A stretch of 64,000 bases of DNA, from positions 83,413 to 147,412 of the forward strand of contig JBAYJO010000002.1 in the NCBI GenBank assembly GCA_041665085.1, given 5' to 3'. Source of the DNA: Patescibacteria group bacterium (GTDB lineage Bacteria > Patescibacteriota > UBA1384 > JBAYJO01). Made by a program: the position numbers and the translations under genes. Every line of letters begins with the position of its first letter. Within the stretch, counting starts at the first letter, position 1. The notes beneath the pieces were generated by a model that was not told the origin of the DNA, ran no database searches, and saw only the letters and a list, made by a program, of their open reading frames with translations. Of this stretch, positions 1-64,000 are shown one piece after another.

Positions 1-685
1 AATCGAAGATCATTTTGATTATAATTTTGAGCTCGAAATGAGGCTGTCTGAAAGTGGTAAAGACGAGGAGTTAAAACAGATTCGCGCCATATCTGATATG
101 TGCAAATTTGTCTATGTTCGTCAAAAAGAACAAAAAGGGACAGGACACGCGATACTTTGCGCTAAAGATGTGGTCGGAAATGAACCTTTTGTAGTTCTTT
201 GGGGAGATGATTTTTTCTACACAAAAGGAAAAGTGCATTGTCAGCAACTGATTGATGTATACAATAAAAATGGCGGATCTGTCCTGTCGGTTGTAGAACG
301 AGCAGAAAAAGAAGATAGTTATAAATACGGCTTTATTAAACACGGCGAACAAAAAGATGATATAATAAAAGTCGAGGCATTAGTGGAAAAACCCGGTCCG
401 GAAGCTCAACCATCAAAACTCGCGACCATGTCCGGATTTCTGCTTTCTCCTCAAATTTTTGATATTTTGGAAAAACAAGAACCGGGAAAAGGGGGCGAAA
501 TCTGGCTTTCGGATGCTATAAATCGTCTCTGTCAAATTGATGATGTTTTTGCAAAAAAAATTGACGGTAAGCATTATGATTGCGGCAATAAGCTAAGCTA
601 TGTAATTGCAAATATCGAAATGGCTTTAGAAAGAGAAGAATTTAACGGAAAATTGGTGAATTATTTAAAATCATTGCAAAATTAA
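1..685 (+). CDS. galU: UTP--glucose-1-phosphate uridylyltransferase, 5' end outside window (partial)
   Basis: ORF 38..685 stays open in the same frame back to position 2. Motifs KGTGHAILCA, VVLWGDD and C-terminal EIWLSDAI...YDCGNKLSY are typical of GalU. The N-terminal GxGTRxLP region is missing, so the gene is truncated by the window edge. Confidence 0.7.
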   Translation, partial: IEDHFDYNFELEMRLSESGKDEELKQIRAISDMCKFVYVRQKEQKGTGHAILCAKDVVGNEPFVVLWGDDFFYTKGKVHCQQLIDVYNKNGGSVLSVVERAEKEDSYKYGFIKHGEQKDDIIKVEALVEKPGPEAQPSKLATMSGFLLSPQIFDILEKQEPGKGGEIWLSDAINRLCQIDDVFAKKIDGKHYDCGNKLSYVIANIEMALEREEFNGKLVNYLKSLQN

Positions 686-694
686 CAAATTAAT

Positions 695-778
695 TGAAGC
701 GTCCGCCTTCGCTTCGCCTTCGGCGAGCTACGGCGAGACTTCCTGTTCTCCGCTTCGCGGAAACAGGAGCGGAGGGAT
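695..778. repeat. GC-rich hairpin-containing repeat upstream of the lipoprotein gene
   Basis: About 60% GC in an AT-rich background. Stem TCCTGTT..AACAGGA, and the string 'gaagcgtccgc' is shared with the repeat array at 3919-3930. It ends in 'aggagcggaggg' just before the ATG. Confidence 0.4.
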
Positions 779-2134
779 ATGAAAAAATTAATTTATTCAG
801 GTTTAGCACTAGTAGCGATTATAGGATCGGGTTTACTACTTAGCGGATGCGGATCGACAACTACAACCACGACTCAAACTCCGACTATTTCAATGACAAG
901 ACCAACTGGAGATGAAGATTTTTTTAAAGGAGTTATCGCTGGTTTTAAAGAAAGTAATAGTAGTGCCACTATAAATTACAAAGAAGTTCCATTTGAAGAC
1001 TACGAACTTAACACTCTTAACACGCTGGCTGCTCAAACCGGTCCTGATATTTGGACAATTAGAAATGACTGGGTAAGCAAGCATTACGATAAATTATTGC
1101 CAATACCTGATTCTTTTTTCAAGGTTGATAAAAATGACAAATCAACAGCGGTAGATTATTTTAAGGCAAATTTCGGTGAAAATGTTGCGAATGATGTAAT
1201 TGTAAATAATAAAGTTTATGGCATCCCGCTGGCAATGGACACAATGGTAATTTATTACAACTCAAAGTTAATCAATGAAGCGATTGATGCTTACAATACG
1301 GTTGCCGATGAAAATAAAACTGAAGGAATTGATGGTATTCCTCAAACTTGGGATAGTTTTTTAAATTTTGTACCATACGCAACAAAAAGAGACGGCAGTA
1401 ATATTACCCAAGCCGGTATTGCAATGGGAACGGCAAATAATGTCAATCGAGCAACTGATATTTTATATCTTTTAATGCTTCAAAATGGCGCTCAAATGGT
1501 TTCGCCGGACAATCTAACAGCAACATTTAATTTAGACACAAAAACATCAGCTGGCGGATCAGCCAACCCCGGTCTTTCGGCGCTTGATTTTTATACCAGC
1601 TTTAGCAATAGTTCAAAACCAAATTATTCATGGAATAGCTCAATGCCGGATTCAATCCAGGCATTTGTTGACGGTAAGGTAGCGATGATTTTTGGATATG
1701 GTTATATGGCAAACACAATCAAACAGCTAGCTCCGGATCTTAACTACAAAACTGCAAAAGTACCGCAAATTTCAAAAACAGCAGAGCCGGTTAATTTTGC
1801 CAGCTACTGGGTAGAAACAGTTACCAAAAGCAGCAAAGGAAGTTCTCTGGTTTTTCAATTTTTAAAAAGCTATGCTAATAAAAATACAAGTGCTGATTAC
1901 GCAACCCTAAAAAACTCTTCTAATGCATACATGCAAAATTATGACAAAACAGACGAAAATCCAAAAAATTCTCAACCTGCCAATGTAAAAACATTTAACA
2001 AAGGCAAACAACCGGAAAAATTTGACTCATTAATTGTTGATATGATTTCAAATGCAACAAGTGGAACAAGCCACCAAAAAACACTTGATGAAACAGCAAC
2101 AAAAATTACAAATCTTTTAAGAGAAAAAGAATGA
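779..2134 (+). CDS. lipoprotein, extracellular solute-binding protein family (sugar ABC-type SBP-like)
   Basis: Signal peptide with lipobox LLLSGC, followed by a Thr-rich linker. The overall pattern is SBP_bac_1-like. No permease genes are adjacent. Confidence 0.5.
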   Translation: MKKLIYSGLALVAIIGSGLLLSGCGSTTTTTTQTPTISMTRPTGDEDFFKGVIAGFKESNSSATINYKEVPFEDYELNTLNTLAAQTGPDIWTIRNDWVSKHYDKLLPIPDSFFKVDKNDKSTAVDYFKANFGENVANDVIVNNKVYGIPLAMDTMVIYYNSKLINEAIDAYNTVADENKTEGIDGIPQTWDSFLNFVPYATKRDGSNITQAGIAMGTANNVNRATDILYLLMLQNGAQMVSPDNLTATFNLDTKTSAGGSANPGLSALDFYTSFSNSSKPNYSWNSSMPDSIQAFVDGKVAMIFGYGYMANTIKQLAPDLNYKTAKVPQISKTAEPVNFASYWVETVTKSSKGSSLVFQFLKSYANKNTSADYATLKNSSNAYMQNYDKTDENPKNSQPANVKTFNKGKQPEKFDSLIVDMISNATSGTSHQKTLDETATKITNLLREKE

Positions 2135-2409
2135 TTGGAAAAGTTTTTGCCGCCAATACAATTAATACCCAGTTCGGCAATGTTACAACTGTTCCGGAAT
2201 ACATTGCAGCTATTTACAGCTGGATACTTGGTTTTGGAGTAAGCATTGCAGTTGTCTGGATTATTGTTTCGGGATATATTTTAATGACCAGCCAAGGCAG
2301 TCCGGATGCAGTCAGCAATGCCAAAAAAAATATTATCGAGTCTTTGTCTGGTATTGCCCTTTTATTTTTAGCAAAATTAGTAATCGATAGCATATGGAAA
2401 CCATTTTAA
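2131..2409 (+). CDS. TrbC/VirB2-like T4SS pilin family protein (paralog 1 of 6)
   Basis: ATGA overlap with the upstream stop. Two hydrophobic helices are separated by a conserved loop G-S-P-D...AKK. The second helix starts with I..SLSGI, like its paralogs. Confidence 0.5.
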   Translation: MIGKVFAANTINTQFGNVTTVPEYIAAIYSWILGFGVSIAVVWIIVSGYILMTSQGSPDAVSNAKKNIIESLSGIALLFLAKLVIDSIWKPF

Positions 2410-2729
2410 ATTTTATAAAACTTAGTATTCCCCGAGCAATGGCCAGCGCTGCAACTGAAATTAACATTTCTTCTCCCGGCAAATGGACCACGGCTGAAGC
2501 ACTTATAAATGATATTTTTAGATATTTCACTCTGATCGCGGCATCAACATGTTTTATAATATTTGCAATCGGCGGGCTGCATTACATCTACAGCACAGGG
2601 AGTCCAGATCAAGTAAATAAAGCAAAAGATACAATGATCTGGTCAGCAATCGGATTTTTCGTTTTTGTTGCCGGATACGCAATTGTAAGATTAGTAGGAG
2701 GGTGGTTCGGATATGACAAAATTTTTTAA
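2394..2729 (+). CDS. TrbC/VirB2-like T4SS pilin family protein (paralog 2)
   Basis: Motif TGSPDQVNKAKDTMIWSAIGF lies between two TM helices. It overlaps its neighbours by 16-17 nt. Confidence 0.55.
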   Translation: METILNFIKLSIPRAMASAATEINISSPGKWTTAEALINDIFRYFTLIAASTCFIIFAIGGLHYIYSTGSPDQVNKAKDTMIWSAIGFFVFVAGYAIVRLVGGWFGYDKIF

Positions 2730-3048
2730 AAAAATAGTAAATAAAATTAATCCTAGAAATGTTTTGTATGCCTTGATTATTCCGGAAAGCTGGAAAACCA
2801 GTGCACCGATTAATCTTAGCGATTTAAATGATTTTGTTTCCGGCACAATTGTCGGCCTGGCTTTAAATTTAGCTGGCTTTGTAGCATTATTTTTTGTTTT
2901 TTTAGGTGGGTATATGTGGATAACTTCAAGCGGAGACACCGGAAAAATCGAACAGGGCAAAAAAACTTTAATTTACGCGCTAGCCGGTTTTGTTTTGGTT
3001 CTTGTTTCAGGTTCGCTTGTTAAAATTGTGGTTAATTTATTAACATAA
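2713..3048 (+). CDS. TrbC/VirB2-like T4SS pilin family protein (paralog 3)
   Basis: Motif SSGDTGKIEQGKKTLIYALAGF lies between two TM helices. Confidence 0.55.
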   Translation: MTKFFKKIVNKINPRNVLYALIIPESWKTSAPINLSDLNDFVSGTIVGLALNLAGFVALFFVFLGGYMWITSSGDTGKIEQGKKTLIYALAGFVLVLVSGSLVKIVVNLLT

Positions 3049-3122
3049 CTTTAAAAAAACTGTAAAATAATAATATAGATTGAAAAAAATAAAGGGTCGA
3101 TGAAAATTAAGAAAGGAGAGAT

Positions 3123-3518
3123 ATGAAATTAAGCAAACCGATAAAAATATTATTGACTGTATTGCCACTAATGATTGCTGCTTTAGTAATGTTCACACCT
3201 GTTGGATCATTGGCAGCTATAAGCGAACCTTATAAAGATACGACAAAATTAAATAACGTTGAAAACATTATCAGTTTTATATTAAAAGTTGTGATCACTA
3301 TTGCTGCGGTTGTGGTTTTTGTATTATTTGCTGTTGCCGGCATCACATATGTAACTGGTGCTGGTAATGAAGAACAAACCGGAAAAGCCAAGAAGATGAT
3401 GATTGATGCAGCAATTGGACTTGCAATTACGGTAGCCGCTTATGCACTAGGTAAATACGTTATTGTTCTTATTGTTGGAAAAGACGCAACAAGTAGCATT
3501 TCTAGTGTGACTTTCTAA
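3123..3518 (+). CDS. TrbC/VirB2-like T4SS pilin family protein (paralog 4)
   Basis: SD aaaggagag precedes the ATG. Signal peptide (..GSLAA), then a TM helix, loop GAGNEEQTGKAKKMMIDAAIGL, and a second TM helix. Confidence 0.6.
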   Translation: MKLSKPIKILLTVLPLMIAALVMFTPVGSLAAISEPYKDTTKLNNVENIISFILKVVITIAAVVVFVLFAVAGITYVTGAGNEEQTGKAKKMMIDAAIGLAITVAAYALGKYVIVLIVGKDATSSISSVTF

Positions 3519-3534
3519 AAACAGAGAAAAATAA

Positions 3535-3906
3535 ATGGAAGCCATTTTAAAGATTATTTTGAAATTCAGTGATATTTCTAAAGCTTTTGCTTATGATTTG
3601 AGCAATAACCCGGTTTTAAACACGGTGAATGGTTATGCCACAAATACTCCGAGCTCAATTACAGAATATATAAACAAAGCTTTAGAGATTATCATGATTA
3701 TTGGAACAACAGGTGTCTTTATTATGGCTTCCGTTGGCGCTTTTATCTTTTTAAATAGTGCGGGAGATCCTGAAGTTGCTAAAAAAGGTCAAAACACGAT
3801 GATAAATGCCGGCATAGGATTTGCTTTGCTTGTTGCAACATATGCAATCGTAGTTTGGTATCTGAAAATCACAACCGGCGCCAGTACAATTAATATTAAT
3901 ATTTAG
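3535..3906 (+). CDS. TrbC/VirB2-like T4SS pilin family protein (paralog 5)
   Basis: N-terminus MEAIL.. resembles paralog 2 (METIL..). Motif SAGDPEVAKKGQNTMINAGIGF lies between two TM helices. Confidence 0.55.
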   Translation: MEAILKIILKFSDISKAFAYDLSNNPVLNTVNGYATNTPSSITEYINKALEIIMIIGTTGVFIMASVGAFIFLNSAGDPEVAKKGQNTMINAGIGFALLVATYAIVVWYLKITTGASTININI

Positions 3907-4250
3907 TTGCTGTCATCGCGAAGCGTCCGCGCTGTGGCGATCTACATCCTGTCATCGCGAGGTCATCCGCGGCGATCTATGAAAAGATTGCGGAGCCTGT
4001 CCCGAAGTATTGAGGGATCTCGACTTCTCGTAATGACAAAGTAGAATACATTCGCAATGACAGATGGATCTGACTCCTCGAACGACAGTATTTTATCATT
4101 CCAGACTCGATCCAATATATTCCACCTTGTCATTCCAGACTGAAAGCGAAGCGCTTCAGATCTGGAATCCAGTACTATTTGATTATTATTTACTCTGGAT
4201 CCCAGCCTGCGCTGGGATGACAAAATGAAAAAGCTGGAATGACGGAGAAA
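3907..4250. repeat. Composite array of GC-rich hairpin repeats (GTCATYCCAG..CTGGRATGAC family and the 'tcatcgcgaggtcatccgcggcgatcta' subfamily)
   Basis: Multiple hairpins: 3912-3945, 3951-3980, 4128-4173 (ATTCCAGA..TCTGGAAT with a nested stem) and 4193-4221 (ATCCCAGC-ctgc-GCTGGGAT). The same units recur at 5611, 37217, 41237, 47614, 51217, 57198, 59836 and 62841. Confidence 0.7.
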
Positions 4251-4252
4251 AA

Positions 4253-4621
4253 ATGATGAAAATTTTAAAAAAAATTATTTTGCCAATTTACTCAATTATT
4301 TTTTTGTTTGCATTATTTATTCCAAATACTTCTCATGCATTAATCAAACTTCAAGATCCGATTAAAAATGCTTTCGGCTCATCAAAAGTACATACAACAG
4401 ATGATGCCATAAACATGGTTCTTTCGATTCTATTTTATTTGGGGGCAATTTCTGTTTTTATATATGGAGCGATCGGTGGTATAATGTATTTTTTTGCAGT
4501 TGGAAACCAAGATCAAGCCAAAAAAGCGCAGGCAATGATTTATTACGCAGCAATCGGTTTTGTAATGTTGGTATCTGCTTATGCTCTTGCCGAATGGGCA
4601 ATTAATTATGTGCTAAGTTAA
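4253..4621 (+). CDS. TrbC/VirB2-like T4SS pilin family protein (paralog 6)
   Basis: Signal peptide, then a TM helix, loop VGNQDQAKKAQAMIYYAAIGF, and a second TM helix. Confidence 0.55.
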   Translation: MMKILKKIILPIYSIIFLFALFIPNTSHALIKLQDPIKNAFGSSKVHTTDDAINMVLSILFYLGAISVFIYGAIGGIMYFFAVGNQDQAKKAQAMIYYAAIGFVMLVSAYALAEWAINYVLS

Positions 4622-4644
4622 AATATTATTTGATAGAAATGTTA

Positions 4645-4678
4645 AAGGGCAGCTCGCAAGCGAGCCGCCCTTTGGTAT
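4645..4678. terminator. Bidirectional rho-independent terminator between convergent genes
   Basis: GC stem aagggcagctcg-caag-cgagccgccctt followed by TTT on the plus strand. On the minus strand the same hairpin is followed by T-rich sequence. Confidence 0.5.
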
Positions 4679-4688
4679 GTCATGCCAC

Positions 4689-6482
4689 CTATTCAGCGAC
4701 ATCTTTGATGGGGATAAAGATCATCCCCGCCGCCACATCTGTGGCGGTGCCCGACCAGTAAGCGTACTTACCGATCGGGTAGTTCTGCCCGCCAATCTCG
4801 GGGCTTACCCCATATTGACTGGCGACAGTTGCGTTCTGGTTGAATGCAACCACCTTAACCCGACCGATCAAGCGGCCTAAACTGCCACTCTCAAGGGACG
4901 AGTCTCTATTTGAGTAGACAGCCAGAACCTGCCCGATCTGGGCATTTCGTACTCCACGAAGGAGGACGAAACTGTCGGTTTTGGCCGCTACCGGCACCTG
5001 TTTGGGCAGTCTGCTGTAGGCCTTCTTCAGGCCATCGGCAGCACTGGCCGCCCAGAATCGCCAAGCCTTATCTGTGGTGACCTGTTCGAAGTCACCGCCA
5101 GTGCCAATCGACACCTCGACACCGGGGATGCGCACATTGGTCTCCGATCCGGAGACAACCTCTTCACTGTACCCAGTAGCGCTTACTGGCTCAACCGCCA
5201 GTTCGCGATAACTGGTTGCGGAAACTGTACCCGTCACGCGGGCATAGAATTTCCGCACTCTGCGCGAGCCAGCGGTTTCGATCCTCTCAATACCACCAGC
5301 TATGCCGGATTCGGAATAGCCATCAACACACGATGCATTGACGGTTATTTCGCCGGTGGCGCCGAAGTACTTATCGTATTCCGGACGAGTGGCAGGATCA
5401 ACACCTTCGAGCTCTTGCTCGGCTCTGGCACGATCATATCGCTCATCGCGAGCAACGATCGTTATGCCCGAGCCTTTGAGCCCGTCATTGATCCAACCAG
5501 CCAGCTCGGCTGCTCCGCCGGTGAACTCTCTTCCTTCCATCTGATTGATGACAAGCACCAACCTGACTTCGGGAATTGCGGGTTTCTGTAGGGCAGTTGC
5601 AGAATTGCTCTGGATCCCAGCCTGCGCTGGGATGACAGAAGGGTCGATTGAGACTGTCGGAGGTGCCGGAAGATTAATCTCCGGCGGATTCTCCGTCAGC
5701 CTTTTGTCAAGATGGCCAATCCGATCCACGAAACGTGGGTGATCGGCGGCGATTTCTCCAAGCTTAGAAATCTCGCCCTCGCTCTCACTCAACAGTTTTA
5801 ACGAGCGTGCCATCGCCTTCGGATCACGGCCAGTGACAGCAAGAGATTCAAGACCGAATTGATCGGCCTGAAGCTCCTGCGTTCGGCTATACTTTGCACT
5901 TCTTACCATACTAAGCACGCCGGCCGCAACCTGAATAGTCTGGTTGGCCTCGGTTCCTCCGAGGATAGTGGACAGAAGAACATTGGAAGCCAATGCATCT
6001 GACCACGCTTTCTTAGAGTCGCCGTTTTGGATGTGGCCACATTCGTGGCCAACAACACCGGCAACATCATCCTGCCACCCAAGCGGGTCTTTCGACTTAA
6101 AGAACTCAATCAACCCTTCGGTCACAAAGATGTGTCCGCCTTGCGTGCCTGGCACGCAAAAAGCGTTCAGCACAGCCTTGCTGGCCTCGTCCCTCTGGTC
6201 TACAACCAGAATTTTGGGAACATCGGCCATTTTCTTTGCTTGAGCAATCGACGAAACGACCGCGTCTAGCATCGGATCGGAATTGGTGCGGTATTCACTC
6301 CGCACCTTAAGTGCCATGTCATCGCCGGCTAGGGCGACATTCTTGGCAGTAGGGCGATTTACGATCGCAGTCAGAGCCCCATTTAGGATGGCTCTTTTCC
6401 ACGAGTCGCTGTCTGCGTTTGCCACAGAAGCAAAAACAGACATCACAACTACCAGAGCTACTAGCGAAACAAAGCGTTTCAT
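4689..6482 (-). CDS. Secreted M48-family zinc metallopeptidase (HExxH = HECGH) fused to a C-terminal CsgG/LpoB-like domain; GC-rich foreign gene
   Basis: Signal peptide MKRFVSLVALVVVMSVFASVANA. VVGHECGHIQNGD is an M48 signature. The C-terminal half (LVLVINQMEGREFTGGAAELAGWINDGL...IVARDERYDRARAEQELEG) resembles CsgG-like lipoprotein domains. GC is about 57% against about 33% in surrounding DNA. A strong SD (aggagagg) lies upstream. Hairpin repeat 5611-5637 sits in-frame at the domain junction. Confidence 0.6.
   Translation of the reverse strand: MKRFVSLVALVVVMSVFASVANADSDSWKRAILNGALTAIVNRPTAKNVALAGDDMALKVRSEYRTNSDPMLDAVVSSIAQAKKMADVPKILVVDQRDEASKAVLNAFCVPGTQGGHIFVTEGLIEFFKSKDPLGWQDDVAGVVGHECGHIQNGDSKKAWSDALASNVLLSTILGGTEANQTIQVAAGVLSMVRSAKYSRTQELQADQFGLESLAVTGRDPKAMARSLKLLSESEGEISKLGEIAADHPRFVDRIGHLDKRLTENPPEINLPAPPTVSIDPSVIPAQAGIQSNSATALQKPAIPEVRLVLVINQMEGREFTGGAAELAGWINDGLKGSGITIVARDERYDRARAEQELEGVDPATRPEYDKYFGATGEITVNASCVDGYSESGIAGGIERIETAGSRRVRKFYARVTGTVSATSYRELAVEPVSATGYSEEVVSGSETNVRIPGVEVSIGTGGDFEQVTTDKAWRFWAASAADGLKKAYSRLPKQVPVAAKTDSFVLLRGVRNAQIGQVLAVYSNRDSSLESGSLGRLIGRVKVVAFNQNATVASQYGVSPEIGGQNYPIGKYAYWSGTATDVAAGMIFIPIKDVAE
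5611..5637. repeat. Hairpin repeat copy (ATCCCAGC-ctgc-GCTGGGAT) embedded in-frame within the CDS
   Basis: Identical to the units at 4193-4221 and 37217-37245. It encodes VIPAQAGIQ in the linker between the M48 and CsgG-like domains. Confidence 0.7.
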
Positions 6483-6631
6483 GATGTCCTCTCCTTTGAT
6501 ATTGAAATGTTAAGCCGCTAAGTTCGCGGCTTTCCGCTTTACTTATTACCCGTTACTATAGCATAAAAAGCCGCTTTTGTCAAGTTTGGTTAGGTAAAAA
6601 AAGTAGAATAACTAAAATATAGTAAAGGACT

Positions 6632-6650
6632 GTCCTTTACAATATTTTAG
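6632..6650 (-). terminator. Putative terminator hairpin for gene 6662..8113
   Basis: Perfect 9-bp stem GTAAAGGAC-tg-GTCCTTTAC. It is followed by a T-run on the minus strand, just after the stop at 6662. Confidence 0.4.
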
Positions 6651-6661
6651 TATATTTTAGT

Positions 6662-8113
6662 TTATTTTTTTATTTTATAGATCACGGCCAAGTCATCGCT
6701 GTAGATTTCTTGCCAATTGGAATTATTTTTAAGATATTCAACCAATTTATCATCTCTATCTTTATTTAATAGAAATAAATTAATATTATACTTTTTAATT
6801 AAATCTTCTCTTTTGTCAGCTTTTTTAACAATCGCACCATACCCGTCTCTGGCAAAATAATTATTTTTTTCAAACCAAGCTGACATCCGTCCATCAATAA
6901 ACACTTTTTCTTCCGGTAAATAATAAATTAAATATCCGCCCCAACCATAATTGTTAAATATTCTGTCATCTTGCATGCGATTTTGCCTGATAAAATCTAC
7001 CGCCTTATTTGGAAAGACAAAATTCATAGATGAAGCAAAAGATACCAACAGGAGAAAAATTATAATTTGAGCGAAAACCACCCATATAATTATTCTTTTT
7101 TTAAAGTTTTCAACAATACTAAATCCGGGCGATTCACTAAATTTATCCCATGCCAGCATTAAAATATATGGCGATAAAACTAAAAAAATCGGGGCAAATT
7201 TTTGCACTATAAGAGATAAGAAGGAGATGTAGACAACTGACGCCCATTCAAAAGGCAGTTTTTTAAAAACAACGATTGATAAAGACAAAACAATGACATA
7301 AGGAAAAACAAAGATAAATTCAGACTGGGGAAGCCATTCGCCAATTCCAGCAAGCGGGGACATAAAAGTATAAAAAACTTCGCGGAAAAGGTGGATTCCG
7401 TAAGGATTTATCAAAGTTGCAAGAAAAGAAAGTAGAAAAAATAAGCTAAATATAAATTTTTCTTTATTATTAAAAACCGAGTAATAGATATATTTTTTAA
7501 GAAAAAATTTTCCTTGGAATATTTTAATAAAAACCAGATAGAAAAAAATTGCCAAACCTACAAAAAACCCACCGTGTAAATTTGCCCAGAGAACGAAAAT
7601 AAATGGAATTGGAATTAAATAACGAATTTTCTTGAATTTGATATATCTGATTAGCAGGCTAAAAACAAGGGCTGTATTAAAAAAAGTAAAAGTTTGAGGT
7701 CTAAATCCCCAGAGATAAAGATTCAGATAAAGCGCCATAAAAATTATGAAACGCCAATATTTTTTAATATGTTTTTTCTCAAGAGGGATTAAAACGGCAG
7801 AAGTAGCTAAAATTGAGCTTAAAAGAACTAAAAACCAATGACCAATATGATTTTGTACCTCATACATAAAAACACCTGAAAGCCACTCATGAAAAACCCA
7901 AGGATATGACGACATGGTATATGACCAAATATCCGCGTGAGGTATAGTGTGATTTTGAACAATCCACTCCCCTCCTTTGACGATCCAAAAAAAATCTGTT
8001 TCTACCCTGTTAAAATTCGTGATAAATAAAGTAAGAGTTAGAACAAAAAATAACCCGATCACAAATAGGTTATTTTTTAATTTACTCTGTTTATTCACTA
8101 ATAACCCTTTCAA
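6662..8113 (-). CDS. Polytopic integral membrane protein, putative ArnT/PMT-like (GT39/GT83-type) glycosyltransferase
   Basis: About 12 predicted TM segments and a very hydrophobic composition. Its start overlaps the pilB stop by 23 nt. Confidence 0.35.
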   Translation of the reverse strand: MKGLLVNKQSKLKNNLFVIGLFFVLTLTLFITNFNRVETDFFWIVKGGEWIVQNHTIPHADIWSYTMSSYPWVFHEWLSGVFMYEVQNHIGHWFLVLLSSILATSAVLIPLEKKHIKKYWRFIIFMALYLNLYLWGFRPQTFTFFNTALVFSLLIRYIKFKKIRYLIPIPFIFVLWANLHGGFFVGLAIFFYLVFIKIFQGKFFLKKYIYYSVFNNKEKFIFSLFFLLSFLATLINPYGIHLFREVFYTFMSPLAGIGEWLPQSEFIFVFPYVIVLSLSIVVFKKLPFEWASVVYISFLSLIVQKFAPIFLVLSPYILMLAWDKFSESPGFSIVENFKKRIIIWVVFAQIIIFLLLVSFASSMNFVFPNKAVDFIRQNRMQDDRIFNNYGWGGYLIYYLPEEKVFIDGRMSAWFEKNNYFARDGYGAIVKKADKREDLIKKYNINLFLLNKDRDDKLVEYLKNNSNWQEIYSDDLAVIYKIKK

Positions 8114-9623
8114 CCTCCTCTTTGGTAGTTAACCCGAGTTTGACCTTTTCCATACCATCTTCGGTCATGGTTTGCATACCATCAGCTTTTGCTTTTTCAA
8201 TGACATCAGCAAGTGGCGCTTTATTGTAAATTAATTTTTCTAAATCAGGAGTTGGCTTTAAAGTTTCTGAAATTACAATTCTGCCTTTGTAACCTGTAAA
8301 ATTACACGCGTCGCATCCTTTGCCGCCGCATTCTTGGTGGACTTTTCTTACAAGTCTTTGAGCAATAATAAGATTAATTGATCCTTGAAGTAAGAATGGT
8401 TCAAGCCCCATATCAACCAAACGAAGATAAGCAGCAGGAGCATTATTGGTGTGAAGAGTCGAGAGAACAAGATGACCGGTCATGGCCGAACGAATCGCAA
8501 TATCAGCAGTATCAAGATCTCGAATTTCACCAACCATAATAATATCCGGATCTTGTCTTAAAATAGATCGTAACCCTGAAGAAAATGTCATCCCTCCCTT
8601 AACTTCTTCTCCACTGACCTGAACCTGTTCTATTCCTGATAAACGATATTCAATTGGATTTTCAAGAGTAATAATTTTTACTCCTGGTTTGTTTAATAAA
8701 CTTAAAAGAGCATAAAGAGTGGTAGTTTTACCTGAACCTGTTGGACCGGTGTTCAGAATCATACCATTTGGCTTTTTGATGGCATCTAAAATATTTTTTT
8801 TAGACATTTCGGAAAAACCCAGATCATCCAAATTTAAAAAATTCCCATTTTGAGAAAGAAGTCTCATAACAATAGCTTCGCCATAATTAGTTGGAAGAGT
8901 CGATACTCTGACATCAACCTGCTCTCCACCAATGTTGTAGGAAAAGCGACCATCTTGCGGTTCTTTTTTTTGGTCCATCTTTAAACCTGATAGGAATTTA
9001 ATTCGGGAATTTAGTGCTTGATAAGCTGAATTGGGCAAATTAACAATATCCTGAAGTACTCCGTCAATTCTATATCTAATGCGGCAATCTGTTTCAGTTG
9101 GCTCGACATGAATATCTGATGCTTGAGTTTTTTTGGCTCCGGTAAACACAACATCAACTATTTGAGTAGTGGAGACATTTTTTATTTTCTCCCTTAAATC
9201 CATTAAATTTTGAATTTCTTGCTCAAAATTAGTAGTTGAGGAGCTGGTATTTAGAGCTAATTTTGCCTTTTCTTCATCAAGTGTAATCTTTTCGTACAAA
9301 GATAAAGCATAATTAAAACTAGTTTCTGAAACAGCGGATATGCTTGCTTCAATATTTTTTTCTTTAGCAATTTGCGAAAGATAATTAAAAAGTTCGGGAT
9401 TTTCAGGACGCGAGGTTGCAAATCTTACTCGCCTACCAAGCCTGATATAGGGAATAATAAAATTTAATTTTACTTGATCAAGCGGCAAAATTTTCATAAC
9501 ATCAGGAGCAATTGGGTAATTTACTAAATTGATATATGGAATATTAAAAATAGATGCAGACTCCCGCGCCTGTTGTTCCTCTTGGGTGCGTTTAATATTT
9601 TCTAGAGTTTTATCGATATCCAT
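8091..9623 (-). CDS. pilB: Type IV pilus / type II secretion assembly ATPase (PilB/GspE family)
   Basis: Walker A GPTGSGKTTT, GspE-type N-terminal domain, and a C-terminal Cys cluster (CGGKGCDACNFTGYKGR). Confidence 0.8.
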   Translation of the reverse strand: MDIDKTLENIKRTQEEQQARESASIFNIPYINLVNYPIAPDVMKILPLDQVKLNFIIPYIRLGRRVRFATSRPENPELFNYLSQIAKEKNIEASISAVSETSFNYALSLYEKITLDEEKAKLALNTSSSTTNFEQEIQNLMDLREKIKNVSTTQIVDVVFTGAKKTQASDIHVEPTETDCRIRYRIDGVLQDIVNLPNSAYQALNSRIKFLSGLKMDQKKEPQDGRFSYNIGGEQVDVRVSTLPTNYGEAIVMRLLSQNGNFLNLDDLGFSEMSKKNILDAIKKPNGMILNTGPTGSGKTTTLYALLSLLNKPGVKIITLENPIEYRLSGIEQVQVSGEEVKGGMTFSSGLRSILRQDPDIIMVGEIRDLDTADIAIRSAMTGHLVLSTLHTNNAPAAYLRLVDMGLEPFLLQGSINLIIAQRLVRKVHQECGGKGCDACNFTGYKGRIVISETLKPTPDLEKLIYNKAPLADVIEKAKADGMQTMTEDGMEKVKLGLTTKEEVERVISE

Positions 9624-9688
9624 AATTATTTTAAATTAAAAAAGAGTTTCTAATTTAATTATAGCATAAAATTACAAGGAAGTGAGTC

Positions 9689-9717
9689 ATTATAGCCCTT
9701 CGATAAACTCTCTTCAA
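9689..9717 (-). promoter_or_regulatory. Sigma70-like promoter for pilB (TTGAAG-N17-TATAAT on the minus strand)
   Basis: On the minus strand: TTGAAGagagtttatcgaagggcTATAAT, about 65 nt upstream of the pilB ATG. Confidence 0.45.
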
Positions 9718-9827
9718 GTCGAGCCTGAGGGCTCTTCCTTCAGAGTCGTTGACAGGGCATTCGACTTCTAGCTTCATGGTCGGAGACCATGAGCGCTCCG
9801 TCCACTTTGAGTGGACAGGAAGTCGTA

Positions 9828-9916
9828 TGGCGGAGAGGGTGGGATTCGGACCCACGATCCCTTGCGGGATACCGGTTTTCGAGACCAGCGCACTAGACCA
9901 ACTATGCGACCTCTCC
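9828..9916 (-). tRNA. tRNA-Ser (anticodon CGA) with long variable arm and encoded CCA
   Basis: Reverse complement is GGAGAGGTCGCATAGTTGGTCTAGTGCGCTGGTCTCGAAAACCGGTATCCCGCAAGGGATCGTGGGTCCGAATCCCACCCTCTCCGCCA. It has a 7-bp acceptor stem, anticodon loop CTCGAAA and a 16-nt variable arm. The T-loop reads TCCGAAT, so position 55 is C. Confidence 0.75.
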
Positions 9917-9963
9917 CTGTTGGATAGCTTGATTATAAAATATAGACTAGAGATAAACAATAA

Positions 9964-10416
9964 TTAACTTTGAACCTTAATAATAATTTTGCGATCTTGA
10001 CCCTCGCCGGTCGATTCACTTGTAATACCATCAATTGGCTGGCAAAGAGTGTGAACTATTTTTCTTTCCGAGGGATTTAAAGATTCAAATTCAACATTTT
10101 TTTGATCTTTTTTAATTTGAGTTACTGCTTTTTTAACCATATCTTCAAGCATACTTTTTCGTTTGTTTTTATAATCTGCAACATCAAGATTGATATAAAC
10201 AAAGTCCTCTTGGTTTTTATTGGCAAGTAGACGAACAACATGCTCTAAAGCATATAGATTTTGACCATTATAGCCGATCATTAAAGATGGGTCACTGCTT
10301 ATGATATTTATTTTAACTCCATCTCCTTCTTCAAGCACCATTACTTCAGCATTGTATTTAAGAAGATCTATAATATCTTTGGTAATTTGTTTGATGTCTT
10401 TAATTTTATTTTGCAT
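9964..10416 (-). CDS. jag: KH/R3H-domain RNA-binding protein Jag (KhpB)
   Basis: Conserved position after yidC. A KH-like region followed by an R3H-like C-terminus. The internal ATG (MQNKIK..) was chosen because the longer ORF overlaps yidC by 53 nt. Confidence 0.6.
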   Translation of the reverse strand: MQNKIKDIKQITKDIIDLLKYNAEVMVLEEGDGVKINIISSDPSLMIGYNGQNLYALEHVVRLLANKNQEDFVYINLDVADYKNKRKSMLEDMVKKAVTQIKKDQKNVEFESLNPSERKIVHTLCQPIDGITSESTGEGQDRKIIIKVQS

Positions 10417-10423
10417 TTTTCCT

Positions 10424-11167
10424 TTAATTATTTTTTTGTCTGATTTTAACAGAAACACTCGATTTATCAGAACCATTATTATTCATGATTAATTTTTGCT
10501 GAACAATGGTGAATATTGTGGTAATAACCCAGTAAAGGGCGAGGGACGAAGGAAGCCTTAAGGCAATAATTATAGTCATAAGCGGCATAATATACATAGT
10601 TTGATTCTGCATTACATCTTGGAAATCCGATTGTTTTGTTTTGTGTTTTGGAGGCATAATCTGTCTGGCTTGGATAAACTGCAAAAGTCCGGCAATAACC
10701 GGTAAAATATAAAATTTATCAGGTAGACTTAAATCGAGCCACAAAAATCCGGTTGTAAAAGTGGAAAGATGAGGGGTAAAAGAGTAAAGCAGCTCGTCGT
10801 ATCTTGCTGTTGTAAGACCGGTTCTGAAAACATAATATAAAACAAAAAAAACAGGAATTTGAATCAAAAGAGGAAGACAACCGCTTAATGGATTAATTTT
10901 ATTGATCTTATAAAACTCCATGATTTGCTTGGATTGTTCTTGTTTGTCAGGATATTTTTTCTTAATTGCCTCAAGTTCCGGGTTTAAATCTCTAATTCTT
11001 TTTTGAGCCTGAATCGCGTGTTTTGAAGAAGGAATTAGGGCCAATCTGATCAACATGGTAAGAATAATAATTGCCACTCCGATGCTGTGACCGGGAATTA
11101 TAAATATTAAAAAAGCCAAGATATTAAACAATGGCTGATATAAAATTACTTTGAGAAAATTTTTCAT
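10424..11167 (-). CDS. yidC: Membrane protein insertase YidC (short Gram-positive/CPR-type)
   Basis: Five TM segments in a YidC/Oxa1-like pattern. It sits between yidD and jag. Confidence 0.75.
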   Translation of the reverse strand: MKNFLKVILYQPLFNILAFLIFIIPGHSIGVAIIILTMLIRLALIPSSKHAIQAQKRIRDLNPELEAIKKKYPDKQEQSKQIMEFYKINKINPLSGCLPLLIQIPVFFVLYYVFRTGLTTARYDELLYSFTPHLSTFTTGFLWLDLSLPDKFYILPVIAGLLQFIQARQIMPPKHKTKQSDFQDVMQNQTMYIMPLMTIIIALRLPSSLALYWVITTIFTIVQQKLIMNNNGSDKSSVSVKIRQKNN

Positions 11168-11171
11168 ATAA

Positions 11172-11408
11172 TTATTTTAAAGGGTCGTTTCCACCACTTT
11201 GGAAAGGATTGCAACGACTGATTCTCTTGACTCCTAAATATGATCCCTTAATTACTCCGTATTTATTAATTGCTTGGTAAGTATATTCTGAACAGGTCGG
11301 GTGGAAACGGCATACTCCATGTTTGTAAAGATGTCTTAATGGGCCGTGATCCAACGATAAGGTGTGTTGATATAAACGAATTAGAAATAAAGCGATTTTT
11401 TTAAACAT
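11172..11408 (-). CDS. yidD: Membrane protein insertion efficiency factor YidD
   Basis: Motif [22 protein letters not shown]. Confidence 0.8.
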
Positions 11409-11751
11409 TCTTCTTTAATATTTTGGCATGAATCATTAATTCTTCCAAATCTTGGTGAATTTCTGAAAATGGTATCTCTTTTTTAAAATGCTTCAAACTG
11501 ATTACAATATTTACCTTCCCAATCATTCTATCATAAAGAGACGAGATAATACTCTTTATTCTTCTTTTGGCGAGATTTCTAACTGTCGCGCGATTTGAGA
11601 TCTTCTTGCTTACAATAATAGCAAATCGAGAGATATCATTGACATTGGGAGCAATGCGCAAAATCATAAATCTGCCTCGGTAAACTCGGCCATTTTTAAA
11701 GATATAATCAAAATCTTTTTGTTTGGAAATGCGAGTTTTTTTTGCCAACAT
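11401..11751 (-). CDS. rnpA: Ribonuclease P protein component
   Basis: Basic 116-aa protein located between rpmH and yidD, with an RnpA-like sequence. Confidence 0.8.
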
Positions 11752-11755
11752 AAAG

Positions 11756-11890
11756 TTACACCGTTAATTTATGGCGACCTTTTAACCTTCTAAGTTTAAC
11801 AACTCTACGACCGCCTTCTGAAGACATTCTGGCAAAAAAACCATGAATCTTCACTCGATGATTCTTTTTTGGCTGATAAGTTCTTTTCAT
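11756..11890 (-). CDS. rpmH: 50S ribosomal protein L34
   Basis: Not in the ORF track because it is below the size cut-off. Reverse-strand translation is [44 protein letters not shown]. Confidence 0.85.
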
Positions 11891-11989
11891 TTCAAACTTT
11901 CATTTAGTTAATACATACTATAATGTTGATACAGAATAATTATACCCCTAAAAATACCGTTTGGTCAACCCTATTGTGCATTTTCTTGC

Positions 11990-12003
11990 TTGCTGTGGAT
12001 AAC
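11990..12003. promoter_or_regulatory. DnaA box (TGTGGATAA) upstream of dnaA
   Basis: 'ctgtggataac' matches the consensus TTATCCACA on the complementary strand. Confidence 0.5.
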
Positions 12004-12056
12004 TTTGTTATATTTAACTCGGACCTGATTAATACTTAGATTAAGGTAGGAGGAAG

Positions 12057-13421
12057 ATGGATTTGGAAAAAATTTGGAATACAGCACTGGGAGAACTTGA
12101 AGTTGTCCTGTCAAAGGCAAACTATATCACTTGGTTTAAAGACACTTTTATTGTCTCAAGTGAAGACGGAAAAATAGTGATTGGAGTTCCTAATGGATTT
12201 GCCGAAGAATGGCTAAGTAAAAAATTCCACCCTCAAATTTTTGATACTTTAAAAAAAACTATTTCCGATTTGAAAGAAATAGAATATAAAATTATCCCTA
12301 ATAAAAATCAATTCGAAGCCAAAACATCTGTTAGTATTGATCGAGATGAAATTGAAAATAAACGAACAAGCGTTTCAAATACTAAATCAACTGACAATAA
12401 TCTAAATCCAAAATATGTTTTTGAAAATTTTATCGTAAGCAACACCAACCGCCTTGCTCAAGCCAGTTCAATTGCAGTGGCCAATAACCCCGGCATGGTT
12501 TACAATCCACTCTTTATTTACGGAGGGGTAGGACTAGGGAAAACCCATCTTTTGCATGGGATCGGACACGAAATATTAAGAAAGTGGCCGGAAAAGAAAG
12601 TTGTTTATCTTTCCTGTGAAAAATTTACAAATGAATTTATCCACTCGATTTCCACAGGTAAAATTAATGAGTTTAAAAAGACTTATCGAAATGTTGATGT
12701 CCTGCTTGTTGATGATATTCAATTCCTTTCTAATAAAGAAGGTTTTCAAGAAGAATTTTTTCATACATTTAATTCCCTGCACCAGACTAATCGCCAGATA
12801 GTAATGACTGCTGATAGAATGCCAAAAGCCATTCCTGCTCTTGAGGAAAGATTATCTTCAAGATTTGGTTGGGGTTTAATTGCCGATATCCAATCTCCTA
12901 ATTTTGAAACTCGAATGGCCATCCTGCAAGCTAAGTGTAAAGAAAAAGGACACATTCTTGATGAAGAAGTTTTGAAATATATTGCACAAAATGTAAACTC
13001 AAATATCAGAGAACTTGAGGGTTGTTTGAACCGATTGATTACTTCTTCTGAACTGACTAATGTGGAAATTAATCTAAAAAACGCTGAAAGTATTTTAGCG
13101 GATTTTGTAAACAGCCCTTTAAATGCCAATATTTCAATTAATAAGGTATTTAAAATTATCAGTGATTATTATGAAATAAAAATCGAAGAAATTATGAGCG
13201 AAAAGAGAAATAAAGAATTAGTCAGGCCAAGACAAGTAATTATGTATATATTAAGAAATGAATTAAACTTATCTTATCCAAAAATTGCAAAAGAGTTGAA
13301 CGGTAAAGATCACACAACCATTATGTATGGAGTTTCAAAAATTAAAAAAGAATTAGCAAGAGACGAAACTTTGAAAAAAGACTTAGTTAATATAAAAGAA
13401 AAGCTTTACTCTATTGCCTAG
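12057..13421 (+). CDS. dnaA: Chromosomal replication initiator protein DnaA
   Basis: SD aggaggaag upstream. AAA+ Walker A GGVGLGKTHL and a C-terminal DNA-binding domain. Confidence 0.9.
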   Translation: MDLEKIWNTALGELEVVLSKANYITWFKDTFIVSSEDGKIVIGVPNGFAEEWLSKKFHPQIFDTLKKTISDLKEIEYKIIPNKNQFEAKTSVSIDRDEIENKRTSVSNTKSTDNNLNPKYVFENFIVSNTNRLAQASSIAVANNPGMVYNPLFIYGGVGLGKTHLLHGIGHEILRKWPEKKVVYLSCEKFTNEFIHSISTGKINEFKKTYRNVDVLLVDDIQFLSNKEGFQEEFFHTFNSLHQTNRQIVMTADRMPKAIPALEERLSSRFGWGLIADIQSPNFETRMAILQAKCKEKGHILDEEVLKYIAQNVNSNIRELEGCLNRLITSSELTNVEINLKNAESILADFVNSPLNANISINKVFKIISDYYEIKIEEIMSEKRNKELVRPRQVIMYILRNELNLSYPKIAKELNGKDHTTIMYGVSKIKKELARDETLKKDLVNIKEKLYSIA

Positions 13422-13664
13422 TTGTGGATAAAATGTGGATAAAATAAGCTTTATAAACATCATTGACAATTAAAACATACACCGCTTAATAATTATCCCA
13501 TACTAATCCACAGAAAAAGTTGATTTATACCTGTTATTATCCCCCATTAATCCACCACCCAATGAGGTTAAATCCACAATATTCACACCCCTTATTATTA
13601 CAGTTATTATTTATATATATGTATATATTATTAAAACAAATGTGGAAAACAATTAAAGAAAAGG
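13422..13664. promoter_or_regulatory. oriC-like region: DnaA-box cluster plus AT-rich unwinding element between dnaA and dnaN
   Basis: Two perfect TGTGGATAA boxes at 13424-13447. Near-consensus boxes follow: TAATCCACA (about 13506), TTAATCCAC, TAAATCCACA and TGTGGAAAA. An AT tract tatttatatatatgtatatattattaaaa lies at 13603-13635. Confidence 0.7.
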
Positions 13665-14777
13665 ATGGTAAGAATGAATTTTTCTTGTAAGCAACAAAAT
13701 ATATCTAAAGCATTAAATATTGTATCTAGATTTTCAGGAACAAAAACAACAACACTTCCAATACTTAATAATATTTTAATATCTACTGATAAAGGAAGAT
13801 TAAAGTTTTCAGCAACAAATTTAGAAATTGGGATTAACACTTGGATAGGGGCAAAAGTTGAAGAAGAAGGATCTTATACAATTCCTTCAAAATTATTTAT
13901 TGATTTTATAAATACTAATAATGATGAAACAATTAATTTTAAATTAAAAGATGATTCATTAATTTTAAAAAGTGATAAATATAACGGTAAAATTAAAGGA
14001 ATTGTTGCATCTGAATTTCCATTAATTCCTTCGATTAAAAATAAAGAAGTTTTTTATATTTCTGCTGAAGAATTTAAAACAGCTATAATTGAAACTGCTT
14101 TTGCTTGTGCAATTGATGAAACAAGACCGATTTTAGCCGGTGTTTATATGAAAGTTGAAAAAGATATGGCAACCTTTGTTTCAACTGATAGTTATAGATT
14201 GGCTGAAAAACAGGTTAAATTAAATAAATCAATTGAAGGTGAAATTAATATTATCATCCCCTCTCGAGTGTTAAGTGAACTTGCTCGAATTATTACAAAT
14301 GAAAAAGAAATTGGAATATTATGCGATGATAACCAAATTCAATTCAATTTTGGTGAAATTGAAGTTATTTCAAGATTGATTGAAGGAAAATTTCCTGATT
14401 ATAAACAATTGATTGCAAATAATTTTTCAACAGAAGTTGTGATTAAAAATAATGATTTAAAAAATGCTATTAAAATGGCATCGTATTTTGTTAGAGATGG
14501 AGCTAATAATATCAGAGTAAAAGTTGACGCTAAAGGAATGATAATTTCATCTTATTCTGCCGAAGTTGGTGATAGTGAAAGTAAATTGAATTGTGAAGTT
14601 AAAGGCGTAGGAATAGAAATTACATTTAATGCTAAATATATTCTTGATGCTCTAAATGTAATTGGATCAGATATGATCGAGTTTAAATTTAATGATAAAT
14701 TAAACCCCGGTTTTATTTCAACATCAGAAGATAAAAATTATAAATATATAATAATGCCCTTAAGGATTGAAGAGTGA
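13665..14777 (+). CDS. dnaN: DNA polymerase III beta subunit (sliding clamp)
   Basis: Conserved position after dnaA. Three-domain beta-clamp pattern, about 370 aa. Confidence 0.85.
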   Translation: MVRMNFSCKQQNISKALNIVSRFSGTKTTTLPILNNILISTDKGRLKFSATNLEIGINTWIGAKVEEEGSYTIPSKLFIDFINTNNDETINFKLKDDSLILKSDKYNGKIKGIVASEFPLIPSIKNKEVFYISAEEFKTAIIETAFACAIDETRPILAGVYMKVEKDMATFVSTDSYRLAEKQVKLNKSIEGEINIIIPSRVLSELARIITNEKEIGILCDDNQIQFNFGEIEVISRLIEGKFPDYKQLIANNFSTEVVIKNNDLKNAIKMASYFVRDGANNIRVKVDAKGMIISSYSAEVGDSESKLNCEVKGVGIEITFNAKYILDALNVIGSDMIEFKFNDKLNPGFISTSEDKNYKYIIMPLRIEE

Positions 14778-15826
14778 TATTAAAACTAAAGTTATTTAAC
14801 TTTAGAAATTACAGGGAAGTAGAATATAAATTTGGAAAACAAACTGTTATCTGTGGTAAAAATGGAGCTGGTAAAACTAATCTTCTGGAAGCAATTGGCA
14901 TATGTTCTACTACCAAATCATTTAGAGGATCAGGTGATAATGATTTAGTTAATTGGGACGAGAATTATTATAGGCTTGAAGCAACAATTAAAAACAAAAA
15001 TAAAGGAACAGATTTTCTTGAGTTGATTTTTCAGAAAGAAGCTCAAGGACCTAAAAAAATTGCCAAGATTAATAAAGTAAAGACAGGTTTGTCTAATTTT
15101 ATTGGAAAATTAAAAGTTGTTGAATACTCTTTTGAAAGCAATGATCTGATTCTGGATGGTCCGGCCAAGAGAAGAAGATTTTTAGATAGTTCGCTTTGTC
15201 AGCTTTTTCCGGAATATACTTTAAATCTGATAAAGTTTATGCGAATAATTAAAAATAGAAATCATTTGTTATACAAAATCAGAGAACGGATGGCAGGTGT
15301 TGATGAGCTTGATTTTTGGGATGAGGGGCTTATTTCATTAGGACTTGAAATTGTTAAATATCGTAAAGAATTTATTGTTTTTATTAATAAAAATATAAAT
15401 AGTTTCTACTCTTATTTATCGGATGATGATAAAAAAATTGAATTAAAATATCATTTAAGTGGGTTTGATAGTTTAAATGATTTAAGAAGTAAAAGAGAGC
15501 AAGAAATTAGAGCGGGATTAAGTTTGTATGGACCGCATCGAGATGATTTGTTATTTTTTTCAGATCATCATAAAGTGGAAGATTCTCTTTCAAGAGGAGA
15601 GATAAAATCACTTCTTTTTGTCTTAAAAAAATGTGAGGCTGAATATATTTTTGATAAGTCGAGTGAACGGCCGGTGATACTTTTTGATGATATTTTAGCT
15701 GAGCTTGATGAGAATAGGAGAAAAAAATTGGAACAGTTTATTGAAGATAATCAGATAATTATTTCTTCAACTGAAAAGACAGAGTTAGAGGGTTTGTTTG
15801 GAAATAGTGAGTTTATTAATTTATGA
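14774..15826 (+). CDS. recF: DNA replication and repair protein RecF
   Basis: ATGA overlap with dnaN. Walker A GKNGAGKTNLLEAI and an SMC-like signature near the C-terminus. Confidence 0.85.
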   Translation: MILKLKLFNFRNYREVEYKFGKQTVICGKNGAGKTNLLEAIGICSTTKSFRGSGDNDLVNWDENYYRLEATIKNKNKGTDFLELIFQKEAQGPKKIAKINKVKTGLSNFIGKLKVVEYSFESNDLILDGPAKRRRFLDSSLCQLFPEYTLNLIKFMRIIKNRNHLLYKIRERMAGVDELDFWDEGLISLGLEIVKYRKEFIVFINKNINSFYSYLSDDDKKIELKYHLSGFDSLNDLRSKREQEIRAGLSLYGPHRDDLLFFSDHHKVEDSLSRGEIKSLLFVLKKCEAEYIFDKSSERPVILFDDILAELDENRRKKLEQFIEDNQIIISSTEKTELEGLFGNSEFINL

Positions 15827-15830
15827 AAAC

Positions 15831-15898
15831 TGCGAAGCATTGTCAAAATTACTTAGCACCGGCGGACCTTTATGCGTAATTTTAACAATGCTTCGCAT
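15831..15898. promoter_or_regulatory. Long inverted repeat / stem-loop between recF and the DUF721 gene
   Basis: 21-bp arms tgcgaagcattgtcaaaatta / taattttaacaatgcttcgca with 1 mismatch, and a 26-nt loop. Confidence 0.55.
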
Positions 15899-15933
15899 TA
15901 ACGAATTTATAAAGTTCATAAGATTTATTTTAA

Positions 15934-16221
15934 TTGGAAGGTGTGATGGAAAAGATTGATAAGATTATAAATAAAAGATTAAAACAAGGTGATTTTAAAA
16001 AACCAATGAAGGCGGCAATGGTATGTATGATAGTGCAAAAAATCATACCAGAGTGCCGTGTGGTGTCGTTTGATGGGGGTTTACTTAGACTTTGGGCGCT
16101 TGATTATCCTACTGCAAACACAATTATTATGAATCAAATAAATCTTATAAAAGAAATCAATAAAGAACTCAAATTTGAAAGAGTAAAAGGAATTAGAGTA
16201 AGAGTTAAGAACTATTCTTAA
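15934..16221 (+). CDS. DUF721/DciA-like small protein (conserved partner of the dnaA-dnaN-recF cluster)
   Basis: 95 aa. Position and pattern (..VVSFDGGLLRLWALDYPTANTIIMNQ..) are typical of DUF721 proteins. An alternative ATG lies at 15946. Confidence 0.45.
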   Translation: MEGVMEKIDKIINKRLKQGDFKKPMKAAMVCMIVQKIIPECRVVSFDGGLLRLWALDYPTANTIIMNQINLIKEINKELKFERVKGIRVRVKNYS

Positions 16222-19200
16222 TAACCAACATGGACATGATCAACTAAAAGATCATTTGCCCATACGCCGCTATATCCTCTTTCAGAGATTGAACCATAAA
16301 GATCTGTGATTCTTTCCGCTTCTTCTTCAACAGAAGTAAAATTATACATAATTACTTGAGTTGGCCTTAGATACTCGTCGCCGGTAATATCCTGAATACC
16401 TAAAGCATCTTGCATTATTTGTTTTGATTTATAGGTTGCAGCTGCTTTTAATCCGTCTTGATAAGATACATCATTGGTTGGATCAAAGTCAGGCAAAGTG
16501 CAGCTTTCGTCAGCATTATCGAGCATCGGTTTTTTACCGATTTTATTACTATTAAATTTCTTTCGGAAAAAATTAGCTGCGTCTTTGGTAATGCCTGCCG
16601 CGATAGTATAGTCCTTACCCATATTTGGATAATAGCCGCAAGCTGAACACCTGTAGTCGACACTTTTTATTCTCATGCCGAATAAATTAATAACCAGTAC
16701 TATGGCAAGTCCTATTAATGGGTTTGTTCCAAATGCCCACCCAATTAATGATCCGGCAATACCTGAAGTTGAGCCTGGCATCAATCCCCATTTTTCATCT
16801 AGCTCGGCAAATTGTTTTTTGAAAATTGTTTGAACAACAAAAGACACTACAGCTCCTTCTACTTGTTTCATGTCTGATGAGGCATCGGCTTGAGCTTTTG
16901 TGTCATTGGCTGCTTTTGCGGCGATATAGGCTTTATGAGCTGCGTCGTATGCCTTGTACATCGTGTAAACTTGATAAGCTGTGCCTATATCCAGCTTCAA
17001 CCATTCGTCAACTTTGCTCATAAGCGAACTCCAAACATAATCTTTCATTACATCTTGGAATGATTGGCCGATATCGGTTCCATTTACATCACGAGTGTCT
17101 GTATTCCAGTGATTTTGACTAGCTGCAAAAAGAGATAGAGTAAATCCTGGTGGAGGAAAACCTTTGTTTCCAAAAACTTCAACATTTAGATAATTATCAA
17201 TAGTATCGCAAATTGCTGAATTTTTTATTGCATTAAAATCTCTTTTGTCAGGCGATGTTGAAAAATAATTAATCAATGTAGGAAGCGTGCCGCCGGTTGC
17301 AAGAGCTTGAATTAGTTTGTTGTCCGGGTTATTTTCTTTAAGCGTTAATTCAATAACTCCTCCCATTGCCATCATTCGATCAACAGTGTTTCCTTCAATC
17401 ATTGATCTTGTAAAACCATGAGGGATGTTTGGATTATTTTTCCATAACATACTGTCTGATAATTTATAAAATGGTTCGGTTTTCCAGTATTTTTTTTGTT
17501 TTAAGACTGCTTCGTCTCCTATTTCTGTTGCATATTCAAGTTGGTTTGTTGCGTATGTTGCTCTGTCTGCAGTGATGGCATCAACATCGCTTGCCGGAAT
17601 ACCTCCAAGTAAGGCTTGTTGTCTTAAATTTTCTTCTGCAATTACACTGCTATTAATATCTAATGTGTCAGGTGGTAATGTTTGATAATAAGATATATCG
17701 GAATTTAAATCAGCCCCGTCACCCTTTAATGCTGAAAGTGTGAGAGTAGCATCGTTTGGCGGAGGAAAATAAGCTTGTCCATCACCCGTGCCAACACTTT
17801 GACTATAACCATAGATTTTGCTGGCAGTTGCTTCAGGATCGTTGATAATTATTCTGTCACTTAAAGAACTAGTGGTTCCAGGTGGTAGTATTGTAGTTGG
17901 CGGATATAGCTTTTCGTATTCTTTAGCTCCAAGCGCTTGGGCTCTTTTTCTTATTTCGCTTTCAGTTTCAGCGTTTCCTTCTATTGCATATTTAAAATCA
18001 TTGTAAGTAAATTTGTAATCGTCAGGCAAATTAGGAATACCGGCAGACAGTTGGTTCCCGGCATATTCAGCAAATTTTACATAAGCAAATATTTTATAAT
18101 CTCCTCTGATTAATCTGTGAGCGTCTTCTTGAGGAATCAGTATTCCACTTGATGATCCGATTTTTTCAATTACTTTTAATTCAACGCCGCTTTCAATTAT
18201 TCCCATGGCCGCTCTACCGGTAGCAGTCGTTGCTTGCTTACGGCATGACGAAGGATCTACCGGATTTTCACATGTTATATCATATTGTGTTTGATAAGCA
18301 TTAAATAATTTTTGCGTAAATCCGTTGAATCCATATTTACTTAAATCAGAACAAGAATCATCCTTTTCGCAGTCCGGTCCCAGCCCAAGCAAAGAGTCGA
18401 TTTTTATAAAACCTTGATTTAACATTATATTTTTTGCTTCGGCCGGATTTAAAATTATGCTTTTGATTGTTCCTGGTGTAAAACTGGCGGTTTGGTCTAA
18501 ATCTATTGAAAAAGCAGCACTGAAATTATCATATAATTGAGCTGTTCCGATTCTTTGTTTTGCCGGATCACTGCTTGTTAAGTTATTGTAGGTTGCAACA
18601 AGACCATGGTCCGGGTCAGCTAGGGAAATATTATATTTATTCTCGAGGTTTAAAAGTTGATCTAATTTGGTTGCCGCAAGATTTGTAAATACTTGTTTTG
18701 AAGTTTTACTTCGATATTCTTTAGGAGTAATTTCTCCTTTTAACATTTTTGCGGTTGTTCCGGTAACAAGAGAAAGATTGCGATCTATTTCTGCAAGTCG
18801 GTACTGAAAATTTCTTGCTTCATTCATCAGTTTTTCTGAATAATGTTGAGCTCTCAATTTATCAAGCGGTAAATATAAATAATTATCTGTATAATATGTG
18901 TCCGGATCTGTTATTTTTGTCATCGGTGCAATAGCTTCTTTAACCCAAGTGACAATTTGCGTTTTATCATTTATAGCTTGTTGAAATTTTTTGTAAGTCG
19001 GACTGTTTAGATTCTGATCAACAATATCTATTCTTAGTTGATCCCAATCAATGTCGATTTTATTTTTTAAAATATTTGGTAAACCAAAACCGGTAATAAA
19101 AGCATAAGTATTTTTTGAAATTGTTTCATCTAAATTATCGGAAAATGAGTCAGAGATTAACCCGATCGTGCCTTCAAGGTGAGCATTTCCAACGCTATTT

Positions 19201-22200
19201 ACTAGATCAGATGGATTTAAGCTAGATAAATTGATTGGACGATCAACACCTAGTAAATTTGACAGTTTAATTCCGCCGATTTCAGCAAGCAAGTACTTTC
19301 TTTCATCATTACTTTTTGCTGTTACTAATTTATATCCATAATCTTCCGGAAGGCCAAATTTATCTTCGATTCTTTTTCCACCGATTTTTGCAAATGGATC
19401 AAGCGAGCGGCCAATTAATATATTGTAAAGATCTTCTGTGGTCAGTTTTTGTCCCATGAAGTTTACATTGCTATCGTACAAGGAATCAGAGATTTTAAAT
19501 CCAAGTTGATATGCTCCAACTTTTTGGCAATATTCTGTAACTGTTATTTTTCCCGAAAGCATTTTTTGAGTTGTTCCATGTTCGATGGAAAGTTTGTCAT
19601 CGATTTCATTAAGGTTTGACGCATAGTCCTCCCAGAAGAGATCTTCGCTTAGTTGAATTAAATTCCACAGGAGAGGTGGCTTTCCAGCAGTAAGTTCATA
19701 AGGCATATTGAAGATTTCTGATACTCGTTTTTCAGTTTCTTGATCTGTTTCGCCGGTTGGTCTTGTTGCAACAAAAGCTGATTCAAGTTTCATCAAAAGC
19801 CCCATTGATTTATCTTGGTAGCTAGCAGTAGATACAAAACTTCCTGCCGGGAGATCCAGTTTTTCTTCGATAGCTGCTTGTCCAACAGATTGTTTTAGTG
19901 TGTCTTGGCTTTTAGTTGTTGCGGCCATGAAATATTGCAGAGAATTGGTAGGCATTTTTAAGGATTGTTCAGTTTTTCTGGCGGCAATAGTTTTGGCAAA
20001 ATTTTTAATTTCTTTTGGGTTTTTTGCTAAATATATTAAATCTTTTTTAGTGATAAGAGTTGTCGAATTATCCGGGGTTGATTGTGTACTCGGGTCAGAA
20101 TCAATAGCGTCATAGTTTTCTTCAATCTCTTCTCCTTTAACTATTTCTTTGATGTCTTTATTGATTACTTTTACATCTTCTTTTGTTTGATTTTTTATAC
20201 TTTCATTTTCCGGTTTATCAAGTTCTGCCTGAAATTTTTGCCAATTTTCTGTGATTCTTCCAACAGTTGGGCTAACTTGATTTATTGCCATATGTTTTGA
20301 AAGCAGATCAAATTCTTGTCTGATGTTTTTTACATAATCTTTCAAAACTGTTTTAGAGGAGTCGATTGAATTTATGTTTTTTTCTATATTTTCAGTACGC
20401 GACCGGATATCATTAACTCTTGTAGTATAGAAATTAATATCATTGTTAATTTTTATAAGTTTTTGAACCGAAGAACTGTCATTTAATTTTGTTTGTAATT
20501 TTTGACCAACTGTACTGTTCTTCAGTCCTTCGAATAAATAATGTTGACCTTCTTGTTTGAAGACATCGGATGTATTTCCAAATAAAAATATTTTATTTAT
20601 ATCTCCTGATTCTACGGTATAAAATTTCGATGTAAATTCATTTTCGTCTATGCTTGTCTTCTTGAATGCTTCGCTTAGTTTAAAATCAGGATTTGTTTTG
20701 ATATCAAATTGAGGTAGATGAAATGGATCATTGCTATACATAGATATTGATTCTATCGGTTCAATTTTGTTTATAAATACAAGATCTTTAGTCATTGTAT
20801 CTTTATATTGAAGGAGCCAGTGATAAAGTATTTCCCTTTGATCATCAGCGGTTGAAAGTACTTTAGATATTTCGTAAGCACCAATTGTTTCTAATTTTGA
20901 TCTATCTCCAGCTAAAAGCGGATCTATGCTTCCTTCAGGAATATCCAATGCTTCATCTCTTTTATTTCCTTGCGGCACTCCGCCTTCTTCTGTTGTGGCA
21001 GAATCACTAGGGTTTTTCGTACCAGCTGCAACATTCCAAGGATAATTTTTATATTGTTCAATTGTGCTTGCTTTTAACTCGTTTGTTATTTGTTCTTTAA
21101 GCCAAGCTACATTATGGTTGTTCAAAAAATTTGCTGTTGTATCTGTTTTGACTCCAAATCTTTCATCAGCAAGATATGGATTTGCTCTGATCCAATCTGC
21201 TCTTTCTTTTCCCATTGCAGTCATAAATTTATCAAAATCATTTGTTGCAAGGCTGTTTTCTTCAAGATATAGATTACCTTCAAGCAGTCTTTGTGCAATT
21301 CTTTCATTTAAACTAGCTGCCGATGTAATTTTGTCATAATCAAAAGTTCTAATTGGAAGATTTAATTCTTTTTCAATTTTTCGGGCACCTGCATTTCTTA
21401 AAATTTCAAGATTATTTTTTCCACTCAAACTTCCTGTTGGAAGTCCGAGCGATTGTTCGATGTAATACTGACCAATTGATGTTTCAAGTTCGTTAGTGTC
21501 ATTTCCCTGGATTGTTTGTCTTGGAACGCCAAGTTGATCGGCAATAATGGCGCGTCCGAGATTATCCATTATGTCGTCAAAATTTGTTCCTTGCCAACTA
21601 TGAGATGGGCTTTGAATGACTTGTTCAAATATTCCCCGTCCGATAAAGGTGGCGACATTAGATAGATTAATGGTGCTACTAAATTCATCTGAAGAATATT
21701 CATCTTGACTAATTCCAAGCTGATCAAGCAATTCTAAAAAGCTTACATTTGTAAGAGAATTTGCAAGCGCGTTGATTGATATTCCCAATGTTTCTTCGGA
21801 GCTGCCAAATTTGCCGCCTTGCCAGGAAATTTTGATTGCGCTTGGATTCATAGCTGTTGTTTCTGTTTTGGTAGTTCCAACCCAGTTTTTTTTAACTACT
21901 TTTACAGAACATCTCAAGTAGTCTACTGTTGCGACGTCAACTGCTTGGGAAAAACCCGAATCAGGATAAGCGTGCGAAAGAATTGAAGGTTCGGTCGATT
22001 TATTTACATCACTGTCTGATGCTACAATTTGTGATATTTGTATAAGCTCATGTCCGGCACCTCCCCTGTCTTTTGGTGTGACAAGATAAATTATAAAAGC
22101 CTTGACTCTTCGATCAACTTTATTTTGACGAATTGCTTCTAAGTCTTTTTGAGTAATAATCAATTTTTGCGTTTTATTGGCATAGTTCCAATAGGAATCA

Positions 22201-22541
22201 AAATATGATGTTGCAGCTCCATTAAAATCAGCATCAGCAAACACTCCTTGCCATTCTGGCGGGAATTCAATTACTCCGGAAATAGAGGTTTTGGTTAGTA
22301 TTGCTTGCATCTGGGAAAGTCGTTCACCGGTAAATGTAACCATTGCTGATTTATTTTTTTCACCGGGTTCGGCAATTCCGCCGGAAAGAGCAAGTTTGTC
22401 TTTTTCATTTAATAATTCTTCGCCAACATTTTCCGCTTGAGCCTTTTTTGCATTGTAAAAGTCACTAAAACCGGCAAAACTTGGTGTTAGAAGCGCGATG
22501 ATCATGTATGTAATTGTAATTTTTTGCCAATGCCTAAGCAT
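16218..22541 (-). CDS. Giant (2107 aa) secreted/surface protein with C-terminal TM anchor; last gene of the T4SS-like operon
   Basis: Signal peptide MLRHWQKITITYMIIALLTPSFAGFS. A single TM helix near the C-terminus (LIGLAIVLVINLF), followed by a Cys-containing tail. No recognisable catalytic motifs. Confidence 0.6.
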   Translation of the reverse strand: MLRHWQKITITYMIIALLTPSFAGFSDFYNAKKAQAENVGEELLNEKDKLALSGGIAEPGEKNKSAMVTFTGERLSQMQAILTKTSISGVIEFPPEWQGVFADADFNGAATSYFDSYWNYANKTQKLIITQKDLEAIRQNKVDRRVKAFIIYLVTPKDRGGAGHELIQISQIVASDSDVNKSTEPSILSHAYPDSGFSQAVDVATVDYLRCSVKVVKKNWVGTTKTETTAMNPSAIKISWQGGKFGSSEETLGISINALANSLTNVSFLELLDQLGISQDEYSSDEFSSTINLSNVATFIGRGIFEQVIQSPSHSWQGTNFDDIMDNLGRAIIADQLGVPRQTIQGNDTNELETSIGQYYIEQSLGLPTGSLSGKNNLEILRNAGARKIEKELNLPIRTFDYDKITSAASLNERIAQRLLEGNLYLEENSLATNDFDKFMTAMGKERADWIRANPYLADERFGVKTDTTANFLNNHNVAWLKEQITNELKASTIEQYKNYPWNVAAGTKNPSDSATTEEGGVPQGNKRDEALDIPEGSIDPLLAGDRSKLETIGAYEISKVLSTADDQREILYHWLLQYKDTMTKDLVFINKIEPIESISMYSNDPFHLPQFDIKTNPDFKLSEAFKKTSIDENEFTSKFYTVESGDINKIFLFGNTSDVFKQEGQHYLFEGLKNSTVGQKLQTKLNDSSSVQKLIKINNDINFYTTRVNDIRSRTENIEKNINSIDSSKTVLKDYVKNIRQEFDLLSKHMAINQVSPTVGRITENWQKFQAELDKPENESIKNQTKEDVKVINKDIKEIVKGEEIEENYDAIDSDPSTQSTPDNSTTLITKKDLIYLAKNPKEIKNFAKTIAARKTEQSLKMPTNSLQYFMAATTKSQDTLKQSVGQAAIEEKLDLPAGSFVSTASYQDKSMGLLMKLESAFVATRPTGETDQETEKRVSEIFNMPYELTAGKPPLLWNLIQLSEDLFWEDYASNLNEIDDKLSIEHGTTQKMLSGKITVTEYCQKVGAYQLGFKISDSLYDSNVNFMGQKLTTEDLYNILIGRSLDPFAKIGGKRIEDKFGLPEDYGYKLVTAKSNDERKYLLAEIGGIKLSNLLGVDRPINLSSLNPSDLVNSVGNAHLEGTIGLISDSFSDNLDETISKNTYAFITGFGLPNILKNKIDIDWDQLRIDIVDQNLNSPTYKKFQQAINDKTQIVTWVKEAIAPMTKITDPDTYYTDNYLYLPLDKLRAQHYSEKLMNEARNFQYRLAEIDRNLSLVTGTTAKMLKGEITPKEYRSKTSKQVFTNLAATKLDQLLNLENKYNISLADPDHGLVATYNNLTSSDPAKQRIGTAQLYDNFSAAFSIDLDQTASFTPGTIKSIILNPAEAKNIMLNQGFIKIDSLLGLGPDCEKDDSCSDLSKYGFNGFTQKLFNAYQTQYDITCENPVDPSSCRKQATTATGRAAMGIIESGVELKVIEKIGSSSGILIPQEDAHRLIRGDYKIFAYVKFAEYAGNQLSAGIPNLPDDYKFTYNDFKYAIEGNAETESEIRKRAQALGAKEYEKLYPPTTILPPGTTSSLSDRIIINDPEATASKIYGYSQSVGTGDGQAYFPPPNDATLTLSALKGDGADLNSDISYYQTLPPDTLDINSSVIAEENLRQQALLGGIPASDVDAITADRATYATNQLEYATEIGDEAVLKQKKYWKTEPFYKLSDSMLWKNNPNIPHGFTRSMIEGNTVDRMMAMGGVIELTLKENNPDNKLIQALATGGTLPTLINYFSTSPDKRDFNAIKNSAICDTIDNYLNVEVFGNKGFPPPGFTLSLFAASQNHWNTDTRDVNGTDIGQSFQDVMKDYVWSSLMSKVDEWLKLDIGTAYQVYTMYKAYDAAHKAYIAAKAANDTKAQADASSDMKQVEGAVVSFVVQTIFKKQFAELDEKWGLMPGSTSGIAGSLIGWAFGTNPLIGLAIVLVINLFGMRIKSVDYRCSACGYYPNMGKDYTIAAGITKDAANFFRKKFNSNKIGKKPMLDNADESCTLPDFDPTNDVSYQDGLKAAATYKSKQIMQDALGIQDITGDEYLRPTQVIMYNFTSVEEEAERITDLYGSISERGYSGVWANDLLVDHVHVGY

Positions 22542-22553
22542 ATCCCTCTTTAT

Positions 22554-23828
22554 TTAAAATGTTGAAATTTCCCCTTGAACTTGTTGAGTCGAACTATCGC
22601 TGCTTTTTCCAAGCAAAAATAATTGCATCTCAAGCCAAAAACTTAAGTCGGATTCGAGTTGATATGACCTGCTAAATCTTTCACCCCCGGTGCTTAATTG
22701 AAAGTGTAATTGTCCTTCTGAAGGTATATCAGAAATGGTGCCGATTTGATCTCCTGCATTTACATTGAAACGATCCTCTGGTTTACTGGTTTTAATACCG
22801 GCAAGTATGACTGAAGCATTTGTTGTTGTGTCTCCGCTCTCTGCACTAGTTTCATCAGCATTGTTATTTGAAATAATTTCAATTCTTTCTTGGTCTGTCC
22901 CTCTGCCGTAAACATAGGCAATACCGGAAAGAGGCGCCCAAACAGGGCTGCCTTTTGCAATAGCTATATCAACGGCATCATTATATCTACCCAGATCACC
23001 AAAGTCGGGATTGAAAATTGATTTGTATACATTGTGATCTGCAACAGCACCGTTGTTGAATGCTGAAAATCCGTGTAAAGTTTTTCCATAACCAGTAATT
23101 AAAGTTGGATTGATCGGAAGAGTTGTTGTGGTGGAAAATGCCGATGTTTCAGAATCGGTTTTTGTTAATACTTTTCCATTAAAATTGTAAATTAATTGAA
23201 CCAAATATACAGATAAACTATCCGAGAGGTTGGATATTACGGTGTTGTTAGTGGCACTTGATCCTTGAGCAAGCACTATTTGATCAATTGTTGGAAGAAT
23301 TTTATTATTAATTAAATCATCACCATTTCGTAATTGTTGTTTTTTTCCTTCATCTGTTTCGGTTTCAAGTTTATTTTGAATTTCTTTACTAACTTTCTGA
23401 ACAGCTGTGCTGATTGAGCTTCCTTTGTTGGCAATTAATTCGGCATTCTTTTTTGGATCAGCTAAAGCCTCAATTTCTAAGGTATTTTTTTTATCTTCTA
23501 TTGTTCCGGTTGGGGTATCCGGACTGCATCTACCGCCATTACAACTTAATGCTGCAGCAAAAAAAGCAATTGCAATTGCTATTATGGCTATTATTATTAC
23601 AATTGGAATCCAATAAGGAGAAAGTGCAGCCCACGCAGCAGTTGCTGCTGCTTTTATTCCCGATTTCCAGATAGTTTCTACTATAAATTTCTTAAATCTA
23701 TCTTTGAGAATAGCTTTAGCTTTTTCTGCAGCTTGCTCTTTGAGATTATTAACAACACCCGGCCCTGTTCCTTTGTTGTTGTTTTCTATCTCTTGGTTGT
23801 CCTCTTGTGGTTGTCCTAAGTCTGCCAT
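22554..23828 (-). CDS. Membrane-anchored protein with degenerate LytM/M23 peptidase-like domain
   Basis: Has GSPVWAPLSGIAYV and AGDQIGTIS...GQLHFQL. The expected HxxxD motif reads YNDAVD and HLHFE reads QLHFQ. The catalytic histidines therefore appear substituted. Confidence 0.45.
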   Translation of the reverse strand: MADLGQPQEDNQEIENNNKGTGPGVVNNLKEQAAEKAKAILKDRFKKFIVETIWKSGIKAAATAAWAALSPYWIPIVIIIAIIAIAIAFFAAALSCNGGRCSPDTPTGTIEDKKNTLEIEALADPKKNAELIANKGSSISTAVQKVSKEIQNKLETETDEGKKQQLRNGDDLINNKILPTIDQIVLAQGSSATNNTVISNLSDSLSVYLVQLIYNFNGKVLTKTDSETSAFSTTTTLPINPTLITGYGKTLHGFSAFNNGAVADHNVYKSIFNPDFGDLGRYNDAVDIAIAKGSPVWAPLSGIAYVYGRGTDQERIEIISNNNADETSAESGDTTTNASVILAGIKTSKPEDRFNVNAGDQIGTISDIPSEGQLHFQLSTGGERFSRSYQLESDLSFWLEMQLFLLGKSSDSSTQQVQGEISTF

Positions 23829-23829
23829 T

Positions 23830-24981
23830 TTAATTCCACCCTGTTAATAAATCGATTTCATAAAAATTATTATTAGCTATGTAGTAAGCTTTGTTGCTAT
23901 CTATTACGATAATTTGTGAAATAGCACCTAATACGGTTGTTTGAAACGGAATCATTTTTGATTGGGTTAAATCTATTAAATATAATGTATTATTATCAAA
24001 AGCTACCAATTTATTGCTTTCTTTAATCCAACTTATTTGTTTGACATTTGATTTTGCAGATAAATTATAAACCAATTCACCATTAAATTTTATAATTTTT
24101 AAATTATTGTCAGTATTATTAACTATTATGTATTCATTTTCAGGCGAAGGAAGAAAGTCAGAGACTTGTTCGGCAATTTTTTTGGTTTCAAGCGTGGTTA
24201 AATCAAGTAAATATAAATCATTTTCAGCGATTAGGACTTTTAAACCATCAGGTGTGAACATAAGTTTTGGGTTATTTAAATTTAGACTTTTCAGGTTCAA
24301 AATTATTTTTGAATTTTGCCCATTGTTATCAGAGAGAATTAATAATTTTTCTCCGCTGTCAGGATATGAAGTATAGGCTATTTTGTCTTGATCCGGGGAA
24401 AGAGCAAAATCATTTATTTTAGTTGCAATGGATTTTTGAGTCTGATTGACAAGATCATATCGTCTAAATTCATAGAAAAATAATTCATTTCCTCTTTGGA
24501 CCAAACAATTTTGTTCATCCGGAAAAAAAACAATTTTTGAAGCGTTGCCAAAGTTTTCGGATGTTATTTTTTGATCTTGGTTATTTATGTGTTTGTAAAG
24601 AGCGCCATTTGAAAGATAGTAAATATTGTCTTTGTATTTTGTTACATATGCGGCATTTTTTGCAATTTCTATAGGTTTTGGCAATTCCGCAAGAATTGGC
24701 GAAATGGTTGTTGTAATTCCCGGGTTTATTTTAATATTTCTAAAAAAAGAAACAAAACCATCTTTTGCAACTTTAATTATATAATTACCGGTTTTAAGTT
24801 TTGCGTTTAAAGTAATAGGTTTTTCATTAGCATAAACAGTTACCTCTTTAGGGGTTGATTCGATATTTAAAGTTCCTTTGGAAAAGAAATAGATATACCC
24901 GAGAGTTACAAAAATTAGCAAACCTAAAACTAAAGGGATTGCTTTGATTTTTGCAGATAATCTAAACTTGGAGAACGCCAA
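23830..24981 (-). CDS. N-terminally anchored PEGA-domain / TolB-like beta-propeller protein
   Basis: TM helix, then a PEGA-like segment (VTVYANEKPITLNAKLKTGNYIIKVAKDGF), then a repetitive beta-strand-rich region. Confidence 0.4.
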   Translation of the reverse strand: MAFSKFRLSAKIKAIPLVLGLLIFVTLGYIYFFSKGTLNIESTPKEVTVYANEKPITLNAKLKTGNYIIKVAKDGFVSFFRNIKINPGITTTISPILAELPKPIEIAKNAAYVTKYKDNIYYLSNGALYKHINNQDQKITSENFGNASKIVFFPDEQNCLVQRGNELFFYEFRRYDLVNQTQKSIATKINDFALSPDQDKIAYTSYPDSGEKLLILSDNNGQNSKIILNLKSLNLNNPKLMFTPDGLKVLIAENDLYLLDLTTLETKKIAEQVSDFLPSPENEYIIVNNTDNNLKIIKFNGELVYNLSAKSNVKQISWIKESNKLVAFDNNTLYLIDLTQSKMIPFQTTVLGAISQIIVIDSNKAYYIANNNFYEIDLLTGWN

Positions 24982-25137
24982 TTTGTCCCCTCCTCACCAT
25001 TAATCTTCTTCTTGATTATATATTTTAATAACTCTTTTGTAAAAGTGTGGAAATCATTTTTAGTTTGTTGATACGTCTCTTGATTTTTTAACCAAATCGG
25101 TATAAAATATAGCCATCTGATTTCTGGAGGAGATAGG

Positions 25138-25914
25138 ATGAAAACAGTTACTCTGGTATTGTTGGTTTGTTTGTCATTGGTGTCGGTGGCTCATGCGGAC
25201 AAAGTCTTGATGAAAGCCGATCTGAACAAGGACGGCAAACAGGAGAGTGTCATCAAGACAGATTACTCATATGGAAGTGGCGGGAGCTTCTATTTCATTT
25301 ATGTCAAAGCAGGATCTAAGGATCTGTTTTACCAAGGGTTCTGCTTGGGCAACGGCGATTTCCTTGTCCGCGATGTCAATCCTCGTTATCCGGGCAAGGA
25401 GATTGTGGTGTGGTATAAGTCTGATGAGAAGCCCTACCGCTTCGAAATCACTTGGTGGGGTTGGGATAAGACAATTGGGCACTACTCAATGTATAGTGCG
25501 GTGCTTTCGAAGAAGACTACTTGGCAAGCGGCGCTGAAGGAGTATGAAGGAAAAGAAGAGAAGATCCCGTTTTGCCAGATGATTGCTCGAGCTAGAATCT
25601 TGCTCTCATCGTTGAAGAATAAGGATATTTCGGCTGTTGATCGTGCGCTGGGTCCTGGTATGGAAGGAACTTACGAGAAGTATAACGATCAGATGTGGCC
25701 GGAACCGGGCTCGACTGCCTTTCAAAACCAGTTTTTCTGTAAGTTGATAGATTGGCCTCAAGGTAAAGGCAACGACTGGTTTTGTAGTGTTGTTTTCGAG
25801 GGGATAGAACCTAGAAAAGGATGGGATAGCGGCTATTCTATACAGATAAACTACATATCCGAGTCCCACCATCAATATCCTCGCGACTGGGAACCTTGGA
25901 CACCGGGAGGATAA
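25138..25914 (+). CDS. Secreted hypothetical protein, GC-rich (about 47%) foreign-composition gene on the opposite strand within the operon
   Basis: Signal peptide MKTVTLVLLVCLSLVSVAHA. Own promoter-like TTGATT-N17-TATAAA and SD ggaggag. No recognisable domains. Confidence 0.55.
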   Translation: MKTVTLVLLVCLSLVSVAHADKVLMKADLNKDGKQESVIKTDYSYGSGGSFYFIYVKAGSKDLFYQGFCLGNGDFLVRDVNPRYPGKEIVVWYKSDEKPYRFEITWWGWDKTIGHYSMYSAVLSKKTTWQAALKEYEGKEEKIPFCQMIARARILLSSLKNKDISAVDRALGPGMEGTYEKYNDQMWPEPGSTAFQNQFFCKLIDWPQGKGNDWFCSVVFEGIEPRKGWDSGYSIQINYISESHHQYPRDWEPWTPGG

Positions 25915-25956
25915 TAGAAAACTGGTGTACGGGCGAATAGTTCATGCACATACACT

Positions 25957-25979
25957 TCGGGCCCCGCTTCGCGGGGCCC
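25957..25979. other. GC-rich perfect hairpin (cgggccccgc-ttc-gcggggcccg) downstream of the GC-rich gene
   Basis: 10-bp perfect stem with no U-tract on either strand. Confidence 0.4.
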
Positions 25980-25995
25980 GAACTATTATATATAT

Positions 25996-27042
25996 TTAAT
26001 TGAATTTATAAAGATAATTATTTGAAAGAAAATAAATCAAATTATTGCTGTCCAGCAGGATAGTGGTTGGATCTAAATTTTCTCCTATAAATTGTTTTTG
26101 TTCAATTGTGTTGGTCTTGGTGTCGGCGATAAATATATTATCCTCTGAAGTGACCTTATTATTTAAGCTATAATAAAGTTTATCGCTAATTAGATTAAAT
26201 TTATCTAGATTTTGGTTGTTTGTAATATTGTTGATTTTAAAGATTGATCCGTCGGTTGTATTGATTATTTCAAAAATATTATTATCTTCTTTTTTATACT
26301 GAATCAATATTTTTTGTTCTGACGGGTATATTTTTTCAGTTATAAAAACATTTTCATAAAGAATATCCTTTTTTTTACTTTTCAGGTTTAATCTTACAAA
26401 GTCAACTAACATATCTTCTTTGACGTTTTCACAATAAATATCTTGAGTATCGGGGTTGTAATATTTGAATTCATCACAATTTTCCGGGTCGCTGATTTTT
26501 TGAAAGTTAGTTCCGTCCCAATCAGATTGGTTAATAGATACTTTACTAACATCTAAATATTCATAAATTAATTTATCGTCTGACCAGTAAGGATCGAAAA
26601 TATTTTCATTTAATTTACTAAGCTTTTCCTGTTCTAAATTGTAAGTATAAAAAATTTCAAGATTATTTATCTGATCAGTAGTGTTCATTAAAATGAGTTT
26701 TTTGTCATTTGACCAACTAACATAATTAATATAAGGAACATCTATAGGATAATTCTTAATGGTTGTTTTGTCTTTTAAAGAATATTTAATAATTGCTTGT
26801 TCCTTTCCAGCGATATATAATAGTTCCGAATTTTCATTTATAGTGGGAAAAAATATAGTATCATTTAAAATTTGTTTAGCATTTGTAGTTTTTGTTGAAT
26901 TAGTATTATTGTTATTTTTGTTTTTATTTAGAAGTAAAAACATAATTAAAAGTCCAAAAAATAAGATTATGATTGTGATAATTAATATTATTTTTTTTCG
27001 ATTATTTAACATGTTTTCCTTTCTATTAAGGGCAGACAGCAC
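25996..27042 (-). CDS. N-terminally anchored beta-propeller-like protein (hypothetical)
   Basis: TM helix, an Asn/Thr-rich linker, and a repetitive beta-rich region. Overlaps the upstream gene by 17 nt. Confidence 0.45.
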   Translation of the reverse strand: MLSALNRKENMLNNRKKIILIITIIILFFGLLIMFLLLNKNKNNNNTNSTKTTNAKQILNDTIFFPTINENSELLYIAGKEQAIIKYSLKDKTTIKNYPIDVPYINYVSWSNDKKLILMNTTDQINNLEIFYTYNLEQEKLSKLNENIFDPYWSDDKLIYEYLDVSKVSINQSDWDGTNFQKISDPENCDEFKYYNPDTQDIYCENVKEDMLVDFVRLNLKSKKKDILYENVFITEKIYPSEQKILIQYKKEDNNIFEIINTTDGSIFKINNITNNQNLDKFNLISDKLYYSLNNKVTSEDNIFIADTKTNTIEQKQFIGENLDPTTILLDSNNLIYFLSNNYLYKFN

Positions 27043-28207
27043 CTTTGCTTTTTAAATAATAAATATGACTACCAAGAAAAGCAGAAGGATTTAATAAAGA
27101 TGCAATTGGGTAGATTGGATTGCGATTCATGGGATCAGCTAAAATAAAATTTGTATTATCCGGACTAACTCCTATTATTAGCACTCTATGCGCGCTACTT
27201 GTAAACGATTTTCTTCCTGGAATGTTGGCTGTTGTGTTTGCTCCAATGACTACTGGGATTTGTTGGTTTAAATAACATTTTATTTTTTCTAGTGTCGGCG
27301 GGCGTTTAGCAGAACCAAGTGGTACATATTTTATTTTTCCAGACAATTCTGTTGGTGTTGAGGTTGGAAGTCCCCATGACATATTATTGCCTCCCGGTGT
27401 GTATAAATCCCAAACTGTATCAGGAATAATGATTTGTTTCTGCATGGCATAATTTACTGCCATGCAAACCGAAGTGACAGCGCATCCAACTCTTCGAACC
27501 AAAGGATTGCTTGCCTCTGTTTGATATAGTCTGTAAGGATTAAAATTAGCAAGGCTTCCAGCAATAATATTTTCGATTTCATAGAAATATTGGTATGCTT
27601 CTATTACTCTCCCAACATAAGGCCTTGTTTCTTTGAATGTTTGGCCAACAGACCATGGTTTGCCCGAATTGTATCTTGAGGCTGCATCGCGTAATTTATC
27701 TAAATCAGTTGTATTTCCACCCGCACCATTCATAGCGCATAGATGTGCGGCAGCGAAGGCCGAATCCCAGATATTTTGTATTTCCATTCGTCCATCACCG
27801 TTACCATCTTGTTTGTGACCTTCCCATGTTATTGGCATAAATTGAAATGGTCCGCTTGCTCCGACTGTAGATGATGCCCAAGGTCCTGTAATGTCCGGCC
27901 AAGGAATACTTGGATTAAAATGAAAATCTGAATGGCCTCCTCCATGTTCCCCACCCATGAACATCGCGGCAATAAAAGCAGGTTGTACTTTCCATTTTTC
28001 TCCTGCTGCTGAAAACACTTTCGCATATTCTTCAGGAATATTTTTGAGTCCACCCTCGGCAAACATCTCAGCGGTTTTGCCGGGATTGTCGCTTTGGTTT
28101 CCGGCAAATAGGCCAAGAGCAAACATTGCTCCGATTGCAACAAAAACTACAACAATAATTATAATTACAATTTGAATAAATCCTTGATTTTTCTTTTCGC
28201 TTTTCAT
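27026..28207 (-). CDS. Bifunctional cell-wall hydrolase: lytic transglycosylase (SLT) domain plus C-terminal CHAP/C39-like cysteine peptidase domain (VirB1/PrgK/TcpG-like)
   Basis: N-terminal TM helix. SLT motif GASGPFQFMPITW. C-terminal RVGCAVTSVCMAVNY ... HRVLIIGV suggests a Cys/His peptidase. Located immediately downstream of VirB4. Confidence 0.55.
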   Translation of the reverse strand: MKSEKKNQGFIQIVIIIIVVVFVAIGAMFALGLFAGNQSDNPGKTAEMFAEGGLKNIPEEYAKVFSAAGEKWKVQPAFIAAMFMGGEHGGGHSDFHFNPSIPWPDITGPWASSTVGASGPFQFMPITWEGHKQDGNGDGRMEIQNIWDSAFAAAHLCAMNGAGGNTTDLDKLRDAASRYNSGKPWSVGQTFKETRPYVGRVIEAYQYFYEIENIIAGSLANFNPYRLYQTEASNPLVRRVGCAVTSVCMAVNYAMQKQIIIPDTVWDLYTPGGNNMSWGLPTSTPTELSGKIKYVPLGSAKRPPTLEKIKCYLNQQIPVVIGANTTANIPGRKSFTSSAHRVLIIGVSPDNTNFILADPMNRNPIYPIASLLNPSAFLGSHIYYLKSKGAVCP

Positions 28208-30066
28208 GAGCTTGATGATGTTGTTGACTGCGAGGCGAGTTCTCTTGCCGCTAGGATTTCTTTTGGATCGGTGGTAATAAGTTGATCTTCAGTGTATGAC
28301 GCGATCATTTTAATGGCAACATGATTCATGCCGGCAAAGAAAATACCCTCTCCTACTCCTGATTCAAGGAGAAGCATTTTTTCACCCTCGGTTAGATTGA
28401 ATACTTCAACGACTTTATCAATTGCTGAAGTGGATTGCTTAAGAAGGATCTGCATTGCCGCATTAGAGATAACACTTCTACCGTATTTTGAATCCAAAAA
28501 ATCTTCAACATCTTGACTGATAATACTGACTCCAAGATAATATTTTCTTGCTCTTTTAACGAGCGAGTAAAGGAATTTTGCCGAGTCTTCATATTGCATC
28601 ATCCACCATGCCTCATCAATAATTAGCAGTCTTCTTTTTAATTTAAATCTGATTTGACTCCAAATGTAAGTTAAAATCATATACATTCCAATTGGACGAA
28701 GTTCATCTTCAAGATCTCGAACCGAGAAACAAACGAATTTATTGCTTAAATCAAAATTGGTTGGTTTGGTAAATAGTCCGGCAAAACTTCCTTCGGTGTA
28801 TTTTTGCAATTTCTTAACCATATTTTCTGCGCCGTTCATATTGGTTAAAATGCTTTGAAGATCTGTTATTAATGGTGCGGGGTTTTTTTGACTTTCCGGG
28901 TCGATGGTAATATCTTTTAAGGCATAAGTTTCATATAAAGCCTTATCCATAATGCCGTCTTCTTCAGGTGTTAATCCTTGCAACATCAAACCAAGAAGGC
29001 CATGTAAGGTTGCGATAGTTGTTCTTAAGTTGTCTTCACCTGATTCACCATCCATAACTGCCGGAAGATCAAACGGGTTAATTCTGGTATCAGAGTTAAG
29101 TGAAAGGTTTAGATAACTTCCACCAACTGCTTCGCAAAGTTGTTTGTATTCATTTTCAGGGTCGATAATAATTACATCAGTATCAAGCATCAGATATCTG
29201 ACAGCTTCGAGCTTGATTGTGTAAGATTTACCGGCACCGGTAGTAGCGAAAATTACAGAGTTAGCGTTTTCTAAATTAAATCTATCAAATAAGACCAGTG
29301 AATTATTATGTCTGTTTAGTCCGTATAATATTCCTTCATTTGAGGTTAAAGTGGCGGAAGTGAATGGGAATGTGGTTGAAAGCGATCCCGTATCAAGATT
29401 TCTAGCTACATTTAATTGATCATGGAAAAGTGGAAGAGTAGCGGTAAAGCCTTGTTCCATCTGAAGAAGAGCCTGTTTTGTATAAATCAGCATTCCGCCA
29501 AGGGTTGATTCAAGCTGTTTTGAAACAGTATCAAGATCTTTGACCGAATCGGCATAAATTGTAAAATAAAGGGCAAATTGGAAAAGTCTGACCTCTCCTC
29601 TTTGCAGGACATCTCGCAATTCTTCAATATCTGAAATTGCGGTTTGGAGTTCAGGGTCTCGGATAATTCCTTTTTCCCGTTGGATTGATTCAGTTGATTC
29701 CAGCTGTGTAGCTTTTCTTCTTAAATTATTCATAACTTCATTAGATTTCAAAGGCATAATATTCATAGCGATATCTAAAGTTACATCGAAATCAATAATT
29801 GGTGAGATCCAATTAGTTTGAATGTAGCGCGGATAAGTGAAAACAAATAATGTGCGAGCAAATTTGTTGCCTATTTGAACATAATTTGGCTTGACCATAA
29901 AAGCAGCTGGAGCAATAAGATCAAGTACATTACTTAAACCTTGTTTGAATGTCATTTCCAGATTGCTGTTTGCTATTCCCGCGGCTTTATTTTCTTGTTT
30001 GGTGGGAGCAGGACTTTGCGGGGCAGTATTATTTTTATTTTCTATAGGATTATTTTGTGGTGGCAT
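28204..30066 (-). CDS. virB4: VirB4/TrbE/CagE-family T4SS ATPase, ATPase portion (C-terminal 620 aa of a split VirB4)
   Basis: Walker A ATTGAGKSYT, Walker B LLIIDEAW, and an FVFTYPRY region. Own SD GGAAGGAGAAA directly before the ATG. Confidence 0.75.
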   Translation of the reverse strand: MPPQNNPIENKNNTAPQSPAPTKQENKAAGIANSNLEMTFKQGLSNVLDLIAPAAFMVKPNYVQIGNKFARTLFVFTYPRYIQTNWISPIIDFDVTLDIAMNIMPLKSNEVMNNLRRKATQLESTESIQREKGIIRDPELQTAISDIEELRDVLQRGEVRLFQFALYFTIYADSVKDLDTVSKQLESTLGGMLIYTKQALLQMEQGFTATLPLFHDQLNVARNLDTGSLSTTFPFTSATLTSNEGILYGLNRHNNSLVLFDRFNLENANSVIFATTGAGKSYTIKLEAVRYLMLDTDVIIIDPENEYKQLCEAVGGSYLNLSLNSDTRINPFDLPAVMDGESGEDNLRTTIATLHGLLGLMLQGLTPEEDGIMDKALYETYALKDITIDPESQKNPAPLITDLQSILTNMNGAENMVKKLQKYTEGSFAGLFTKPTNFDLSNKFVCFSVRDLEDELRPIGMYMILTYIWSQIRFKLKRRLLIIDEAWWMMQYEDSAKFLYSLVKRARKYYLGVSIISQDVEDFLDSKYGRSVISNAAMQILLKQSTSAIDKVVEVFNLTEGEKMLLLESGVGEGIFFAGMNHVAIKMIASYTEDQLITTDPKEILAARELASQSTTSSSS

Positions 30067-30748
30067 TTTCTCCTTCCTTGGTTGAGATTAATGCACTTTC
30101 TAAAACATTAACATCAGCTAATTTTTCTTCTGATGATTCTTCAGGGTTATAAATTTCATAAAATAATTCAACTAATTCTTGGGTTGATAACATTGCAGCC
30201 CGAAGTCCAAGACTGGCAAGTCCGGAGACGATCACACCTGTTCTTTCTGTTATTAGGGATTTGTATTGCAACAGTTGTTTTTCATCAATATTAATAGTTT
30301 GCTGCGATTTGTTTCCAAAAAGACCTGAAAATAAACCTCCGCCCGGTTTATTTAAGACCGGTGGCGAGTAAGGGACAACGACGAAAAATTGTTTATCCAT
30401 AATGTTTGCGATATTGATCAGTCTTTGAACATATTCAATATAATCAGCGATCTGGATACTCATAAGTTCATTTTCTTCAGCTTCTAACTTTTTCTTTAAT
30501 TGATTGATATAAGGTGTCAAATCGAGTTTTTTTGACCTGACAATAATTTGGATAGGAAATTCAAGAGAGTTTAAAAAACCTTGATAGGAAAAGATTAAGG
30601 CATTTTGTTCTCGCTCTGATTTTAATGCAAAGTTGACCGAGCTTACCAAAAGAACAGCACGAAAATCACCTGTTTTTAAAATGACTAATTCGTCGCGAAT
30701 CTCGGCGATGTCAAGATGTTGTTGTGTGCTGGACTGTTTCTGTGCCAA
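30050..30748 (-). CDS. VirB4 N-terminal domain protein (CagE_TrbE_VirB-like), separate ORF
   Basis: DIAEIRDELVILKTGDFRAVLLVSSVNFALKSEREQNALIFSYQGFLNSLEFPIQIIV matches the VirB4/TraC N-terminal consensus. Its TAA stop lies 14 nt after the ATG of the ATPase ORF. Confidence 0.6.
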   Translation of the reverse strand: MAQKQSSTQQHLDIAEIRDELVILKTGDFRAVLLVSSVNFALKSEREQNALIFSYQGFLNSLEFPIQIIVRSKKLDLTPYINQLKKKLEAEENELMSIQIADYIEYVQRLINIANIMDKQFFVVVPYSPPVLNKPGGGLFSGLFGNKSQQTINIDEKQLLQYKSLITERTGVIVSGLASLGLRAAMLSTQELVELFYEIYNPEESSEEKLADVNVLESALISTKEGENATTK

Positions 30749-31436
30749 GATTTCCTCCAGTTAAATTATTTGGCGCAATTGGTTGGTTATTTATTGGTGT
30801 TTGCCCGGTAGGCGGGGCTTGATTTGGTAGAGGAGTAGAAGCTGTTGGTTTGGCTGATTTCATATTGGATATATCTGTTATTGGTGCAGGGGCTGACATT
30901 GTTTGTAATTCTTTTGCCTGTTTCATTTGTTCGACTTGCATTGATTCAGTTGTGTGAGGGGTTTCAACTTTTTCGAGTGATTTCCATCCCCCGCTGTCTA
31001 ATGTCTGTGCTAATTTCTGCAATTCGGATTTGCTAATTTTCTTTTTAGGTAAAGTTGGTTCAACGCGTTTTTCCTTGTGAGGAAGAATTATAGCTTCTTG
31101 CATTGAACCTTTTTGCCATACTCTTTCGCGCGGCTTGGTAATAAATGAAATTAAAGCAAGAATAAAATGTGAAAATGGTTGATCTTGAGGTTTGTAGAAA
31201 GTAAAAGCCAAGATAAGAATTGCTGTTGGTAATCCGGTCGCAATAAAAAGAGGCATTGGTAAAGTCGTTAGGAGAATATAGATAATAGAGCCTCCGATTG
31301 CAACAAAAATAAATTGCTTCAGCGTAAGAGGTCCGACAATTTTATCCTCCATATCTATGTTTTGCGGTACTCGGTATTGCACTTCCCTCCTTAGAGAATG
31401 TTTGGCTCTGCGTCTTGTCAGCAGACCTATTGTCAT
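30711..31436 (-). CDS. VirB3/PrgI-like small membrane protein with Pro/Gln-rich C-terminal tail (start uncertain)
   Basis: Two TM helices (FIFVAIGGSIIYILLTTLPMPLFIATGLPTAILILAFTF) directly upstream of VirB4. Alternative starts: GTG after SD AAGGAGG (about 31382) or ATG at 31352. Confidence 0.4.
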   Translation of the reverse strand: MTIGLLTRRRAKHSLRREVQYRVPQNIDMEDKIVGPLTLKQFIFVAIGGSIIYILLTTLPMPLFIATGLPTAILILAFTFYKPQDQPFSHFILALISFITKPRERVWQKGSMQEAIILPHKEKRVEPTLPKKKISKSELQKLAQTLDSGGWKSLEKVETPHTTESMQVEQMKQAKELQTMSAPAPITDISNMKSAKPTASTPLPNQAPPTGQTPINNQPIAPNNLTGGNLGTETVQHTTTS

Positions 31437-31503
31437 TATTAAGTATATAGCGTGAAAAATAAAAAATCAAAATTTTGAATTTTTCATATTATAAAATATT
31501 TGA

Positions 31504-31836
31504 TTAAACAGATGCGGTATTATCTTGAATCAGCTTTTGAGCTGCTTCCTTTAATTCTTGGTAAAGCTCAACTATAGCGTTTGAAAGCTTTCCTTTAAAA
31601 TCAGGAATTGTGGTTGAAATTTCTTGAATAATTTCTTCTTCGGTTTTATTTTCCATCATTTTTTCTAAATCATCGGGATTAGAGTCTGGGAGGTTAGCTA
31701 AAATAACTTCCATGGTTTTTTGAGCTACTCGTTCTCTAATAAGTTCTATTAATTCTGATTTGGTTGGATCGGCTAGATTTTCAAGTCCCAAATCTTTTAA
31801 GATTTGATCTGCTAATTCAGTTGGTTCGCTATTCAT
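31504..31836 (-). CDS. Small acidic hypothetical protein
   Basis: 110-aa Glu/Asp-rich ORF in the operon with no recognisable motifs. Confidence 0.4.
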   Translation of the reverse strand: MNSEPTELADQILKDLGLENLADPTKSELIELIRERVAQKTMEVILANLPDSNPDDLEKMMENKTEEEIIQEISTTIPDFKGKLSNAIVELYQELKEAAQKLIQDNTASV

Positions 31837-31875
31837 GGTTCCTCCGATTTATTATTTTTTTAAATATAATTAAAC

Positions 31876-33186
31876 CTATAATTTTGGAGTTTGACCTTCA
31901 AATAAGAATGTCCAAACCTGTTCAAAGGCAGTTTTTCCTCCTCCGCCGCCATATCCTTCGCCACCAGAACTATTTGTTCCAAAACCAAATTCTGATTCAT
32001 AATATGGCATACCCTGGTCAATTTGATTTTCATCACCTAATAAAGAATCGAATTGCTCTTTATTAATTCCGGCCAGTTTTTTAAATTTATAAAAACAGGC
32101 TTCGTGTGAGTCTAAATAACTGTTAATCTTTCCGGTCTGATCTAGTGAGGCACTTGCTTTAAAAGATTGGTATTTTTGTTCATTGGTAATTTCTTGGTTT
32201 GCTAAAAGTTCTTGAAGTTGGGGTATAAGTTCAGGAGCAACATTTCCTGCTTCAAATTGTGTAATAATTGCATCACTTTCTTTGCAATTTATTTTAGAGA
32301 GAAATTTTGACCAATAATCGGATTTTGTGCCGTCGCTAGCTAAATAGCAAGCTAATCTATCTGTAATAAGTTCTTCGGCTATTTGTTTAAGCTGATGATT
32401 TTGAAATTGTTCATAACTGTCCGGTTTGGTTATTCCTTTGGCTAAATATTTCTCATATAATAATTCCATTTGAGTTTTACCCTCGTCGTTTTTTTCACCC
32501 GAAAATCGACTGATTAGACCTTGAATATGATAAGTTTCACCTGATGCGGCTTTGGGGTCTTGAAGTCCGGCTCGAATTGTTTCAAGAGAGTAAGCGAATT
32601 CTGGAGGTAAACTTGAGGAATCAATTGTTTCACCTGAATTTAGATTTGCTGCATGATCTAGATATTGTGTTAACTCATTTGATTCATAAATCATTCCACT
32701 ATGAATAAGACCATGAGATATTTCGTGTTGGAGAGTGTATTCTGTATCTATATTTTCAATTGTACTTGTGCCATTGAAAAATTCCGGTGAGATATAAAGT
32801 GTTTCTTGATCAAAACACATTATCGGATCATTTGGATCTCCTTCGTAAAGATCTGTTGATAGTATCACTTTAGAAATAACTGTTTCTGTGATTTCTTGAG
32901 CTAGTTCAGGATTTACAATATGTCTTTCGGCAAGTCCTTTTGTAATTTGATTATATAATTCTTGAAACTTTTTTTTATAAGATTCTCTTTTAGTTCTTTC
33001 TTCATCCGTTAATTTTTCATCAGTTTCCCCAAACAATAATTCTTGATTTGTTGTTGTTGGGGCTTGTTCGTCTTGCTCGGTTTGCTGACCTGATGGATTT
33101 GGAGGCGCAAAAACTGAACCCGCTGTTTGAGTTGGCTCGGTTTGAGATTGAGGTGTTTCTGTTTCTGTTTCAGGAAGATCAAACAT
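31876..33186 (-). CDS. Hypothetical protein with HExxH zinc-metallopeptidase-like motif and low-complexity termini
   Basis: HEISH within TLQHEISHGLIHSGM. The N-terminus is Q/T/E-rich and the C-terminus is Gly-rich (GGEGYGGGGGK). Confidence 0.4.
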   Translation of the reverse strand: MFDLPETETETPQSQTEPTQTAGSVFAPPNPSGQQTEQDEQAPTTTNQELLFGETDEKLTDEERTKRESYKKKFQELYNQITKGLAERHIVNPELAQEITETVISKVILSTDLYEGDPNDPIMCFDQETLYISPEFFNGTSTIENIDTEYTLQHEISHGLIHSGMIYESNELTQYLDHAANLNSGETIDSSSLPPEFAYSLETIRAGLQDPKAASGETYHIQGLISRFSGEKNDEGKTQMELLYEKYLAKGITKPDSYEQFQNHQLKQIAEELITDRLACYLASDGTKSDYWSKFLSKINCKESDAIITQFEAGNVAPELIPQLQELLANQEITNEQKYQSFKASASLDQTGKINSYLDSHEACFYKFKKLAGINKEQFDSLLGDENQIDQGMPYYESEFGFGTNSSGGEGYGGGGGKTAFEQVWTFLFEGQTPKL

Positions 33187-33188
33187 AG

Positions 33189-36161
33189 CTATATAGTTCC
33201 ATTAGTTGGAGGAGGAGTTGGTTCTGATGGTGGAGGTGTCTGTTGTTCTTGGACTGGTGGAGTCGGTGCTTGTTCGGCTGGTGGTGCGGATTCTGTGTGT
33301 GGTGCCCCTGTTGGGGTTTGACCGGTGTTTTCTGCAGCAGCTTCCGTATTTATTGTAACGGCTGGGGCAGTATTTGGTGAATTTTTTGGCGTACTCTGAT
33401 TAACTCCTTGCTTAACAGCTTGACTGAAAACTCTTTTAAATTTACGGCTGGTTAGAACTGAACCTAGTTCGGCAGCAGAGCTAATAGGTTTTATGCTTGT
33501 TTGAGATGCAGCGGTTTTAAAGGCTGATTGAAGCATAGGTTTTAGGTTGTTTATGTTTTTTAAATTTTCTCCCATACCTTCAATACTTGAAGCGATTTTT
33601 TCGAGTGGTCCGGTTAGTTTTTCTTCAAGTCCTTCAAAACTGCCGTTTGATGTAGCTAAGTGTTGTTGAGTAATTGATTCGGCTTGTTTGGCGGCGTAAC
33701 CTTGTCTGTAAATTGACCGGTGATTTGCTTTTTGAAGGCTTTCTATGACCGGTAAACTTGTTTCACTAAATTCCGGTTTTTGAAATTCTTTATAAATATC
33801 CTCGCTTTTTAAGGTTTCCATTCCTTTGATAACATGCTGAATATTTCTTTTCATGGTTTCTTCATCAGGCGAGGCTTCTGCTATTGCAGGAGAAATATTC
33901 TTTAGCTCTGCGTGACGAATTTCAAAAGAACGGTTGCTTGATCCGATCTCTTCCATCTGATCCTGCACCTTGCTTAGTGTTTCTTCATTAATTTCTGTAC
34001 CGTTTAATTTAAGTTGCCTTGCAACTCCCAGCGCTTCGATACCGGCTGTTTTTTCGGTTGATTCATAAATATGGTCGGCAAATTTTTCCAGATATTTATT
34101 TTCTCTAGCCCTTTGTCCTTTGGCCGATCCTTCAAGTTCAGTCCATTGGGTGGTTGTGATATTGCGGTTTCCTCCGTATTTCGATGAGATATCTTGATAA
34201 GTGGCGCCAGAGTTTATTTCATCTAAAACCGCACTCGCGTCAACTGATTCACCTAAAATACCTTTAACTTTATCTTGATCAGCGCCCATTGAAACATCGT
34301 CATTAGTTTTTTCAGTCATGCGGTCTGTTCTTGATTGGTCGATTTCTTGTAATTTAGAAATTTCATCGGCTGTAAGATTTTGTCCGTCTTGTTTAACAAT
34401 AATTGCTCCTGCTTTTAAACCTGCCAAAGCTTTATCTGTGTCGACATCGTTGCCTAGAATTTTTTTTATTGCCGATTCTTCTTTTTGGCTTATAGCATTT
34501 TCGAGTTCATTTGCCATATCGTCAAAAGTTCGTCCGCTACCTGTTCCAGCAGCAAAAGCCGGGATAGGGCGTCCACCTCCGCCGCCAGCGCCTGCTGCAG
34601 CTTTAGCAGCAGCTGTTCTAGCCTCTTTTAATAAGTCGGCGGCTCCTTTCTTTCCTCCTGATGATCTAGTAAGTTGTATCCATCTGTTAAATTGTTGAAC
34701 TAAATCTGCTCTTTCTTCAAGTCCAAGTGCATCGAGCCCTTCTATACCGGTTTTTTTTGATGAAATTTTTGCAGGGCTTAAGGTTAGCATTTCTGTTAAC
34801 TGTTTATCTTCCAAGGTAATTCCTTTTGCGGCTAAATCAGCTTGAGTTTTATTGAATTTATCCCATACAATTTTAGGATCGTTTACAAAGCCGTTGATCT
34901 CGCCTTTTTCTTTGAGATATGCCATATAGCTTGGTTTTGATCCGGCCAGTCCACCAAAAATTCGGCCTTTTTTAGCATCTGATATTCTGGCTTTTTCTGC
35001 ATCTTCAGTTCTCATTTTCCAAGCATCTTTTGCGCCATAGAAATTTGTATTTTTAAAACCTTTTCCTACCGTGTTTTTAATCCATGCTTTTGCTCCTCTG
35101 TCAGTATCTTTGGCTTTAATGCCTGATCCTTTACTCCAAACTGATCCATAGGCTTTGCTTGCTAGTCCTCCGCCTTGTTTAAGAAGCCCGGACCAAGCTC
35201 CCATAACTCCGCCTCCCATGCTCAAAGGTATTTTTGCCGAGTAATATAAAGCGCCAATTAAGATTAAATATCTCATTAAAGCCATTCCTTGGCTTGGAGT
35301 GGCTCCTCCGCCTAAAGCATCAGCAATTGTAACGCCTATCCATATGACGAAGAAAGTTATGCAAGGCATAAATGTCCATTTAAAATACAAGTCCCACCAT
35401 TGCTTGAAATATTTCTCTGTAATTGGAAATCCAACCGAGAAGAATGCAATTGGTGAAGCGATAGTTAAAGCTATAACAACAAAATATCTGATATAGAAAA
35501 GTAAAATCAAAGCCCAGAAAAATAAAATTGGGGCAAAAAGCAAGAGTACTAGAAGAATAAATGCTCCGCATCCACCAATAAATATCCACGAAACAACAAT
35601 GCCGATTATGCCCAAACTAGCTACTCCGGAATTTGTCCATAAGCTCATACTTTCAATAGTTCCGATTCCAAGTTGTTCATAGACTTTCTCAAGCAAACCT
35701 CCTGATCCTGAACCCACGGCGGTTGCCGAACCCATTGTTAATAACCAATTTGAAAAAACAGCAGATGCTTCAAGAAGAAGTCGGCAGACTAAAAGTGAAA
35801 AGTTGGCTAAAATTGCGCCCAAAATAAGTGATGGCAGAATCTTTTTAATAGAATATGTGTCAATATTGAATCTTAAGACATTGGCTGTACCGGTAAAAAG
35901 TATAAAAATTACAAACAGTGAGTTTGACATGGCAAGTAATACTTTCCATGCACTCATAACTCCGCTTTCTACAATAGTGTCGGAAAGTTGTTTAAAATCA
36001 GGGTCAGCAGCATAGACATTTTTTATGATTGGCAGATTGTGTAATGGATTTAAAAGAGTATCAAAATCGATTTGATACAAATTTTTAAATACTATAATAC
36101 CGACAAAAATAGAAATAATTGCTGACAAGCCGATTTTTAAATAATTAAGCTTTTTTTCCAT
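33189..36161 (-). CDS. VirB6/TrbL-like polytopic membrane protein with about 650-aa hydrophilic C-terminal extension and Pro-rich tail
   Basis: At least 7 TM helices in the first 330 aa. A long K/A/G/E-rich C-terminal region ends in PTPPVQEQQTPPPSEPTPPPT. Confidence 0.5.
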   Translation of the reverse strand: MEKKLNYLKIGLSAIISIFVGIIVFKNLYQIDFDTLLNPLHNLPIIKNVYAADPDFKQLSDTIVESGVMSAWKVLLAMSNSLFVIFILFTGTANVLRFNIDTYSIKKILPSLILGAILANFSLLVCRLLLEASAVFSNWLLTMGSATAVGSGSGGLLEKVYEQLGIGTIESMSLWTNSGVASLGIIGIVVSWIFIGGCGAFILLVLLLFAPILFFWALILLFYIRYFVVIALTIASPIAFFSVGFPITEKYFKQWWDLYFKWTFMPCITFFVIWIGVTIADALGGGATPSQGMALMRYLILIGALYYSAKIPLSMGGGVMGAWSGLLKQGGGLASKAYGSVWSKGSGIKAKDTDRGAKAWIKNTVGKGFKNTNFYGAKDAWKMRTEDAEKARISDAKKGRIFGGLAGSKPSYMAYLKEKGEINGFVNDPKIVWDKFNKTQADLAAKGITLEDKQLTEMLTLSPAKISSKKTGIEGLDALGLEERADLVQQFNRWIQLTRSSGGKKGAADLLKEARTAAAKAAAGAGGGGGRPIPAFAAGTGSGRTFDDMANELENAISQKEESAIKKILGNDVDTDKALAGLKAGAIIVKQDGQNLTADEISKLQEIDQSRTDRMTEKTNDDVSMGADQDKVKGILGESVDASAVLDEINSGATYQDISSKYGGNRNITTTQWTELEGSAKGQRARENKYLEKFADHIYESTEKTAGIEALGVARQLKLNGTEINEETLSKVQDQMEEIGSSNRSFEIRHAELKNISPAIAEASPDEETMKRNIQHVIKGMETLKSEDIYKEFQKPEFSETSLPVIESLQKANHRSIYRQGYAAKQAESITQQHLATSNGSFEGLEEKLTGPLEKIASSIEGMGENLKNINNLKPMLQSAFKTAASQTSIKPISSAAELGSVLTSRKFKRVFSQAVKQGVNQSTPKNSPNTAPAVTINTEAAAENTGQTPTGAPHTESAPPAEQAPTPPVQEQQTPPPSEPTPPPTNGTI

Positions 36162-36163
36162 AT

Positions 36164-37141
36164 TTATACCACTAAATTTCTTAATCTATCGTTTGTGCCT
36201 TTGGCAAATCCGGCGATAATACTCCAAACAGCTTTGGCTACATCGCACATAACTCGTCCGATTAGAATGCCGGGAAAACCGCAATCGTTTCCGCCGATTT
36301 GCTCGATGATACTAATGTCTGCTAGTTTATGTTGAGTGTCGGAAGGAATTAGTTTTGTTTTGTCAAGAGTCATTGTTTGTTTGTAAACATTATGTTCACC
36401 AATTTTAGGCATATGGGTGTAGTCAGTTTGATTGAAATCTTTTTGAAAGAAATAGTATTGTTCTTTACCCCCATCTATAGAGATTTTTTCTGGTGTATAA
36501 ACAAATAATTGTGTTTTACCGGTATATACATCAGTATGAATTCGGGCTTGTGTATCTGTGCCTAGGCTATCATGAATTAATTTTAAATTCATTTCACCTG
36601 ATTTTAATGTTCCTTCAGCTAAAATTGGTCCATTGTTTGGCATTCGAATTTGAGCTTTAAATCCATCTGCTGGTAGGGCTATTTCAAATTCGTAATAAGT
36701 GTCATCGTTTTTGGAATGATCGGAAAAATCTGTTCCATCTTTGATTGATTGTGCAGAGGCAAGAGCAGCCCAGTTGCCACCTTTGCTAGCTGAATTATAA
36801 GTTTGGTTAATTATCAAATTATCTTCATCGGTTGTAGCATAACAAGTAGTAATCTGATCGCTTTTCCAAACATTTACCATGTATCCTGTAAAAGCGGTTG
36901 ATCTGGCTCCTGTCCATGTATAGGTGTCGGTTTCCGACAAACAAGCCGGCTCCTCAACCCCGTCAAGTCGAGTAAGTTTAAAGTCATTTGTGGATTTTTT
37001 TTCAAATTTCCAATAGTCGGCAGCATAAGCTTTTGGTGGATTTGTAAATATAAATGCAAAATTTGCCAATAATAATATTAGCATCATCAGGGCTCGGTAT
37101 TTTAATTTATTTTTAAACATTGTCCCCTCATAAGTATGCAT
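36164..37141 (-). CDS. Secreted protein with conserved pilin-like C-terminal tail (paralog A)
   Basis: Signal peptide. The C-terminus CDVAKAVWSIIAGFAKGTNDRLRNLVV is near-identical to the C-terminus of 37269..38348. Confidence 0.5.
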   Translation of the reverse strand: MHTYEGTMFKNKLKYRALMMLILLLANFAFIFTNPPKAYAADYWKFEKKSTNDFKLTRLDGVEEPACLSETDTYTWTGARSTAFTGYMVNVWKSDQITTCYATTDEDNLIINQTYNSASKGGNWAALASAQSIKDGTDFSDHSKNDDTYYEFEIALPADGFKAQIRMPNNGPILAEGTLKSGEMNLKLIHDSLGTDTQARIHTDVYTGKTQLFVYTPEKISIDGGKEQYYFFQKDFNQTDYTHMPKIGEHNVYKQTMTLDKTKLIPSDTQHKLADISIIEQIGGNDCGFPGILIGRVMCDVAKAVWSIIAGFAKGTNDRLRNLVV

Positions 37142-37216
37142 CTTAAATTATTATAACAGCTGACTTGGAATTTTGAAATTATTAAAGTTTAATCGCTAGA
37201 TGTATTTAAACCAATT

Positions 37217-37266
37217 CTCTGGATCCCAGCCTGCGCTGGGATGACAAAAGAAGTTGGGATGACAAC
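37217..37266. repeat. Hairpin repeat copy (ATCCCAGC-ctgc-GCTGGGAT plus partial second unit) between the two paralogous secreted-protein genes
   Basis: ctctggatcccagcctgcgctgggatgac is identical to 4193-4221 and 5609-5637. Confidence 0.7.
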
Positions 37267-37268
37267 TG

Positions 37269-38348
37269 TTAAACAACCAAATCCCTTAGTCGGTCGTTGG
37301 TACCTTTGGCAAAACCTGCAACTATTGACCACACTAAATTTGCAATATCACATACTATTTTATTTAAAAAGCGCCCAAGTTTGAAATTGCAGGGGTCAGG
37401 ATTGTCTGTTGGAGGGCTTGTAACGGTGTGTCCTACAACAGTGGTAATTTTCACATCAGTATCAGCCGGTTTAGAGTAATCAAATTTTGTAAAATCAATT
37501 AAAACAATATCCGAGGTTGTGCTACCGTCTTTATCATATGTTGCTGAGATTCTGTATGCAACAACATCTGTTCCGGAGACATTATGAGTAAATTTTGTTA
37601 CTGCTTTATCAACTGTGCCGACTTCTCCTAATCTGTCGTTAATATTTGTTCCCGATGCGTCGGGTGCTGTGCCTGATTCGATTTCAAATGATTTGAGATC
37701 AGTTGTGTTGGTTGGTTTGTCCCAGCTTAATTCAACTTTTGCAGCTTTATTGCTATAAGTAGAAACTTTTACTTTAAGATTAAGCGGTCTTCTTGTATCT
37801 AAAGTATCGGTTTGCCCGGATAATCCGCCTTCGGTTGTTTTTATCACGCTTCCACTTGGGGTTGTGGTTCCTTTTGTTGTCATTGTAAGTGTGCCTAGTG
37901 AAACTGTGTATCTATCAACTCCGCAAGCAACTACATTATTTGGATCATTATTTTCATCACGATCATTGTCCGGATTATATGGGTTGTCTTGCCAAGTTTT
38001 TTTACAGATTTTTGAATCACTTACTGAAAAAGACTTAGTAAAATTTTCATAACCAGTTTTTGATAGTTGCAGTTTATAGTTGCCTACAACAGGTGTGTAA
38101 ATTACAAAGCAGTTCGAATCTGTTCCCGGCTCTGAAGTAAAAGAATTGCCGGTAAAGGTGTTTTTGATCTCTTTTGTAGTGCCATCCGGATGAGTTAATT
38201 TTACATCGACTTGTCCCGGTTTTGAATCAAACTTTAAAAAAACCACATTACCTGTCATTGCAGATGCTTTTTCAATATTAATGTTTGAAAATGAAAAAAT
38301 CTGCAAGATGCAGCCTAGACAAATCATTGTACCGATAACTTTTTTCAT
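37269..38348 (-). CDS. Secreted PEGA-like / Ig-like domain protein with conserved pilin-like C-terminal tail (paralog B); first gene of the operon
   Basis: Signal peptide and a PEGA-like segment (VGNYKLQLSKTGYENF). The C-terminus CDIANLVWSIVAGFAKGTNDRLRDLVV matches the neighbouring paralog. Confidence 0.5.
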   Translation of the reverse strand: MKKVIGTMICLGCILQIFSFSNINIEKASAMTGNVVFLKFDSKPGQVDVKLTHPDGTTKEIKNTFTGNSFTSEPGTDSNCFVIYTPVVGNYKLQLSKTGYENFTKSFSVSDSKICKKTWQDNPYNPDNDRDENNDPNNVVACGVDRYTVSLGTLTMTTKGTTTPSGSVIKTTEGGLSGQTDTLDTRRPLNLKVKVSTYSNKAAKVELSWDKPTNTTDLKSFEIESGTAPDASGTNINDRLGEVGTVDKAVTKFTHNVSGTDVVAYRISATYDKDGSTTSDIVLIDFTKFDYSKPADTDVKITTVVGHTVTSPPTDNPDPCNFKLGRFLNKIVCDIANLVWSIVAGFAKGTNDRLRDLVV

Positions 38349-38372
38349 TCCCCTCCGAGTTATTTTCTTAAA

Positions 38373-38861
38373 CTATTTCTTAGAAAATCCGATAAATTTA
38401 TTATAACATTCTTCAGTTTTTTCAGCATTGCCCTGGTTTTTATAAGCGAGTGAGAGATATTTATAGGTTTCAGGATAAATTGGGTCAATTTTTTTTGCGT
38501 TTTCAAGTGCTTTGATGGCAGAGTCGGCATCATCTGTTTTAAGATAAGCAATTCCTAAGTATAACCATCCATCTCGATAGTTTTCGTCATCTGAAACGGT
38601 TTTTTCAAGAGTAATAAGTGCAAGTTCTGTTTCACCTGTGTTTAATTGTTTAATGCCTTGAATTAAGAATTCATAAGGAGTTTTGTTTTTAGATTCGATA
38701 TTGGTTTTATAGAGATTAATCGTTTCAAGTCTTGTCTGATCGTTTGAAATGATTTTTTGATTTGTGATTTTACTGGAAATAAAAAAATTAATTATAAATA
38801 AAATAAGCCCAAGAGCGATTATTTTTAATAAATTAGGGTGTTTTTGGAAAGTTGTCTTCAT
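38373..38861 (-). CDS. TPR-repeat protein with N-terminal TM anchor
   Basis: N-terminal TM helix, then TPR-like repeats (WLYLGIAYLKTDDADSAIKALENAKKIDP..YKYLSLAYKNQGN). Confidence 0.55.
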   Translation of the reverse strand: MKTTFQKHPNLLKIIALGLILFIINFFISSKITNQKIISNDQTRLETINLYKTNIESKNKTPYEFLIQGIKQLNTGETELALITLEKTVSDDENYRDGWLYLGIAYLKTDDADSAIKALENAKKIDPIYPETYKYLSLAYKNQGNAEKTEECYNKFIGFSKK

Positions 38862-38891
38862 GTTGTTAACAATTTAGTTTTATGTTGAAGA

Positions 38892-38919
38892 ATTAGAAAT
38901 TAGAAATTAGAAATTAGAA
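38892..38919. repeat. Perfect tandem heptamer repeat (attagaa x4)
   Basis: aattagaaattagaaattagaaattagaaattt lies between femAB-like and the TPR gene. A related array occurs at 51362-51404. Confidence 0.8.
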
Positions 38920-38927
38920 ATTTATGT

Positions 38928-39857
38928 TTATTTTCTTCTCATTTTTTCCACTAGTTTAAAGGCATTATAAGTGAAAGATGATAAGACCATGTCCCATCCT
39001 CCGATTAATTCTATTGTTTTCCCGCCAAATTGTCTTTTAAACTGACTTAATTTTGCGTGCTTGTGATTTTCGTTTTCAACTGGCGCAACTGCGAGCAAAT
39101 CGTAAATTTCAATTCCTTTTGCTTTTGCGTCTTGCATAATGGTCCAATGCATTAGATACGGCGCCATTGCTTGACGCATTTCATTTCCGGAAACACCATA
39201 TAAATAAGATGCGATTTTATTATAAAAAGAAACAATTTCACCGCAAATTGGTTTGTTTTGGTGATATCCAATATATAATGTTCCTATATCGTAGTCGTAA
39301 AGTGTTTTTGTGAGTTTCAAAAAATAACTAAATGGTCTGATGCTAAATTGATCTCTTTTGGCTGTGCTTTTCATTAATTCGTGAAAAGTTTTTAGATTAC
39401 TTTCAAGGTCTTCTTTTTCTATTTTATTTATTTGTATTTCATGTTTTTGGGCAACTTTAATATTGTAACGACCCTTTGGCTTCATATTCATTAAAATTTC
39501 TTCAGTTGATGGTTTTAAATCAATCCATTGCCTGTAGGATGGTTGAATATCTTCAAAGGCTCGAACCCAGTTATTTTTTTCAAATGTGGTTTTTAGCTCT
39601 TCGCTGTATAATTCCAAAGGTTCTATTCTAACAAAAATAGGTTTATATTTTTTGATAAATGGTTTGAGATTTTCGTTTAATTCTTCAAGTGATCCTTGCC
39701 AATTATGCGAAAAAGGTTCTGGAATATAAAAAAAATAGCGATTAAAATATGGTAATTTTTTAGCTAATACTAAAAATGTGCCAGCTTTGAAATAAAACCA
39801 GTCACCGGTTGACGCTTTAAAATCACCCCACTCGGAGGTTTGCAAAATGCTGTGCAT
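38928..39857 (-). CDS. FemAB-family peptidoglycan interpeptide-bridge aminoacyltransferase-like protein
   Basis: N-terminal SEWGDFK motif and a FemAB-type GNAT fold pattern, 309 aa. Confidence 0.6.
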   Translation of the reverse strand: MHSILQTSEWGDFKASTGDWFYFKAGTFLVLAKKLPYFNRYFFYIPEPFSHNWQGSLEELNENLKPFIKKYKPIFVRIEPLELYSEELKTTFEKNNWVRAFEDIQPSYRQWIDLKPSTEEILMNMKPKGRYNIKVAQKHEIQINKIEKEDLESNLKTFHELMKSTAKRDQFSIRPFSYFLKLTKTLYDYDIGTLYIGYHQNKPICGEIVSFYNKIASYLYGVSGNEMRQAMAPYLMHWTIMQDAKAKGIEIYDLLAVAPVENENHKHAKLSQFKRQFGGKTIELIGGWDMVLSSFTYNAFKLVEKMRRK

Positions 39858-39930
39858 ATATTTATTATAAAGTAGTTTGTTATTTTTCTAAAGTTAATTT
39901 TTTTTTAATTATTTTTAAATCAGTTTATGT

Positions 39931-40020
39931 AAGGGGCTAGGGGCTTCGAGTCTTGAAGCGCGCCCCTTTGCCCCTTACAAACCCCCACCCCCGCACGCCT
40001 GCCTGCCGGCGAGGCAGGCT
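39931..40020. repeat. GC-rich hairpin repeat cluster (AAGGGGC..GCCCCTT; GCCTGCC-tgccggcga-GGCAGGC)
   Basis: The core 'cctgcctgccggcgaggcaggc' is related to 'cctgcctggcggcaaggcaggc' at 41243 and 59852. Confidence 0.6.
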
Positions 40021-40048
40021 TTTCAAGGAGCGTCAATAATAATTTACT

Positions 40049-40098
40049 TTCTTGAAAAATCAAAACTCGCTAGGCTCAAACATTGATTTTTCAAGAAG
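40049..40098. promoter_or_regulatory. Perfect 15-bp inverted repeat (TTCTTGAAAAATCAA-N20-TTGATTTTTCAAGAA), candidate operator between divergent femAB-like and tsaD
   Basis: Perfect arms. A degenerate third half-site 'ccttgaaaaaatgaa' lies at 40117-40131. Confidence 0.45.
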
Positions 40099-40179
40099 CA
40101 TAAATTATTTTTTCCTTCCTTGAAAAAATGAATATTGGTTGAAATTTATGTCAAAAACAGGTATAATCTAATTACATTT

Positions 40180-41217
40180 ATGAAAATTTTAGCAATTGAA
40201 TCTAGTTGTGATGAAACTGCGGCCGCAGTTGTTGAAGAGAAAAATGGCAAAATTAATGTTTTGTCTAATTTGGTTTATTCACAAATTGAGATTCATCAAA
40301 AAACTCAAGGTGTTGTACCGGAAGTGGCTGCCAGAGCTCATATTGAAAAAATTTTACCTATAATTGATCAGGCTTTAATTAAAGCAAGTGAAACAAAAAA
40401 TAGTATAGATGCAATTGCAGTTACGTCCGGTCCGGGTCTTGTAGGCTCACTACTTGTTGGGGTTAGCACAGCAAAAGCACTTGCTTCTGTCTGGAAAAAA
40501 CCAATTTTTGGAGTAAATCATTTGGCCGGTCATTTGTACGCCTGTTTTATTGAGAATGATATAAAGTTGCCAGCCGTAGTTTTAACTGCTTCAGGTGGGC
40601 ATACTATGCTTATTTTGGTTGAAAAGATTGGCAAAATTAAAATTCTTGGTGAGACAATTGATGATGCAGCTGGCGAAGCTTTTGATAAGGTGGCGAAGCT
40701 TTTGGGTCTTGGTTATCCGGGTGGACCGGCAATTTCTAAATATGCCGATAAATTTTTGGGTAAAGAACAAAAAATTCATTTTCCGCGTCCACTTATGAAT
40801 TCCGGGGATTATAATTTTTCTTTTTCCGGTCTTAAAACTGCGGTTTTATATGCAATTAAAAAAGATTATCCCGAGATGAATAATTTAACAGATGAATATA
40901 AAGAAGAAGTTGCATATGCGTTTCAAGAAGCGGCTGTTGATGTACTTACTGAAAAAGCATTAAGAGCTGCCGGAGAATACAATGTGAAAACGATTTGTCT
41001 TTCCGGCGGAGTATCAGCCAACACAAGACTTAGAGAAAGAATGGGAGAAAAAGCAAAAGAATTTTCAAGCGATATTGAGGTAATTGTCCCGTCATTTAAA
41101 TATTGCACTGATAATGCGGCTATGATTGGTGCTGCAGCATTGCTTCAAAGAAATATAATCAAGCCAACCACGCATGAACATGTAAAAGCTGATCCAAATT
41201 TTGAGCTTGCAGAGTAG
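40180..41217 (+). CDS. tsaD: tRNA N6-adenosine threonylcarbamoyltransferase TsaD
   Basis: MKILAIESSCDETAAAVV plus conserved TsaD/Kae1 motifs. The start was moved to an internal ATG preceded by tataat (40163-40168). Confidence 0.85.
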   Translation: MKILAIESSCDETAAAVVEEKNGKINVLSNLVYSQIEIHQKTQGVVPEVAARAHIEKILPIIDQALIKASETKNSIDAIAVTSGPGLVGSLLVGVSTAKALASVWKKPIFGVNHLAGHLYACFIENDIKLPAVVLTASGGHTMLILVEKIGKIKILGETIDDAAGEAFDKVAKLLGLGYPGGPAISKYADKFLGKEQKIHFPRPLMNSGDYNFSFSGLKTAVLYAIKKDYPEMNNLTDEYKEEVAYAFQEAAVDVLTEKALRAAGEYNVKTICLSGGVSANTRLRERMGEKAKEFSSDIEVIVPSFKYCTDNAAMIGAAALLQRNIIKPTTHEHVKADPNFELAE

Positions 41218-41236
41218 TCGTAGAAATTAATTTTTA

Positions 41237-41363
41237 CGTCATCCCAGACCTGCCTGGCGGCAAGGCAGGCTTGATCTGGGATCCATCTATCTAAATTTGT
41301 ATTATAAACTCTGGATTCCAGCTTTCCGCCTAGGCTCGGCGAGACTGGTCGCTGGAATGACAA
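41237..41363. repeat. Composite hairpin repeat (GTCATCCCAGAC..GATCTGGGAT and CTGGATTCCAGC..GCTGGAATGACA)
   Basis: The first unit is identical to 59836-59880. The loop of the second unit (tttccgcctaggctcggcgagactggtcgct) occurs reverse-complemented at 51251-51290. Confidence 0.75.
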
Positions 41364-41400
41364 GATTGAATTATTAATCTAAAAGATATAAAATTTACTT

Positions 41401-43560
41401 ATGGAACTTGAAAAAGCTTACGATCCAAAAATCGTTGAAGATAAAATTTACAAAAAATGGCAAGATGGCGGATATTTTAAGCCAGAGATTAATCCGGATG
41501 GCGATCCTTTTTGTATTATTATGCCACCTCCAAATGCTAATGGCGCCCTTCATATTGGTCATGCGGTTTTTGTGACCCTTGAAGATATTATGACTCGGTA
41601 TGCAAGGATGCAAGGAAAAGCTGCGCTGTGGCTTCCGGGTGCTGATCATGCTGGTTTTGAAACTCAAGTTGTGTTTGAAAAAAAGCTTGAAAAAGAAGGA
41701 AAAAGCCGTTTTGGAATCGAGAGAGATGAACTATACAAAATGATGTATGATTTTACCCAAGAAAATAAAATTGGAATGGAAAACCAACTTCGCAAACTTG
41801 GTGCCAGTTGCGACTGGGATAGGACAAAATTTACTCTGGATGAAGATATTAAAAAAATTGTTTATAAGACATTTAAAAATTTATATGATGACGGCTTGGT
41901 TTATAGAGCCAAGAAATCAATTAATTGGTGTGTTAAACATCAAACTACGCTTTCTGATTTGGAAATAAAATATGCTCTGAAAAAAGATCCTTTATATTAC
42001 ATAAAATATGGGCCATTAACACTTGCGACTGTAAGACCAGAGACAAAATTTGGTGATACGGCTGTTGCTGTAAATCCAAATGATGCTAGATATAAAGAAT
42101 ACATTGGCAAGGAAATTGAGATTGAAACTGTTTTGGGCAAGGCAAAAATCAAGGTAATTGCAGATGATTATGTTGATCCTAAATTTGGCACAGGCGTTGT
42201 AAAAATTACACCCGCACATGATCCCAACGACTTTGAGATGGCCTTAAGACACGGTTTAGAGGTTCGGGAAGTAATTGATCAATATGGAAAAATGAACGAA
42301 AAGGCCGGTCCTTACGCTGGAATGAAAATTGACGAAGCAAGAGCAATAGTAGTTCTTGATATGCAAAAGAAGGGTCTGATCGAGAAAATTGATCAGGATT
42401 ATACTCACTCGGTTGCTACTTGTTATAAATGCGGTAGAACTATTGAGCCAAGAGTGCTTGAACAATGGTTTGTGGCAGTAAATAAAAAAGGTCAAAAAAC
42501 AGGCAAGAATCTCGCTAAAGATGCAATTCAGGCTGTTAAAGATAAAAAAGTTCAATTTGTTACTAAAAAGTTTGAGAAAATTTATAATCATTGGATGAGT
42601 AATATCAGAGATTGGTGTATCTCAAGACAGATTGTTTGGGGAATCCAAATTCCTGCCTATTACTGTGATTCATGCGGTAAGGACAATCCGATTGTTTCAG
42701 AAATAAAACCTTCAAAATGTCCAAAATGTGGATCTTCAAACCTGACTCAAGACAGTGATGTTTTTGATACCTGGTTTTCTTCTGGTCAGTGGCCATTCGC
42801 TGCTCTTAAAACAACTGGAGATTTTGATAAATTTTATCCAACACAAATTATGGAAACTGCTTGGGATATTTTATTTTTCTGGGTAGCGAGAATGATAATG
42901 ATTGGTTTGTATGAAACTGATAAAGTTCCATTTGAAAAAGTTTATATTCATGGTTTGGTCAGGGATCAGGATAGACAAAAAATGAGTAAATCTAAAGGCA
43001 ATGTAATTGATCCGCTTGGAATTGCAGAGCAGTACGGAACTGATGCGGTTAGAATGGCACTTGTTTTTGGTTCATCAGCTGGAAATGATACTTCTATTTC
43101 TGAAGATAAAATTCGAGGAATGAGAAATTTCGCCAATAAATTGTGGAACATTAGCCGTTTTGTGCTAATTGCACAAAACGAAAACTCAAAACTCAAAACT
43201 CAAAACTCAAAATCACAACTTATAATTCAAAACCTTACAGATAAGGATGCGTGGATTTTAAAGGAGTTAGATCATACGGTAAAAAAAGTAACCAAATATT
43301 TTGATAATTTTAAATATTCTCAAGCAGGTGAAGAAATTTATGAGTTTGTTTGGCACAAATTTGCTGACATCTATCTTGAGAAAGCTAAAGATCAACTGGC
43401 CAATGAGAAGTTAAAAGAAAATACCCAGGCAATATTATTATCAGTTTTGAAAGATACATTAAAAATACTCCACCCTATCATGCCGTTTGTAACTGAAGAA
43501 ATTTGGTCTAAATTACCGGGAAACAAAGAAATGTTAATTGTCGAAAGTTGGAAAAAATGA
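41401..43560 (+). CDS. valS: Valine--tRNA ligase (compact form)
   Basis: PPPNANGALHIGHA (the ValRS-type HIGH region) and KMSKSKGN. 719 aa. Contains an in-frame 7-bp tandem repeat at 43181-43215. Confidence 0.8.
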   Translation: MELEKAYDPKIVEDKIYKKWQDGGYFKPEINPDGDPFCIIMPPPNANGALHIGHAVFVTLEDIMTRYARMQGKAALWLPGADHAGFETQVVFEKKLEKEGKSRFGIERDELYKMMYDFTQENKIGMENQLRKLGASCDWDRTKFTLDEDIKKIVYKTFKNLYDDGLVYRAKKSINWCVKHQTTLSDLEIKYALKKDPLYYIKYGPLTLATVRPETKFGDTAVAVNPNDARYKEYIGKEIEIETVLGKAKIKVIADDYVDPKFGTGVVKITPAHDPNDFEMALRHGLEVREVIDQYGKMNEKAGPYAGMKIDEARAIVVLDMQKKGLIEKIDQDYTHSVATCYKCGRTIEPRVLEQWFVAVNKKGQKTGKNLAKDAIQAVKDKKVQFVTKKFEKIYNHWMSNIRDWCISRQIVWGIQIPAYYCDSCGKDNPIVSEIKPSKCPKCGSSNLTQDSDVFDTWFSSGQWPFAALKTTGDFDKFYPTQIMETAWDILFFWVARMIMIGLYETDKVPFEKVYIHGLVRDQDRQKMSKSKGNVIDPLGIAEQYGTDAVRMALVFGSSAGNDTSISEDKIRGMRNFANKLWNISRFVLIAQNENSKLKTQNSKSQLIIQNLTDKDAWILKELDHTVKKVTKYFDNFKYSQAGEEIYEFVWHKFADIYLEKAKDQLANEKLKENTQAILLSVLKDTLKILHPIMPFVTEEIWSKLPGNKEMLIVESWKK
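43181..43215 (+). repeat. Tandem heptamer repeat (aaaactc x4 plus one degenerate copy) inside the valS coding sequence
   Basis: gaaaactcaaaactcaaaactcaaaactcaaaatca encodes NENSKLKTQNSKSQ. Confidence 0.8.
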
Positions 43561-44858
43561 AAACAATAAAACGTTTTTTTAAAAAATTTATTTCAAGAGA
43601 TTTTTTAATCTGGACACATAAGTTGAGAGGTGCTGTTGCGGCTGCAATGTATAATTTTCCAGCCAAATCAATGATTGTAATCGGAGTTACCGGAACTGCA
43701 GGAAAAACTACCACATGTAATTTAATTGCTGATATTTTGTCAAAATCAGGTAAATCTGTAGCCATGGCTACAACAGTGAACTTTCGAATTGGCGATAAGA
43801 TTTGGCCAAACAATACCAAAATGACAACTGTGTCTCCAATGGCTTTGCAATCATTTATAGCTAAAGCCGTATCTCAAAAATGTGAGTATTTAGTGCTTGA
43901 AACAAGTTCTCATGCTATCGATCAGTATCGTAACTGGGGCATATCTTATCACACTGTATTATTTACTAATTTATCTCATGAGCATTTGGATTATCATCAC
44001 AGCATGCAGGAATATAAAGAAGTTAAAGGGCGACTTTTTGCAAACAATCCTGAAACGATAATTGTAAATGCCGATGATAAGGTTTCAGATTATTTTTTAG
44101 ATTTTAAAGCAAAACATAAAATTACATATGGTTTGAATAAAGCGGATGTAAGTGCTAAAAAAATACTCTCTGATGCTAAGAGCAGTTTATTTACTCTGGT
44201 TGCTTCAGATTCGCAAATTGCGATTGAGCTGCCGCTTACTGGTAAGTTTAATATTTACAACGCAATTGCTGCTGCTTCAGTTGGATTGTCGTTTAATATT
44301 AGTTTAAATGATATTAAGTCTGCACTTGAAGCAACTGGTGGCGTGTCCGGTAGGATGGAGCGGGTTGATATGGGTCAAAACTTTGAGGTTATAGTTGATT
44401 TTGCTCATACGCCTGATGAACTTCAAAATGTTTATGAAACATTAAAGAGTGTTTGTAGATCAGAAATGATTGCTGTTCTTGGATCAATGGGTGAAAGAGA
44501 TAGGACTAAAAGACCGGTGATGGGAGCTTTGGCAGGAAGATTTGCCAATACTGTAATTATTACAAATGAAGATCCAGTTAATGAAGATCCAATTCAAATT
44601 ATTGAAGAAGTGGCAAAAGGAGTGCCAAGGGGTGCGAGCAAGGATCATCCTATGGTGGAGAATAAAAATTTCTTTAAAATCGTTGATAGAAGAGAAGCGA
44701 TTGCAAAAGCATTTTCACTTGCAAAGGCAAGAGATATTGTTATTTTAACAGGTAAGGGCGGTGAACATGTGATGGCAATTGGTGATGAAAAAATCCCATG
44801 GGATGAGGTTGAGATTGTTCGAGAGGAACTTAAAAAACTGTTAGGCAAAACGAGATGA
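43557..44858 (+). CDS. murE: Mur ligase family protein, MurE-like UDP-MurNAc-tripeptide synthetase (short N-terminus)
   Basis: GVTGTAGKTTT P-loop and LETSSHAIDQYR...FTNLSHEHLDYHHSMQEYKEVKGRLF. ATGA overlap with the valS stop. The ORF track start at 43548 is a TTG. Confidence 0.6.
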   Translation: MKTIKRFFKKFISRDFLIWTHKLRGAVAAAMYNFPAKSMIVIGVTGTAGKTTTCNLIADILSKSGKSVAMATTVNFRIGDKIWPNNTKMTTVSPMALQSFIAKAVSQKCEYLVLETSSHAIDQYRNWGISYHTVLFTNLSHEHLDYHHSMQEYKEVKGRLFANNPETIIVNADDKVSDYFLDFKAKHKITYGLNKADVSAKKILSDAKSSLFTLVASDSQIAIELPLTGKFNIYNAIAAASVGLSFNISLNDIKSALEATGGVSGRMERVDMGQNFEVIVDFAHTPDELQNVYETLKSVCRSEMIAVLGSMGERDRTKRPVMGALAGRFANTVIITNEDPVNEDPIQIIEEVAKGVPRGASKDHPMVENKNFFKIVDRREAIAKAFSLAKARDIVILTGKGGEHVMAIGDEKIPWDEVEIVREELKKLLGKTR

Positions 44859-47596
44859 AGAAAAATAAACTATTAATTATTGACGGCAATGCCCTGCTTC
44901 ATCGCACTTTCCATGCTATACCGCCAATGATTACTCGAAGTGGTGAACATACCAATGCGGTTTATGGTTTTATAACTATATTTTTTAAGGCATTGTCAGA
45001 AATAAAGCCTGATCTTTGCGTAATTTGTTGGGATGAGGGAAAGAAAACTTTTAGACACAAAGAATATAAAGAATATAAAGCCACGCGAGTTAAACAAGCT
45101 GATGAACTCTATTCGCAGCTTAGTAGAACTCGCGAAATTATGGATTTAATGGATATTCCAAATTATTCCTCTCCTGATTTTGAAGCTGATGATCTTATTG
45201 CAACATTAACCGAGCAAGCTAAATTGAAAAATATTGAAACCATAATTTTAACCGGAGATTTGGATTCTCTGCAGCTGGTTGAAGATGATAAGGTTAAAAT
45301 TTACACAATGCGAAAAGGTATTTCAGATATTGTAATTTACAATGAGGCAGCGGTTAAGGAAAGATATGGTGGACTTGGACCGGAAAAGATGATTGAGTAT
45401 AAAGCTATGAGGGGCGATCCGTCTGATAATATTAAAGGACTTGCGGGAATTGGCGAAAAAACTGCTATTACTCTTTTGGCTGAATATGGCGATATTGAAA
45501 ATATTTATGAAAATCTTGATAAATTAGCTCCAAAAACCAGAGAAATATTTGCTCAAAATAAAGAAACCTTAGAGGAAAATAAATATCTTGTAACAATGGT
45601 TAAAGATGCACCGGTAACATTTGACGAAAAAAAATCTGAACTTCGTAAATTTGATCGAGAAAAAGTGGCAAAATTGTTTCAAGAACTTGAGTTTAAAACT
45701 TTGCTTTCTCGCCTGCCCTATTTTGAAACTAAAAATGCTGATCAAATCGGACTTTTTTCTGAAAAAAAAGAAAGCAGTGAGAATAAAGTTATTAATAAAA
45801 ATTATGAGTTAGTTGCAAATATTGATGATTTAGTTACAAAATTAGAAGCGCAAGATCTTATTTGTTTTGATACGGAAACCAATGATCTCTATGGTGAGCT
45901 TGTTGGGATATCCTTTGCTTTTAAAGAAGATTCAGCATTTTATGTCCCAACTCTTGAGCATAAACAGGAAATTTTAGATAAATTGAGACCGATTTTCAGC
46001 AGCAGCAAAATCAAAAAAGTGGGCCATAATTTGAAGTATGATTATAAGGTAATGAAGCAAGAAGGAGTTGAGGTTGAGTCTCTCTATTTTGATTCAATGA
46101 TTGCGTCTTATGTTTTGCATCCGCATTATAATTCTCATTCAATGGATAACCTTGCTTTTACTGAACTGGGATATGAAACTATGCCTCTTTCTGCTCTTTT
46201 TGATATGGGTGATGGCAAAAAGGCAAAAATTGGAGATATGAGAAAAGTTGATTTGGACTTAATTTCTCAATATTCTTGTGAGGACGCTGATATTACTTTA
46301 AGGTTGGTTAATAGATTTAATAAAGAATTAGATGAGCATCCAAAGCTAAAGAAGTTGTTTTTTGAGGTTGAAATGCCTCTTGTTAAAATACTTTCTGATA
46401 TTGAGCTTCAAGGAATTAAAATTGATGTTGATTTACTAAAGAAAATGAGCAAAGAAATGCACTTCGAGCTTGGAAAAATCGAATTGGATATTTATGATAT
46501 AGCCGGTCGAAAGTTCAATATTAATTCAACCCAGCAGCTTAAAGATGTGCTTTTTAATACTTTGTGTATCAATTCCAACCAGATGAAAAAAACAAAAACC
46601 GGTATTTCAACAGCTGCATCTGAACTTGAGAAATTACGAGGTCAGCATCCAATTATTGAGCAGATTTTTCGTTATCGCGAACTTTCAAAATTAACCAATA
46701 CTTATATTGATGCTTTACCGGAACTGGTTGATAAAAACGACAGAGTTCATACAAGTTTTAATCAGACTCTGACATCAACCGGAAGGTTTTCATCAAGCGA
46801 ACCAAATCTGCAAAATATTCCGATTAGAACTGATGAGGGAAAGAAAATTAGGTCGGCTTTTATTGCCGATAATGGTTATAAATTGATTTCTGCTGATTAT
46901 TCTCAAATTGAACTTCGGGTTGCTGCTGCCATGTCAGGAGATAAAGAAATGATTAAAGCGTTCAAATCAGGTAAAGATTTTCATGCCATTACAGCTTCAG
47001 AAGTACTGGATGTGCCCCTTGAAATGGTTGATCAAGAGATGCGTCGTAGGGCAAAAGCAATAAATTTTGGTATGATTTACGGTCAGTCCCCGCATGGATT
47101 ATCTGAAGCAACAGAGATGACGCATGAAGAAGCAAGAGATTATATTGATAAATATTTTGTTCATTTTCATGAACTTAAGAAATTTTTAGATAATTGCGTT
47201 GAAGAGGCGCATAAGAAGGGTTATACAGAAACTTTTTTAGGTAGAAGACGATATGTGCCGGAGATAAATTCAAGTATTTTTCCTATCAGAAGTGCAGCTG
47301 AAAGAGTGGCGCTTAATACTCCGCTTCAGGGAACAGCGGCTGATATTATTAAGATCGCAATGGTTAAATCTTATGACTTTATTTCAAATAATTCGGATTT
47401 TAAGGATGTGAAGTTATTGCTTACGGTTCATGATGAACTTGTTTTTGAATGTCCTGAATCTCGAGTAAAAAATTTTGTTCCTGAAATTAAGAGAATTATG
47501 GAAAATGCACTTGATCTGGGTGTTTCACTTGATGCAGAGGTGAAGGTTGGGCGTGATTGGGGGACGTTAGAGTCCATAAAGTTAGAAAGTTTATAA
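44855..47596 (+). CDS. polA: DNA polymerase I
   Basis: ATGA overlap with murE. 5'-3' exonuclease N-terminus, 3'-5' exonuclease domain, and polymerase motifs (DYSQIELR, TVHDELVFE). Confidence 0.9.
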   Translation: MKKNKLLIIDGNALLHRTFHAIPPMITRSGEHTNAVYGFITIFFKALSEIKPDLCVICWDEGKKTFRHKEYKEYKATRVKQADELYSQLSRTREIMDLMDIPNYSSPDFEADDLIATLTEQAKLKNIETIILTGDLDSLQLVEDDKVKIYTMRKGISDIVIYNEAAVKERYGGLGPEKMIEYKAMRGDPSDNIKGLAGIGEKTAITLLAEYGDIENIYENLDKLAPKTREIFAQNKETLEENKYLVTMVKDAPVTFDEKKSELRKFDREKVAKLFQELEFKTLLSRLPYFETKNADQIGLFSEKKESSENKVINKNYELVANIDDLVTKLEAQDLICFDTETNDLYGELVGISFAFKEDSAFYVPTLEHKQEILDKLRPIFSSSKIKKVGHNLKYDYKVMKQEGVEVESLYFDSMIASYVLHPHYNSHSMDNLAFTELGYETMPLSALFDMGDGKKAKIGDMRKVDLDLISQYSCEDADITLRLVNRFNKELDEHPKLKKLFFEVEMPLVKILSDIELQGIKIDVDLLKKMSKEMHFELGKIELDIYDIAGRKFNINSTQQLKDVLFNTLCINSNQMKKTKTGISTAASELEKLRGQHPIIEQIFRYRELSKLTNTYIDALPELVDKNDRVHTSFNQTLTSTGRFSSSEPNLQNIPIRTDEGKKIRSAFIADNGYKLISADYSQIELRVAAAMSGDKEMIKAFKSGKDFHAITASEVLDVPLEMVDQEMRRRAKAINFGMIYGQSPHGLSEATEMTHEEARDYIDKYFVHFHELKKFLDNCVEEAHKKGYTETFLGRRRYVPEINSSIFPIRSAAERVALNTPLQGTAADIIKIAMVKSYDFISNNSDFKDVKLLLTVHDELVFECPESRVKNFVPEIKRIMENALDLGVSLDAEVKVGRDWGTLESIKLESL

Positions 47597-47662
47597 AGTT
47601 TGTAAAGTTGATGACCAGATTTGTCATTCCAGACAGGAAGTGGAACGCTCCTGATCTGGAAT
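47574..47662. repeat. 9-mer 'ATAAAGT' periodic repeat array followed by a GTCATTCCAGAC..CTGGAATC hairpin
   Basis: ccATAAAGTtaGAAAGTttATAAAGTttGTAAAGTtgatgacc starts inside the last codons of polA. It is followed by the hairpin ATTCCAG-N22-CTGGAAT. Confidence 0.65.
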
Positions 47663-47740
47663 CTATATTATAATTTTATAATTTTTTTTATTTTCTGAAA
47701 AAGGTCAAAATAAATAATGTTTTAAATATGGAAAGGGCGG

Positions 47741-47773
47741 GAAGATTAGATCTTCCCGCCCTTTGTCGTGCGG
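47741..47773. terminator. Bidirectional terminator hairpin (aagggcgggaag-attagat-cttcccgccctt)
   Basis: Perfect 12-bp GC-rich stem followed by TTT. Lies between the convergent polA and PEP-CTERM genes. Confidence 0.55.
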
Positions 47774-47776
47774 TTG

Positions 47777-48343
47777 TTACCGCTTGCGACGCCACGTGGC
47801 GCCTGCGAGTCCGATGAAGCCGGTTAGGAGTGTTACGATGTTCCCCGGCTCCGGAACAGGATTGGCGAAGATGTCGAGGGTATATGGCTTGTCTGATGGA
47901 ATACTGATGCTCCCTGCTTTCGTCAGATCAAGCCATATAGTCGTTGATCCTTGATCTATCTCGCCATAAACACTGAATTGCGGCCATAGGTCGCCTTCTT
48001 GGTAGAAGTAGACTGGTTGCCAATTGTATGTCTTCCAAGACAGGATGAACTGTGACGGAGCGCTTGGAATTGGCGTGATTGACATTGTCTCTGTGAATGG
48101 CGCCGTCGATCCGTAATGGATCTGTGCGCCGAATCCACCTTCGAGTGAAGCGTTCACGCTTCCCGTGATAGGAAGTATGTGAAATCCGTAGGCGTAGTCG
48201 TTACCACCAACGGTAACTTTGCCGGATGAACAGTTGATCGTGAAATCGACTGCCCAGCCCTTGTAGGAAGGTTCGCCAGCGAAAGCCGGCATGGAAATGA
48301 GACTGATGAGAAGAACGACGAGAACTGTGAATCTGGTTTTCAA
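47777..48343 (-). CDS. Secreted PEP-CTERM-anchored protein, GC-rich (about 52%) foreign-composition gene
   Basis: Signal peptide MKTRFTVLVVLLISLISMPAFA. The C-terminus VPEPGNIVTLLTGFIGLAGATWRRKR is a PEP motif, a TM helix and an Arg/Lys cluster, the canonical PEP-CTERM/exosortase sorting signal. Confidence 0.6.
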   Translation of the reverse strand: MKTRFTVLVVLLISLISMPAFAGEPSYKGWAVDFTINCSSGKVTVGGNDYAYGFHILPITGSVNASLEGGFGAQIHYGSTAPFTETMSITPIPSAPSQFILSWKTYNWQPVYFYQEGDLWPQFSVYGEIDQGSTTIWLDLTKAGSISIPSDKPYTLDIFANPVPEPGNIVTLLTGFIGLAGATWRRKR

Positions 48344-48528
48344 TGTATCCTCCTTGAGCCTCGGGCTTTAAGCCCCGCAGGCGCGCTCCCAAACTTCAGA
48401 GCTAAACTGCCGGCAATTAGAGCTTTCACTCTTAGAGTTCGTTGTCGGCAAATTAGCTCCTTGTTTAAGTAACGGTTTAATATACCATATCTTTATGCTT
48501 TTGTCAAGACAGTGTAAGATAAAATAGT

Positions 48529-48610
48529 CCATAAAGTTTGTAAAGCGCCTCGTTGGCGCTCGCCGTAGAGGCGAGTTCATAAAGTGGAAAGTTTTTAGTT
48601 TAAGTTATGG
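48529..48610. repeat. 'ATAAAGT' 9-mer repeats flanking two small GC hairpins
   Basis: ccATAAAGTttGTAAAG-gcgcctcgttggcgc-tcgccgtagaggcgag-ttcATAAAGTggAAAGTtttTAGTTTAAGTTATGG. The ends are roughly inverted (ccataa...ttatgg). Confidence 0.5.
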
Positions 48611-48646
48611 TTTTAAGATTAAAGTTTTAATTTTTGAGTTATATTT

Positions 48647-49630
48647 ATGGTTTATTTGATTTACGGTGAAGACAATTACAGGAGCGGAAAAAAACTCGAA
48701 GCAATAAAAGAAAAATATCGCTCTACTTGCGGCGATATGAATTTGGTTGAGATCGACGCAACCGAAGCAAATTATGATTTTCTGATTAATCAGATATCGG
48801 CCTCTCCTTTTTTAGCAAATAAGAGGTTGGTTATTATTAAATATTTATCTAGATCAGATCCAAAACTCAAGGAGAGGCTATTGGCTCATCTGAAAAAGAT
48901 ACCAGATTCAACAGTTCTGTTTTTTTATGAAGAATCAATTGATCGGCGCACGAATTTTTTAGATATTTTCATTAAGGCAAAGATTCCAATAGAAGAATTT
49001 ACTGCTTTAAGTCAAATTAAATTAAAAAATTGGATTAAATCAGAGTTTGAACCATCGGGTGTAAATATTACTTCTAGCGCGCTTGAGAAATTAATTTCAT
49101 CTTCAGGCAGCAATCTTTGGAATATGGGGGAAGATATTAAAAAAATAATTAATTATAAGGTGGGACAAAAACATTTTAAGACTGCAGAAAGTTTAGATGT
49201 GACAGAAAAAGATGTTTCTTTGCTGGTAAAGGAAACGATCGAAGTTAATGTATTTCATTATGTTGATTTTTTAATTTCAGGAGATTTGAAAAAATCACTC
49301 GATTATTTGCAGGTATTGCTTTCAAGCAAAGAGGAGCCGATTAGACTTCTCGGTTTAATTGTAAGTCAATTTAGAAGTTTGATTATGATTAAAGATTTAT
49401 TAGATAATAATTCGGGAATAACTTCCGGTATGGTTGCGAAACAAACCGGAATAAATCCTTATGTGGTTTCAAAATTTGTTGGGCGTGCAAAAATGGTTCA
49501 GATGAAATCATTAAAGGAAAAATATAACAGATTATATGAGTGTGATAAGGCAATGAAGACTGGTAAAATCGAGCCGAATTTGGCATTATATTTGCTCACA
49601 GTGCGTCTCTGTGATAATTTTAATAAGTAA
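48647..49630 (+). CDS. holA: DNA polymerase III delta subunit
   Basis: YLIYGEDNYRSGKKLEAIKE N-terminus and a HolA-like domain pattern, 327 aa. Confidence 0.7.
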   Translation: MVYLIYGEDNYRSGKKLEAIKEKYRSTCGDMNLVEIDATEANYDFLINQISASPFLANKRLVIIKYLSRSDPKLKERLLAHLKKIPDSTVLFFYEESIDRRTNFLDIFIKAKIPIEEFTALSQIKLKNWIKSEFEPSGVNITSSALEKLISSSGSNLWNMGEDIKKIINYKVGQKHFKTAESLDVTEKDVSLLVKETIEVNVFHYVDFLISGDLKKSLDYLQVLLSSKEEPIRLLGLIVSQFRSLIMIKDLLDNNSGITSGMVAKQTGINPYVVSKFVGRAKMVQMKSLKEKYNRLYECDKAMKTGKIEPNLALYLLTVRLCDNFNK

Positions 49631-49665
49631 GAAAGATTTTAAATCGCGAGCTATCAAGGAGCGGG

Positions 49666-51186
49666 ATGGATTTTTGGCAAGCACTAAAAATTGTAATTAA
49701 GCAGTCGGGCTTTTATAAAAAGCAGATGATTTTTACTTCATTTGTTTTTTTGTTTGTTTTTGGCGGAATTATTTTTTTCAGAAGCCAATCATTTAATGCG
49801 GCTGAACTTATGAATGATAATAAAACTGATTCTATGTATGGTGAAAGTAATTTTCATTTAACTGTTGAAAAAAATGGCAATGTTTTAGCTGAAGGAAAAA
49901 AATTTAAGAAAATTAATGTTCAGGAAGATTCAGATGTTTTTCATTGGGAGGTTTTAACCGGTAGTAATGAATATATTAGTCGAATGAATATTTATATGGC
50001 ATTACCGGACAATATTTTAGCAAGTGAAGTGAAGCCAAGAATAATTGATCTAAATTATACCAGTAATTCAGGGACGAAAAACTTGGATGATCATACGGTA
50101 TTGTATTATTTTGATGGGATTGGGATGAATAGTAACTTAACTATAGAAATGGAAATTCCAAAAGGAAAGATTAATTATCCATTTACTCAAGTGGCATATA
50201 ATTATCTTTTTGTTCAGAATGTTAACTGGTGGCTTTACGCTAGTGCTATATTGGCAATAATATCTTTCATCCTTATTACTATTTTGTTGCAAAGAAGAGT
50301 TTTGCTAAATAGATCGGATGCTCCGCGTTACGCATTGGATCATTTGCCTTCAGATCTTCCTCCAGCAGTAGTTTCAGTGCTTAAGAATGGTAGGGTGGGT
50401 TCACGAGATATTGCCGCAACTCTGGTTGATTTGGCGCAAAGAGGGTTTATCAATATTTATTCAAGAGGTGCTGATACTTTTACTTTTGGAAAAAGCAGCA
50501 AGCTCGGTTCGGCTAACCCGGTTGGACTTAGAAATTATGAACAAGTGCTTTTAAGTAAAATATTTAGCGAAAGTTACAAAAGTACCAAAGAAGATATTCA
50601 GATGAGGATTGGAAGACATATTTTTTCGCGTAAAATTGCGGAGGTTTATTTTTTGATTTACGAATCAGCAATGAGTTATGGTTTTTTTGAGGAAAATCCC
50701 CAACTGATACATAGAAAATACAAATTGGGTGGGATTTTGATTTTCTTTTTCTCAATGTTTGGGTTTATTGCGACTTTGTTTTTAGATATGGCGCCGGAGT
50801 ATAGCATGTTTGCATGGTTTGCGATTATGGTTTGCGCAATGTACATTGTTAAACTGTCCAGTAAGGTTATGCCTCGAAGAACCAGTCTCGGCAATACTGT
50901 CAGAAAAGAGTGGTTGGCTTATGAAAATTATATCTGTGAGAAGAAACCAATCCCGTTTAATCAGGATTTGACAGCGCTGTTTTCCAAGAATTTACCTTAT
51001 GCGATTATCTTGGGAAAAGAAGTTGAATGGACAGAAAGATTTCTTTCTTATCCTTTCTGTTTGCCTTCGTGGCTTGATTCAACCGAGCAGATAATAAGTT
51101 TAGATCAATTTGTAAATCATCTATTTCCATTGGTTGGATATGTCGGTATCTCTTTAGATGAGGTTCACGAACCAACAGTTGATTAA
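49666..51186 (+). CDS. Predicted membrane protein (DUF2207-like topology)
   Basis: N-terminal TM helix, then an extracytoplasmic domain of about 180 aa, then TM helices around residues 200, 370 and 395. Confidence 0.35.
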   Translation: MDFWQALKIVIKQSGFYKKQMIFTSFVFLFVFGGIIFFRSQSFNAAELMNDNKTDSMYGESNFHLTVEKNGNVLAEGKKFKKINVQEDSDVFHWEVLTGSNEYISRMNIYMALPDNILASEVKPRIIDLNYTSNSGTKNLDDHTVLYYFDGIGMNSNLTIEMEIPKGKINYPFTQVAYNYLFVQNVNWWLYASAILAIISFILITILLQRRVLLNRSDAPRYALDHLPSDLPPAVVSVLKNGRVGSRDIAATLVDLAQRGFINIYSRGADTFTFGKSSKLGSANPVGLRNYEQVLLSKIFSESYKSTKEDIQMRIGRHIFSRKIAEVYFLIYESAMSYGFFEENPQLIHRKYKLGGILIFFFSMFGFIATLFLDMAPEYSMFAWFAIMVCAMYIVKLSSKVMPRRTSLGNTVRKEWLAYENYICEKKPIPFNQDLTALFSKNLPYAIILGKEVEWTERFLSYPFCLPSWLDSTEQIISLDQFVNHLFPLVGYVGISLDEVHEPTVD

Positions 51187-51216
51187 ATCTAGAGTTTGTA
51201 TATTTTAATAATTTTT

Positions 51217-51344
51217 TTTGTCATTCCAGACTCCTATTTCGTCATCCTAGCGACCAGTCTCGCCGAGCCTAGGCGGAAAGCTGGGATCCAGAGAGTTTGT
51301 TTGTTTTTTATACTTCTAGATTCCAGCCTGCGCTGGAATGACAC
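51217..51344. repeat. Composite hairpin repeat (reverse-orientation copy of the 41237-41363 element, plus ATTCCAGC-ctgc-GCTGGAAT)
   Basis: tttgtcattccagac..., then agcgaccagtctcgccgagcctaggcggaaagct (reverse complement of 41321-41354), then ttccagcctgcgctggaatgacacc. Confidence 0.75.
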
Positions 51345-51361
51345 CAATTCTATAATGACTT

Positions 51362-51404
51362 TTAGAAATTAGTTAGAAATTAGGGCAATTAGAAATTAGA
51401 AATT
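51362..51404. repeat. Degenerate tandem repeat of ttagaaatt units
   Basis: ttagaaattagttagaaattagggcaattagaaattagaaattc is related to the heptamer array at 38892-38919. It lies just 3' of lepB. Confidence 0.6.
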
Positions 51405-51407
51405 CAT

Positions 51408-51965
51408 CTAGTACTCTGATTTAAAATGTTCAACAAGACCTATTTTTTCAATTGGCCAAATTCGTAGATATGCGCGGCCAACAATATTTTTTCTTGGAAC
51501 AGTACCCCATTTTCTAGAGTCGGACGATACACCTCTATTGTCTCCCATCACAAAATACTGATCTTGCGCAATTGTAACATCAACATAATCATTTTGTTCT
51601 AAGTATAAAGGTAGATAATCTTCAGTGTATTTTTTTCCATCAATAAATACATTTTTTCCAGTAATTTTGATATGTTCACCGGGTAGGCCGACAATTCTTT
51701 TGATAAATTTCTTCTTTGTTGGTTGCCCGGGGAATTTTAAACCTATAACATCGCCTCTTTGAGGAATTCCAAAAGTGTAACGAGTTCGGTCCACAATTAC
51801 CAATTCACCATCTTTGTAGTTCGGTTCCATGCTCGTTCCCCTGACGATTAAAAATGTGGCAAAAAAATAATTAATAATAATTAATATTGCAGCAAAAAAA
51901 ATAACACCTTTGATTAATTCATAAAGGCATCCGCTGTATAGAAATAGTTTTTTAACAGATTCTAT
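51408..51965 (-). CDS. lepB: Signal peptidase I (S26), 5'-extended relative to the ORF track; no canonical start codon in frame
   Basis: The tracked ORF (51408..51830) starts after the catalytic Ser box. The frame stays open upstream, encoding a TM anchor (VIFFAAILIIINYFFATFLIV) plus RGTSMEP. This corresponds to the conserved SPase I Ser motif (SGSMxPT). An upstream in-frame TAA lies at 51975-51977. No ATG, GTG or TTG lies between that stop and the motif. SD aggagg is followed by ATA at 51965. Confidence 0.55.
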   Translation of the reverse strand: MESVKKLFLYSGCLYELIKGVIFFAAILIIINYFFATFLIVRGTSMEPNYKDGELVIVDRTRYTFGIPQRGDVIGLKFPGQPTKKKFIKRIVGLPGEHIKITGKNVFIDGKKYTEDYLPLYLEQNDYVDVTIAQDQYFVMGDNRGVSSDSRKWGTVPRKNIVGRAYLRIWPIEKIGLVEHFKSEY

Positions 51966-51983
51966 TTCCCCTCCTTATTTTTT

Positions 51984-52286
51984 TTATTTCTTTTTAGAAG
52001 CAGTTTTCTTAGCACCGGTTTTTTTAGTCGATTTTTTAACTAATTTTTTTGTAACCGCTGTTCCCTCTTTTAAAGATTTTGCAATTCTGGATTTAATTCT
52101 TGCCGCTTTGTTTTTTGAAATAATGTTATTTTTTACAGCTTTATCAATTTCTTTTTGGGTATTAGGCATTGTTTCTGTAGTTGATTCTTTTATCGCTTTT
52201 TTGTAAGCAACTTTAAGAGAAGTATTTCTTTTATTGCGAACAATTGATTGTTTTAATGCTTTTTTGGCTGATTTGATAATTGGCAA
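51984..52286 (-). CDS. rpsT: 30S ribosomal protein S20 with Lys-rich C-terminal extension
   Basis: PIIKSAKKALKQSIVRNKRN..ISKNKAARIKSRIAKSL matches S20. The start was re-assigned to a TTG at 52286, 5 nt after SD GGAG. The tracked ORF begins upstream. Confidence 0.65.
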   Translation of the reverse strand: MPIIKSAKKALKQSIVRNKRNTSLKVAYKKAIKESTTETMPNTQKEIDKAVKNNIISKNKAARIKSRIAKSLKEGTAVTKKLVKKSTKKTGAKKTASKKK

Positions 52287-52496
52287 TTTAGCTCCTACAT
52301 AGATTAAAAATGTTTTTGATGTTTTAAATATACCAGATAAAATGTTTTTGGTCAATATTAGCAAGACTCGATGGCTATGTTGGGTTAAGATATGAAAAAA
52401 TGGAGCACACTATTGACTTTTTAACCGAATCGTACTAATATTGTTTAGATGTTGTAAGATATACAGTTCTGAACTCTGGACAGGAGGATTTCAGTT

Positions 52497-52949
52497 ATGT
52501 CAAAGCTAGAAGCACTTACCACCCTTCCGACAATGGTTTTACTGAAGTTTATTGAGAACTTTCGGTTTGACAAGCGAAAGGATGGTTGGGGACTCGAAGA
52601 GGATGTTGTCACCCTTGCGACTCTGAGACTGGACTCTCTCCTTCGGGAGGGTGAGTCCAGTTTGGCCGGGTACACGATAAGAGAACGAGACAAAGAGGAC
52701 GCCGAGGAAAAAGGCGTTTGTGCTGGGCAGCTCCAGGCCGAATGGATGCTTGAGCATCAGGACAAGATACCTGTTGAATGGCGGAGCTTTTATCTGGTGT
52801 TTACTGGCACCGTATGGTGTAGTCCGGGCGGTAATCCCTATGTCTCATATATGTTTTGGGGTAGCGGCGAGTGGCATCTACGCTGGGTCTCTTTCGGTCG
52901 TCGCGACCGGTATGACGACAACTTTTGTCTGGTGCGCCTCGGCAAGTAA
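52497..52949 (+). CDS. Hypothetical cytoplasmic protein, GC-rich (about 50%) foreign-composition gene
   Basis: 150 aa with no signal peptide. SD ggagg upstream. Trp- and Arg-rich C-terminus with no recognisable motif. Confidence 0.45.
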   Translation: MSKLEALTTLPTMVLLKFIENFRFDKRKDGWGLEEDVVTLATLRLDSLLREGESSLAGYTIRERDKEDAEEKGVCAGQLQAEWMLEHQDKIPVEWRSFYLVFTGTVWCSPGGNPYVSYMFWGSGEWHLRWVSFGRRDRYDDNFCLVRLGK

Positions 52950-53294
52950 CGTTTTGGCGCTTGGGAATTTGGGTTTTTTAGATCCTTTGACCCTTGTGTT
53001 CTTATTCTGACCCTCGCTTGGTATAAATACTAGGCGGGGGCGCTTTTTAATTTTTTTCTTTTTTCGTCTCTTGGTATAAATTTTCGAGCTTCGATTTTAA
53101 TTTTAGTATTGTCCCATGTTTTATGAGTTTCAAATAAGACTGTCTGGTTGTTTTATTCGGAGACATAACAATTCTCTTAAATATTATCCTTTTTGTCACT
53201 GTTCGCAAAATTCGCCAAAGCCTTGAACATGGGTGTATTGATCTGCCACCTGTTTTTATAGTGCCGCATTTATTAAATTTTGATTAGTTAATTC

Positions 53295-53322
53295 TTGACT
53301 GAACCGGTTTTTTTGTTATACT
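53295..53322 (+). promoter_or_regulatory. Near-consensus sigma70 promoter (TTGACT-N16-TATACT) for nrnA
   Basis: ttcTTGACTgaaccggtttttttgtTATACTgaat. The 5' UTR contains the hairpin GGACTgtaaatAGTCC. Confidence 0.5.
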
Positions 53323-53393
53323 GAATATGTCATGAGGGGCAATTAAGGACTGTAAATAGTCCGGATAGCCTCTTTTTTTAACTAAATTTATAT

Positions 53394-54587
53394 ATGGAAA
53401 CAACTCTAAATACAAAACAACAGGTTTCAGAGCTGATAAAGCACAGCCAAAAGATTTTGATTCTCACCCATACTGATCCGGATGGCGACGCGATTGGATC
53501 TCTTTTAGCGTTGACTTTAATTCTTAAACAAATGGGAAAAGATGTTACTGCTGCTTACGGAGGGCTTTTATCTCCAGCTTATTCTTATTTGCCTCTTACA
53601 CATGTGACCAATAACTTTGTTGTAAATAAAGATTTTATTATTAAAATTGATACTGAAAATACAAAAATTGATCGGATATCTTATCGAGAGTCAGAAGAAA
53701 AAAAAGATCAACTAAATTTGGTAATTACTCCGACTCAAGGTAGATTTGAAGCTAAAAATATTAGTTTTGAAGAAGGTAAGGCTAAATATGATTTGATTTG
53801 TTTGCTTGATTGCTCTGAAGAAAGTCGTACTGGAGCTATTTATCGGGAAAATCCGGAATTATTTGAAGAAACCCCAATTGTAAATATTGATCATCATCTT
53901 ACTAATACTCATTTTGGCAAAGCAAATTTACACGATCTAAATGCAACTTCAACCTGTGAAATTTTAGTGTCTTTGGCTGAATCATTAAGCAGGGAGAAAA
54001 ATTTGGTTAACGCCGAGATCGCAACATGTCTTCTTACCGGTTTGATTACCGATACGGATAGTTTTCAAAATGATAATACAACACCAAAATCATTTACTGT
54101 GGCAGCTCAATTGGTTGCGGCCGGGGCAGATCAGCAGAAAATTATTCAAAAAGTTTATATGTCCAAATCTTTCCCTGTTCTTAAGGTGTGGGGTAAAATT
54201 CTTTCCAGTTTGACTGAAGAAGAAGAGAACTTTGTATGGGCAAAAATTAATCAAATAGAACTAAAAGAATGCGGTGCAGATAGTACCGCAGTAGAAGGGG
54301 TAAACAATGAGCTTTTAAGAACTGTTCCAGAATCAGATTTTTCCCTTTTACTTACTGAAAGAGAAGATCAAAAAGTTTATGGCAGTTTAAGGTCAATTAA
54401 TAAAAGTTTTAATGTGTCAGAAGTAGCAAAAATTTTCAATGGAGGCGGACATGCTGTTGCTTCGGGATTTCATATAGATAAGCCTTTTAATCAGGCATGC
54501 GAAGAAGCTATCTCGTCAATTAAAGAATATCTTGTAAAATTGAAAAAAGATACTCGAGTCGGAGAAAATAATATTAATGAAATCTAG
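53394..54587 (+). CDS. nrnA: DHH-family phosphoesterase (NrnA-like bifunctional oligoribonuclease/pAp phosphatase)
   Basis: LILTHTDPDGDAIGS and DHH (IDHH) motifs. DHHA1 C-terminal GGGHAVASGF. Confidence 0.7.
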   Translation: METTLNTKQQVSELIKHSQKILILTHTDPDGDAIGSLLALTLILKQMGKDVTAAYGGLLSPAYSYLPLTHVTNNFVVNKDFIIKIDTENTKIDRISYRESEEKKDQLNLVITPTQGRFEAKNISFEEGKAKYDLICLLDCSEESRTGAIYRENPELFEETPIVNIDHHLTNTHFGKANLHDLNATSTCEILVSLAESLSREKNLVNAEIATCLLTGLITDTDSFQNDNTTPKSFTVAAQLVAAGADQQKIIQKVYMSKSFPVLKVWGKILSSLTEEEENFVWAKINQIELKECGADSTAVEGVNNELLRTVPESDFSLLLTEREDQKVYGSLRSINKSFNVSEVAKIFNGGGHAVASGFHIDKPFNQACEEAISSIKEYLVKLKKDTRVGENNINEI

Positions 54588-54588
54588 T

Positions 54589-54618
54589 TTGGTAGAACTT
54601 ATTTGGTAGAACTATTGC
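54589..54618 (+). promoter_or_regulatory. Tandem 13-bp direct repeat (atttggtagaact x2) upstream of rpsO
   Basis: gtttggtagaacttatttggtagaactatt, followed by promoter-like TTGCAA-N17-TACAAT. Confidence 0.35.
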
Positions 54619-54673
54619 AAAATATTTTAATCTATGATACAATTCTAATTGTTAAACATTAAGTACTAAAAAA

Positions 54674-54955
54674 GTGAAAAAAACAGAAGAAAAACAAGAA
54701 AATCAGAAAAAAAATTTAGTAGAGCAAGTTCGCTCTCATAAAAATGATACCGGTTCTACAACGGTTCAAATTGCTTTAATCAGCGATCGAATTACAGAAC
54801 TCGCTAAACATTTACAAAAACACGCAAAGGATTTTGATTCTAAACGCGGTCTTTTAATGATGATTGGTAAGAGAAGAAGACTGCTTAATTACCTACAAAG
54901 AACTAGTGTTAAAGATTACGCTAAGTTGATTAGCGAATTAAAATTAAAAAAATAA
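54674..54955 (+). CDS. rpsO: 30S ribosomal protein S15
   Basis: GTG start. HKNDTGSTTVQIALISDRITELAKHLQKHAKDFDSKRGLLMMIGKRRRLLNYL is typical of S15. Confidence 0.85.
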   Translation: MKKTEEKQENQKKNLVEQVRSHKNDTGSTTVQIALISDRITELAKHLQKHAKDFDSKRGLLMMIGKRRRLLNYLQRTSVKDYAKLISELKLKK

Positions 54956-55022
54956 TAAACAATATTTAATTGGACTCATTCGTTTTTAAAACGGTTCTCA
55001 AAGTTCAGAAAGGGTTTTAAGT

Positions 55023-57134
55023 ATGACCGAGAAAGATACTAAAGGATTAAAGCAGTACGAAATTGGCTTTAACGGAGAAAAGGTTTTTATTGAATCTGGA
55101 AAAATGGCAAAACTAGCCAATGGCAGTGTGACTGTAAGATATGGTGATACTGTTATTTTGGCAACTGCTGTTGTTTCTAAGACTCCAAGAGAAGAAATAG
55201 ATTTCTTTCCTCTTTTGGTTGATTATGAAGAAAGACTTTATGCAGCAGGTAAAATTTCCGGTTCAAGATTTATTAAAAGAGAAACAAGACCATCGGATCA
55301 GGCAATTTTAACCTGTCGTTTAATTGATAGGCCGCTTAGACCGCTTTTTCCAAAAAATTATTATAATGATGTCCAAATTATTATTACAGTTCTATCATTC
55401 GACGGAGTCCATGATCCTGACATTTTATCTATTATCGGTGCTTCAGCTGCTTTGTGCCAAACAGAAGCTCCGTTTGAAGGACCAATTGCAGCTGCCAGAG
55501 TTGGAATGATTGATGGTAAATTAGTTGTAAATCCTGATTTGTCAGTTGCAACAAATTTAACCTTAGATTTGGTTATTGCCGGAACAAAGGATAAAGTATT
55601 AATGATTGAAACTTCATCTAATCAGGTTGACGAGAAAACAATAGTTGATGCTATTAAATTAGCACAAGAAACATATGCTCCTTTAATTGATATCCAAAAT
55701 CAAATCAGAGAAGATTCTGTTTCTGCTATCGTAGTTCCTTCAGAAGAAGCAAAACCAATTGAAATTGAACTTAAGAAATATATTGGTGATAGAGTTGCCG
55801 AAGTTGTTCTGCTTGAAGAAAATACTAGAAAAGAAAAAATTGATGAATTTGAAAAAGAGATTTTATCTAATTTCGAAGGTAATTATAAACAAGTTGATCT
55901 AAAATCAACCTTTGGAAAAATGATTGAAAAAGAAGTTAGAAAAACAATTTTAGAAAAAGGTCAAAGGCCAGACGGAAGAAATGAAGATGAGATCAGGCCA
56001 ATCAGTTGCGAGGTGGGACTACTTCCTCGAACTCATGGTTCAGCTTTATTTACTCGTGGTCAAACGCAGGCATTAACTATTGCAACGCTTGGTTCTCCCG
56101 GTTCAGAGCAGATTATTGATACCATGGAATTTGATGGAACTAAGAAATTTATGCATCATTATAATTTTCCGCCATTTTCAACAGGTGAAGTAAAACCGCT
56201 GCGAGGTGCTTCAAGAAGAGAAATTGGACATGGTGCACTTGCTGAAAAAGCTATTGTCAAAATCGTTCCCGATGAGGATAAATTTCCATATACTATTCGC
56301 TTGGTTTCTGAAATATTATCTTCAAATGGTTCCAGCTCAATGGCTGCAACTTGCGGTTCAACCTTAGCATTAATGGATGCCGGAGTACCAATTAAATCTC
56401 CTGTTTCCGGTATTGCTATGGGTATGGTTTCAGGTGGAGATAATTTCGAAAAATATCGAATATTAACAGATATTGCCGGTATTGAAGATTTTGGTGGAGA
56501 TATGGATTTCAAAGTTACCGGTACAAGAGATGGCATTACTGCTATTCAGCTTGATACTAAAACAAAAGGTTTGCCAATGCATATTATTGAGGAAACCTTG
56601 GAAAAAGCAAAAATTGCTAGAAATAAAATTTTGGATATTATGCTTCAGGCAATTTCTGCCCCAAGAGAAGAGATGTCAAAATATGCTCCAAGAATTATTT
56701 CCTATAAGATTAATCCGGAAAAAATTAGAGATATAATCGGTTCCGGTGGTAAAACTATTAATAAATTAATTAATGATGCCGGTGGTTCAGAGGCGGTTAG
56801 TATTGATATTGAAGATGACGGTCTTGTTATGGTTACTTCAAGTGATACCAATGTTGCAAATGGTGTTTTAGAAAAGATTAAAGCGATGACCAAAGAAGCA
56901 CAAGTTGGCGAAATTTATGAAGGAGAGGTTGTAAGAATTCTTGATTTTGGTGCTTTTGTTGAGCTTTGGCCAGGACAAGATGGTATGGTTCATATTTCTG
57001 AACTTGCTCCTGAAAGAGTAAATAAGGTTACAGATGTTCTTAAAGTTGGCGATAAAATTAAAGTAAAAGTTATTCAAATTGATGATCAGGGTAGAATTAA
57101 TTTAAGCAAGAAGAGGGTTGAAGATAATAGTTAA
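55023..57134 (+). CDS. pnp: Polyribonucleotide nucleotidyltransferase (PNPase)
   Basis: Two RNase PH domains, a KH domain and a C-terminal S1 domain (GEIYEGEVVRILDFGAFVEL). Located after rpsO. Confidence 0.9.
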   Translation: MTEKDTKGLKQYEIGFNGEKVFIESGKMAKLANGSVTVRYGDTVILATAVVSKTPREEIDFFPLLVDYEERLYAAGKISGSRFIKRETRPSDQAILTCRLIDRPLRPLFPKNYYNDVQIIITVLSFDGVHDPDILSIIGASAALCQTEAPFEGPIAAARVGMIDGKLVVNPDLSVATNLTLDLVIAGTKDKVLMIETSSNQVDEKTIVDAIKLAQETYAPLIDIQNQIREDSVSAIVVPSEEAKPIEIELKKYIGDRVAEVVLLEENTRKEKIDEFEKEILSNFEGNYKQVDLKSTFGKMIEKEVRKTILEKGQRPDGRNEDEIRPISCEVGLLPRTHGSALFTRGQTQALTIATLGSPGSEQIIDTMEFDGTKKFMHHYNFPPFSTGEVKPLRGASRREIGHGALAEKAIVKIVPDEDKFPYTIRLVSEILSSNGSSSMAATCGSTLALMDAGVPIKSPVSGIAMGMVSGGDNFEKYRILTDIAGIEDFGGDMDFKVTGTRDGITAIQLDTKTKGLPMHIIEETLEKAKIARNKILDIMLQAISAPREEMSKYAPRIISYKINPEKIRDIIGSGGKTINKLINDAGGSEAVSIDIEDDGLVMVTSSDTNVANGVLEKIKAMTKEAQVGEIYEGEVVRILDFGAFVELWPGQDGMVHISELAPERVNKVTDVLKVGDKIKVKVIQIDDQGRINLSKKRVEDNS

Positions 57135-57375
57135 AAGTTCATAAAGTCCGTAAAGTTTGTAAAGTCGAGAAAGACTATGTCTGCTAAATAATTTATATTA
57201 TCGCGAGGTCATCCGTGACGATCTATATGATAGATTGCTTTGTGAATACACTCGCAATGACCAAGAGATATTGTAGTTGTAAAGACAATCTATAAGTATC
57301 CCATTAATACTGGAAAATTTCTATATGTTCTTACTTTATAAACTTTTAACTTTATAAACTTTATAAACTCTTCTA
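57131..57375. mobile_element. MITE-like element: inverted arrays of 9-bp 'NTAAAGTNN' repeats flanking an about 150-bp core with a family hairpin
   Basis: Left array 57131-57176 (ttaAAAGTTcATAAAGTccGTAAAGTttGTAAAGTcgaGAAAGac). Right array 57332-57370 is the reverse complement (ACTTTATAA x4). Internal hairpin 57198-57225 (tcgcgaggtcatccgtgacgatcta) belongs to the 3951-3980 subfamily. Confidence 0.45.
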
Positions 57376-57929
57376 TGTCTCCAGATGAACTCGCTCAAAA
57401 AATAACTAATTGTAACAATTGTTCACTTGCAAAATCCAGAAGAAACGCAGTTGTTGGTGAAGGCGATATAAATTCCGATATCTTGTTTATCGGTGAGGCA
57501 CCGGGAGAAAATGAGGATAAGTTAGGTCGTCCGTTTGTTGGTCCTGCAGGCGAGCTTTTGACAAAAATGTTGCATAAGAACAATTTAGATCGTTCATTAA
57601 TTTACATTACAAATGTTGTGAAATGTCGTCCGCAGTTTAATAGGGATCCATTGCCAGACGAGGTGCAAGCATGTGCTTTTTGGCTTAATGAACAACTAAA
57701 GTTAATTCAGCCCAAAATAATCGTTACGCTTGGCCGCCACGCTCTAGAGAAATTTTTACCGGGGATTGGAAGAATTTCTCAAGTGCATGGCCGGTTGTTT
57801 AAAAAAGGTAACTATTATGTATTGCCTTTCTATCATCCTGCAGCTTGTTTGCACCAAATAAGTCTATTGTCTGAATTTGAAGAAGACTTTGAAAAACTAA
57901 ATGATATATTGAATTCTATTAATAATTAA
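57375..57929 (+). CDS. udg: Uracil-DNA glycosylase, family 4
   Basis: GEAPGENED and PFVGPAGELL motifs with an N-terminal Cys cluster (CNNCSLAKSRRNAV). Confidence 0.8.
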   Translation: MSPDELAQKITNCNNCSLAKSRRNAVVGEGDINSDILFIGEAPGENEDKLGRPFVGPAGELLTKMLHKNNLDRSLIYITNVVKCRPQFNRDPLPDEVQACAFWLNEQLKLIQPKIIVTLGRHALEKFLPGIGRISQVHGRLFKKGNYYVLPFYHPAACLHQISLLSEFEEDFEKLNDILNSINN

Positions 57930-57972
57930 TCGCAGATCGTGAACTAATTGACGATTTGCAAAGAAAGGAAAA

Positions 57973-59793
57973 ATGGAAACAGTTAGACTTGCTCCAAGAC
58001 TTAATTCTCCAGCTATTACAACAACGGCAAAGGTGAAAATTATACCTTTGGGTGGTTTGGGAGAAATAGGTAAAAATTTAATGGTATATGAATACAAAGA
58101 CGAAATTATGATCGTTGATATTGGAATTGCATTTCCAGGTAAGGATTTACTTGGCATTGATTCTGTTATTCCAGATATCAAATATTTAGAGGATAACAAA
58201 CAAAAAATAAGAGGAATAGTATTAACACATGGCCACGAAGATCATATTGGCTCACTGCCTCTTCTGTGGCCTAAACTTGGTTGTCCTATCTTTGCAACTA
58301 CTTTAACAGCAGGACTTTTGCAAAACAAATTTGAAGAACACGGTATCCATCCTAAAGTAACAATTATTAAAGCCGGAGATATTTTACCAATTGGTCCGTT
58401 TAAGGTTGAATTTATTGCTATAACGCATAGTGTGCCTGATGCACTTATTTTGGCTATTAATTCTCCGTCTGGCATGATTATGCATGCAACAGACTGGAAA
58501 ATTGATCATACACCAGTAAATGGTAAGGTTGGCGATTGGGGTAGAATTGCCGAACTTGGCAAAAAAGGTGTAAATTTGCTTCTTTCGGAGTCAACCAATG
58601 TTGAGCGACCAGGTTACACAGTTAGTGAGAGCGTGATTGGAGAATCTTTGGATATGATTTTTAAAAATGCCAAAGGACGAGTAATTGTAACTTCGTTCGG
58701 GTCATTAATTAATCGTATCCAACAGGTTATCGATGCTTCTGCCAATTATCGCAGAAAAATTGCTATTGCAGGTCGTAGCATGGAAAATAATGTTGAGATC
58801 GCGGCTAAACTTGGATTTTTAAGACTACCTCAAAACACATTAGTTGATATTAGAAAACTTGGTAAATTGCCTGATGATGAGGTTACGATTATGTGTACTG
58901 GCAGTCAAGGAGAAGAGTTCTCTGCCTTAACCAGAATGGCTGCTGGTGAACATCGTCATGTTCAAATAAAAAGAGGCGATACAATTATAATTTCCGCATC
59001 CCCTATTCCAGGAAATGAAGCAGCTATTGCTAAAACAATTGATAACTTATTTAGACAAGGCGCGGATGTTATTTACGGAAAAGATTATGACGTGCATGTT
59101 TCAGGTCATGCTAGCCAAGAAGAGCTTAAAATGATGATCGATATAGTTAAGCCTAAATTCTTTATGCCGATCCATGGTGATTATAGATTTTTAGTAAAAC
59201 ATTGCCAGTTAGCACAGAGTTTGGGCATTCCTGAAAAGAATACCTTTGTACTTGAAAATGGAGATGTGCTAGAACTTTCACCTAATGAAGCTAAGAAAGC
59301 AGGATATCGCGTTCCAGCAGGTGAAATCTTAGTAGATGGTTCTGGAATCGGCGATGTTGGTAATATTGTCCTGCGCGATCGTCAGGCCATGAGTAAAGAT
59401 GGATTTTTTGTTGTTATTTTAACAGTTGATCACACAACGAAAAAAACATTGACTTCCCCTGATATTATCTCAAGAGGTTTTGTGTATATGAGAGAAGTAG
59501 AAGAACTTATTAAAGAAGCCAGAAAACTAGTTGTTCCAATGTTTAATAAGCTAAGTATTAAATATAGGGACGATTGGGCTCGAGTTAAACAGGAAATTAG
59601 AGATCAGATGGGAAATTTCTTGTTTGAAAGAACTCAAAGAAAACCAATGGTTATTCCTGTGATAATTGAAGTTGGAAAACCAAAAATTGGCAATGGAAAT
59701 ATTACTCAACAACCAATAGTTAGTCCAAGTCCTAGATCTACCAATCCAACAGTTTATGGACCGGATGTAACTGTAAGAAGTTTTGGGGAATAA
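57973..59793 (+). CDS. rnj: Ribonuclease J (beta-CASP metallo-beta-lactamase)
   Basis: Motif LTHGHEDHIGSLP and beta-CASP motifs. 606 aa including a Pro-rich C-terminal extension. Confidence 0.85.
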   Translation: METVRLAPRLNSPAITTTAKVKIIPLGGLGEIGKNLMVYEYKDEIMIVDIGIAFPGKDLLGIDSVIPDIKYLEDNKQKIRGIVLTHGHEDHIGSLPLLWPKLGCPIFATTLTAGLLQNKFEEHGIHPKVTIIKAGDILPIGPFKVEFIAITHSVPDALILAINSPSGMIMHATDWKIDHTPVNGKVGDWGRIAELGKKGVNLLLSESTNVERPGYTVSESVIGESLDMIFKNAKGRVIVTSFGSLINRIQQVIDASANYRRKIAIAGRSMENNVEIAAKLGFLRLPQNTLVDIRKLGKLPDDEVTIMCTGSQGEEFSALTRMAAGEHRHVQIKRGDTIIISASPIPGNEAAIAKTIDNLFRQGADVIYGKDYDVHVSGHASQEELKMMIDIVKPKFFMPIHGDYRFLVKHCQLAQSLGIPEKNTFVLENGDVLELSPNEAKKAGYRVPAGEILVDGSGIGDVGNIVLRDRQAMSKDGFFVVILTVDHTTKKTLTSPDIISRGFVYMREVEELIKEARKLVVPMFNKLSIKYRDDWARVKQEIRDQMGNFLFERTQRKPMVIPVIIEVGKPKIGNGNITQQPIVSPSPRSTNPTVYGPDVTVRSFGE

Positions 59794-59835
59794 TAAAGTT
59801 TCGACTTATCGTTGTTATTCTATGCTTTTTCTTCT

Positions 59836-59924
59836 TGTCATCCCAGACCTGCCTGGCGGCAAGGCAGGCTTGATCTGGGATCCAGAAACTATCTACCTAG
59901 ATTCCAGTTTTCACTGGAATGACA
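59836..59924. repeat. Composite hairpin repeat (copy of the 41237 unit plus ATTCCAG-ttttca-CTGGAAT)
   Basis: tgtcatcccagacctgcctggcggcaaggcaggcttgatctgggatcc is identical to 41238-41285. Confidence 0.75.
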
Positions 59925-60068
59925 AATGAAATTGGTATAATAAAAATGTGTAGTCTTAATCAATCATTCTACTTTTTGCTCTAGCTATTATGATGTATAA
60001 TAAATATATCAAATCTCAAGCGGTTTATTCGTAGAGGTAAAGTTGTATTTGCCTATTAAGGAGGGTGT

Positions 60069-62108
60069 TTGGCTTTCATGCGCAAGAAAAAAAGAAAATA
60101 TCATAGACGGGCAAAAGAAAACTCGTTTATGTCGAGTTTGGATTGGACATTGGATGCCAAAACAGGCCGCGATATTTTAATTGTTCTATTCTTTATCTTA
60201 GGTGGACTTTCCTTGCTGTCGCTTTTCGGTTTGGCAGGAAAAGTCGGAATCTCGGTTTTTCAGAGCATACAATATGTTTTTGGCGCCATGGCATATATTT
60301 TTCCGTTTATAATAATTGCAATCGGGGTTGAGCTTATTAGAGATGATGAAGGTATTAATCTCACTCCTCTTATTTCAACAATTTTGGGACTTTGTTTTCT
60401 TTCAGCCATTTTTTATCCATTTGGAGGGGTTGTTGGAGATACAATAGCCGGGCTCTTGCGCCAAAATATTGGTTTTTTTGGATCTTATTTAATACTTCTT
60501 GCATTGTTTTTAGTTTCTTTTTCTCTTGCAACAAATATTTCTATCCTTCAAATGATACCGAACATAAAAAACTATTTTACTAAGTTTAATTATAAAATTA
60601 ATCTTCCCAAAGCTCGAGTTTTTACAACAATGGGACAGGGTAAAAATGATAAACCAGCTGAAAATGTTCAATCTATTCATTTAAACGATGGCGACTTTGA
60701 ATATCCTTCGCTTAATTTGCTTGAAATTTCAACAACAAAAGCCTCTGCGGGAAATATTGCTAAAAATATATTAACTATAGAAAAAGCTTTGAAAGACTTT
60801 AATATTAAAGTTGCAATGCAAGAGGTTAATATCGGACCTGCAGTTACGCAGTATACATTTAAGCCGGATGAGGGTGTTAAATTGGCTGCAATTACTGCTA
60901 GAACAAACGACCTTGCTCTTGCATTAGCTGCCCACCCTATTCGCGTAGAGGCTCCAATCCCGGGTAAATCAGCTGTTGGTGTTGAAGTCCCAAATAAGCA
61001 GGCGGCAATTATTACATTAAGAGATGTGATGGAATCAGATGAAATGAAAGGATCGAAGTTCCCTCTTGCAATTCCGCTAGGTAGAGATGTTGCAGGCAAG
61101 GCAACAACTATTGATCTTGAAAAAATGCCTCATTTATTAATTGCCGGTTCAACCGGCAGTGGTAAATCAGTTTGTATCAATGGCATAATCACCTCTTTTA
61201 TAATGAAAAACTCTCCGGCAGATTTAAGACTTTTATTAGTTGATCCGAAAAGAGTTGAATTTACAATGTATAATAACATTCCTCATTTGCTTTGTCCTGT
61301 AATTAATGATGCCGATAAAACGGTTAATGCTTTAAAATGGATGGTTGGTGAAATGGAAAGAAGATATAAAATATTGCAAGAATTTAATAAAAGAAATATA
61401 AATGAATACAACTCATCTAATCCGCCTGACGGAAAAATGCCTTATATTGTGGTTGTTGTAGATGAATTGGCTGATTTAATGAGTCAAGCTGCAAATGAAA
61501 TCGAAGGTGTGATTGTAAGACTTGCTCAAATGGCGCGTGCTGTTGGAATCCACTTAATTGTTGCAACGCAAAGGCCATCAGTTAATGTTATTACAGGTTT
61601 AATTAAAGCCAATATTAATGCCAGAATTGCATTTGCCGTTGCTAGTCAAATTGATTCAAGAACAATTATAGATCAATCCGGCGCGGAAAAACTTCTTGGA
61701 AATGGTGATCTTCTCTTTATCGGAGGAGAGGTTGTTAAACCAAAAAGAGTTCAAGGTGTGCTTGCTTCTTCTTTGGATGTGAAATCTGTTACTGATTTCT
61801 TGAAGCAAAAAGGCGGCGATTTACATTATGATGAATCTATTCTTACCTATAAAACAGGTTCAAAAATGGGTAATGGCGAAGCCGGCTCAATTGGCGGCGA
61901 TGATGATCTTTATGATGAAGCCAAAACTCTTGTTATCCAATCAGGCAAGGCTTCGGCTTCCCTACTCCAGCGAAGACTTCGTGTTGGATATGCCAGAGCC
62001 GCCAGACTGTTAGATTTGCTTGAGCAAAATAATGTTATTGGTCCTCCTGATGGTGCTAAGCCGCGGGATGTATTAGTTGATATGGGTTCGGATTATTCAG
62101 TTGATTGA
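60069..62108 (+). CDS. ftsK: DNA translocase FtsK/SpoIIIE
   Basis: Four N-terminal TM helices, Walker A AGSTGSGKSV and a C-terminal gamma-domain. Confidence 0.85.
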   Translation: MAFMRKKKRKYHRRAKENSFMSSLDWTLDAKTGRDILIVLFFILGGLSLLSLFGLAGKVGISVFQSIQYVFGAMAYIFPFIIIAIGVELIRDDEGINLTPLISTILGLCFLSAIFYPFGGVVGDTIAGLLRQNIGFFGSYLILLALFLVSFSLATNISILQMIPNIKNYFTKFNYKINLPKARVFTTMGQGKNDKPAENVQSIHLNDGDFEYPSLNLLEISTTKASAGNIAKNILTIEKALKDFNIKVAMQEVNIGPAVTQYTFKPDEGVKLAAITARTNDLALALAAHPIRVEAPIPGKSAVGVEVPNKQAAIITLRDVMESDEMKGSKFPLAIPLGRDVAGKATTIDLEKMPHLLIAGSTGSGKSVCINGIITSFIMKNSPADLRLLLVDPKRVEFTMYNNIPHLLCPVINDADKTVNALKWMVGEMERRYKILQEFNKRNINEYNSSNPPDGKMPYIVVVVDELADLMSQAANEIEGVIVRLAQMARAVGIHLIVATQRPSVNVITGLIKANINARIAFAVASQIDSRTIIDQSGAEKLLGNGDLLFIGGEVVKPKRVQGVLASSLDVKSVTDFLKQKGGDLHYDESILTYKTGSKMGNGEAGSIGGDDDLYDEAKTLVIQSGKASASLLQRRLRVGYARAARLLDLLEQNNVIGPPDGAKPRDVLVDMGSDYSVD

Positions 62109-62162
62109 TTGTAAATAATCTGTTTAACTAGGATGGATACTATATATAGTTAGGATTACTAA

Positions 62163-62828
62163 ATGACAGGTTTTAGAACAAAAAATATTGAATCAGGCGG
62201 GTTTGGCTCGATTCTTAAGAAAGCTCGTCAAAAACAAAAGTTTACTCTTGAAGCTATTGAAACAGAAACTACTGTTAGACGTAAATATCTCAAGGCTTTT
62301 GAAGAAGAAAAATTTCAAGATTTGCCTGATAGTGTTTATGCCGCTGGCTATCTTAAAAAATATTGTGATTTTTTAGCTGTTCCATCTGATATGATACTTG
62401 AAGAATTTAAAAATGCTCAAACCTTCAAAAAAAATCAATCAGATATGATTAATCCTAAAAAAATTAATGACATTAAATTCATTTTTACTCCTCGTATTCT
62501 ATTTATTGCCGGTATTAGCATGTCAGCTATGATTTTTTTAGGTTATATATGGTTTCAATTTAAGCTATTTACTTCTGCTCCTCCTCTTACAATAATCACT
62601 CCTTATGATCAGGCATTGGTTACAGAGGAGAGTATTAATATTTCCGGGTTAACAGATGAAGGGGCTAAACTGACTATCAATAATGAACCTATCAGGATAG
62701 ATGAGTCAGGTAAGTTTGAGACAGAAATTAAGCTTCAGGACGGTTTAAATAAGATTGAAGTTGTATCTGAAAATAAGGTTAAAAAGCAATCTAAGAAAAC
62801 ATTGACAGTACTCGCAAGACTTAAGTAG
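62163..62828 (+). CDS. RodZ-like HTH (XRE-family) membrane protein
   Basis: N-terminal HTH (GFGSILKKARQKQKFTLEAIETETTVRRKYLKAFEEEKFQDLPDSVYAAGYLKKY), a single TM helix, and a C-terminal beta-rich domain. Confidence 0.45.
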   Translation: MTGFRTKNIESGGFGSILKKARQKQKFTLEAIETETTVRRKYLKAFEEEKFQDLPDSVYAAGYLKKYCDFLAVPSDMILEEFKNAQTFKKNQSDMINPKKINDIKFIFTPRILFIAGISMSAMIFLGYIWFQFKLFTSAPPLTIITPYDQALVTEESINISGLTDEGAKLTINNEPIRIDESGKFETEIKLQDGLNKIEVVSENKVKKQSKKTLTVLARLK

Positions 62829-62840
62829 TATTCCTACTTC

Positions 62841-62917
62841 GTCATCCCAGTGCAGGTTGGGATCTAGCTTTTTAAAATAATAATGTAATTTATAGATTCC
62901 TGCTTTCGCGGGAATGA
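62841..62917. repeat. Hairpin repeat pair (ATCCCA-gtgcaggt-TGGGAT and ATTCC-tgctttcgcg-GGAATGAC)
   Basis: The family termini GTCATCCCAG.. and ..GGGAATGAC are present. Confidence 0.6.
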
Positions 62918-63015
62918 CTTGATAGTATGCAATTTGGCTATCAAATTGGGATGTTTTTGTGATATAAATAGTATGGTAATCAAATGATTAATAAGTATGG
63001 GGAAAAAGGAGAGAC

Positions 63016-64000
63016 GTGGCAAAAGAAAAAGGGCAAGAAAAAGAATATAGTTCAGGACGGAAAGAGGCCTTAGAAGCTGCAGTACATCAAATTGAAAAAC
63101 AATTTGGTCAAGGCGCGATAATGAAATATGGTCAGCTAGGTGGTTTAGCAGTATCCGTTATACCGTCTGGGTCTTTGTCGCTTGATTTAGCGCTTGGGGT
63201 AGGCGGCGTGCCGAGAGGAAGGATTATTGAAATATACGGACCCGAATCGTCTGGTAAAACAACGCTTGCTATGCACATTATTGCCGAAGCGCAAAAAAAG
63301 GGAGGCCTATGTGCCTTTGTTGATGCTGAACATGCCTTTGACCCTGAATACGCCAAAAATATTGGTTTAAAATTGGAAGATTTACTTATATCTCAACCGG
63401 ATAATGGAGAACAAGCGCTTGAAATTACAGAAACGCTAGTCAGATCTAACGCGGTTGATGTGCTTGTAATAGATTCGGTTGCAGCATTGGTTCCTCGAGC
63501 GGAAATTGAAGGCGAGATGGGAGATGCGCAAATGGGACTTCATGCTAGACTGATGAGCCAAGCCTTAAGAAAGCTAACAGGCATTACATCAAAATCTAAG
63601 ACCTGCGTGATTTTCATTAATCAAATCAGAATGAAAATCGGCGTAATGTTTGGTAATCCGGAAACTACAACCGGCGGCATGGCTTTAAAATTTTATTCTT
63701 CGATTAGAATGGAAATTCGCCGCAGCGAGCAGCTTAAGGATGGAGATAAGATGATCGGAAATCGTGTTAAGGTTAAAATTGTTAAAAATAAGGTTGCTCC
63801 CCCATTTAAGGTTGCTGAATTTGATATTATGTTTGGCAGCGGAATATCTCGCGAGGGTGATATTCTTGATACGGCAGTTTCAAATGACATAATCGATAAA
63901 TCCGGCGCATGGTTTAATTATGGCGATCAAAAATTAGGACAAGGACGCGAAGCTGCTAAGAAATTTTTAAAAGAAAATCCAAAAATCACGGAAGAAGTTG
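63016..64000 (+). CDS. recA: Recombinase RecA, 3' end outside window (partial)
   Basis: Not in the ORF track because no stop lies within the window. GTG start after SD aaaggagag. [11 protein letters not shown] Walker A and core RecA motifs. Confidence 0.9.

What the first reader, a model, noticed from the sequence alone, without database searches (positions are those of the whole stretch)
2131..4621. Array of six tandem, overlapping TrbC/VirB2-like pilin paralogs
Six small proteins of 92-131 aa share a helix-loop-helix architecture. The conserved loop has the form G(S/A)G(D/N)P..AK(K)....I..A.IGF. Starts overlap or are coupled to the preceding stop. Paralogs 2 and 5 share an MExIL N-terminus without a signal peptide, whereas paralogs 4 and 6 have cleavable signal peptides. 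Six diverged pilin paralogs in a row suggests antigenic, functional or host-range diversification of a T4SS-type filament. The array lies 12 kb from the T4SS operon, on the other side of the origin.
Basis: partly seen in the sequence, partly recalled or inferred. Interest (0 to 1): 0.65.

Follow-up and report, generated by a model that had tools for sequence, protein, structure and literature searches.

The report
Six-gene VirB2-like pilin array, Patescibacteria
This is a real row of six small, diverged pilin-like membrane proteins in an ultra-small (Patescibacteria/CPR) bacterium, a gene arrangement already described in hundreds of such genomes, and here it always follows a sugar-binding-type lipoprotein gene rather than sitting beside the secretion machine.

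Summary
Six co-oriented ORFs (2131-4621, 92-131 aa) all score above the Pfam gathering threshold for PF18895 T4SS_pilin. Each has two hydrophobic helices joined by a short polar, Lys-rich loop, and AlphaFold models of two of them are helical hairpins.

The window comes from a Patescibacteria MAG and spans the replication origin. A monoderm-type T4SS (VirB4, PrgI/VirB3, VirB1-like hydrolase) lies 21-24 kb away across dnaA, not 12 kb.

This kind of array is already published:
- McLean 2018 first noted it.
- Wang 2023 described six essential pilins in Southlakia epibionticum.
- Quiñonero-Coronel 2025 counted 441 arrays of 2-11 genes at about 25% identity.

It is therefore a new member of a known kind.

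What this analysis adds:
- A related species carries the same six genes as positional orthologs (44-68% identity on the diagonal, 20-39% off it). The paralogs are old and each is retained, which argues against simple antigenic variation.
- Paralogs 4-6 belong to a "GNEE-loop" clade that expanded separately in different lineages.
- In 10 of 10 related loci the array directly follows an orphan MalE-like SBP lipoprotein gene. I did not find this linkage in the literature I searched.

Relatedness to classical VirB2/TrbC remains weak.

The parts
779..2134 (+). Orphan MalE-like solute-binding-protein lipoprotein (lipobox LLSGC, Thr-rich linker). Its stop overlaps the start of pilin 1 (ATGA). It is the conserved first gene of the pilin operon.
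   Evidence: SBP_bac_8 in the precomputed Pfam hits. Weak hits to maltose/sugar SBPs in the PDB. An ortholog lies directly upstream of PF18895 arrays in L004, L008, L011, L012, L013 and L024-L028.
2131..2409 (+). Pilin paralog 1 (92 aa). No signal peptide. Helices at residues 21-53 and 58-89.
   Evidence: PF18895 36.3 bits. AF2 pLDDT 86. Ortholog in L004 at 58% identity.
2394..2729 (+). Pilin paralog 2 (111 aa). Non-hydrophobic leader METIL...RAMA|S. Its start is dual-coded with the C-terminus of paralog 1.
   Evidence: PF18895 45.5 bits. The overlap sequence is identical in L004. Ortholog at 44% identity.
2713..3048 (+). Pilin paralog 3 (111 aa). Basic, non-hydrophobic leader.
   Evidence: PF18895 37.9 bits and TrbC 17.9 bits, the latter sub-threshold. 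Ortholog at 55.5% identity.
3040..3068 (+). Promoter-like site (TTAACA-17-TAAAAT) in the gap before paralog 4. This is a consensus match only.
3123..3518 (+). Pilin paralog 4 (131 aa). Classical signal peptide, AAGGAG ribosome-binding site and canonical GAGNEEQTGKAKKMMIDA loop. Candidate major subunit.
   Evidence: PF18895 26.7 bits. AF2 pLDDT 78 with helices 46-78 and 83-128. It is the most conserved ortholog, at 68% identity. The loop is invariant in five orthologs.
3535..3906 (+). Pilin paralog 5 (123 aa). Degenerate, truncated signal peptide MEAIL...KAFA|Y.
   Evidence: PF18895 34.6 bits. The leader aligns with the canonical signal peptide of the L004 ortholog.
3907..4252 (.). GC-rich (46%) spacer made of short hairpin repeats. 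It is an insertion relative to L004, where paralogs 5 and 6 overlap.
   Evidence: Stable hairpins at 4132-4168 (z -4.2) and 4199-4218 (z -3.1).
4253..4621 (+). Pilin paralog 6 (122 aa). Classical signal peptide ...TSHA|L.
   Evidence: PF18895 27.3 bits. Ortholog at 53% identity.
4645..4672 (.). GC-rich hairpin followed by UUUGG, lying between the convergent pilin 6 and M48 genes. Terminator-like.
   Evidence: z -3.2.
4689..6482 (-). Secreted M48 metalloprotease, convergent with the array. Conserved neighbour in L004, L008, L010 and L011. Whether it is functionally linked to the array is unknown.
27026..28207 (-). VirB1-like cell-wall hydrolase (SLT plus C39-like domains) of the T4SS cluster.
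28204..30066 (-). VirB4-type ATPase, the presumed assembly motor.
   Evidence: TraG P-loop, CagE_TrbE_VirB, AAA_10.
30711..31436 (-). PrgI/VirB3-like protein.
   Evidence: PF12666 47 bits.
51408..51830 (-). Signal peptidase I (S26). Candidate enzyme for leader removal; this role is inferred.

Best explanation
The six genes encode VirB2-like "T4SS_pilin" subunits of the Patescibacteria-type, monoderm (MPF-FATA-like) type IV secretion system. That system is encoded on the same chromosome, 21-24 kb away across oriC.

Proposed mechanism, with the basis of each step marked:
- Each protein is a membrane hairpin: a short outside N-tail, helix 1, a Lys-rich cytoplasmic loop, helix 2, and a short outside C-tail. 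This is shown by hydropathy and by AF2 models.
- The proteins insert into the membrane and their leaders are removed at (A/S/V/L)-x-A sites by signal peptidase I. This is inferred.
- The VirB4/VirB3/VirB6-like machine pulls them from the membrane pool to build a surface filament or conduit used in the epibiotic interaction with a host cell. This is inferred by analogy and from essentiality in Southlakia.
- The six are not interchangeable variants but a fixed, co-expressed set. Paralog 4, of the GNEE-loop type, is the likely major subunit. Paralogs 1-3, which lack a classical signal peptide and are translationally coupled to each other and to an upstream SBP-like lipoprotein gene, are likely minor or initiating components.
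- The SBP lipoprotein is probably part of the same module.
For: Family, fold and partner machinery:
- All six score above the PF18895 gathering threshold.
- Hairpin architecture is supported by hydropathy and two AF2 models.
- VirB4, PrgI/VirB3 and a VirB1-like hydrolase are in the same window.
- Several homologs also carry PF04956 TrbC hits. Paralogs 1 and 3 have sub-threshold TrbC hits. hhalign to real VirB2/TrbC is in register across helix-loop-helix (E 2.7e-4, probability 42%).

Literature:
- VirB2-like pilins were found in 1,948 VirB4-containing Patescibacteria assemblies, with 441 arrays of 2-11 genes at about 25% identity (PMC12102498).
- Six PF18895 genes, SEML1_0014-0019, are all essential and sit next to the T4SS in Southlakia (PMC10633639).
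- T4SS pilins are among the most highly expressed unknown genes in Patescibacteria enrichment cultures (PMC10936435).

Non-redundancy and operon structure:
- Positional orthology with L004 is 44-68% on the diagonal and 20-39% off it.
- Gene starts overlap.
- The SBP gene lies directly upstream in 10 of 10 loci.
- Paralog 4 has the strongest Shine-Dalgarno sequence, the highest conservation and an invariant loop.
Against: - No T4SS-dependent pilus has been seen in any Patescibacterium; the review says only "potential to elaborate conjugative pili" (PMC12857230).
- Here, and in 10 related loci, the array is not next to virB4. It is instead tied to an SBP gene and often lies near a PilB-type ATPase.
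- Similarity to solved conjugative pilins is not detectable by sequence or by Foldseek.
- PF04956 is below threshold.
- Four of the six lack a classical signal peptide, so export and processing are uncertain.
- The major and minor subunit assignment is inference only.
Confidence: 0.7

Rival explanations
1. Antigenic or host-range variation. Under this view the paralogs are alternative major pilins that diversify the exposed surface of one filament, as proposed for Bartonella Trw trwL copies and Anaplasma virB2 paralogs.
For: - The GNEE-type members (paralogs 4-6) form lineage-specific expansions in different genomes: L008_3-7, L013_3-8 and W_4-6.
- The N-terminal, presumably exposed, part is the least conserved between orthologs: 40% identity against 62-64% in the helices.
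- Two of the three SNPs between two strains over 5.6 kb are nonsynonymous changes in paralog 1.
- The 2025 survey raises this idea.
Against: - Paralogs are only 20-35% identical to one another, and each has a positional ortholog in another species. This means old, stable copies rather than rapid turnover.
- All are co-oriented, with overlapping or short-gap starts. There are no silent cassettes and no inverted-repeat switch. The repeats in the 5/6 spacer are a dispersed element also found elsewhere in the window.
- All six members are essential in Southlakia.
Confidence: 0.15
2. These are not pilus subunits. They are small two-helix membrane proteins that work with the upstream SBP lipoprotein, for example as a ligand-capture or uptake device or a membrane scaffold, and their relation to the VirB4 machine is historical only.
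For: - The SBP-array linkage is seen in 10 of 10 loci, with no virB4 within 6-10 kb.
- No ABC permease or ATPase gene was found in the parts of the window that were annotated.
- Structural matches are only to generic membrane hairpins such as ATP synthase subunit c.
- No Patescibacterial T4SS pilus has been observed.
Against: - In Southlakia the six-gene array abuts the T4SS and no SBP_bac_1/8 protein is annotated, so the SBP is dispensable for the family.
- Genome-wide co-occurrence with VirB4 is reported.
- The profile relation to TrbC/VirB2 is weak but consistent.
- Some array members elsewhere carry large extracellular domains, as expected for filament-displayed adhesins.
Confidence: 0.12
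3. Artefact: spurious ORFs, or a chimeric assembly around the high-GC neighbouring gene.
For: The adjacent M48 gene has 54.5% GC in a genome of 36% GC, and one assembly breaks inside the 5/6 spacer.
Against: - The same arrangement, including M48, is present in three independent assemblies and in the related species L004.
- All six ORFs have significant profile hits and orthologs.
Confidence: 0.01

Closest known systems
Patescibacteria VirB2-like pilin arrays (Southlakia epibionticum ML1 SEML1_0014-0019; the TM7x "Sec-secreted array"; 441 arrays surveyed in PMC12102498)
   Same: - Tandem PF18895 genes: six here and six in ML1.
- About 25% identity within an array.
- A Patescibacterial genome with a monoderm-type VirB4/PrgI T4SS close to oriC.
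- Hsp20 and ComF-like genes nearby.
   Different: - Here the array is 21-24 kb from virB4, on the other replichore, whereas in ML1 it is adjacent and divergent.
- Here it follows an SBP lipoprotein gene that ML1 lacks.
- Only two of the six have classical signal peptides. McLean described all members of the TM7 arrays as having signal peptides.
Classical conjugative pilins VirB2 (Ti plasmid), TrbC (RP4) and TraA (F): Pfam PF04956 and relatives
   Same: - Small size.
- A leader followed by two hydrophobic helices with a short basic loop.
- A VirB4-containing system in the same genome.
- In-register profile alignment.
   Different: - Below the PF04956 threshold.
- The loop is about 7 residues longer and acidic-basic (GNEEQTGKAKK).
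- The organism is a monoderm.
- The genes are not in the virB operon.
- There are six paralogs instead of one.
- No match to solved pilins.
Bartonella Trw (tandem trwL) and Anaplasma virB2 paralog families
   Same: Several tandem VirB2-type genes in an organism that depends on contact with host cells.
   Different: Those copies are recent, similar duplicates thought to vary surface properties. Here the copies are old, highly diverged and retained position by position.
Mycoplasma ICE "Mbov_0395 family pilin-like conjugal transfer protein" (NCBIfam NF045849)
   Same: All six match nearly the full 80-residue profile (E 4e-8 to 8e-6). This is a pilin-like protein of a wall-less monoderm MPF-FATA-type element.
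   Different: Scores of 25-33 bits are below the cutoff of 40, and that family is single copy within an ICE. I found no literature on it.
Type IV pilus (T4P) pilins
   Same: The name, the small size, and a PilB-type ATPase gene 3.5 kb away.
   Different: These proteins have no class III G|FxxxE leader and no single N-terminal helix with a globular head. They are a different family.

Membership tests
Pfam PF18895 T4SS_pilin | Whole-protein HMM score at or above the gathering cutoff of 26.6 bits | tested here: met
   Scores are 36.3, 45.5, 37.9, 26.7, 34.6 and 27.3 bits. Paralogs 4 and 6 are marginal but have clear orthologs and family-wide alignments.
Patescibacteria VirB2-like pilin array (PMC12102498) | Two or more PF18895/PF04956 genes in tandem, or separated by one gene | tested here: met
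   Six in a row on the + strand. There is no other copy in the window.
Patescibacteria VirB2-like pilin array (PMC12102498) | Low identity within the array (mean about 25%, maximum 54%) | tested here: met
   20-35% pairwise identity.
Patescibacteria VirB2-like pilin array (PMC12102498) | Host genome is Patescibacteria and carries a monoderm-type VirB4 | tested here: met
   NCBI names the proteins as from a "Patescibacteria group bacterium". VirB4, PrgI and a VirB1-like gene lie at 27026-31436.
Patescibacteria VirB2-like pilin array (PMC12102498) | Pilin genes near virB4 (true for 1135 of 1948 assemblies, so frequent but not defining) | tested here: not met
   The array ends at 4621 and virB4 is at 28204-30066, with dnaA in between.
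TrbC/VirB2 conjugative pilin (Pfam PF04956) | HMM score at or above the gathering cutoff of 27.9 bits | tested here: not met
   17.1 and 17.9 bits for paralogs 1 and 3, and no hit for the other four.
TrbC/VirB2 conjugative pilin (Pfam PF04956) | Remote homology to bona fide VirB2/TrbC by profile-profile comparison | tested here: inconclusive
   hhalign of A2 against eight annotated VirB2/TrbC sequences gives probability 41.8% and E 2.7e-4 over 65 columns in register. Some family members carry both Pfam hits.
TrbC/VirB2 conjugative pilin (Pfam PF04956) | Two hydrophobic helices forming a hairpin with a short basic loop | tested here: met
   Hydropathy for all six. AF2 models for paralog 4 (pLDDT 78) and paralog 1 (pLDDT 86).
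TrbC/VirB2 conjugative pilin (Pfam PF04956) | Structural match to solved T4SS pilins | tested here: inconclusive
TrbC/VirB2 conjugative pilin (Pfam PF04956) | Leader peptide removed by signal peptidase; some members are cyclised | not testable with these tools
   An (A/S/V/L)-x-A motif lies ahead of the mature N-terminus in all six, read directly from the sequence. An S26 signal peptidase gene is at 51408-51830. There are no processing data.
TrbC/VirB2 conjugative pilin (Pfam PF04956) | Polymerises into a VirB4-dependent extracellular pilus | not testable with these tools
   This needs microscopy or biochemistry. It has not yet been shown for any Patescibacterium.
NCBIfam NF045849 Mbov_0395 pilin-like conjugal transfer protein | HMM score at or above the cutoff of 40 bits | tested here: not met
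   25.4-32.8 bits for all six, covering nearly the whole profile.
Type IV pilus (T4P) pilin | Class III leader with G|F-x-x-x-E and a single N-terminal hydrophobic helix | tested here: not met
   No such motif is present in any of the six sequences, and each has two hydrophobic helices.
Antigenic-variation pilin families (Bartonella trwL type) | Recent, similar tandem duplicates with lineage-specific turnover | tested here: not met
   All six have positional orthologs in L004. Only the broader GNEE clade shows lineage-specific expansion.

The most novel reading that the evidence does not exclude
The pilin array is the core of a widely conserved operon made of an SBP lipoprotein gene followed by the pilin array. 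This operon is physically uncoupled from virB4 in many Patescibacteria.

Under this reading, a MalE-like binding lipoprotein is an unrecognised accessory of the Patescibacterial pilus. It could act as a tip or base adhesin, an assembly factor, or a device that captures host-derived ligands. Alternatively, the "pilins" and the SBP together form a host-nutrient acquisition apparatus that is not a conventional T4SS pilus.
Probability: 0.2. Interest if true: 0.7.

Novelty: new member of a known kind. Interest (0 to 1): 0.33.

Why it matters
Patescibacteria make up a large share of uncultured bacterial diversity and live attached to other cells. In the one genetically tractable species, the T4SS and its pilin array are essential for that lifestyle, yet nobody knows what structure the pilins build. 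Monoderm T4SSs were thought to lack pili.

This locus does not change that picture, but it sharpens it in three ways:
- The six paralogs behave as a fixed, ancient set rather than as variable copies.
- One loop type (GNEE) marks the probable major subunit and the part of the array that expands.
- A sugar-binding-type lipoprotein gene is a constant operon partner in many lineages.

The third point is a concrete, testable lead about how the filament is assembled or what it binds.

Tried and rejected
1. A sequence profile search of the PDB with the family alignment found no pilin.
3. I looked for extra pilin genes near virB4 or elsewhere in the window and found none, even at E up to 10.
4. I considered that the high-GC M48 gene signals a chimeric assembly. 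This is rejected because the junctions are identical in independent assemblies and the gene is syntenic in L004, L008 and L011.
5. I considered that the shared "MExIL" start of paralogs 2 and 5 reflects gene conversion.
   - The identity is confined to 17 nt.
   - The leader of paralog 5 aligns along its length with the classical signal peptide of its L004 ortholog, so it is better read as a truncated, degenerate signal peptide.
   - The start of paralog 2 is constrained by dual coding with the "WKPF*" end of paralog 1, and that sequence is identical in L004.
6. dN/dS was not attempted. Orthologs are 44-68% identical, so synonymous sites are saturated, and the near-identical strain differs by only 3 SNPs.
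7. T4P pilin identity was rejected on leader and architecture.
8. Pfam at E up to 1 on the unannotated T4SS-neighbour ORFs gave nothing useful.
9. Literature searches for the SBP-pilin linkage and for the Mycoplasma Mbov_0395 family found nothing.

Full report
**What is there.** The region 2131-4621 holds six + strand ORFs of 92, 111, 111, 131, 123 and 122 aa.
- All six score above the gathering threshold of Pfam PF18895 "T4SS_pilin". The scores are 36.3, 45.5, 37.9, 26.7, 34.6 and 27.3 bits against a cutoff of 26.6.
- TrbC/VirB2 (PF04956) reaches only 17-18 bits, and only for paralogs 1 and 3.
- The paralogs are 20-35% identical to each other, with just two invariant glycines.
- Hydropathy shows two hydrophobic segments of 23-36 residues separated by a 7-12 residue polar, Lys-rich loop in every paralog. 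Only paralogs 4 and 6 have an additional N-terminal hydrophobic segment, i.e. a classical signal peptide.
- AlphaFold2 models are helical hairpins. Paralog 4 has pLDDT 78 and helices 46-78 and 83-128. Paralog 1 has pLDDT 86 and helices 21-53 and 58-89.
- An HMM built from the six finds no further copy in the 64 kb.

**Gene spacing.**
- The upstream lipoprotein gene (779-2134) ends in ATGA, overlapping the start of paralog 1.
- Paralogs 1/2 and 2/3 overlap by 16 and 17 nt.
- The 3/4 gap is 74 nt and contains a promoter-like match and an AAGGAG ribosome-binding site.
- The 4/5 gap is 16 nt.
- The 5/6 gap is a 346-nt GC-rich spacer.
- A GC-rich hairpin follows paralog 6.

**Is it real?** Yes. The same DNA occurs in three independent assemblies at 99.9-100% identity. 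NCBI holds the proteins as WCW17_01270-01295 of a "Patescibacteria group bacterium" MAG. A related species (L004) has the same six genes in the same order.

**Genomic setting.**
- The window spans the replication origin. jag, yidC and rnpA are at 9964-11751 on the - strand, and dnaA, dnaN and recF are at 12057-15826 on the + strand.
- Recognisable T4SS genes are a VirB1-like hydrolase (27026-28207), VirB4 (28204-30066) and PrgI/VirB3 (30711-31436).
- The T4SS is therefore 21-24 kb from the array, across the origin.
- A PilB-type ATPase, of the type IV pilus or T2SS kind, lies 3.5 kb away.
- An S26 signal peptidase gene is at 51408-51830.

**Comparison with what is published.** This kind of array is known.
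- McLean et al. (bioRxiv 10.1101/258137) reported arrays of 4-6 small secreted proteins with VirB2-like affinity in Saccharibacteria.
- Wang et al. 2023 (PMC10633639) found six PF18895 genes, SEML1_0014-0019, next to the T4SS of Southlakia epibionticum. All were scored essential by Tn-seq.
- Quiñonero-Coronel et al. 2025 (PMC12102498) found VirB2-like pilins in 1,948 VirB4-containing assemblies, near virB4 in 1,135 of them. They counted 441 arrays of 2-11 genes with a mean identity of 25%.
- T4SS pilins are among the most highly expressed unknown genes in Patescibacteria enrichment cultures (PMC10936435).

The present locus fits all of these descriptions and is a new member of a known kind.

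**Addition 1: positional orthology.** Against L004, each paralog is most similar to the gene at the same position. Diagonal identities are 58, 44, 55.5, 68, 50 and 53%, against 20-39% off the diagonal. The duplications therefore predate the split of the two species, and every copy has been kept. Neighbouring proteins are 43-74% identical in the same comparison, so the pilins evolve at ordinary to fast rates. Paralog 4 is the slowest.

**Addition 2: two array types.** In a crude neighbour-joining tree of array members from seven further loci, paralogs 1-3 group with the first members of other arrays. Paralogs 4-6 belong to a clade marked by the loop YLTGAGNEE(Q/A)TGKAKK(M/L)(M/L)IDA. That clade has expanded separately in different lineages, for example L008_3-7 and L013_3-8. 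This loop is invariant in five paralog-4 orthologs. Between orthologs, the leader plus N-tail is the least conserved part (40% against 62-64% in the helices).

**Addition 3: linkage to an SBP lipoprotein gene.** The gene directly upstream is an orphan MalE-like solute-binding lipoprotein. It has the lipobox LLSGC and weak matches to sugar-binding proteins.
- Loci found through the pilin show the order NTP-transferase, SBP, array of 6-8 pilins, often followed by an M48 peptidase and a PilB-type ATPase. This holds in Berkelbacteria-, Saccharibacteria- and unclassified Patescibacteria-labelled MAGs.
- In an independent test I started from SBP homologs of 32-38% identity, chosen only for contig length. 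Five of five are immediately followed by 5-7 PF18895 genes on the same strand.
- None of these ten loci has virB4 within the 6-10 kb examined.
- Southlakia ML1 has no such SBP annotated, so the linkage is common but not universal.
- I found no mention of it in the main text of the 2025 survey or through full-text searches.

**Leaders.** All six have an (A/S/V/L)-x-A motif 7-32 residues from the N-terminus and 17-25 residues before helix 1, read directly from the sequence. This would suit signal peptidase I.
- The "METIL" start of paralog 2 lies in sequence that also encodes the C-terminus of paralog 1 (WKPF*). That sequence is identical in L004.
- The "MEAIL" leader of paralog 5 aligns with the classical signal peptide of its L004 ortholog. 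It is best read as a shortened, degenerate signal peptide.
- The resemblance between the two starts is limited to 17 nt, and I do not interpret it as gene conversion.

**Relation to classical pilins.** The evidence is weak but consistent.
- PF04956 gives sub-threshold hits.
- Several homologs carry both Pfam domains.
- hhalign against eight annotated VirB2/TrbC proteins gives 42% probability and E 2.7e-4, in register over 65 columns.
- All six also match the NCBIfam model for a Mycoplasma ICE "pilin-like conjugal transfer protein" at 25-33 bits, below its cutoff of 40. This is a lead that pilin-like proteins may exist in other monoderm MPF-FATA systems.
- Neither sequence nor Foldseek links the models to solved pilins. 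A two-helix hairpin is too simple for that test to be informative.

**Interpretation.** The best reading (confidence about 0.7) is a co-expressed, non-redundant set of VirB2-like subunits serving the chromosomal monoderm-type T4SS. Paralog 4 is the likely major subunit, paralogs 1-3 are minor or initiating components, and the SBP lipoprotein is a probable accessory.
- Shown: family membership, fold, operon layout, orthology, synteny, and the presence of VirB4, VirB3 and VirB1 genes.
- Inferred: leader processing, filament formation, VirB4 dependence, and subunit roles.

Rival readings:
- Antigenic or host-range variation (about 0.15) is disfavoured by positional orthology, operon structure and the essentiality of all six members in Southlakia.
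- A T4SS-independent SBP-associated membrane device (about 0.12) cannot be excluded.
- Artefact is excluded.

**Verdict.** This is a correct observation of an already described kind of locus. It has modest added value from the orthology analysis and the SBP linkage.

Noticed in passing
window 4689-6482 (-): The secreted M48 metalloprotease gene has 54.5% GC and GC3 of 0.57, while its neighbours have GC3 of 0.25-0.29. Its orthologs next to the pilin array in L004 and L008 are also GC-richer than their surroundings (GC3 0.38 vs 0.29, and 0.66 vs 0.42). This could be an old horizontal acquisition or a gene-specific compositional bias. It remains unexplained.
   Followed up: partly
window 4193-4225, 5608-5637, 37217-37249; weaker copies near 47621, 51218-51343, 57200-57261, 59824, 62841: A dispersed family of short GC-rich hairpin repeats (CTCTGGATCCCAGCCTGCGCTGGGATGACA). 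Several units make up the 346-nt spacer between pilins 5 and 6, which is absent in L004. One copy lies in frame inside the M48 gene, where it reads VIPAQAGIQ. Strain L003 lacks 50 nt there and its M48 gene is split in two. One assembly (L002) breaks inside the spacer.
   Followed up: partly
window 47777-48343 (-) and 52497-52949 (+): Two further small high-GC genes (51-52% GC) with no Pfam match sit in this 36% GC genome. The first has a signal peptide.
   Followed up: no
L015 9803-20215; L014 2065-3180; also L024 7403-8590, L026 7846-10529, L025 7330-8256, L028 7313-9420: The T4SS_pilin domain occurs at the N-terminus of much longer proteins, from 250 to more than 3400 aa. Some are array members. 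These may be pilin-anchored surface or adhesin domains.
   Followed up: partly
window 2278 and 2290: Two of the three SNPs between the window and strain L003 over 5.6 kb are nonsynonymous changes in pilin 1 (I50L and S54G), at the end of helix 1. The numbers are too small to interpret.
   Followed up: partly
window 2391-2410; L004 9229-9248: The overlap between pilins 1 and 2 is dual-coding. The ...IWKPF* end of pilin 1 and the METIL start of pilin 2 share the sequence ATATGGAAACCATTTTAAAT, which is identical in the related species even though the proteins are only 44-58% identical.
   Followed up: yes
window 6662-9623 (-): A PilB-type T2SS/T4P ATPase gene overlaps by 23 nt with a 483-aa polytopic membrane protein gene that has no family match. 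A PilB-type ATPase lies downstream of the pilin array in L004, L008, L013 and L026, and on the opposite strand in L025.
   Followed up: partly
window 16218-24981 (-): A 2107-aa protein with no Pfam match is followed by a weakly M23-like 424-aa protein and a PEGA/WD40-like 383-aa protein. They lie between recF and the T4SS block and may be giant surface proteins.
   Followed up: no
all six pilins: All six give consistent sub-threshold matches (25-33 bits, cutoff 40) to NCBIfam NF045849, a pilin-like conjugal transfer protein of Mycoplasma ICEs. This bears on the published statement that monoderm MPF-FATA systems lack VirB2-like pilins.
   Followed up: partly
L027 3219-3608; L028 3972-4391: A lipoprotein signal peptidase (Peptidase_A8) gene lies a few genes upstream of the SBP-pilin operon in two loci. 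This may be coincidental.
   Followed up: no

Follow-up and report, generated by a model that had tools for sequence, protein, structure and literature searches.

A nest of GC-rich palindromes occupies positions 3907-4250 of a 64-kb stretch of Patescibacteria DNA (the window, i.e., the whole stretch that was analysed), raising the questions of what kind of element these repeats are and which enzyme, if any, they serve. The original prediction placed them in a family with conserved GTCATYCCAG termini, REP- or MITE-like in pattern and assignable to no named family, and proposed a RAYT/IS200-like partner.

Anatomy of the repeat family

Allowing up to one mismatch, GTCATYCCAG was found at 21 sites in the window versus 4.0 ± 2.0 in shuffled sequence, and none of 100 shuffles reached 21. 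Similarly, a generic detector of the layout 'GTC + AT-palindrome-AT + C' returned 16 sites, whereas 100 dinucleotide shuffles yielded 1.5 on average and never more than 7. The family of intergenic GC-rich palindromes is real, as predicted. It comprises 13 full units (~0.2 per kb), with a mean GC content of 54% versus 36% for the window, each consisting of a 5'-GTC, an 8-bp stem (ATYCCAGM/KCTGGRAT), a loop and a C-YAG flank. Loops are of two kinds, GNRA-like tetraloops and longer inserts that lengthen the hairpin; inserts of 23-32 nt occur in six of the 13 units, and in two of these six the insert is a separate CCTGCC..GGCAGG hairpin. The GTC (G4, T5, C6), the AT at both ends of the stem and the C that follows it (C27) do not vary among the 13 units (alignment A2). 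Covariance modelling bore out the hairpin: the stem is 99% paired across the units (9-48% in slid controls), with compensatory changes at two stem pairs (CG:6/UA:6 and CG:6/AU:4/UA:1). When folded as single-stranded DNA, most units form the stem and tetraloop with z-scores of -3.4 to -5.5; two long units fold poorly in isolation (z -1.5 and -0.05).

Most units are arranged as five convergent pairs (GTCAT-> <-ATGAC), with 20-40 nt between the partners. In the nest itself, a long-loop unit of the 'AC...GAT' subtype (4129-4169, plus strand, taken from the GTC through the C after the palindrome; CM 36.7 bits, fold -12.3 kcal/mol, z -5.5) faces a short-loop unit, GTCATCCCAGCGCAGGCTGGGATC (4198-4221, minus strand; CM 49.8 bits, fold -8.5 kcal/mol, z -4.2). 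The same nest holds a decayed unit, ATCATTCCAGACTCGATCcaatatATTCCA (4095-4124, plus strand), whose intact counterpart in other genomes is GTCATCCCAGACTCGATCTGGGATCTAG, and a half unit made of the 5' arm alone, GTCATTCCAGC (4233-4243, minus strand), lying 11 nt upstream of 4198-4221 on the unit's strand. The second pair joins a unit with an 'ACTTGAT'-type loop and a nested CCTGCC..GGCAGG hairpin at 41249-41269 (41238-41283, plus strand) to a unit with a 34-nt core (41314-41361, minus strand). The 34-nt core recurs in the left partner of the third pair (51241-51288, plus strand, one G-T wobble in the stem), which is preceded by a half unit (51220-51234, plus strand) and faces a short-loop unit (51319-51342, minus strand). 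In the fourth pair, a unit with a nested hairpin at 59848-59868 (59837-59882, plus strand), 100% identical to the 41238 unit over 48 nt, faces a unit with the short loop TGAAAA (59900-59923, minus strand). The fifth pair consists of a short-loop unit with one G-T wobble (62841-62864, plus strand) and a unit bearing the canonical Neisseria-type stem GTCATTCCCGCGAAAGCAGGAATC (62895-62918, minus strand; CM 40.7 bits). The remaining units occur singly: one lies within an M48 peptidase open reading frame (ORF; 5613-5636, minus strand), one has a short loop and a half unit upstream of it, GTCATCCCAAC (37222-37245 and 37253-37263, both minus strand), and one, of the long-loop subtype, lies downstream of polA (47623-47663, plus strand). 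Three of the units share a stretch of 30 nt with 100% identity.

Several details of the original prediction could be checked against this inventory. Its variable loop cctgcctggcggcaaggcagg was found at 41249 and 59848. The 34-nt core, described as present in both orientations, is so with respect to the plus strand (41320-41353 and, reverse-complemented, 51249-51282), but with respect to the unit's own GTC-to-C polarity it has a single orientation; its copies sit within a 58-nt repeat that is 91% identical. The stated preference for gene ends holds for the intergenic copies, each of which is downstream of at least one gene end, but not for 5613-5636, inside an ORF. Lastly, eight of the 11 loci listed carry GTCATYCCAG (4095-4243, 5613, 37222, 41238, 47623, 51220, 59837 and 62841), but the rest do not.

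One of these other loci, 57198, and the left half of 3907-4250 had been assigned to the same family, yet they carry a second one, GTCATYGCGAG...GCRATCTA (3912-4061 and 57200-57261), which shares the GTC / AT-palindrome-AT / C layout and has a different stem. Of its units, GTCATCGCGA...GCGATCTAC (3912-3945, plus strand) folds weakly, with a z-score of -1.5, and GTCATCGCGAGG...GCGATCTAT (3951-3980, plus strand) has one of -1.0. Direct reading of the sequence added two degenerate units in the opposite orientation, GTCATTACGAG... and GTCATTGCGAAT... (4012-4061, minus strand). At 57200-57261 the second family forms a convergent pair, of a plus-strand unit that has lost its GTC (57200-57226) and a minus-strand unit, GTCATTGCGAG...GCAATCTAT (57230-57261; fold -4.3 kcal/mol, z -2.4). 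At least 120 viral-contig stretches carry this family, and among the matches listed no GIY-YIG ORF lay beside it in 1.04 Mb of viral-contig stretches; the viral loci of the first family were also without ssn, the GIY-YIG nuclease gene discussed below, so this negative does not set the two families apart. The two other supposed members, 695 and 39931, are GC-rich hairpins with the termini of neither family, the latter sharing only the CCTGCC..GGCAGG hairpin with family units. As a side observation, the mechanical start of the TsaD ORF is a TTG at 40135, and its called start is 40180.

The repeats as Ssn-related motifs

The Ssn-related motif (SRM) generalises the Neisseria repeat NTS/dRS3 (Chenal et al., Nat Commun 2025; PMC11893778). 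In Neisseria and Wolbachia, Ssn is a single-domain GIY-YIG nuclease of ~94 aa that binds the hairpin in single-stranded DNA only, acts on the forward strand only and cleaves a few nucleotides upstream; the base that weighs most in SsnA binding is the C after the palindrome, and in cutting the GTC 5' of it (PMC11893778). The published SRM string, HGTCWYN(0-2)YYVSBRHN(0-5)WNVSBRGN(0-2)RNCYNB (PMC11893778), was matched exactly by five of the 13 window units, 4198-4221 among them. The other eight depart from it, six by their 23-32-nt loops, which exceed N(0-5), one by a G-T wobble and one by its Neisseria-type CCCGC stem; the second family does not match the string. The short unit of the window, GTCATYCCAGC-GMAV-GCTGGRATCCAG, is one compensatory pair apart from the Neisseria NTS, CGTCATTCCCGC-GMAV-GCGGGAATCYRG.

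Judged by their sequence, the window repeats are NTS/SRM hairpin repeats, an element type already described, whose host here is new: an uncultured ultra-small bacterium. The claim that no named family could be assigned did not survive, given that NTS/dRS3 and SRM fit (PMC11893778), and the claim of novelty, which the original prediction itself made to hang on no known named family explaining the repeats, falls because one does. The label 'REP- or MITE-like' remains apt for the architecture (short, intergenic, lineage-specific and strain-polymorphic hairpins, often in inverted pairs), but not for the family or its partner. Searches of the literature for Patescibacteria together with palindromic or MITE repeats, and for strings of the repeat sequences, returned nothing relevant beyond Chenal et al.

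The same units are present well beyond the window, as anticipated: GTDB species genomes from many phyla carry them in at least 120 stretches; carriers among the matches listed include Wolbachia, Sphingomonas, Lysobacterales, Dehalococcoidia, Saccharibacteria and Parcubacteria. The loops CGAAAG, CGAAGG, CGAACG and CGCAGG are common to these genomes and the window, and across phyla 170 of 175 units among the matches listed show the Y-R covariation (p = 3e-38). Doublets elsewhere were convergent in 11 cases, divergent in three and tandem in two (among the matches listed).

In 0.84 Mb of the matches listed we found 11 ssn-like GIY-YIG ORFs, encoding proteins of ~95 aa (PF01541 match at 7e-17), and 10 of the 11 had a unit within 100 nt. 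The units flank these genes as unit(+)-gene-unit(-). Patescibacteria are among the carriers of such cassettes. In a Saccharibacteria locus (L089) the order is unit(+)-ssn-unit(+, ACTTGAT loop)-23 nt-unit(-, CGAAGG)-11 nt-half unit, which, the gene aside, is the order of 4095-4243 in the window; the arrangement of half unit, spacer and full unit seen at 4198-4243 recurs in other phyla as well as beside this ssn. In another Patescibacteria locus (L175), a unit-flanked ssn-like gene immediately follows polA, at the place taken in the window by the unit at 47623.

We searched for a cognate gene in the window with Pfam on ~80 ORFs, per-gene Pfam tables, a GIY-YIG regular expression and a home-built HMM. 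No ssn or other GIY-YIG ORF of at least 40 aa was present in the window together with 9.2 kb to its left and 2.7-4.5 kb to its right, ~76 kb in all (HMM E <= 1; Pfam gene tables), and no RAYT or transposase gene was found in these ~76 kb. An IS30-like ORF with a weak HTH_38 match lies just past the contig end, in strain contig L231. As for the proposed RAYT/IS200-like cognate, no RAYT, transposase or GIY-YIG gene was found in the window, and the partner to be expected is Ssn.

Recent gain and strain polymorphism

In the nearest relative, with 69% PolA identity, 22.7 kb of DNA syntenic with the window contain no unit, and the gaps between genes are shorter than those of the window (82 versus 183 nt, 1 versus 221 nt and 26 versus 240 nt). 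Because this relative is without units at the same sites, the gain is recent. Related Patescibacteria, taken from the loci of a PolA metagenome scan (best PolA identity 49%), gave five matches in 1.04 Mb versus 13 in the 64 kb studied here, a ~40-fold lower density; as subjects of presence/absence tests these relatives were dropped, since the best identity of 49% is too distant. From this comparison of sequences, the repeats are a lineage-specific expansion.

One copy is coding. An ORF of 597 aa and ~55% GC (4689-6482, minus strand) encodes an M48 peptidase with a C-terminal domain, and in the linker of this protein the unit at 5613-5636, together with the following CAG, encodes VIPAQAGIQ in frame. 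An exhaustive HMMER search recovered two fused homologues, both of which are missing the linker unit; a word-indexed search for M48 homologues gave six distant matches, none of them for the C-terminal domain.

The same copy is polymorphic between strains, again as anticipated: a 50-nt segment (5595-5644, minus strand) present in the window is absent from strain contig L228. The segment is bounded by a CCCT direct repeat of 4-5 nt, with a register that is ambiguous over 5590-5644, and around it the strains are 99.95% identical, with four SNPs in 8.6 kb otherwise. We also observed that the units break short-read assemblies, with Logan contigs ending at 4222, 41267, 41285, 51255 and 51278, and that units give rise to spurious or chimeric ORF calls.

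Origin and possible mobility of the copies

Taken together, the match to the SRM string, the ssn-like genes beside such units elsewhere and the gain in this lineage suggest that the window units are Ssn-related (NTS/SRM) repeats, and most likely non-autonomous copies of an Ssn system, a reading in which we have reasonable confidence. The elementary module would be the single unit, and the five convergent pairs seem to derive from the ssn cassette, as the two flanks of unit(+)-ssn-unit(-) with the gene missing. The family has expanded recently in this Patescibacteria lineage, for the most part between genes, with a single in-frame insertion in the linker of a protein. An Ssn whose gene lies elsewhere in this genome, or did so in the past, would recognise the window copies and might drive their spread or loss; its cellular role could be one such as the restriction of incoming single-stranded DNA. 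In Neisseria the specificity of Ssn cleavage varies with the stem sequence (PMC11893778), so recognition of the CCAGC/CCAGA stem would be an extrapolation. A Patescibacteria Ssn homologue, e.g., the L089 protein, is expected to bind or cut single-stranded DNA with GTCATCCCAGCGCAGGCTGGGATCCAG.

Mobility of SRMs has been put forward as a hypothesis only (PMC11893778). We tentatively entertain, as a minority view, that SRM units are actively mobile modules of ~27-45 nt here and that the 50-nt strain difference arose recently at the position where Ssn is predicted to cut, 3-7 nt upstream of the GTC. The event could have been an insertion that duplicated 4-5 nt of target, or else an excision set off by the nuclease. 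If true, this would be the first evidence from nature that Ssn/SRM is a mobile-element system and the GIY-YIG equivalent of REPIN/RAYT, able to write VIPAQAGIQ into proteins and to fuse or split genes.

The best reading of this polymorphism is a 50-nt deletion between the CCCT repeats, breaking a conserved fused ORF, and this agrees with another account, which strikes us as somewhat unlikely: that the copies descend from an Ssn-associated family whose nuclease was lost or never encoded here, and are now inert, decaying hairpins, lost now and then when replication slips across the palindrome. Decayed or half units do occur at 4095, 4233, 37253, 51220 and 57200, ssn was not found in ~76 kb, and ssn homologues are missing from 19% of the genomes that have over 200 SRMs (Chenal et al., PMC11893778). 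Against fossil status, the 100% identities (three units over 30 nt, two long units over 48 nt) argue for recent copying, as does the relative lacking units at the same sites for recent gain. Moreover, the gene search covered ~76 kb of a genome that, from an estimate for Patescibacteria, we take to be 0.6-1.2 Mb.

The position of every intergenic copy downstream of a gene end, the stability of the hairpins and the orientation of the single units (three of three sense to the adjacent upstream gene or host gene) would also suit RNA-level elements, i.e., hairpins that selection keeps at gene ends as intrinsic terminators or as 3' stabilisers of mRNA. We regard this as improbable. On T-run criteria the intrinsic-terminator reading was rejected, since one of 13 units qualifies, that at 62841-62864 (stem 62844-62863), the sole unit followed by a T-run. 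Terminator-like sites were not enriched at 36-56 kb (17 versus 13.0 ± 3.3) or 56-64 kb (4 versus 5.2 ± 2.0), and none of those at 1-8 kb (16 versus 8.4) coincided with units. Termination likewise leaves the conserved GTC and C-YAG flanks unexplained, the relative does without units at the same junctions, and no Rfam family matched the units at gathering thresholds across the window, where a tRNA-Ser was the only match. Alongside the main explanation, the units could still have a side effect on transcripts.

Five inverted pairs with AT-rich cores could also be taken for classical MITEs mobilised by a DDE transposase, with GTCATYCCAG...CTGGRATGAC as the terminal inverted repeats of an 80-125-bp non-autonomous element and a short target-site duplication, such as the 4-5-nt CCCT repeat bounding the polymorphic segment, and the IS30-like ORF past the contig end in L231 as a candidate enzyme. 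This is very unlikely, however, as units occur and vary singly (5613, 37222, 47623), the partners are interchangeable (the 34-nt-core unit is the right partner at 41314 and the left one at 51241), and none of the five pairs shows evident direct repeats at its ends, CCCT being confined to the polymorphic single unit. No transposase with matching ends was found, GTCAT was not found upstream of the L231 IS30-like ORF, and the gene between such pairs elsewhere encodes a GIY-YIG nuclease, not a DDE enzyme.

REP heads are GTAG-type. The REP/REPIN system served by RAYT (an IS200/IS605-like Y1 transposase), which the original prediction proposed, follows a similar logic of polar single-stranded hairpins, inverted pairs and nests such as 3907-4250, yet it is barely credible here, with a window head of GTC, no Y1_Tnp/RAYT (PF01797) among the window ORFs or flanking gene tables, and GIY-YIG as the unit-flanked gene across phyla.

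Comparison with known systems

If the window units are indeed non-autonomous copies of an Ssn system, a repeat/nuclease system characterised only in 2025 now extends to the Candidate Phyla Radiation. Members of this radiation rely on taking up DNA and live on other cells. Such a lifestyle fits the published enrichment of SRM expansions in symbionts (PMC11893778). Beyond that study (PMC11893778), the window adds gene-less convergent pairs and long-loop variants with a nested second hairpin, and its strain polymorphism and in-frame coding copy make SRM mobility testable with population metagenomes.

The closest likeness is to NTS/SRM itself: the GTC, the AT-to-AT palindrome, the following C, the GMAV-type loop, the ~27-28-nt unit and the strict polarity are found in the window units too, and one of them (62895-62918) bears the Neisseria stem ATTCCCGC. 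Shared as well are the convergent units around small GIY-YIG genes in other genomes and the wide cross-phylum spread, enriched in symbionts. The window differs in its stem (ATYCCAGC or ATYCCAGA, as opposed to ATTCCCGC in Neisseria), in the 23-32-nt loop inserts of six of its 13 units, in its one coding copy, in its host, a Patescibacterium, from a group absent from PMC11893778, and in that ssn was not found in 76 kb.

The best functional analogy is with REP/RAYT, in which a single domesticated nuclease gene is likewise flanked by its own repeats; REP/REPIN/BIME-RAYT systems, as they appear in Nunvar 2010 and Ton-Hoang 2012 as cited in PMC11893778, share the polar single-stranded hairpins, inverted doublets and clusters, but have an HUH/Y1 enzyme instead of GIY-YIG and another head motif, and RAYT was not found in the window or flanking gene tables. 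The IS200/IS605 'peel and paste' elements resemble the units in that a subterminal hairpin is recognised in single-stranded DNA and cleaved a few nucleotides 5' of it; they differ in carrying TnpA (Y1), in having a defined end on each side and in making no target duplication, and nothing of that kind is encoded here. Rickettsia is among the genomes with more than 300 SRMs (Chenal et al., PMC11893778). By description, the window units can also be likened to a repeat of that genus, in being palindromic repeats of an AT-rich, reduced, host-associated genome with an in-frame coding insertion. These Rickettsia palindromic elements (RPE) measure ~100-150 bp and can sit in frame inside protein-coding genes, whereas the window has a single coding copy, of a 27-nt unit.

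Identity and anatomy of the GTCATYCCAG hairpins

By their sequence, the GTCATYCCAG hairpins of this Patescibacterium are NTS/SRM (Ssn-related) hairpin repeats, a family for which a name already exists. Searching full texts for the terminal sequence turned up Chenal et al. 2025 (PMC11893778), where the Neisseria dRS3 repeat is described as belonging to NTS (CGTCATTCCCGCGMAVGCGGGAATCYRG), a polar hairpin of 28 nt, and NTS-like ‘Ssn-related motifs’ (SRM) are reported in many phyla, spatially associated with the GIY-YIG protein SsnA (cd10448; 94 aa, one domain). For SsnA to bind it, the hairpin must be forward-strand ssDNA, and the cut falls a few nt upstream of it; the C directly after the palindrome matters most to binding, and the three nt before the palindrome matter most to cleavage (PMC11893778). 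Five window units are exact matches to the degenerate SRM string of that paper, so the original prediction’s view that no named family could be assigned no longer holds.

The GTCATYCCAG family is real, widespread and lineage-expanded. With at most one mismatch, the motif occurs 21 times in the window versus 4.0 ± 2.0 times in shuffled sequences, and a motif-free detector (GTC, a palindrome with AT at both ends, C) found 16 sites versus 1.5 expected. Repeat finding likewise recovered the predicted GC-rich palindromes, including two 48-nt copies, 100% identical, at 41238 and 59837, and a 58-nt repeat holding the 34-nt core (41309-41366 and, inverted, 51236-51293). Grouping 11 loci as one family was too broad, however: read locus by locus, eight carry the GTCATYCCAG family and the rest do not, those at 695 and 39931 being other GC-rich hairpins that belong to neither GTCAT family.

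Thirteen full units align cleanly as NNN-GTC-[ATYCCAGM]-loop-[KCTGGRAT]-C-YAG, the invariant positions being GTC, the AT at either end of the stem and the C that follows the palindrome. Stem pairing across these units is 99%, falling to 9-48% when the partner is slid by 1-3 columns, and two stem positions vary on both sides (C-G and T-A, six each; C-G, A-T or T-A). Folded as ssDNA, most units give the 8-bp stem, either closed by a tetraloop or prolonged into a longer hairpin (dG -6.6 to -13.7 kcal/mol, z -3.4 to -5.5), the folds being weaker in both 34-nt-core units and in the degenerate unit 62895. Short loops read C-GCAG-G or T-GAAA-A, and long loops (23-32 nt) have an ‘AC...GAT’ or ‘CG...AG’ frame; units 41238 and 59837 have a long loop of the ‘ACTTGAT’ subtype, which Saccharibacteria and Dependentiae carry intact, and nested in this loop is a CCTGCCTGGCGGCAAGGCAGG hairpin that also stands alone at 39998 and outside the window.

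Five convergent pairs (GTCAT-> <-ATGAC), with short, mostly AT-rich spacers, account for ten of the 13 units, and the other three are single. Roughly 10 nt upstream of three units lies a half unit, i.e., the 5' arm only (4233-4243, 37253-37263 and 51220-51234), as is also seen in stretches L089, L078, L096, L112, L069 and L143. This recurrent layout, in which a half unit GTCATYCCAR is followed by a pyrimidine-rich spacer of ~7-20 nt and a full unit pointing the same way, is kept across phyla, with 6 of 146 units elsewhere showing it, and could be the footprint of a copying mechanism or a target-site preference.

Distribution and association with ssn genes

The repeats extend well beyond this window: a scan of 185,579 species genomes returned at least 120 stretches with units, from many phyla. 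Among the matches listed, the hosts include Wolbachia, Sphingomonas, Lysobacterales, Methylococcales, Dehalococcoidia, Dependentiae, Saccharibacteria and Parcubacteria, as well as Uhr-, Buchanan-, Davies- and Peregrinibacteria; the commonest unit sequence is GTCATTCCAGCGAAAGCTGGAATCCAG, the loops are NTS loops, 170 of 175 units show Y-R covariation, and convergent, divergent and tandem pairs stand at 11:3:2. Several exact copies of the 27-mer GTCATCCCAGCGCAGGCTGGGATCCAG were also seen in contigs classed as viral, L021 and L023 (IMG/VR UViG 3300020074_001175 and 3300020083_000121) and L014, which are either SRM-carrying phages or cellular contigs misclassified as viral.

Using an HMM built from GIY-YIG ORFs beside units, we searched 0.84 Mb of motif-selected loci and found, among the matches listed, 11 ssn-like GIY-YIG ORFs, ten of them with a unit within 100 nt, typically in the order unit(+)-gene-unit(-). 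The proteins are ~95 aa long, with PF01541 as their only Pfam match. Two such loci come from the window’s own superphylum. Saccharibacteria L089 reads unit-ssn-unit (ACTTGAT loop)-23 nt-unit (CGAAGG loop)-11 nt-half unit, which minus the gene is the exact layout of window 4095-4243, and Patescibacteria L175 has an ssn-like gene with flanking units directly after polA, the place that unit 47623 occupies in the window. Given these matching layouts, the window’s convergent pairs are best read as putative gene-less derivatives of the ssn cassette.

No GIY-YIG, RAYT or transposase gene was found in the window, the 9.2 kb to its left or the 2.7-4.5 kb to its right, and a serious variant of the SRM explanation is that the units are fossils without a resident nuclease. 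The original prediction had called the pattern REP- or MITE-like, of which the convergent hairpin pairs stand; this lack of a RAYT and a different head motif speak against REP/RAYT elements. Against a DDE-type MITE, the units act as independent, interchangeable modules, target duplications are absent at pair ends and the search turned up no IS whose ends match; a 328-aa ORF that matches HTH_38 weakly, ~2.7 kb past the window end (right-flank stretch L231, 9799-10785), within which the 150-kb ENA contig stops, is possibly an IS30-like transposase, yet has no GTCAT motif upstream. As for intrinsic terminators, only one unit has a T-run and there is no enrichment at units. Known RNA families gave no match for the repeats.

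Genome setting and strain differences

The window (36% GC) corresponds to 83431-147430 of ENA contig ERZ27249449:k141_130032 (150,157 bp). Its top named PolA relatives are Candidatus Buchananbacteria and ‘Patescibacteria group’ (47-50% identity), and the host is therefore an uncultured Candidate Phyla Radiation member. The window carries a T4SS-like cluster and six T4SS-pilin (PF18895) genes in tandem (2131-4621); the densest repeat nest, 3907-4250, lies between the fifth and sixth. A tRNA-Ser(CGA) gene (9828-9916) and the chromosomal origin region follow (11.2-15.8 kb; rpmH, rnpA, yidD, yidC and an R3H protein on the minus strand, then dnaA, dnaN and recF on the plus strand), and cumulative GC skew climbs from ~12 kb on. 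In the left flank, ~0.3-1.5 kb ahead of the window, an HSP20 gene lies between two genes for PF05635 (23S rRNA intervening-sequence) proteins (L226, 7741-8965).

The nearest relative, L225 (69% PolA identity), is syntenic over 22.7 kb and carries no unit of either family, its junctions being short exactly at the window’s repeat-bearing sites. A covariance model of the units gave 5 matches in 1.04 Mb (80 related Patescibacteria polA loci) versus 13 in the 64-kb window, a roughly 40-fold higher density.

Copies do differ between strains, at one site. A second strain (JGI 3300037810), with 4 SNPs in 8.6 kb, has the same sequence at repeats 3907-4250, 39931, 41238-41361, 51220-51342, 57198, 59836 and 62841, and lacks 50 nt around unit 5613-5636. 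On the gene strand, the junction reads ATCGA-CCCT-[TCTGTCATCCCAGCGCAGGCTGGGATCCAGAGCAATTCTGCAACTG-CCCT]-ACAG in the window and ATCGG-CCCT-ACAG in the JGI strain. Logan short-read contigs break within repeats (4222, 41267, 41285, 51255 and 51278), as expected of multi-copy sequence.

A coding copy in an M48 peptidase gene

The polymorphic unit lies in a gene for an M48 peptidase with an uncharacterised 300-aa C-terminal domain (4689-6482, minus strand). Its GC content is 55%, against 36% for the genome, and it was probably acquired recently by horizontal transfer. With the 50 nt, the ORF is 597 aa long; without them, the gene caller gives two ORFs that overlap (315 and 283 aa). Homologues among 1.84 billion representatives comprise only two fused proteins (40-45% identity) and two stand-alone domains; the fused ones, of 587 and 610 aa, were retrieved by exhaustive HMMER with the C-terminal 301 aa as query and share the architecture. 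In the alignment, both lack exactly VIPAQAGIQ, the nine codons of the 27-nt unit (GTC ATC CCA GCG CAG GCT GGG ATC CAG), with linker of comparable length on either side.

The most coherent history is that the inter-domain linker first gained a 27-nt unit in frame and that a later 50-nt deletion between the CCCT repeats broke the frame in the JGI strain. This deletion may have arisen by hairpin-stimulated slippage, or by repair of a break where Ssn is predicted to cut, 3-7 nt upstream of GTC. A possible, if not probable, alternative is that 45 nt were inserted, with a target duplication of 5 nt, into a gene whose frame was already shifted. A SNP right at the junction (window 5644) suggests that the event was not a clean slip.

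Further repeats

A second family, GTCATYGCGAG...GCRATCTA(T/C), lies at 3912-4061 and 57200-57261, and in stretch L230 at 12612-12770 and 13432-13462. It has the same GTC / AT-palindrome-AT / C layout with a different stem, often occurs in convergent pairs, and in tandem with first-family units, and is very abundant in IMG/VR contigs, where at least 120 stretches carry it. The published SRM string does not fit this family, and 1.04 Mb of sequence yielded no GIY-YIG gene beside it.

A third family (39931-40126; L230 13600-13790, ~1.6 kb past the window end; L089 4263-4283; L152 3075) consists, in order, of a G-run/C-run hairpin, ACCCCC..CG, a CCTGCC(N)GCCGGC(N)GGCAGG hairpin and a long AT-rich inverted repeat (I4, 44-nt arms). 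Units 41238 and 59837 hold its CCTGCC..GGCAGG hairpin within their loops, and this hairpin is seen in other Patescibacteria too. Finally, an AT-rich 9-nt periodic repeat (ATAAAGTTTGTAAAG and variants) lies by gene ends and repeat units (47584-47607, 48531-48545, 57141-57164 and 57334-57368); its overall enrichment is not significant (14 versus 8.9 ± 2.9), and exact copies are clustered.

Comparison with the Neisseria NTS

Compared with the Neisseria NTS, the window’s short unit, GTCATYCCAGC-GCAG-GCTGGRATCCAG, differs by one compensatory stem change (CCCGC/GCGGG to CCAGC/GCTGG), and unit 62895-62918 retains the Neisseria stem. The window SRMs are variant in their long or nested loops, their gene-less convergent pairs and their one coding, polymorphic copy.

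Follow-up and report, generated by a model that had tools for sequence, protein, structure and literature searches.

An in-frame Ssn-related hairpin repeat in the linker of a predicted M48 protease/CsgG-like fusion protein from a Patescibacteria pilin locus

The gene at positions 4689-6482 (minus strand) of the Patescibacteria DNA analysed here (the window, the whole stretch of 64,000 nucleotides) encodes a predicted secreted protein of 597 aa in which an M48 protease is fused to a CsgG-like domain, and a 30-nt copy of a dispersed hairpin repeat is read in-frame in the linker between the two. This is probably a resident, vertically inherited Patescibacteria gene in which the fusion came first and was followed by in-frame insertion of an Ssn-related motif (SRM) and, in the strain L221, by a deletion linked to the hairpin. 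The gene would be a clear case in nature of an Ssn-related/NTS-type hairpin repeat translated inside a protein, and would extend the SRM family to Patescibacteria. The near-identical strain pair, in which one member keeps the repeat and the other has a 50-nt deletion across it, suggests that such repeats can be tolerated in coding linkers and can also inactivate genes.

The gene and its predicted product

The reading frame, taken from the ORF list, begins with ATG, and the exact 597-aa protein is also present on ENA and Logan contigs. A promoter-like TTGACA-17-TATAGT with TG lies at 6555-6583 (minus strand; consensus scan, 11 of 12 matches), and downstream of it a Shine-Dalgarno sequence, AAGGAGAGG, can be read at 6488-6496 (minus strand). 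At the N-terminus, MKRFVSLVALVVVMSVFASVANA/DS looks like a Sec signal peptide (aa 1-23, 6414-6482, minus strand, ending ANA/DS in the translation), and aa 2-20 are helical in the AF2 model. Between this gene and a convergent pilin gene is a GC-rich inverted repeat (4644-4673), seen on reading the sequence, which may be a bidirectional terminator; a terminator scan did not call it.

The peptidase M48 domain (Pfam PF01435) covers aa 70-261 (5700-6275, minus strand) with E 1e-22 and 81 bits against a gathering threshold of 20.3. Both the HExxH motif and the distal Glu of M48 enzymes are present, the former as HECGH at aa 146-150 (nt 6033-6047) and the latter as E203 within a QELQAD/ELQAD motif, where it is the presumptive third zinc ligand. 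H146, E147, H150, E203, A206 and D207 are invariant in an alignment of the three full-length proteins. In being an exported M48 protein with HExxH, a distal Glu and a non-catalytic partner domain, the protein resembles the periplasmic BepA, LoiP and YcaL. It differs from them in that the partner is a CsgG/FlgT-like domain rather than TPR, there is no lipobox, and scores fall far under the NCBIfam equivalog cut-offs (LoiP 47 vs 365, BepA 36 vs 570, HtpX at most 28 vs at least 245).

The C-terminal domain, aa 305-597 (4692-5570, minus strand), was characterised with HMMER, AF2 and Foldseek, and its predicted fold is CsgG/FlgT/LptE-like. A Foldseek search of the PDB with the AlphaFold model retrieved FlgT, CsgG, LptE and HpaA with E-values of 1e-5 to 1e-3, among them FlgT (3w1e, E 8e-6), CsgG (4uv2, E 8e-5) and LptE (about 1e-4). 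The likeness lies in an alpha/beta sandwich in the first part of the domain, with FlgT aligning across both subdomains. TM-scores are only 0.2-0.3 (0.6 when normalised to LptE) for a model with pLDDT 68, and the AF2 models behind the fold assignment are of modest quality (pLDDT 61-68). Besides these low TM-scores, the protein differs from the CsgG/FlgT/LptE/HpaA group in having no match to Pfam CsgG (PF03783), even at E 10, and in not being a lipoprotein, as the signal peptide contains no L-x-x-C with the lipobox Cys expected of CsgG or LpoB. One of the five family members reaches E 0.0013 against Pfam CsgG, which is below threshold, and the C-domain had no match in the PDB by sequence, whether it was searched directly or as a profile. 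The first-pass annotation had called the product a secreted M48 protease with a CsgG-like domain, and the Pfam M48 match, the Foldseek matches and the weak Pfam CsgG match in one homologue agree with it. The host phylum probably has no outer membrane, a further difference from the setting of BepA, LoiP and YcaL.

Between the two domains lies a linker, aa 265-304 (5571-5690, minus strand), which is recognisable from the AF2 full-length model and from alignment gaps and varies in length among orthologues. It is predicted to be disordered, with pLDDT 24-28 and no secondary structure. The gene would therefore encode a Sec-exported M48 zinc metalloprotease to which a disordered linker of about 40 residues tethers a CsgG/FlgT/LptE-like domain.

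The repeat in the linker and its family

The repeat occupies 5608-5637 (minus strand), where it is read as S-VIPAQAGIQ-S, the nine inner residues being aa 283-291. Its 30-nt block, CTCTGGATCCCAGCCTGCGCTGGGATGACA, occurs identically at 4193-4222, 5608-5637 and 37217-37246, and contains the hairpin ATCCCAGC-CTGC-GCTGGGAT (5614-5633) with a stem of 8 bp (5614-5621 paired with 5626-5633). With up to 2 mismatches allowed, the window has 5 occurrences of the hairpin pattern, compared with an expectation of 0.04. One sister SRM copy (4195-4222, minus strand) lies between two pilin genes, at the end of a nest (3907-4252) of related palindromes, and the other (37219-37246, minus strand) is also intergenic, as are all other members of the repeat family in the window. 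An in-frame 27-bp hairpin repeat encoding VIPAQAGIQ in the linker had been noted at first pass, and this is confirmed. Of its reported occurrence at many intergenic sites, the intergenic placement stands; the number is smaller, the window having only 2 further exact copies, 2 more SRMs and about 8 looser relatives.

A BLAST match to N. gonorrhoeae provided the link to the dRS3/NTS repeats. SRMs are hairpin repeats of the type represented by dRS3 and the Neisseria Transformation Sequence (NTS), and in other bacteria they serve as substrates for GIY-YIG ssDNA nucleases such as SsnA (PMC11893778, Nat Commun 2025). The segment 5610-5637 (minus strand), TGTCATCCCAGCGCAGGCTGGGATCCAG, matches the published search pattern for SRMs, HGTCWYN(0-2)YYVSBRHN(0-5)WNVSBRGN(0-2)RNCYNB (PMC11893778), which has 5 sites in the window against 0.01 expected from 100 shuffles. 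Compared with NTS, CGTCATTCCCGCGMAVGCGGGAATCYRG, the repeat differs only in the first base and in two stem pairs, both altered in a compensatory manner. The two share a 28-nt semi-palindrome with oriented flanks (GTCAT... and ...ATCCAG) and a C right after the palindrome, and in both cases copies are dispersed, mostly intergenic and clustered near surface-protein genes. The strict dRS3 form is ATTCCC-N8-GGGAAT and the element here is ATCCCAGC-N4-GCTGGGAT; judged by its sequence, it appears to belong to the wider SRM family only and not to strict dRS3. No paper came up when the literature was searched for the repeat or its peptide in the form of text.

At least 120 metagenome stretches contain an exact copy of the 26-nt core. 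Among 149 metagenome copies, one free stem pair covaries (T-A in 102, C-G in 45, mixed in 2), which shows conserved pairing. GIY-YIG genes adjoin the core in 5 unrelated metagenome loci, as in known SRM systems, where the ssn gene usually has SRMs on either side, whereas the 76 kb available here, made up of the 64-kb window and 12 kb of flanking sequence, yielded no Ssn/cd10448 GIY-YIG gene. An open-frame test of genic copies in metagenome loci drew mostly on GC-rich contigs and on copies at ORF ends. The present host also sets the case apart, Patescibacteria being a phylum that is unmentioned in PMC11893778. NTS copies inside coding sequences are rare (2%; PMC11893778), and the copy in this gene differs from NTS in lying inside a coding sequence and being translated.

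Comparable short palindromes are known from other systems. Rickettsia palindromic elements (RPEs) have reportedly been inserted in-frame in protein-coding genes (Ogata et al. 2000); they measure 100-150 bp and form families of their own. The present case resembles them in that a palindrome whose length is divisible by 3 lies within an intact ORF with the frame kept, is missing from orthologues and occupies a segment expected to tolerate added residues, but the element is only 30 nt long and of the SRM family. REP/REPIN sequences are likewise short hairpin repeats, often in inverted doublets, and doublets of the core do occur in metagenome loci; the repeat differs from them in having no GTAG-type REP head, and published work pairs such motifs with a GIY-YIG nuclease rather than RAYT. 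Among the window ORFs scanned there was no RAYT/Y1 or other transposase. The repeat shows no visible target-site duplication, and SRMs are not known to have a mobilisation mechanism.

The repeat is best read as a tolerated in-frame insertion in the linker, because it sits in a segment that is predicted to be disordered. Its 30 nt add exactly 10 codons, and on reading the sequence it is stop-free in five of the six frames. Once these 30 nt are taken out, the segment running from LPAP to the first strand measures 25 aa, against 26 aa in the orthologue P0008. As no in-frame empty-site allele was seen, the insertion is deduced from orthologues that are 37-45% identical and whose linkers align poorly. 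The earlier suggestion of an in-frame MITE insertion is therefore kept in part: a secondary in-frame insertion in the linker fits, and the MITE label is wrong, the element being a 28-30-nt Ssn-related motif. As DNA, the hairpin has a folding energy of -10.8 kcal/mol (z -3.8). An intragenic attenuator, also suggested at first pass, finds no support, as the hairpin lacks a U-tract and the z-score of the RNA fold is only -2.4. Rfam returned only a tRNA-Ser at gathering threshold and, over the gene, chance-level matches only.

Orthologues, gene order and composition

Only four relatives of the C-domain were found among 1.84 billion representative proteins, and their detection required exhaustive HMMER with the C-terminal half of the protein as query. 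With the full protein as query, a word-indexed search picked up distant M48/TPR proteins only, a scan of genome contigs yielded only unrelated M48 genes (generic M48 patterns, none matching beyond aa 314), and a first metagenome scan with protein alignment gave no match. Two of the relatives, P0008 (587 aa) and P0009 (610 aa), are full-length orthologues with the same M48/C-domain fusion in syntenic loci and without the repeat, and the C-domain occurs alone in P0010 and P0011. Three of the four are encoded at the pilin/PilB locus of related contigs, and the fourth, P0011, is on a 1.8-kb contig with no informative context.

Gene order matches that of the window in the related contigs L001, L003 and L084, the last of which has a stand-alone C-domain at the syntenic position. 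The locus comprises a PilB ATPase, a 478-aa membrane protein, the M48/CsgG-like gene, six T4SS-type pilin genes, a solute-binding protein and an NTP-transferase, and is adjoined by dnaA. The RecA encoded on the contig is 100% identical to a 'Patescibacteria group bacterium' protein at NCBI. By RecA (87% identity), L001 is the next relative; identities between it and the window are 73% for PilB, 75% for the NTP-transferase, 45-67% for the pilins, 47% for the membrane protein and 41% for the M48/CsgG-like gene. This rare, uncharacterised exported protein would thus be a fixed component of the pilin/PilB locus in one Patescibacteria clade.

The repeat family is absent from the stretches of L001, L003 and L084 examined (22, 6 and 13 kb). 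The repeat therefore did not make the fusion, since orthologues have the fusion without it, and on this comparison the M48/CsgG-like fusion appears to be old and to predate the repeat. The first-pass annotation had raised a repeat-mediated gene fusion and had proposed that fused homologues lacking the repeat family would speak against it; P0008 and P0009 are essentially such homologues.

The gene has a GC content of 54.5% (0.61/0.46/0.57 by codon position), slightly below the initial figure of about 57%, in a context that is indeed AT-rich. The other 48 ORFs of the window have a mean GC of 34% and a GC3 of 0.26 (sd 0.057), so that the GC3 of the gene is 5.4 sd higher, and the rise in GC matches the boundaries of the coding sequence. 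G-ending and C-ending codons are both enriched, and three further ORFs of the window have similarly high GC3 (0.53-0.56). GC is elevated in all four related loci/orthologues, in AT-rich genomes. High GC is therefore a long-standing property of the gene family in AT-rich genomes, and this persistent excess is a compositional puzzle that the history favoured below does not explain. Expression-linked codon bias was considered as the source of the high GC3 and rejected, as GC3 is only about 0.2 in the genes for ribosomal proteins S15 and S20.

The deletion in L221 and alternative histories

A single JGI contig from another sample, L221, is 99.95% identical to the window, with 3 SNPs in 8.6 kb and none in the gene. 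Blastn and alignment show that it is identical across the gene except for a missing segment of 50 nt (5595-5644) which spans the repeat and is flanked by AGGG microhomologies. The loss shifts the frame and leaves ORFs of 315 aa and 290 aa, so in L221 a 50-nt deletion between the microhomologies appears to break the gene. Since this loss splits the gene, the site can be regarded as an indel hotspot, and the first-pass idea of a recombination site is upheld to the extent that the repeat site behaves as an unstable or recombinogenic spot.

In the history that we favour, fusion of the two domains would have preceded arrival of the repeat, and one 30-nt genomic SRM copy would have landed in the linker after the lineage split from the sampled relatives. 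Survival of the insertion would be explained by its length, its open frames and the disordered segment that received it, so that the repeat would simply be translated as VIPAQAGIQ. The hairpin would then destabilise the site, and the loss of 50 nt between AGGG repeats was likely due to hairpin-promoted replication slippage. The resulting frameshift would leave an M48-only product and an unexported C-domain ORF.

Two quite different origins have to be set against this history. The composition of the gene could point to recent horizontal acquisition or an assembly chimera, the source being a GC-richer organism that also carries the repeat; the GC3 excess with its G- and C-ending codons, the three other ORFs of high GC3 and the fact that GC-rich metagenome contigs (median 56%) are where the 26-nt core is most often found all fit such a source. 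The orthologues of the nearest relatives are, however, at the same position and GC-elevated too, the scarcity of C-domain relatives and their concentration at the pilin/PilB locus speak against a foreign donor, and the junctions with the AT-rich flanks agree in three assemblies. A contig built with k=141 cannot be mis-joined at a 30-nt repeat, and the ENA k141 and Logan contigs, from different assemblers, are 100% identical to the window across gene and repeat, which excludes the chimera considered at first pass. The same synteny and shared GC elevation contradict the description of the gene as compositionally foreign, in the sense of a recent import, and we consider this origin extremely improbable. 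Alternatively, the ancestral state could have been two genes as in L221, joined into one ORF by an inserted 50-nt segment bearing the repeat. The L221 region does consist of two overlapping ORFs (315 and 283-290 aa), and this segment is the sole difference between it and the window. Yet P0008 and P0009 are continuous fusions in syntenic loci, the M48 ORF of L221 terminates in about 40 out-of-frame residues, and its C-domain ORF lacks the signal peptide that the stand-alone P0010 has. Moreover, the segment's 20 bases outside the repeat specify DPS and SNSAT, residues that line up with SPS..N..T in P0008, and both gene halves in L221 are otherwise undamaged, as fits a very recent deletion. A repeat-mediated fusion is already largely refuted and must be regarded as very improbable.

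It is also conceivable, albeit unlikely, that the intragenic hairpin is functional, either as an Ssn target that limits transformation-driven replacement of a fast-evolving gene for a surface protein or as a slippage-prone on/off switch of the C-domain that resembles phase variation. In Neisseria, SRM/NTS repeats cluster around variable membrane-protein genes and reduce recombination of DNA bearing them (PMC11893778). A second SRM with its palindrome nest lies 1.4 kb away, so that a pilin gene and the C-domain half of the M48/CsgG-like gene lie between the two. The locus is more diverged than any neighbour, and the on/off polymorphism falls at exactly the hairpin site. On the other hand, no Ssn homologue was found in the 76 kb, a 50-nt deletion is not reversible in the way that a repeat-tract switch is, and only two alleles are known. 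A broader and quite doubtful proposal is that in these Patescibacteria a few fast-evolving genes for exported proteins, including this one, stay GC-rich across deep divergence in AT-rich genomes through continual exchange of alleles by transformation (GC-biased conversion or repeated replacement), with SRM hairpins as control points. If this were true, the SRMs in and around the gene, together with an Ssn nuclease, would gate the segments that can be replaced, and hairpin-promoted deletion would switch the C-domain off.

The gene, its domains and its locus

The M48/CsgG-like fusion gene (4689-6482, minus strand; 597 aa) lies behind a predicted near-consensus promoter (TTGACA-17-TATAGT; 6583-6555, minus strand), with what reads as a strong Shine-Dalgarno sequence on the same strand between the two. 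Downstream, a GC-rich inverted repeat (4644-4673), which received no call from a terminator scan, separates it from a convergent pilin gene. The exact protein is also encoded on a 150-kb ENA contig (ERZ27249449 k141_130032, positions 83431-147430 of which are the window) and on a 2.4-kb Logan contig (SRR6484324). Over the gene and on into its AT-rich flanks, both match the window at 100% identity, and a JGI contig from a near-identical strain, L221, confirms both flanks. A mis-join at the 30-nt repeat, a concern of the first-pass annotation, is not credible.

A Pfam Peptidase_M48 domain spans aa 70-261 (81 bits), with HECGH at aa 146-150 and a conserved E203 in an ELQAD motif, and, by reading, the N-terminus is a Sec signal peptide that lacks a lipobox. 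For the C-terminal 300 aa, searches of Pfam, NCBIfam and PDB sequences gave no match. An AlphaFold model of this domain, built from a five-sequence alignment (pLDDT 68), was compared with the PDB using Foldseek and matched FlgT (3w1e, E 8e-6, both subdomains aligned), CsgG (4uv2, E 8e-5), the LPHT ring (8z5n), LptE and HpaA, all with a probability of about 1, yet with TM scores of only 0.2-0.3. The proposed M48 assignment stands. Given the structural matches, and a Pfam CsgG match in one family member (E 0.0013), a CsgG-like fold is a reasonable prediction, but membership of the CsgG family goes further than the evidence. Elsewhere this fold builds rings or binds envelope structures, and the product is read as a putative exported protease that its C-domain would hold at the envelope or pilus machinery.

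Searched exhaustively with HMMER, using the C-terminal half as query, a set of 1.84 billion representative proteins yielded four relatives, and none outside the clade. P0008 (587 aa, 45% identical) and P0009 (610 aa, 39% identical) resemble the window protein from end to end, with an M48 domain followed by the C-domain, while P0010 (299 aa) and P0011 (308 aa) consist of the C-domain alone. The contigs of P0008 and P0009 and the window have a common gene order of PilB ATPase, a membrane protein of about 478 aa, the M48/CsgG-like gene and five to six T4SS-type pilin genes, beyond which lie a solute-binding protein, an NTP-transferase and HSP20; in a further contig, L084, a stand-alone C-domain protein takes the slot of the fusion gene. 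Since the contigs of P0008 and P0009 carry the same fusion in synteny, the fusion predates the split of these lineages and is, on sequence comparison, ancestral. RecA of the window's contig matches an NCBI 'Patescibacteria group bacterium' protein at 100% identity, and the second-best RecA (87%) comes from L001, the contig bearing P0008. Between the window and L001, identity is 73% for PilB, 75% for the NTP-transferase, 58% for the solute-binding protein, 45-67% for the pilins, 47% for the membrane protein and 41% for the M48/CsgG-like gene, which belongs to the fast-evolving surface genes of this locus.

This conserved surface locus adjoins the rpmH-rnpA-yidD-yidC-jag-dnaA origin region (window 1-13421; also L001, L003, L084 and L219, the last a stretch of the same contig to the left of the window), and its slot is filled by an M48/CsgG-like gene or a CsgG-like gene alone. 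The 478-aa polytopic protein has no family match; its gene is present with the M48 domain (three loci) and absent in L084. In L219 (7741-8965) the HSP20 gene lies between two 23S_rRNA_IVP-type (four-helix-bundle) genes, and neither L001 nor L084 has them at the equivalent position. The 64 kb contain a single tRNA, tRNA-Ser(CGA) (9828-9916, minus strand), and it overlaps a spurious 101-aa ORF.

An Ssn-related hairpin repeat

The hairpin inside the gene (ATCCCAGC-CTGC-GCTGGGAT, 5614-5633) sits within a 30-nt block found identically at 4193-4222, 5608-5637 and 37217-37246. As first described, it is translated in frame in the linker, as (S)VIPAQAGIQ(S) at aa 283-291. Looser relatives, at 3907-4252 (a nest), 41238, 47621, 51220-51346, 59837-59927 and 62841-62930, have the ends GTCATYCC... 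and ...GGRATCYA in common, with different or longer inner palindromes. The intergenic placement noted earlier holds for every family member in the window except the copy in the gene.

A BLAST search of PLSDB with the consensus 30-mer matched a Neisseria gonorrhoeae chromosome and Sphingobium replicons, which led to the literature on dRS3, a Neisseria repeat of the same family, and to the 28-nt Neisseria Transformation Sequence (NTS), CGTCATTCCCGCGMAVGCGGGAATCYRG, and the wider class of Ssn-related motifs (SRMs) (PMC11893778). SsnA, a 94-aa GIY-YIG protein, cuts single-stranded DNA just upstream of the motif, and its cleavage lowers transformation by motif-bearing DNA; ssn genes usually have their own motifs on their flanks, and the NTS is intragenic in just 2% of cases and clusters near membrane-protein genes (PMC11893778). 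Compared with the NTS, the window element, read on the minus strand as TGTCATCCCAGCGCAGGCTGGGATCCAG, has two compensatory stem-pair changes and a different first base. Five sites in the window, the in-gene copy among them, fit the published degenerate SRM pattern, against 0.01 in shuffles. Judged by these likenesses, the in-gene repeat is an Ssn-related/NTS-type hairpin.

At least 120 metagenome stretches, with GC contents of 34-72%, carry an exact copy of its 26-nt core, TGGATYCCAGCCTGCGCTGGRATGAC, as do seven IMG/VR stretches. The single free position of the core covaries (T-A 102, C-G 45, mixed 2, among the matches listed), and inverted doublets are frequent among the copies listed. Single-domain GIY-YIG (Ssn-like) ORFs of 95-105 aa adjoin the core in at least five metagenome loci (L100, L130, L148, L173 and L181); the window and 12 kb of fetched flanks contain no such gene. 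The flanks of the core are unrelated among the metagenome contigs, and its letter-for-letter conservation over this GC range is striking.

The 346-nt spacer between two pilin genes (3907-4252) holds a nest of at least eight SRM/dRS3-like palindromes with ends TGTCAT...GATCYA, closed by the exact 30-mer; the equivalent pilin spacers of L001 are short and repeat-free. A perfect 48-nt duplicate, GTCATCCCAGACCTGCCTGGCGGCAAGGCAGGCTTGATCTGGGATCCA, at 41238-41285 and 59837-59884, has SRM-type ends and a long inner palindrome and is missed by the published pattern; similar long-loop forms occur at 4127-4169 and 47621-47663. All five pattern sites (4195, 5610, 37219, 51316 and 59897) face the same way, with GTCAT on the minus strand, whichever side of dnaA they occupy; at n=5 this orientation bias is not significant.

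Probable entry into the linker and probable loss in a sister strain

Neither members of the repeat family nor SRM matches occur in the syntenic contigs L001 (22 kb), L003 and L084. Aligned with P0008, the window protein has IPAQAGIQ as extra residues, and once the 30 nt are taken out, the segment running from LPAP up to the first beta-strand has 25 aa, compared with 26 aa in P0008. In a full-protein AlphaFold model aa 265-304 have a pLDDT of 24-28 and no secondary structure. The element is by reading stop-free in five of six frames, so that its 30-nt length, its open frames and a tolerant linker would give an insertion a good chance of survival. No target duplication is visible. We infer that an SRM-type hairpin entered the disordered linker in frame, after the fusion, and was tolerated there. 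In-frame palindromic insertions are known, as in Rickettsia, and every ingredient here, including M48 proteases, the CsgG-like fold and SRM repeats, is of a known kind.

L221 (JGI 3300037810 Ga0376277_0021343), from another sample, was found through an exact-sequence look-up of the neighbouring solute-binding protein. Its identity to window 1-8613 is 99.95%, the three SNPs all falling outside the gene, and it lacks exactly 5595-5644. These 50 nt comprise the repeat with 13 and 7 flanking bases, bounded by AGGG(C/T) microhomologies. Their loss is a frameshift, leaving the M48 part as a 315-aa ORF with its last ~40 residues out of frame and the C-domain as no more than an ORF that lacks a signal peptide. 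We read this allele as a very recent deletion, which would most simply have arisen by replication slippage across the hairpin. That a 50-nt insertion instead joined two genes, which is the repeat-mediated fusion first proposed, is very improbable: the distant orthologues P0008 and P0009 are already continuous, syntenic fusions, the C-domain ORF of L221 lacks the export signal of its stand-alone homologues, the non-repeat bases of the segment encode DPS and SNSAT, which can be aligned with P0008, and both halves are otherwise intact in L221. On the deletion reading, the repeat marks an indel hotspot, and the sister strain has a broken allele there; at the remaining SRM copies that L221 and L218 span, no polymorphism is seen. 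The first-pass observation is thus borne out and its interpretation in part, with the in-frame hairpin retained, its MITE label replaced by an Ssn-related/NTS-type hairpin that entered later, and a repeat-made fusion not upheld.

A persistent GC excess

The gene has a GC content of 54.5% (0.61/0.46/0.57 by codon position), and the increase matches the limits of the CDS. The other 48 ORFs of the window have a mean GC of 34% and GC3 of 0.26 (sd 0.057), making the gene a 5.4-sd outlier; the contrast reported earlier is real, although its 57% was slightly high and its 33% slightly low. Expression-linked codon bias was rejected, as GC3 is about 0.2 in the S15 and S20 genes, and the M48/CsgG-like gene is enriched in both G-ending and C-ending codons. 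'Compositionally foreign', in the sense of a recent single import, does not fit either, since GC is raised in each of the four syntenic genes: GC3 is 0.57 against 0.25 in the neighbours in the window, 0.38 against 0.28 in L001, 0.59 against 0.41 in L003, and 0.44 against 0.33 in L084. This persistent excess, the part most worth following, could stem from repeated allele replacement, from selection or from GC-biased conversion at a surface locus prone to recombination.

Three further ORFs in the window have a GC3 of 0.53-0.56: 25138-25914 (plus strand; 258 aa, N-terminal signal peptide), 47777-48343 (minus strand; 188 aa, signal peptide and PEP-CTERM-like tail) and 52497-52949 (plus strand). 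The tail of the 188-aa ORF, VPEP...RRKR, gives weak Pfam and NCBIfam PEP-CTERM matches; to our knowledge, a sorting signal of this type is not expected in Patescibacteria. A comparable GC-rich island occurs in L001 (1688-2179, GC3 0.66).
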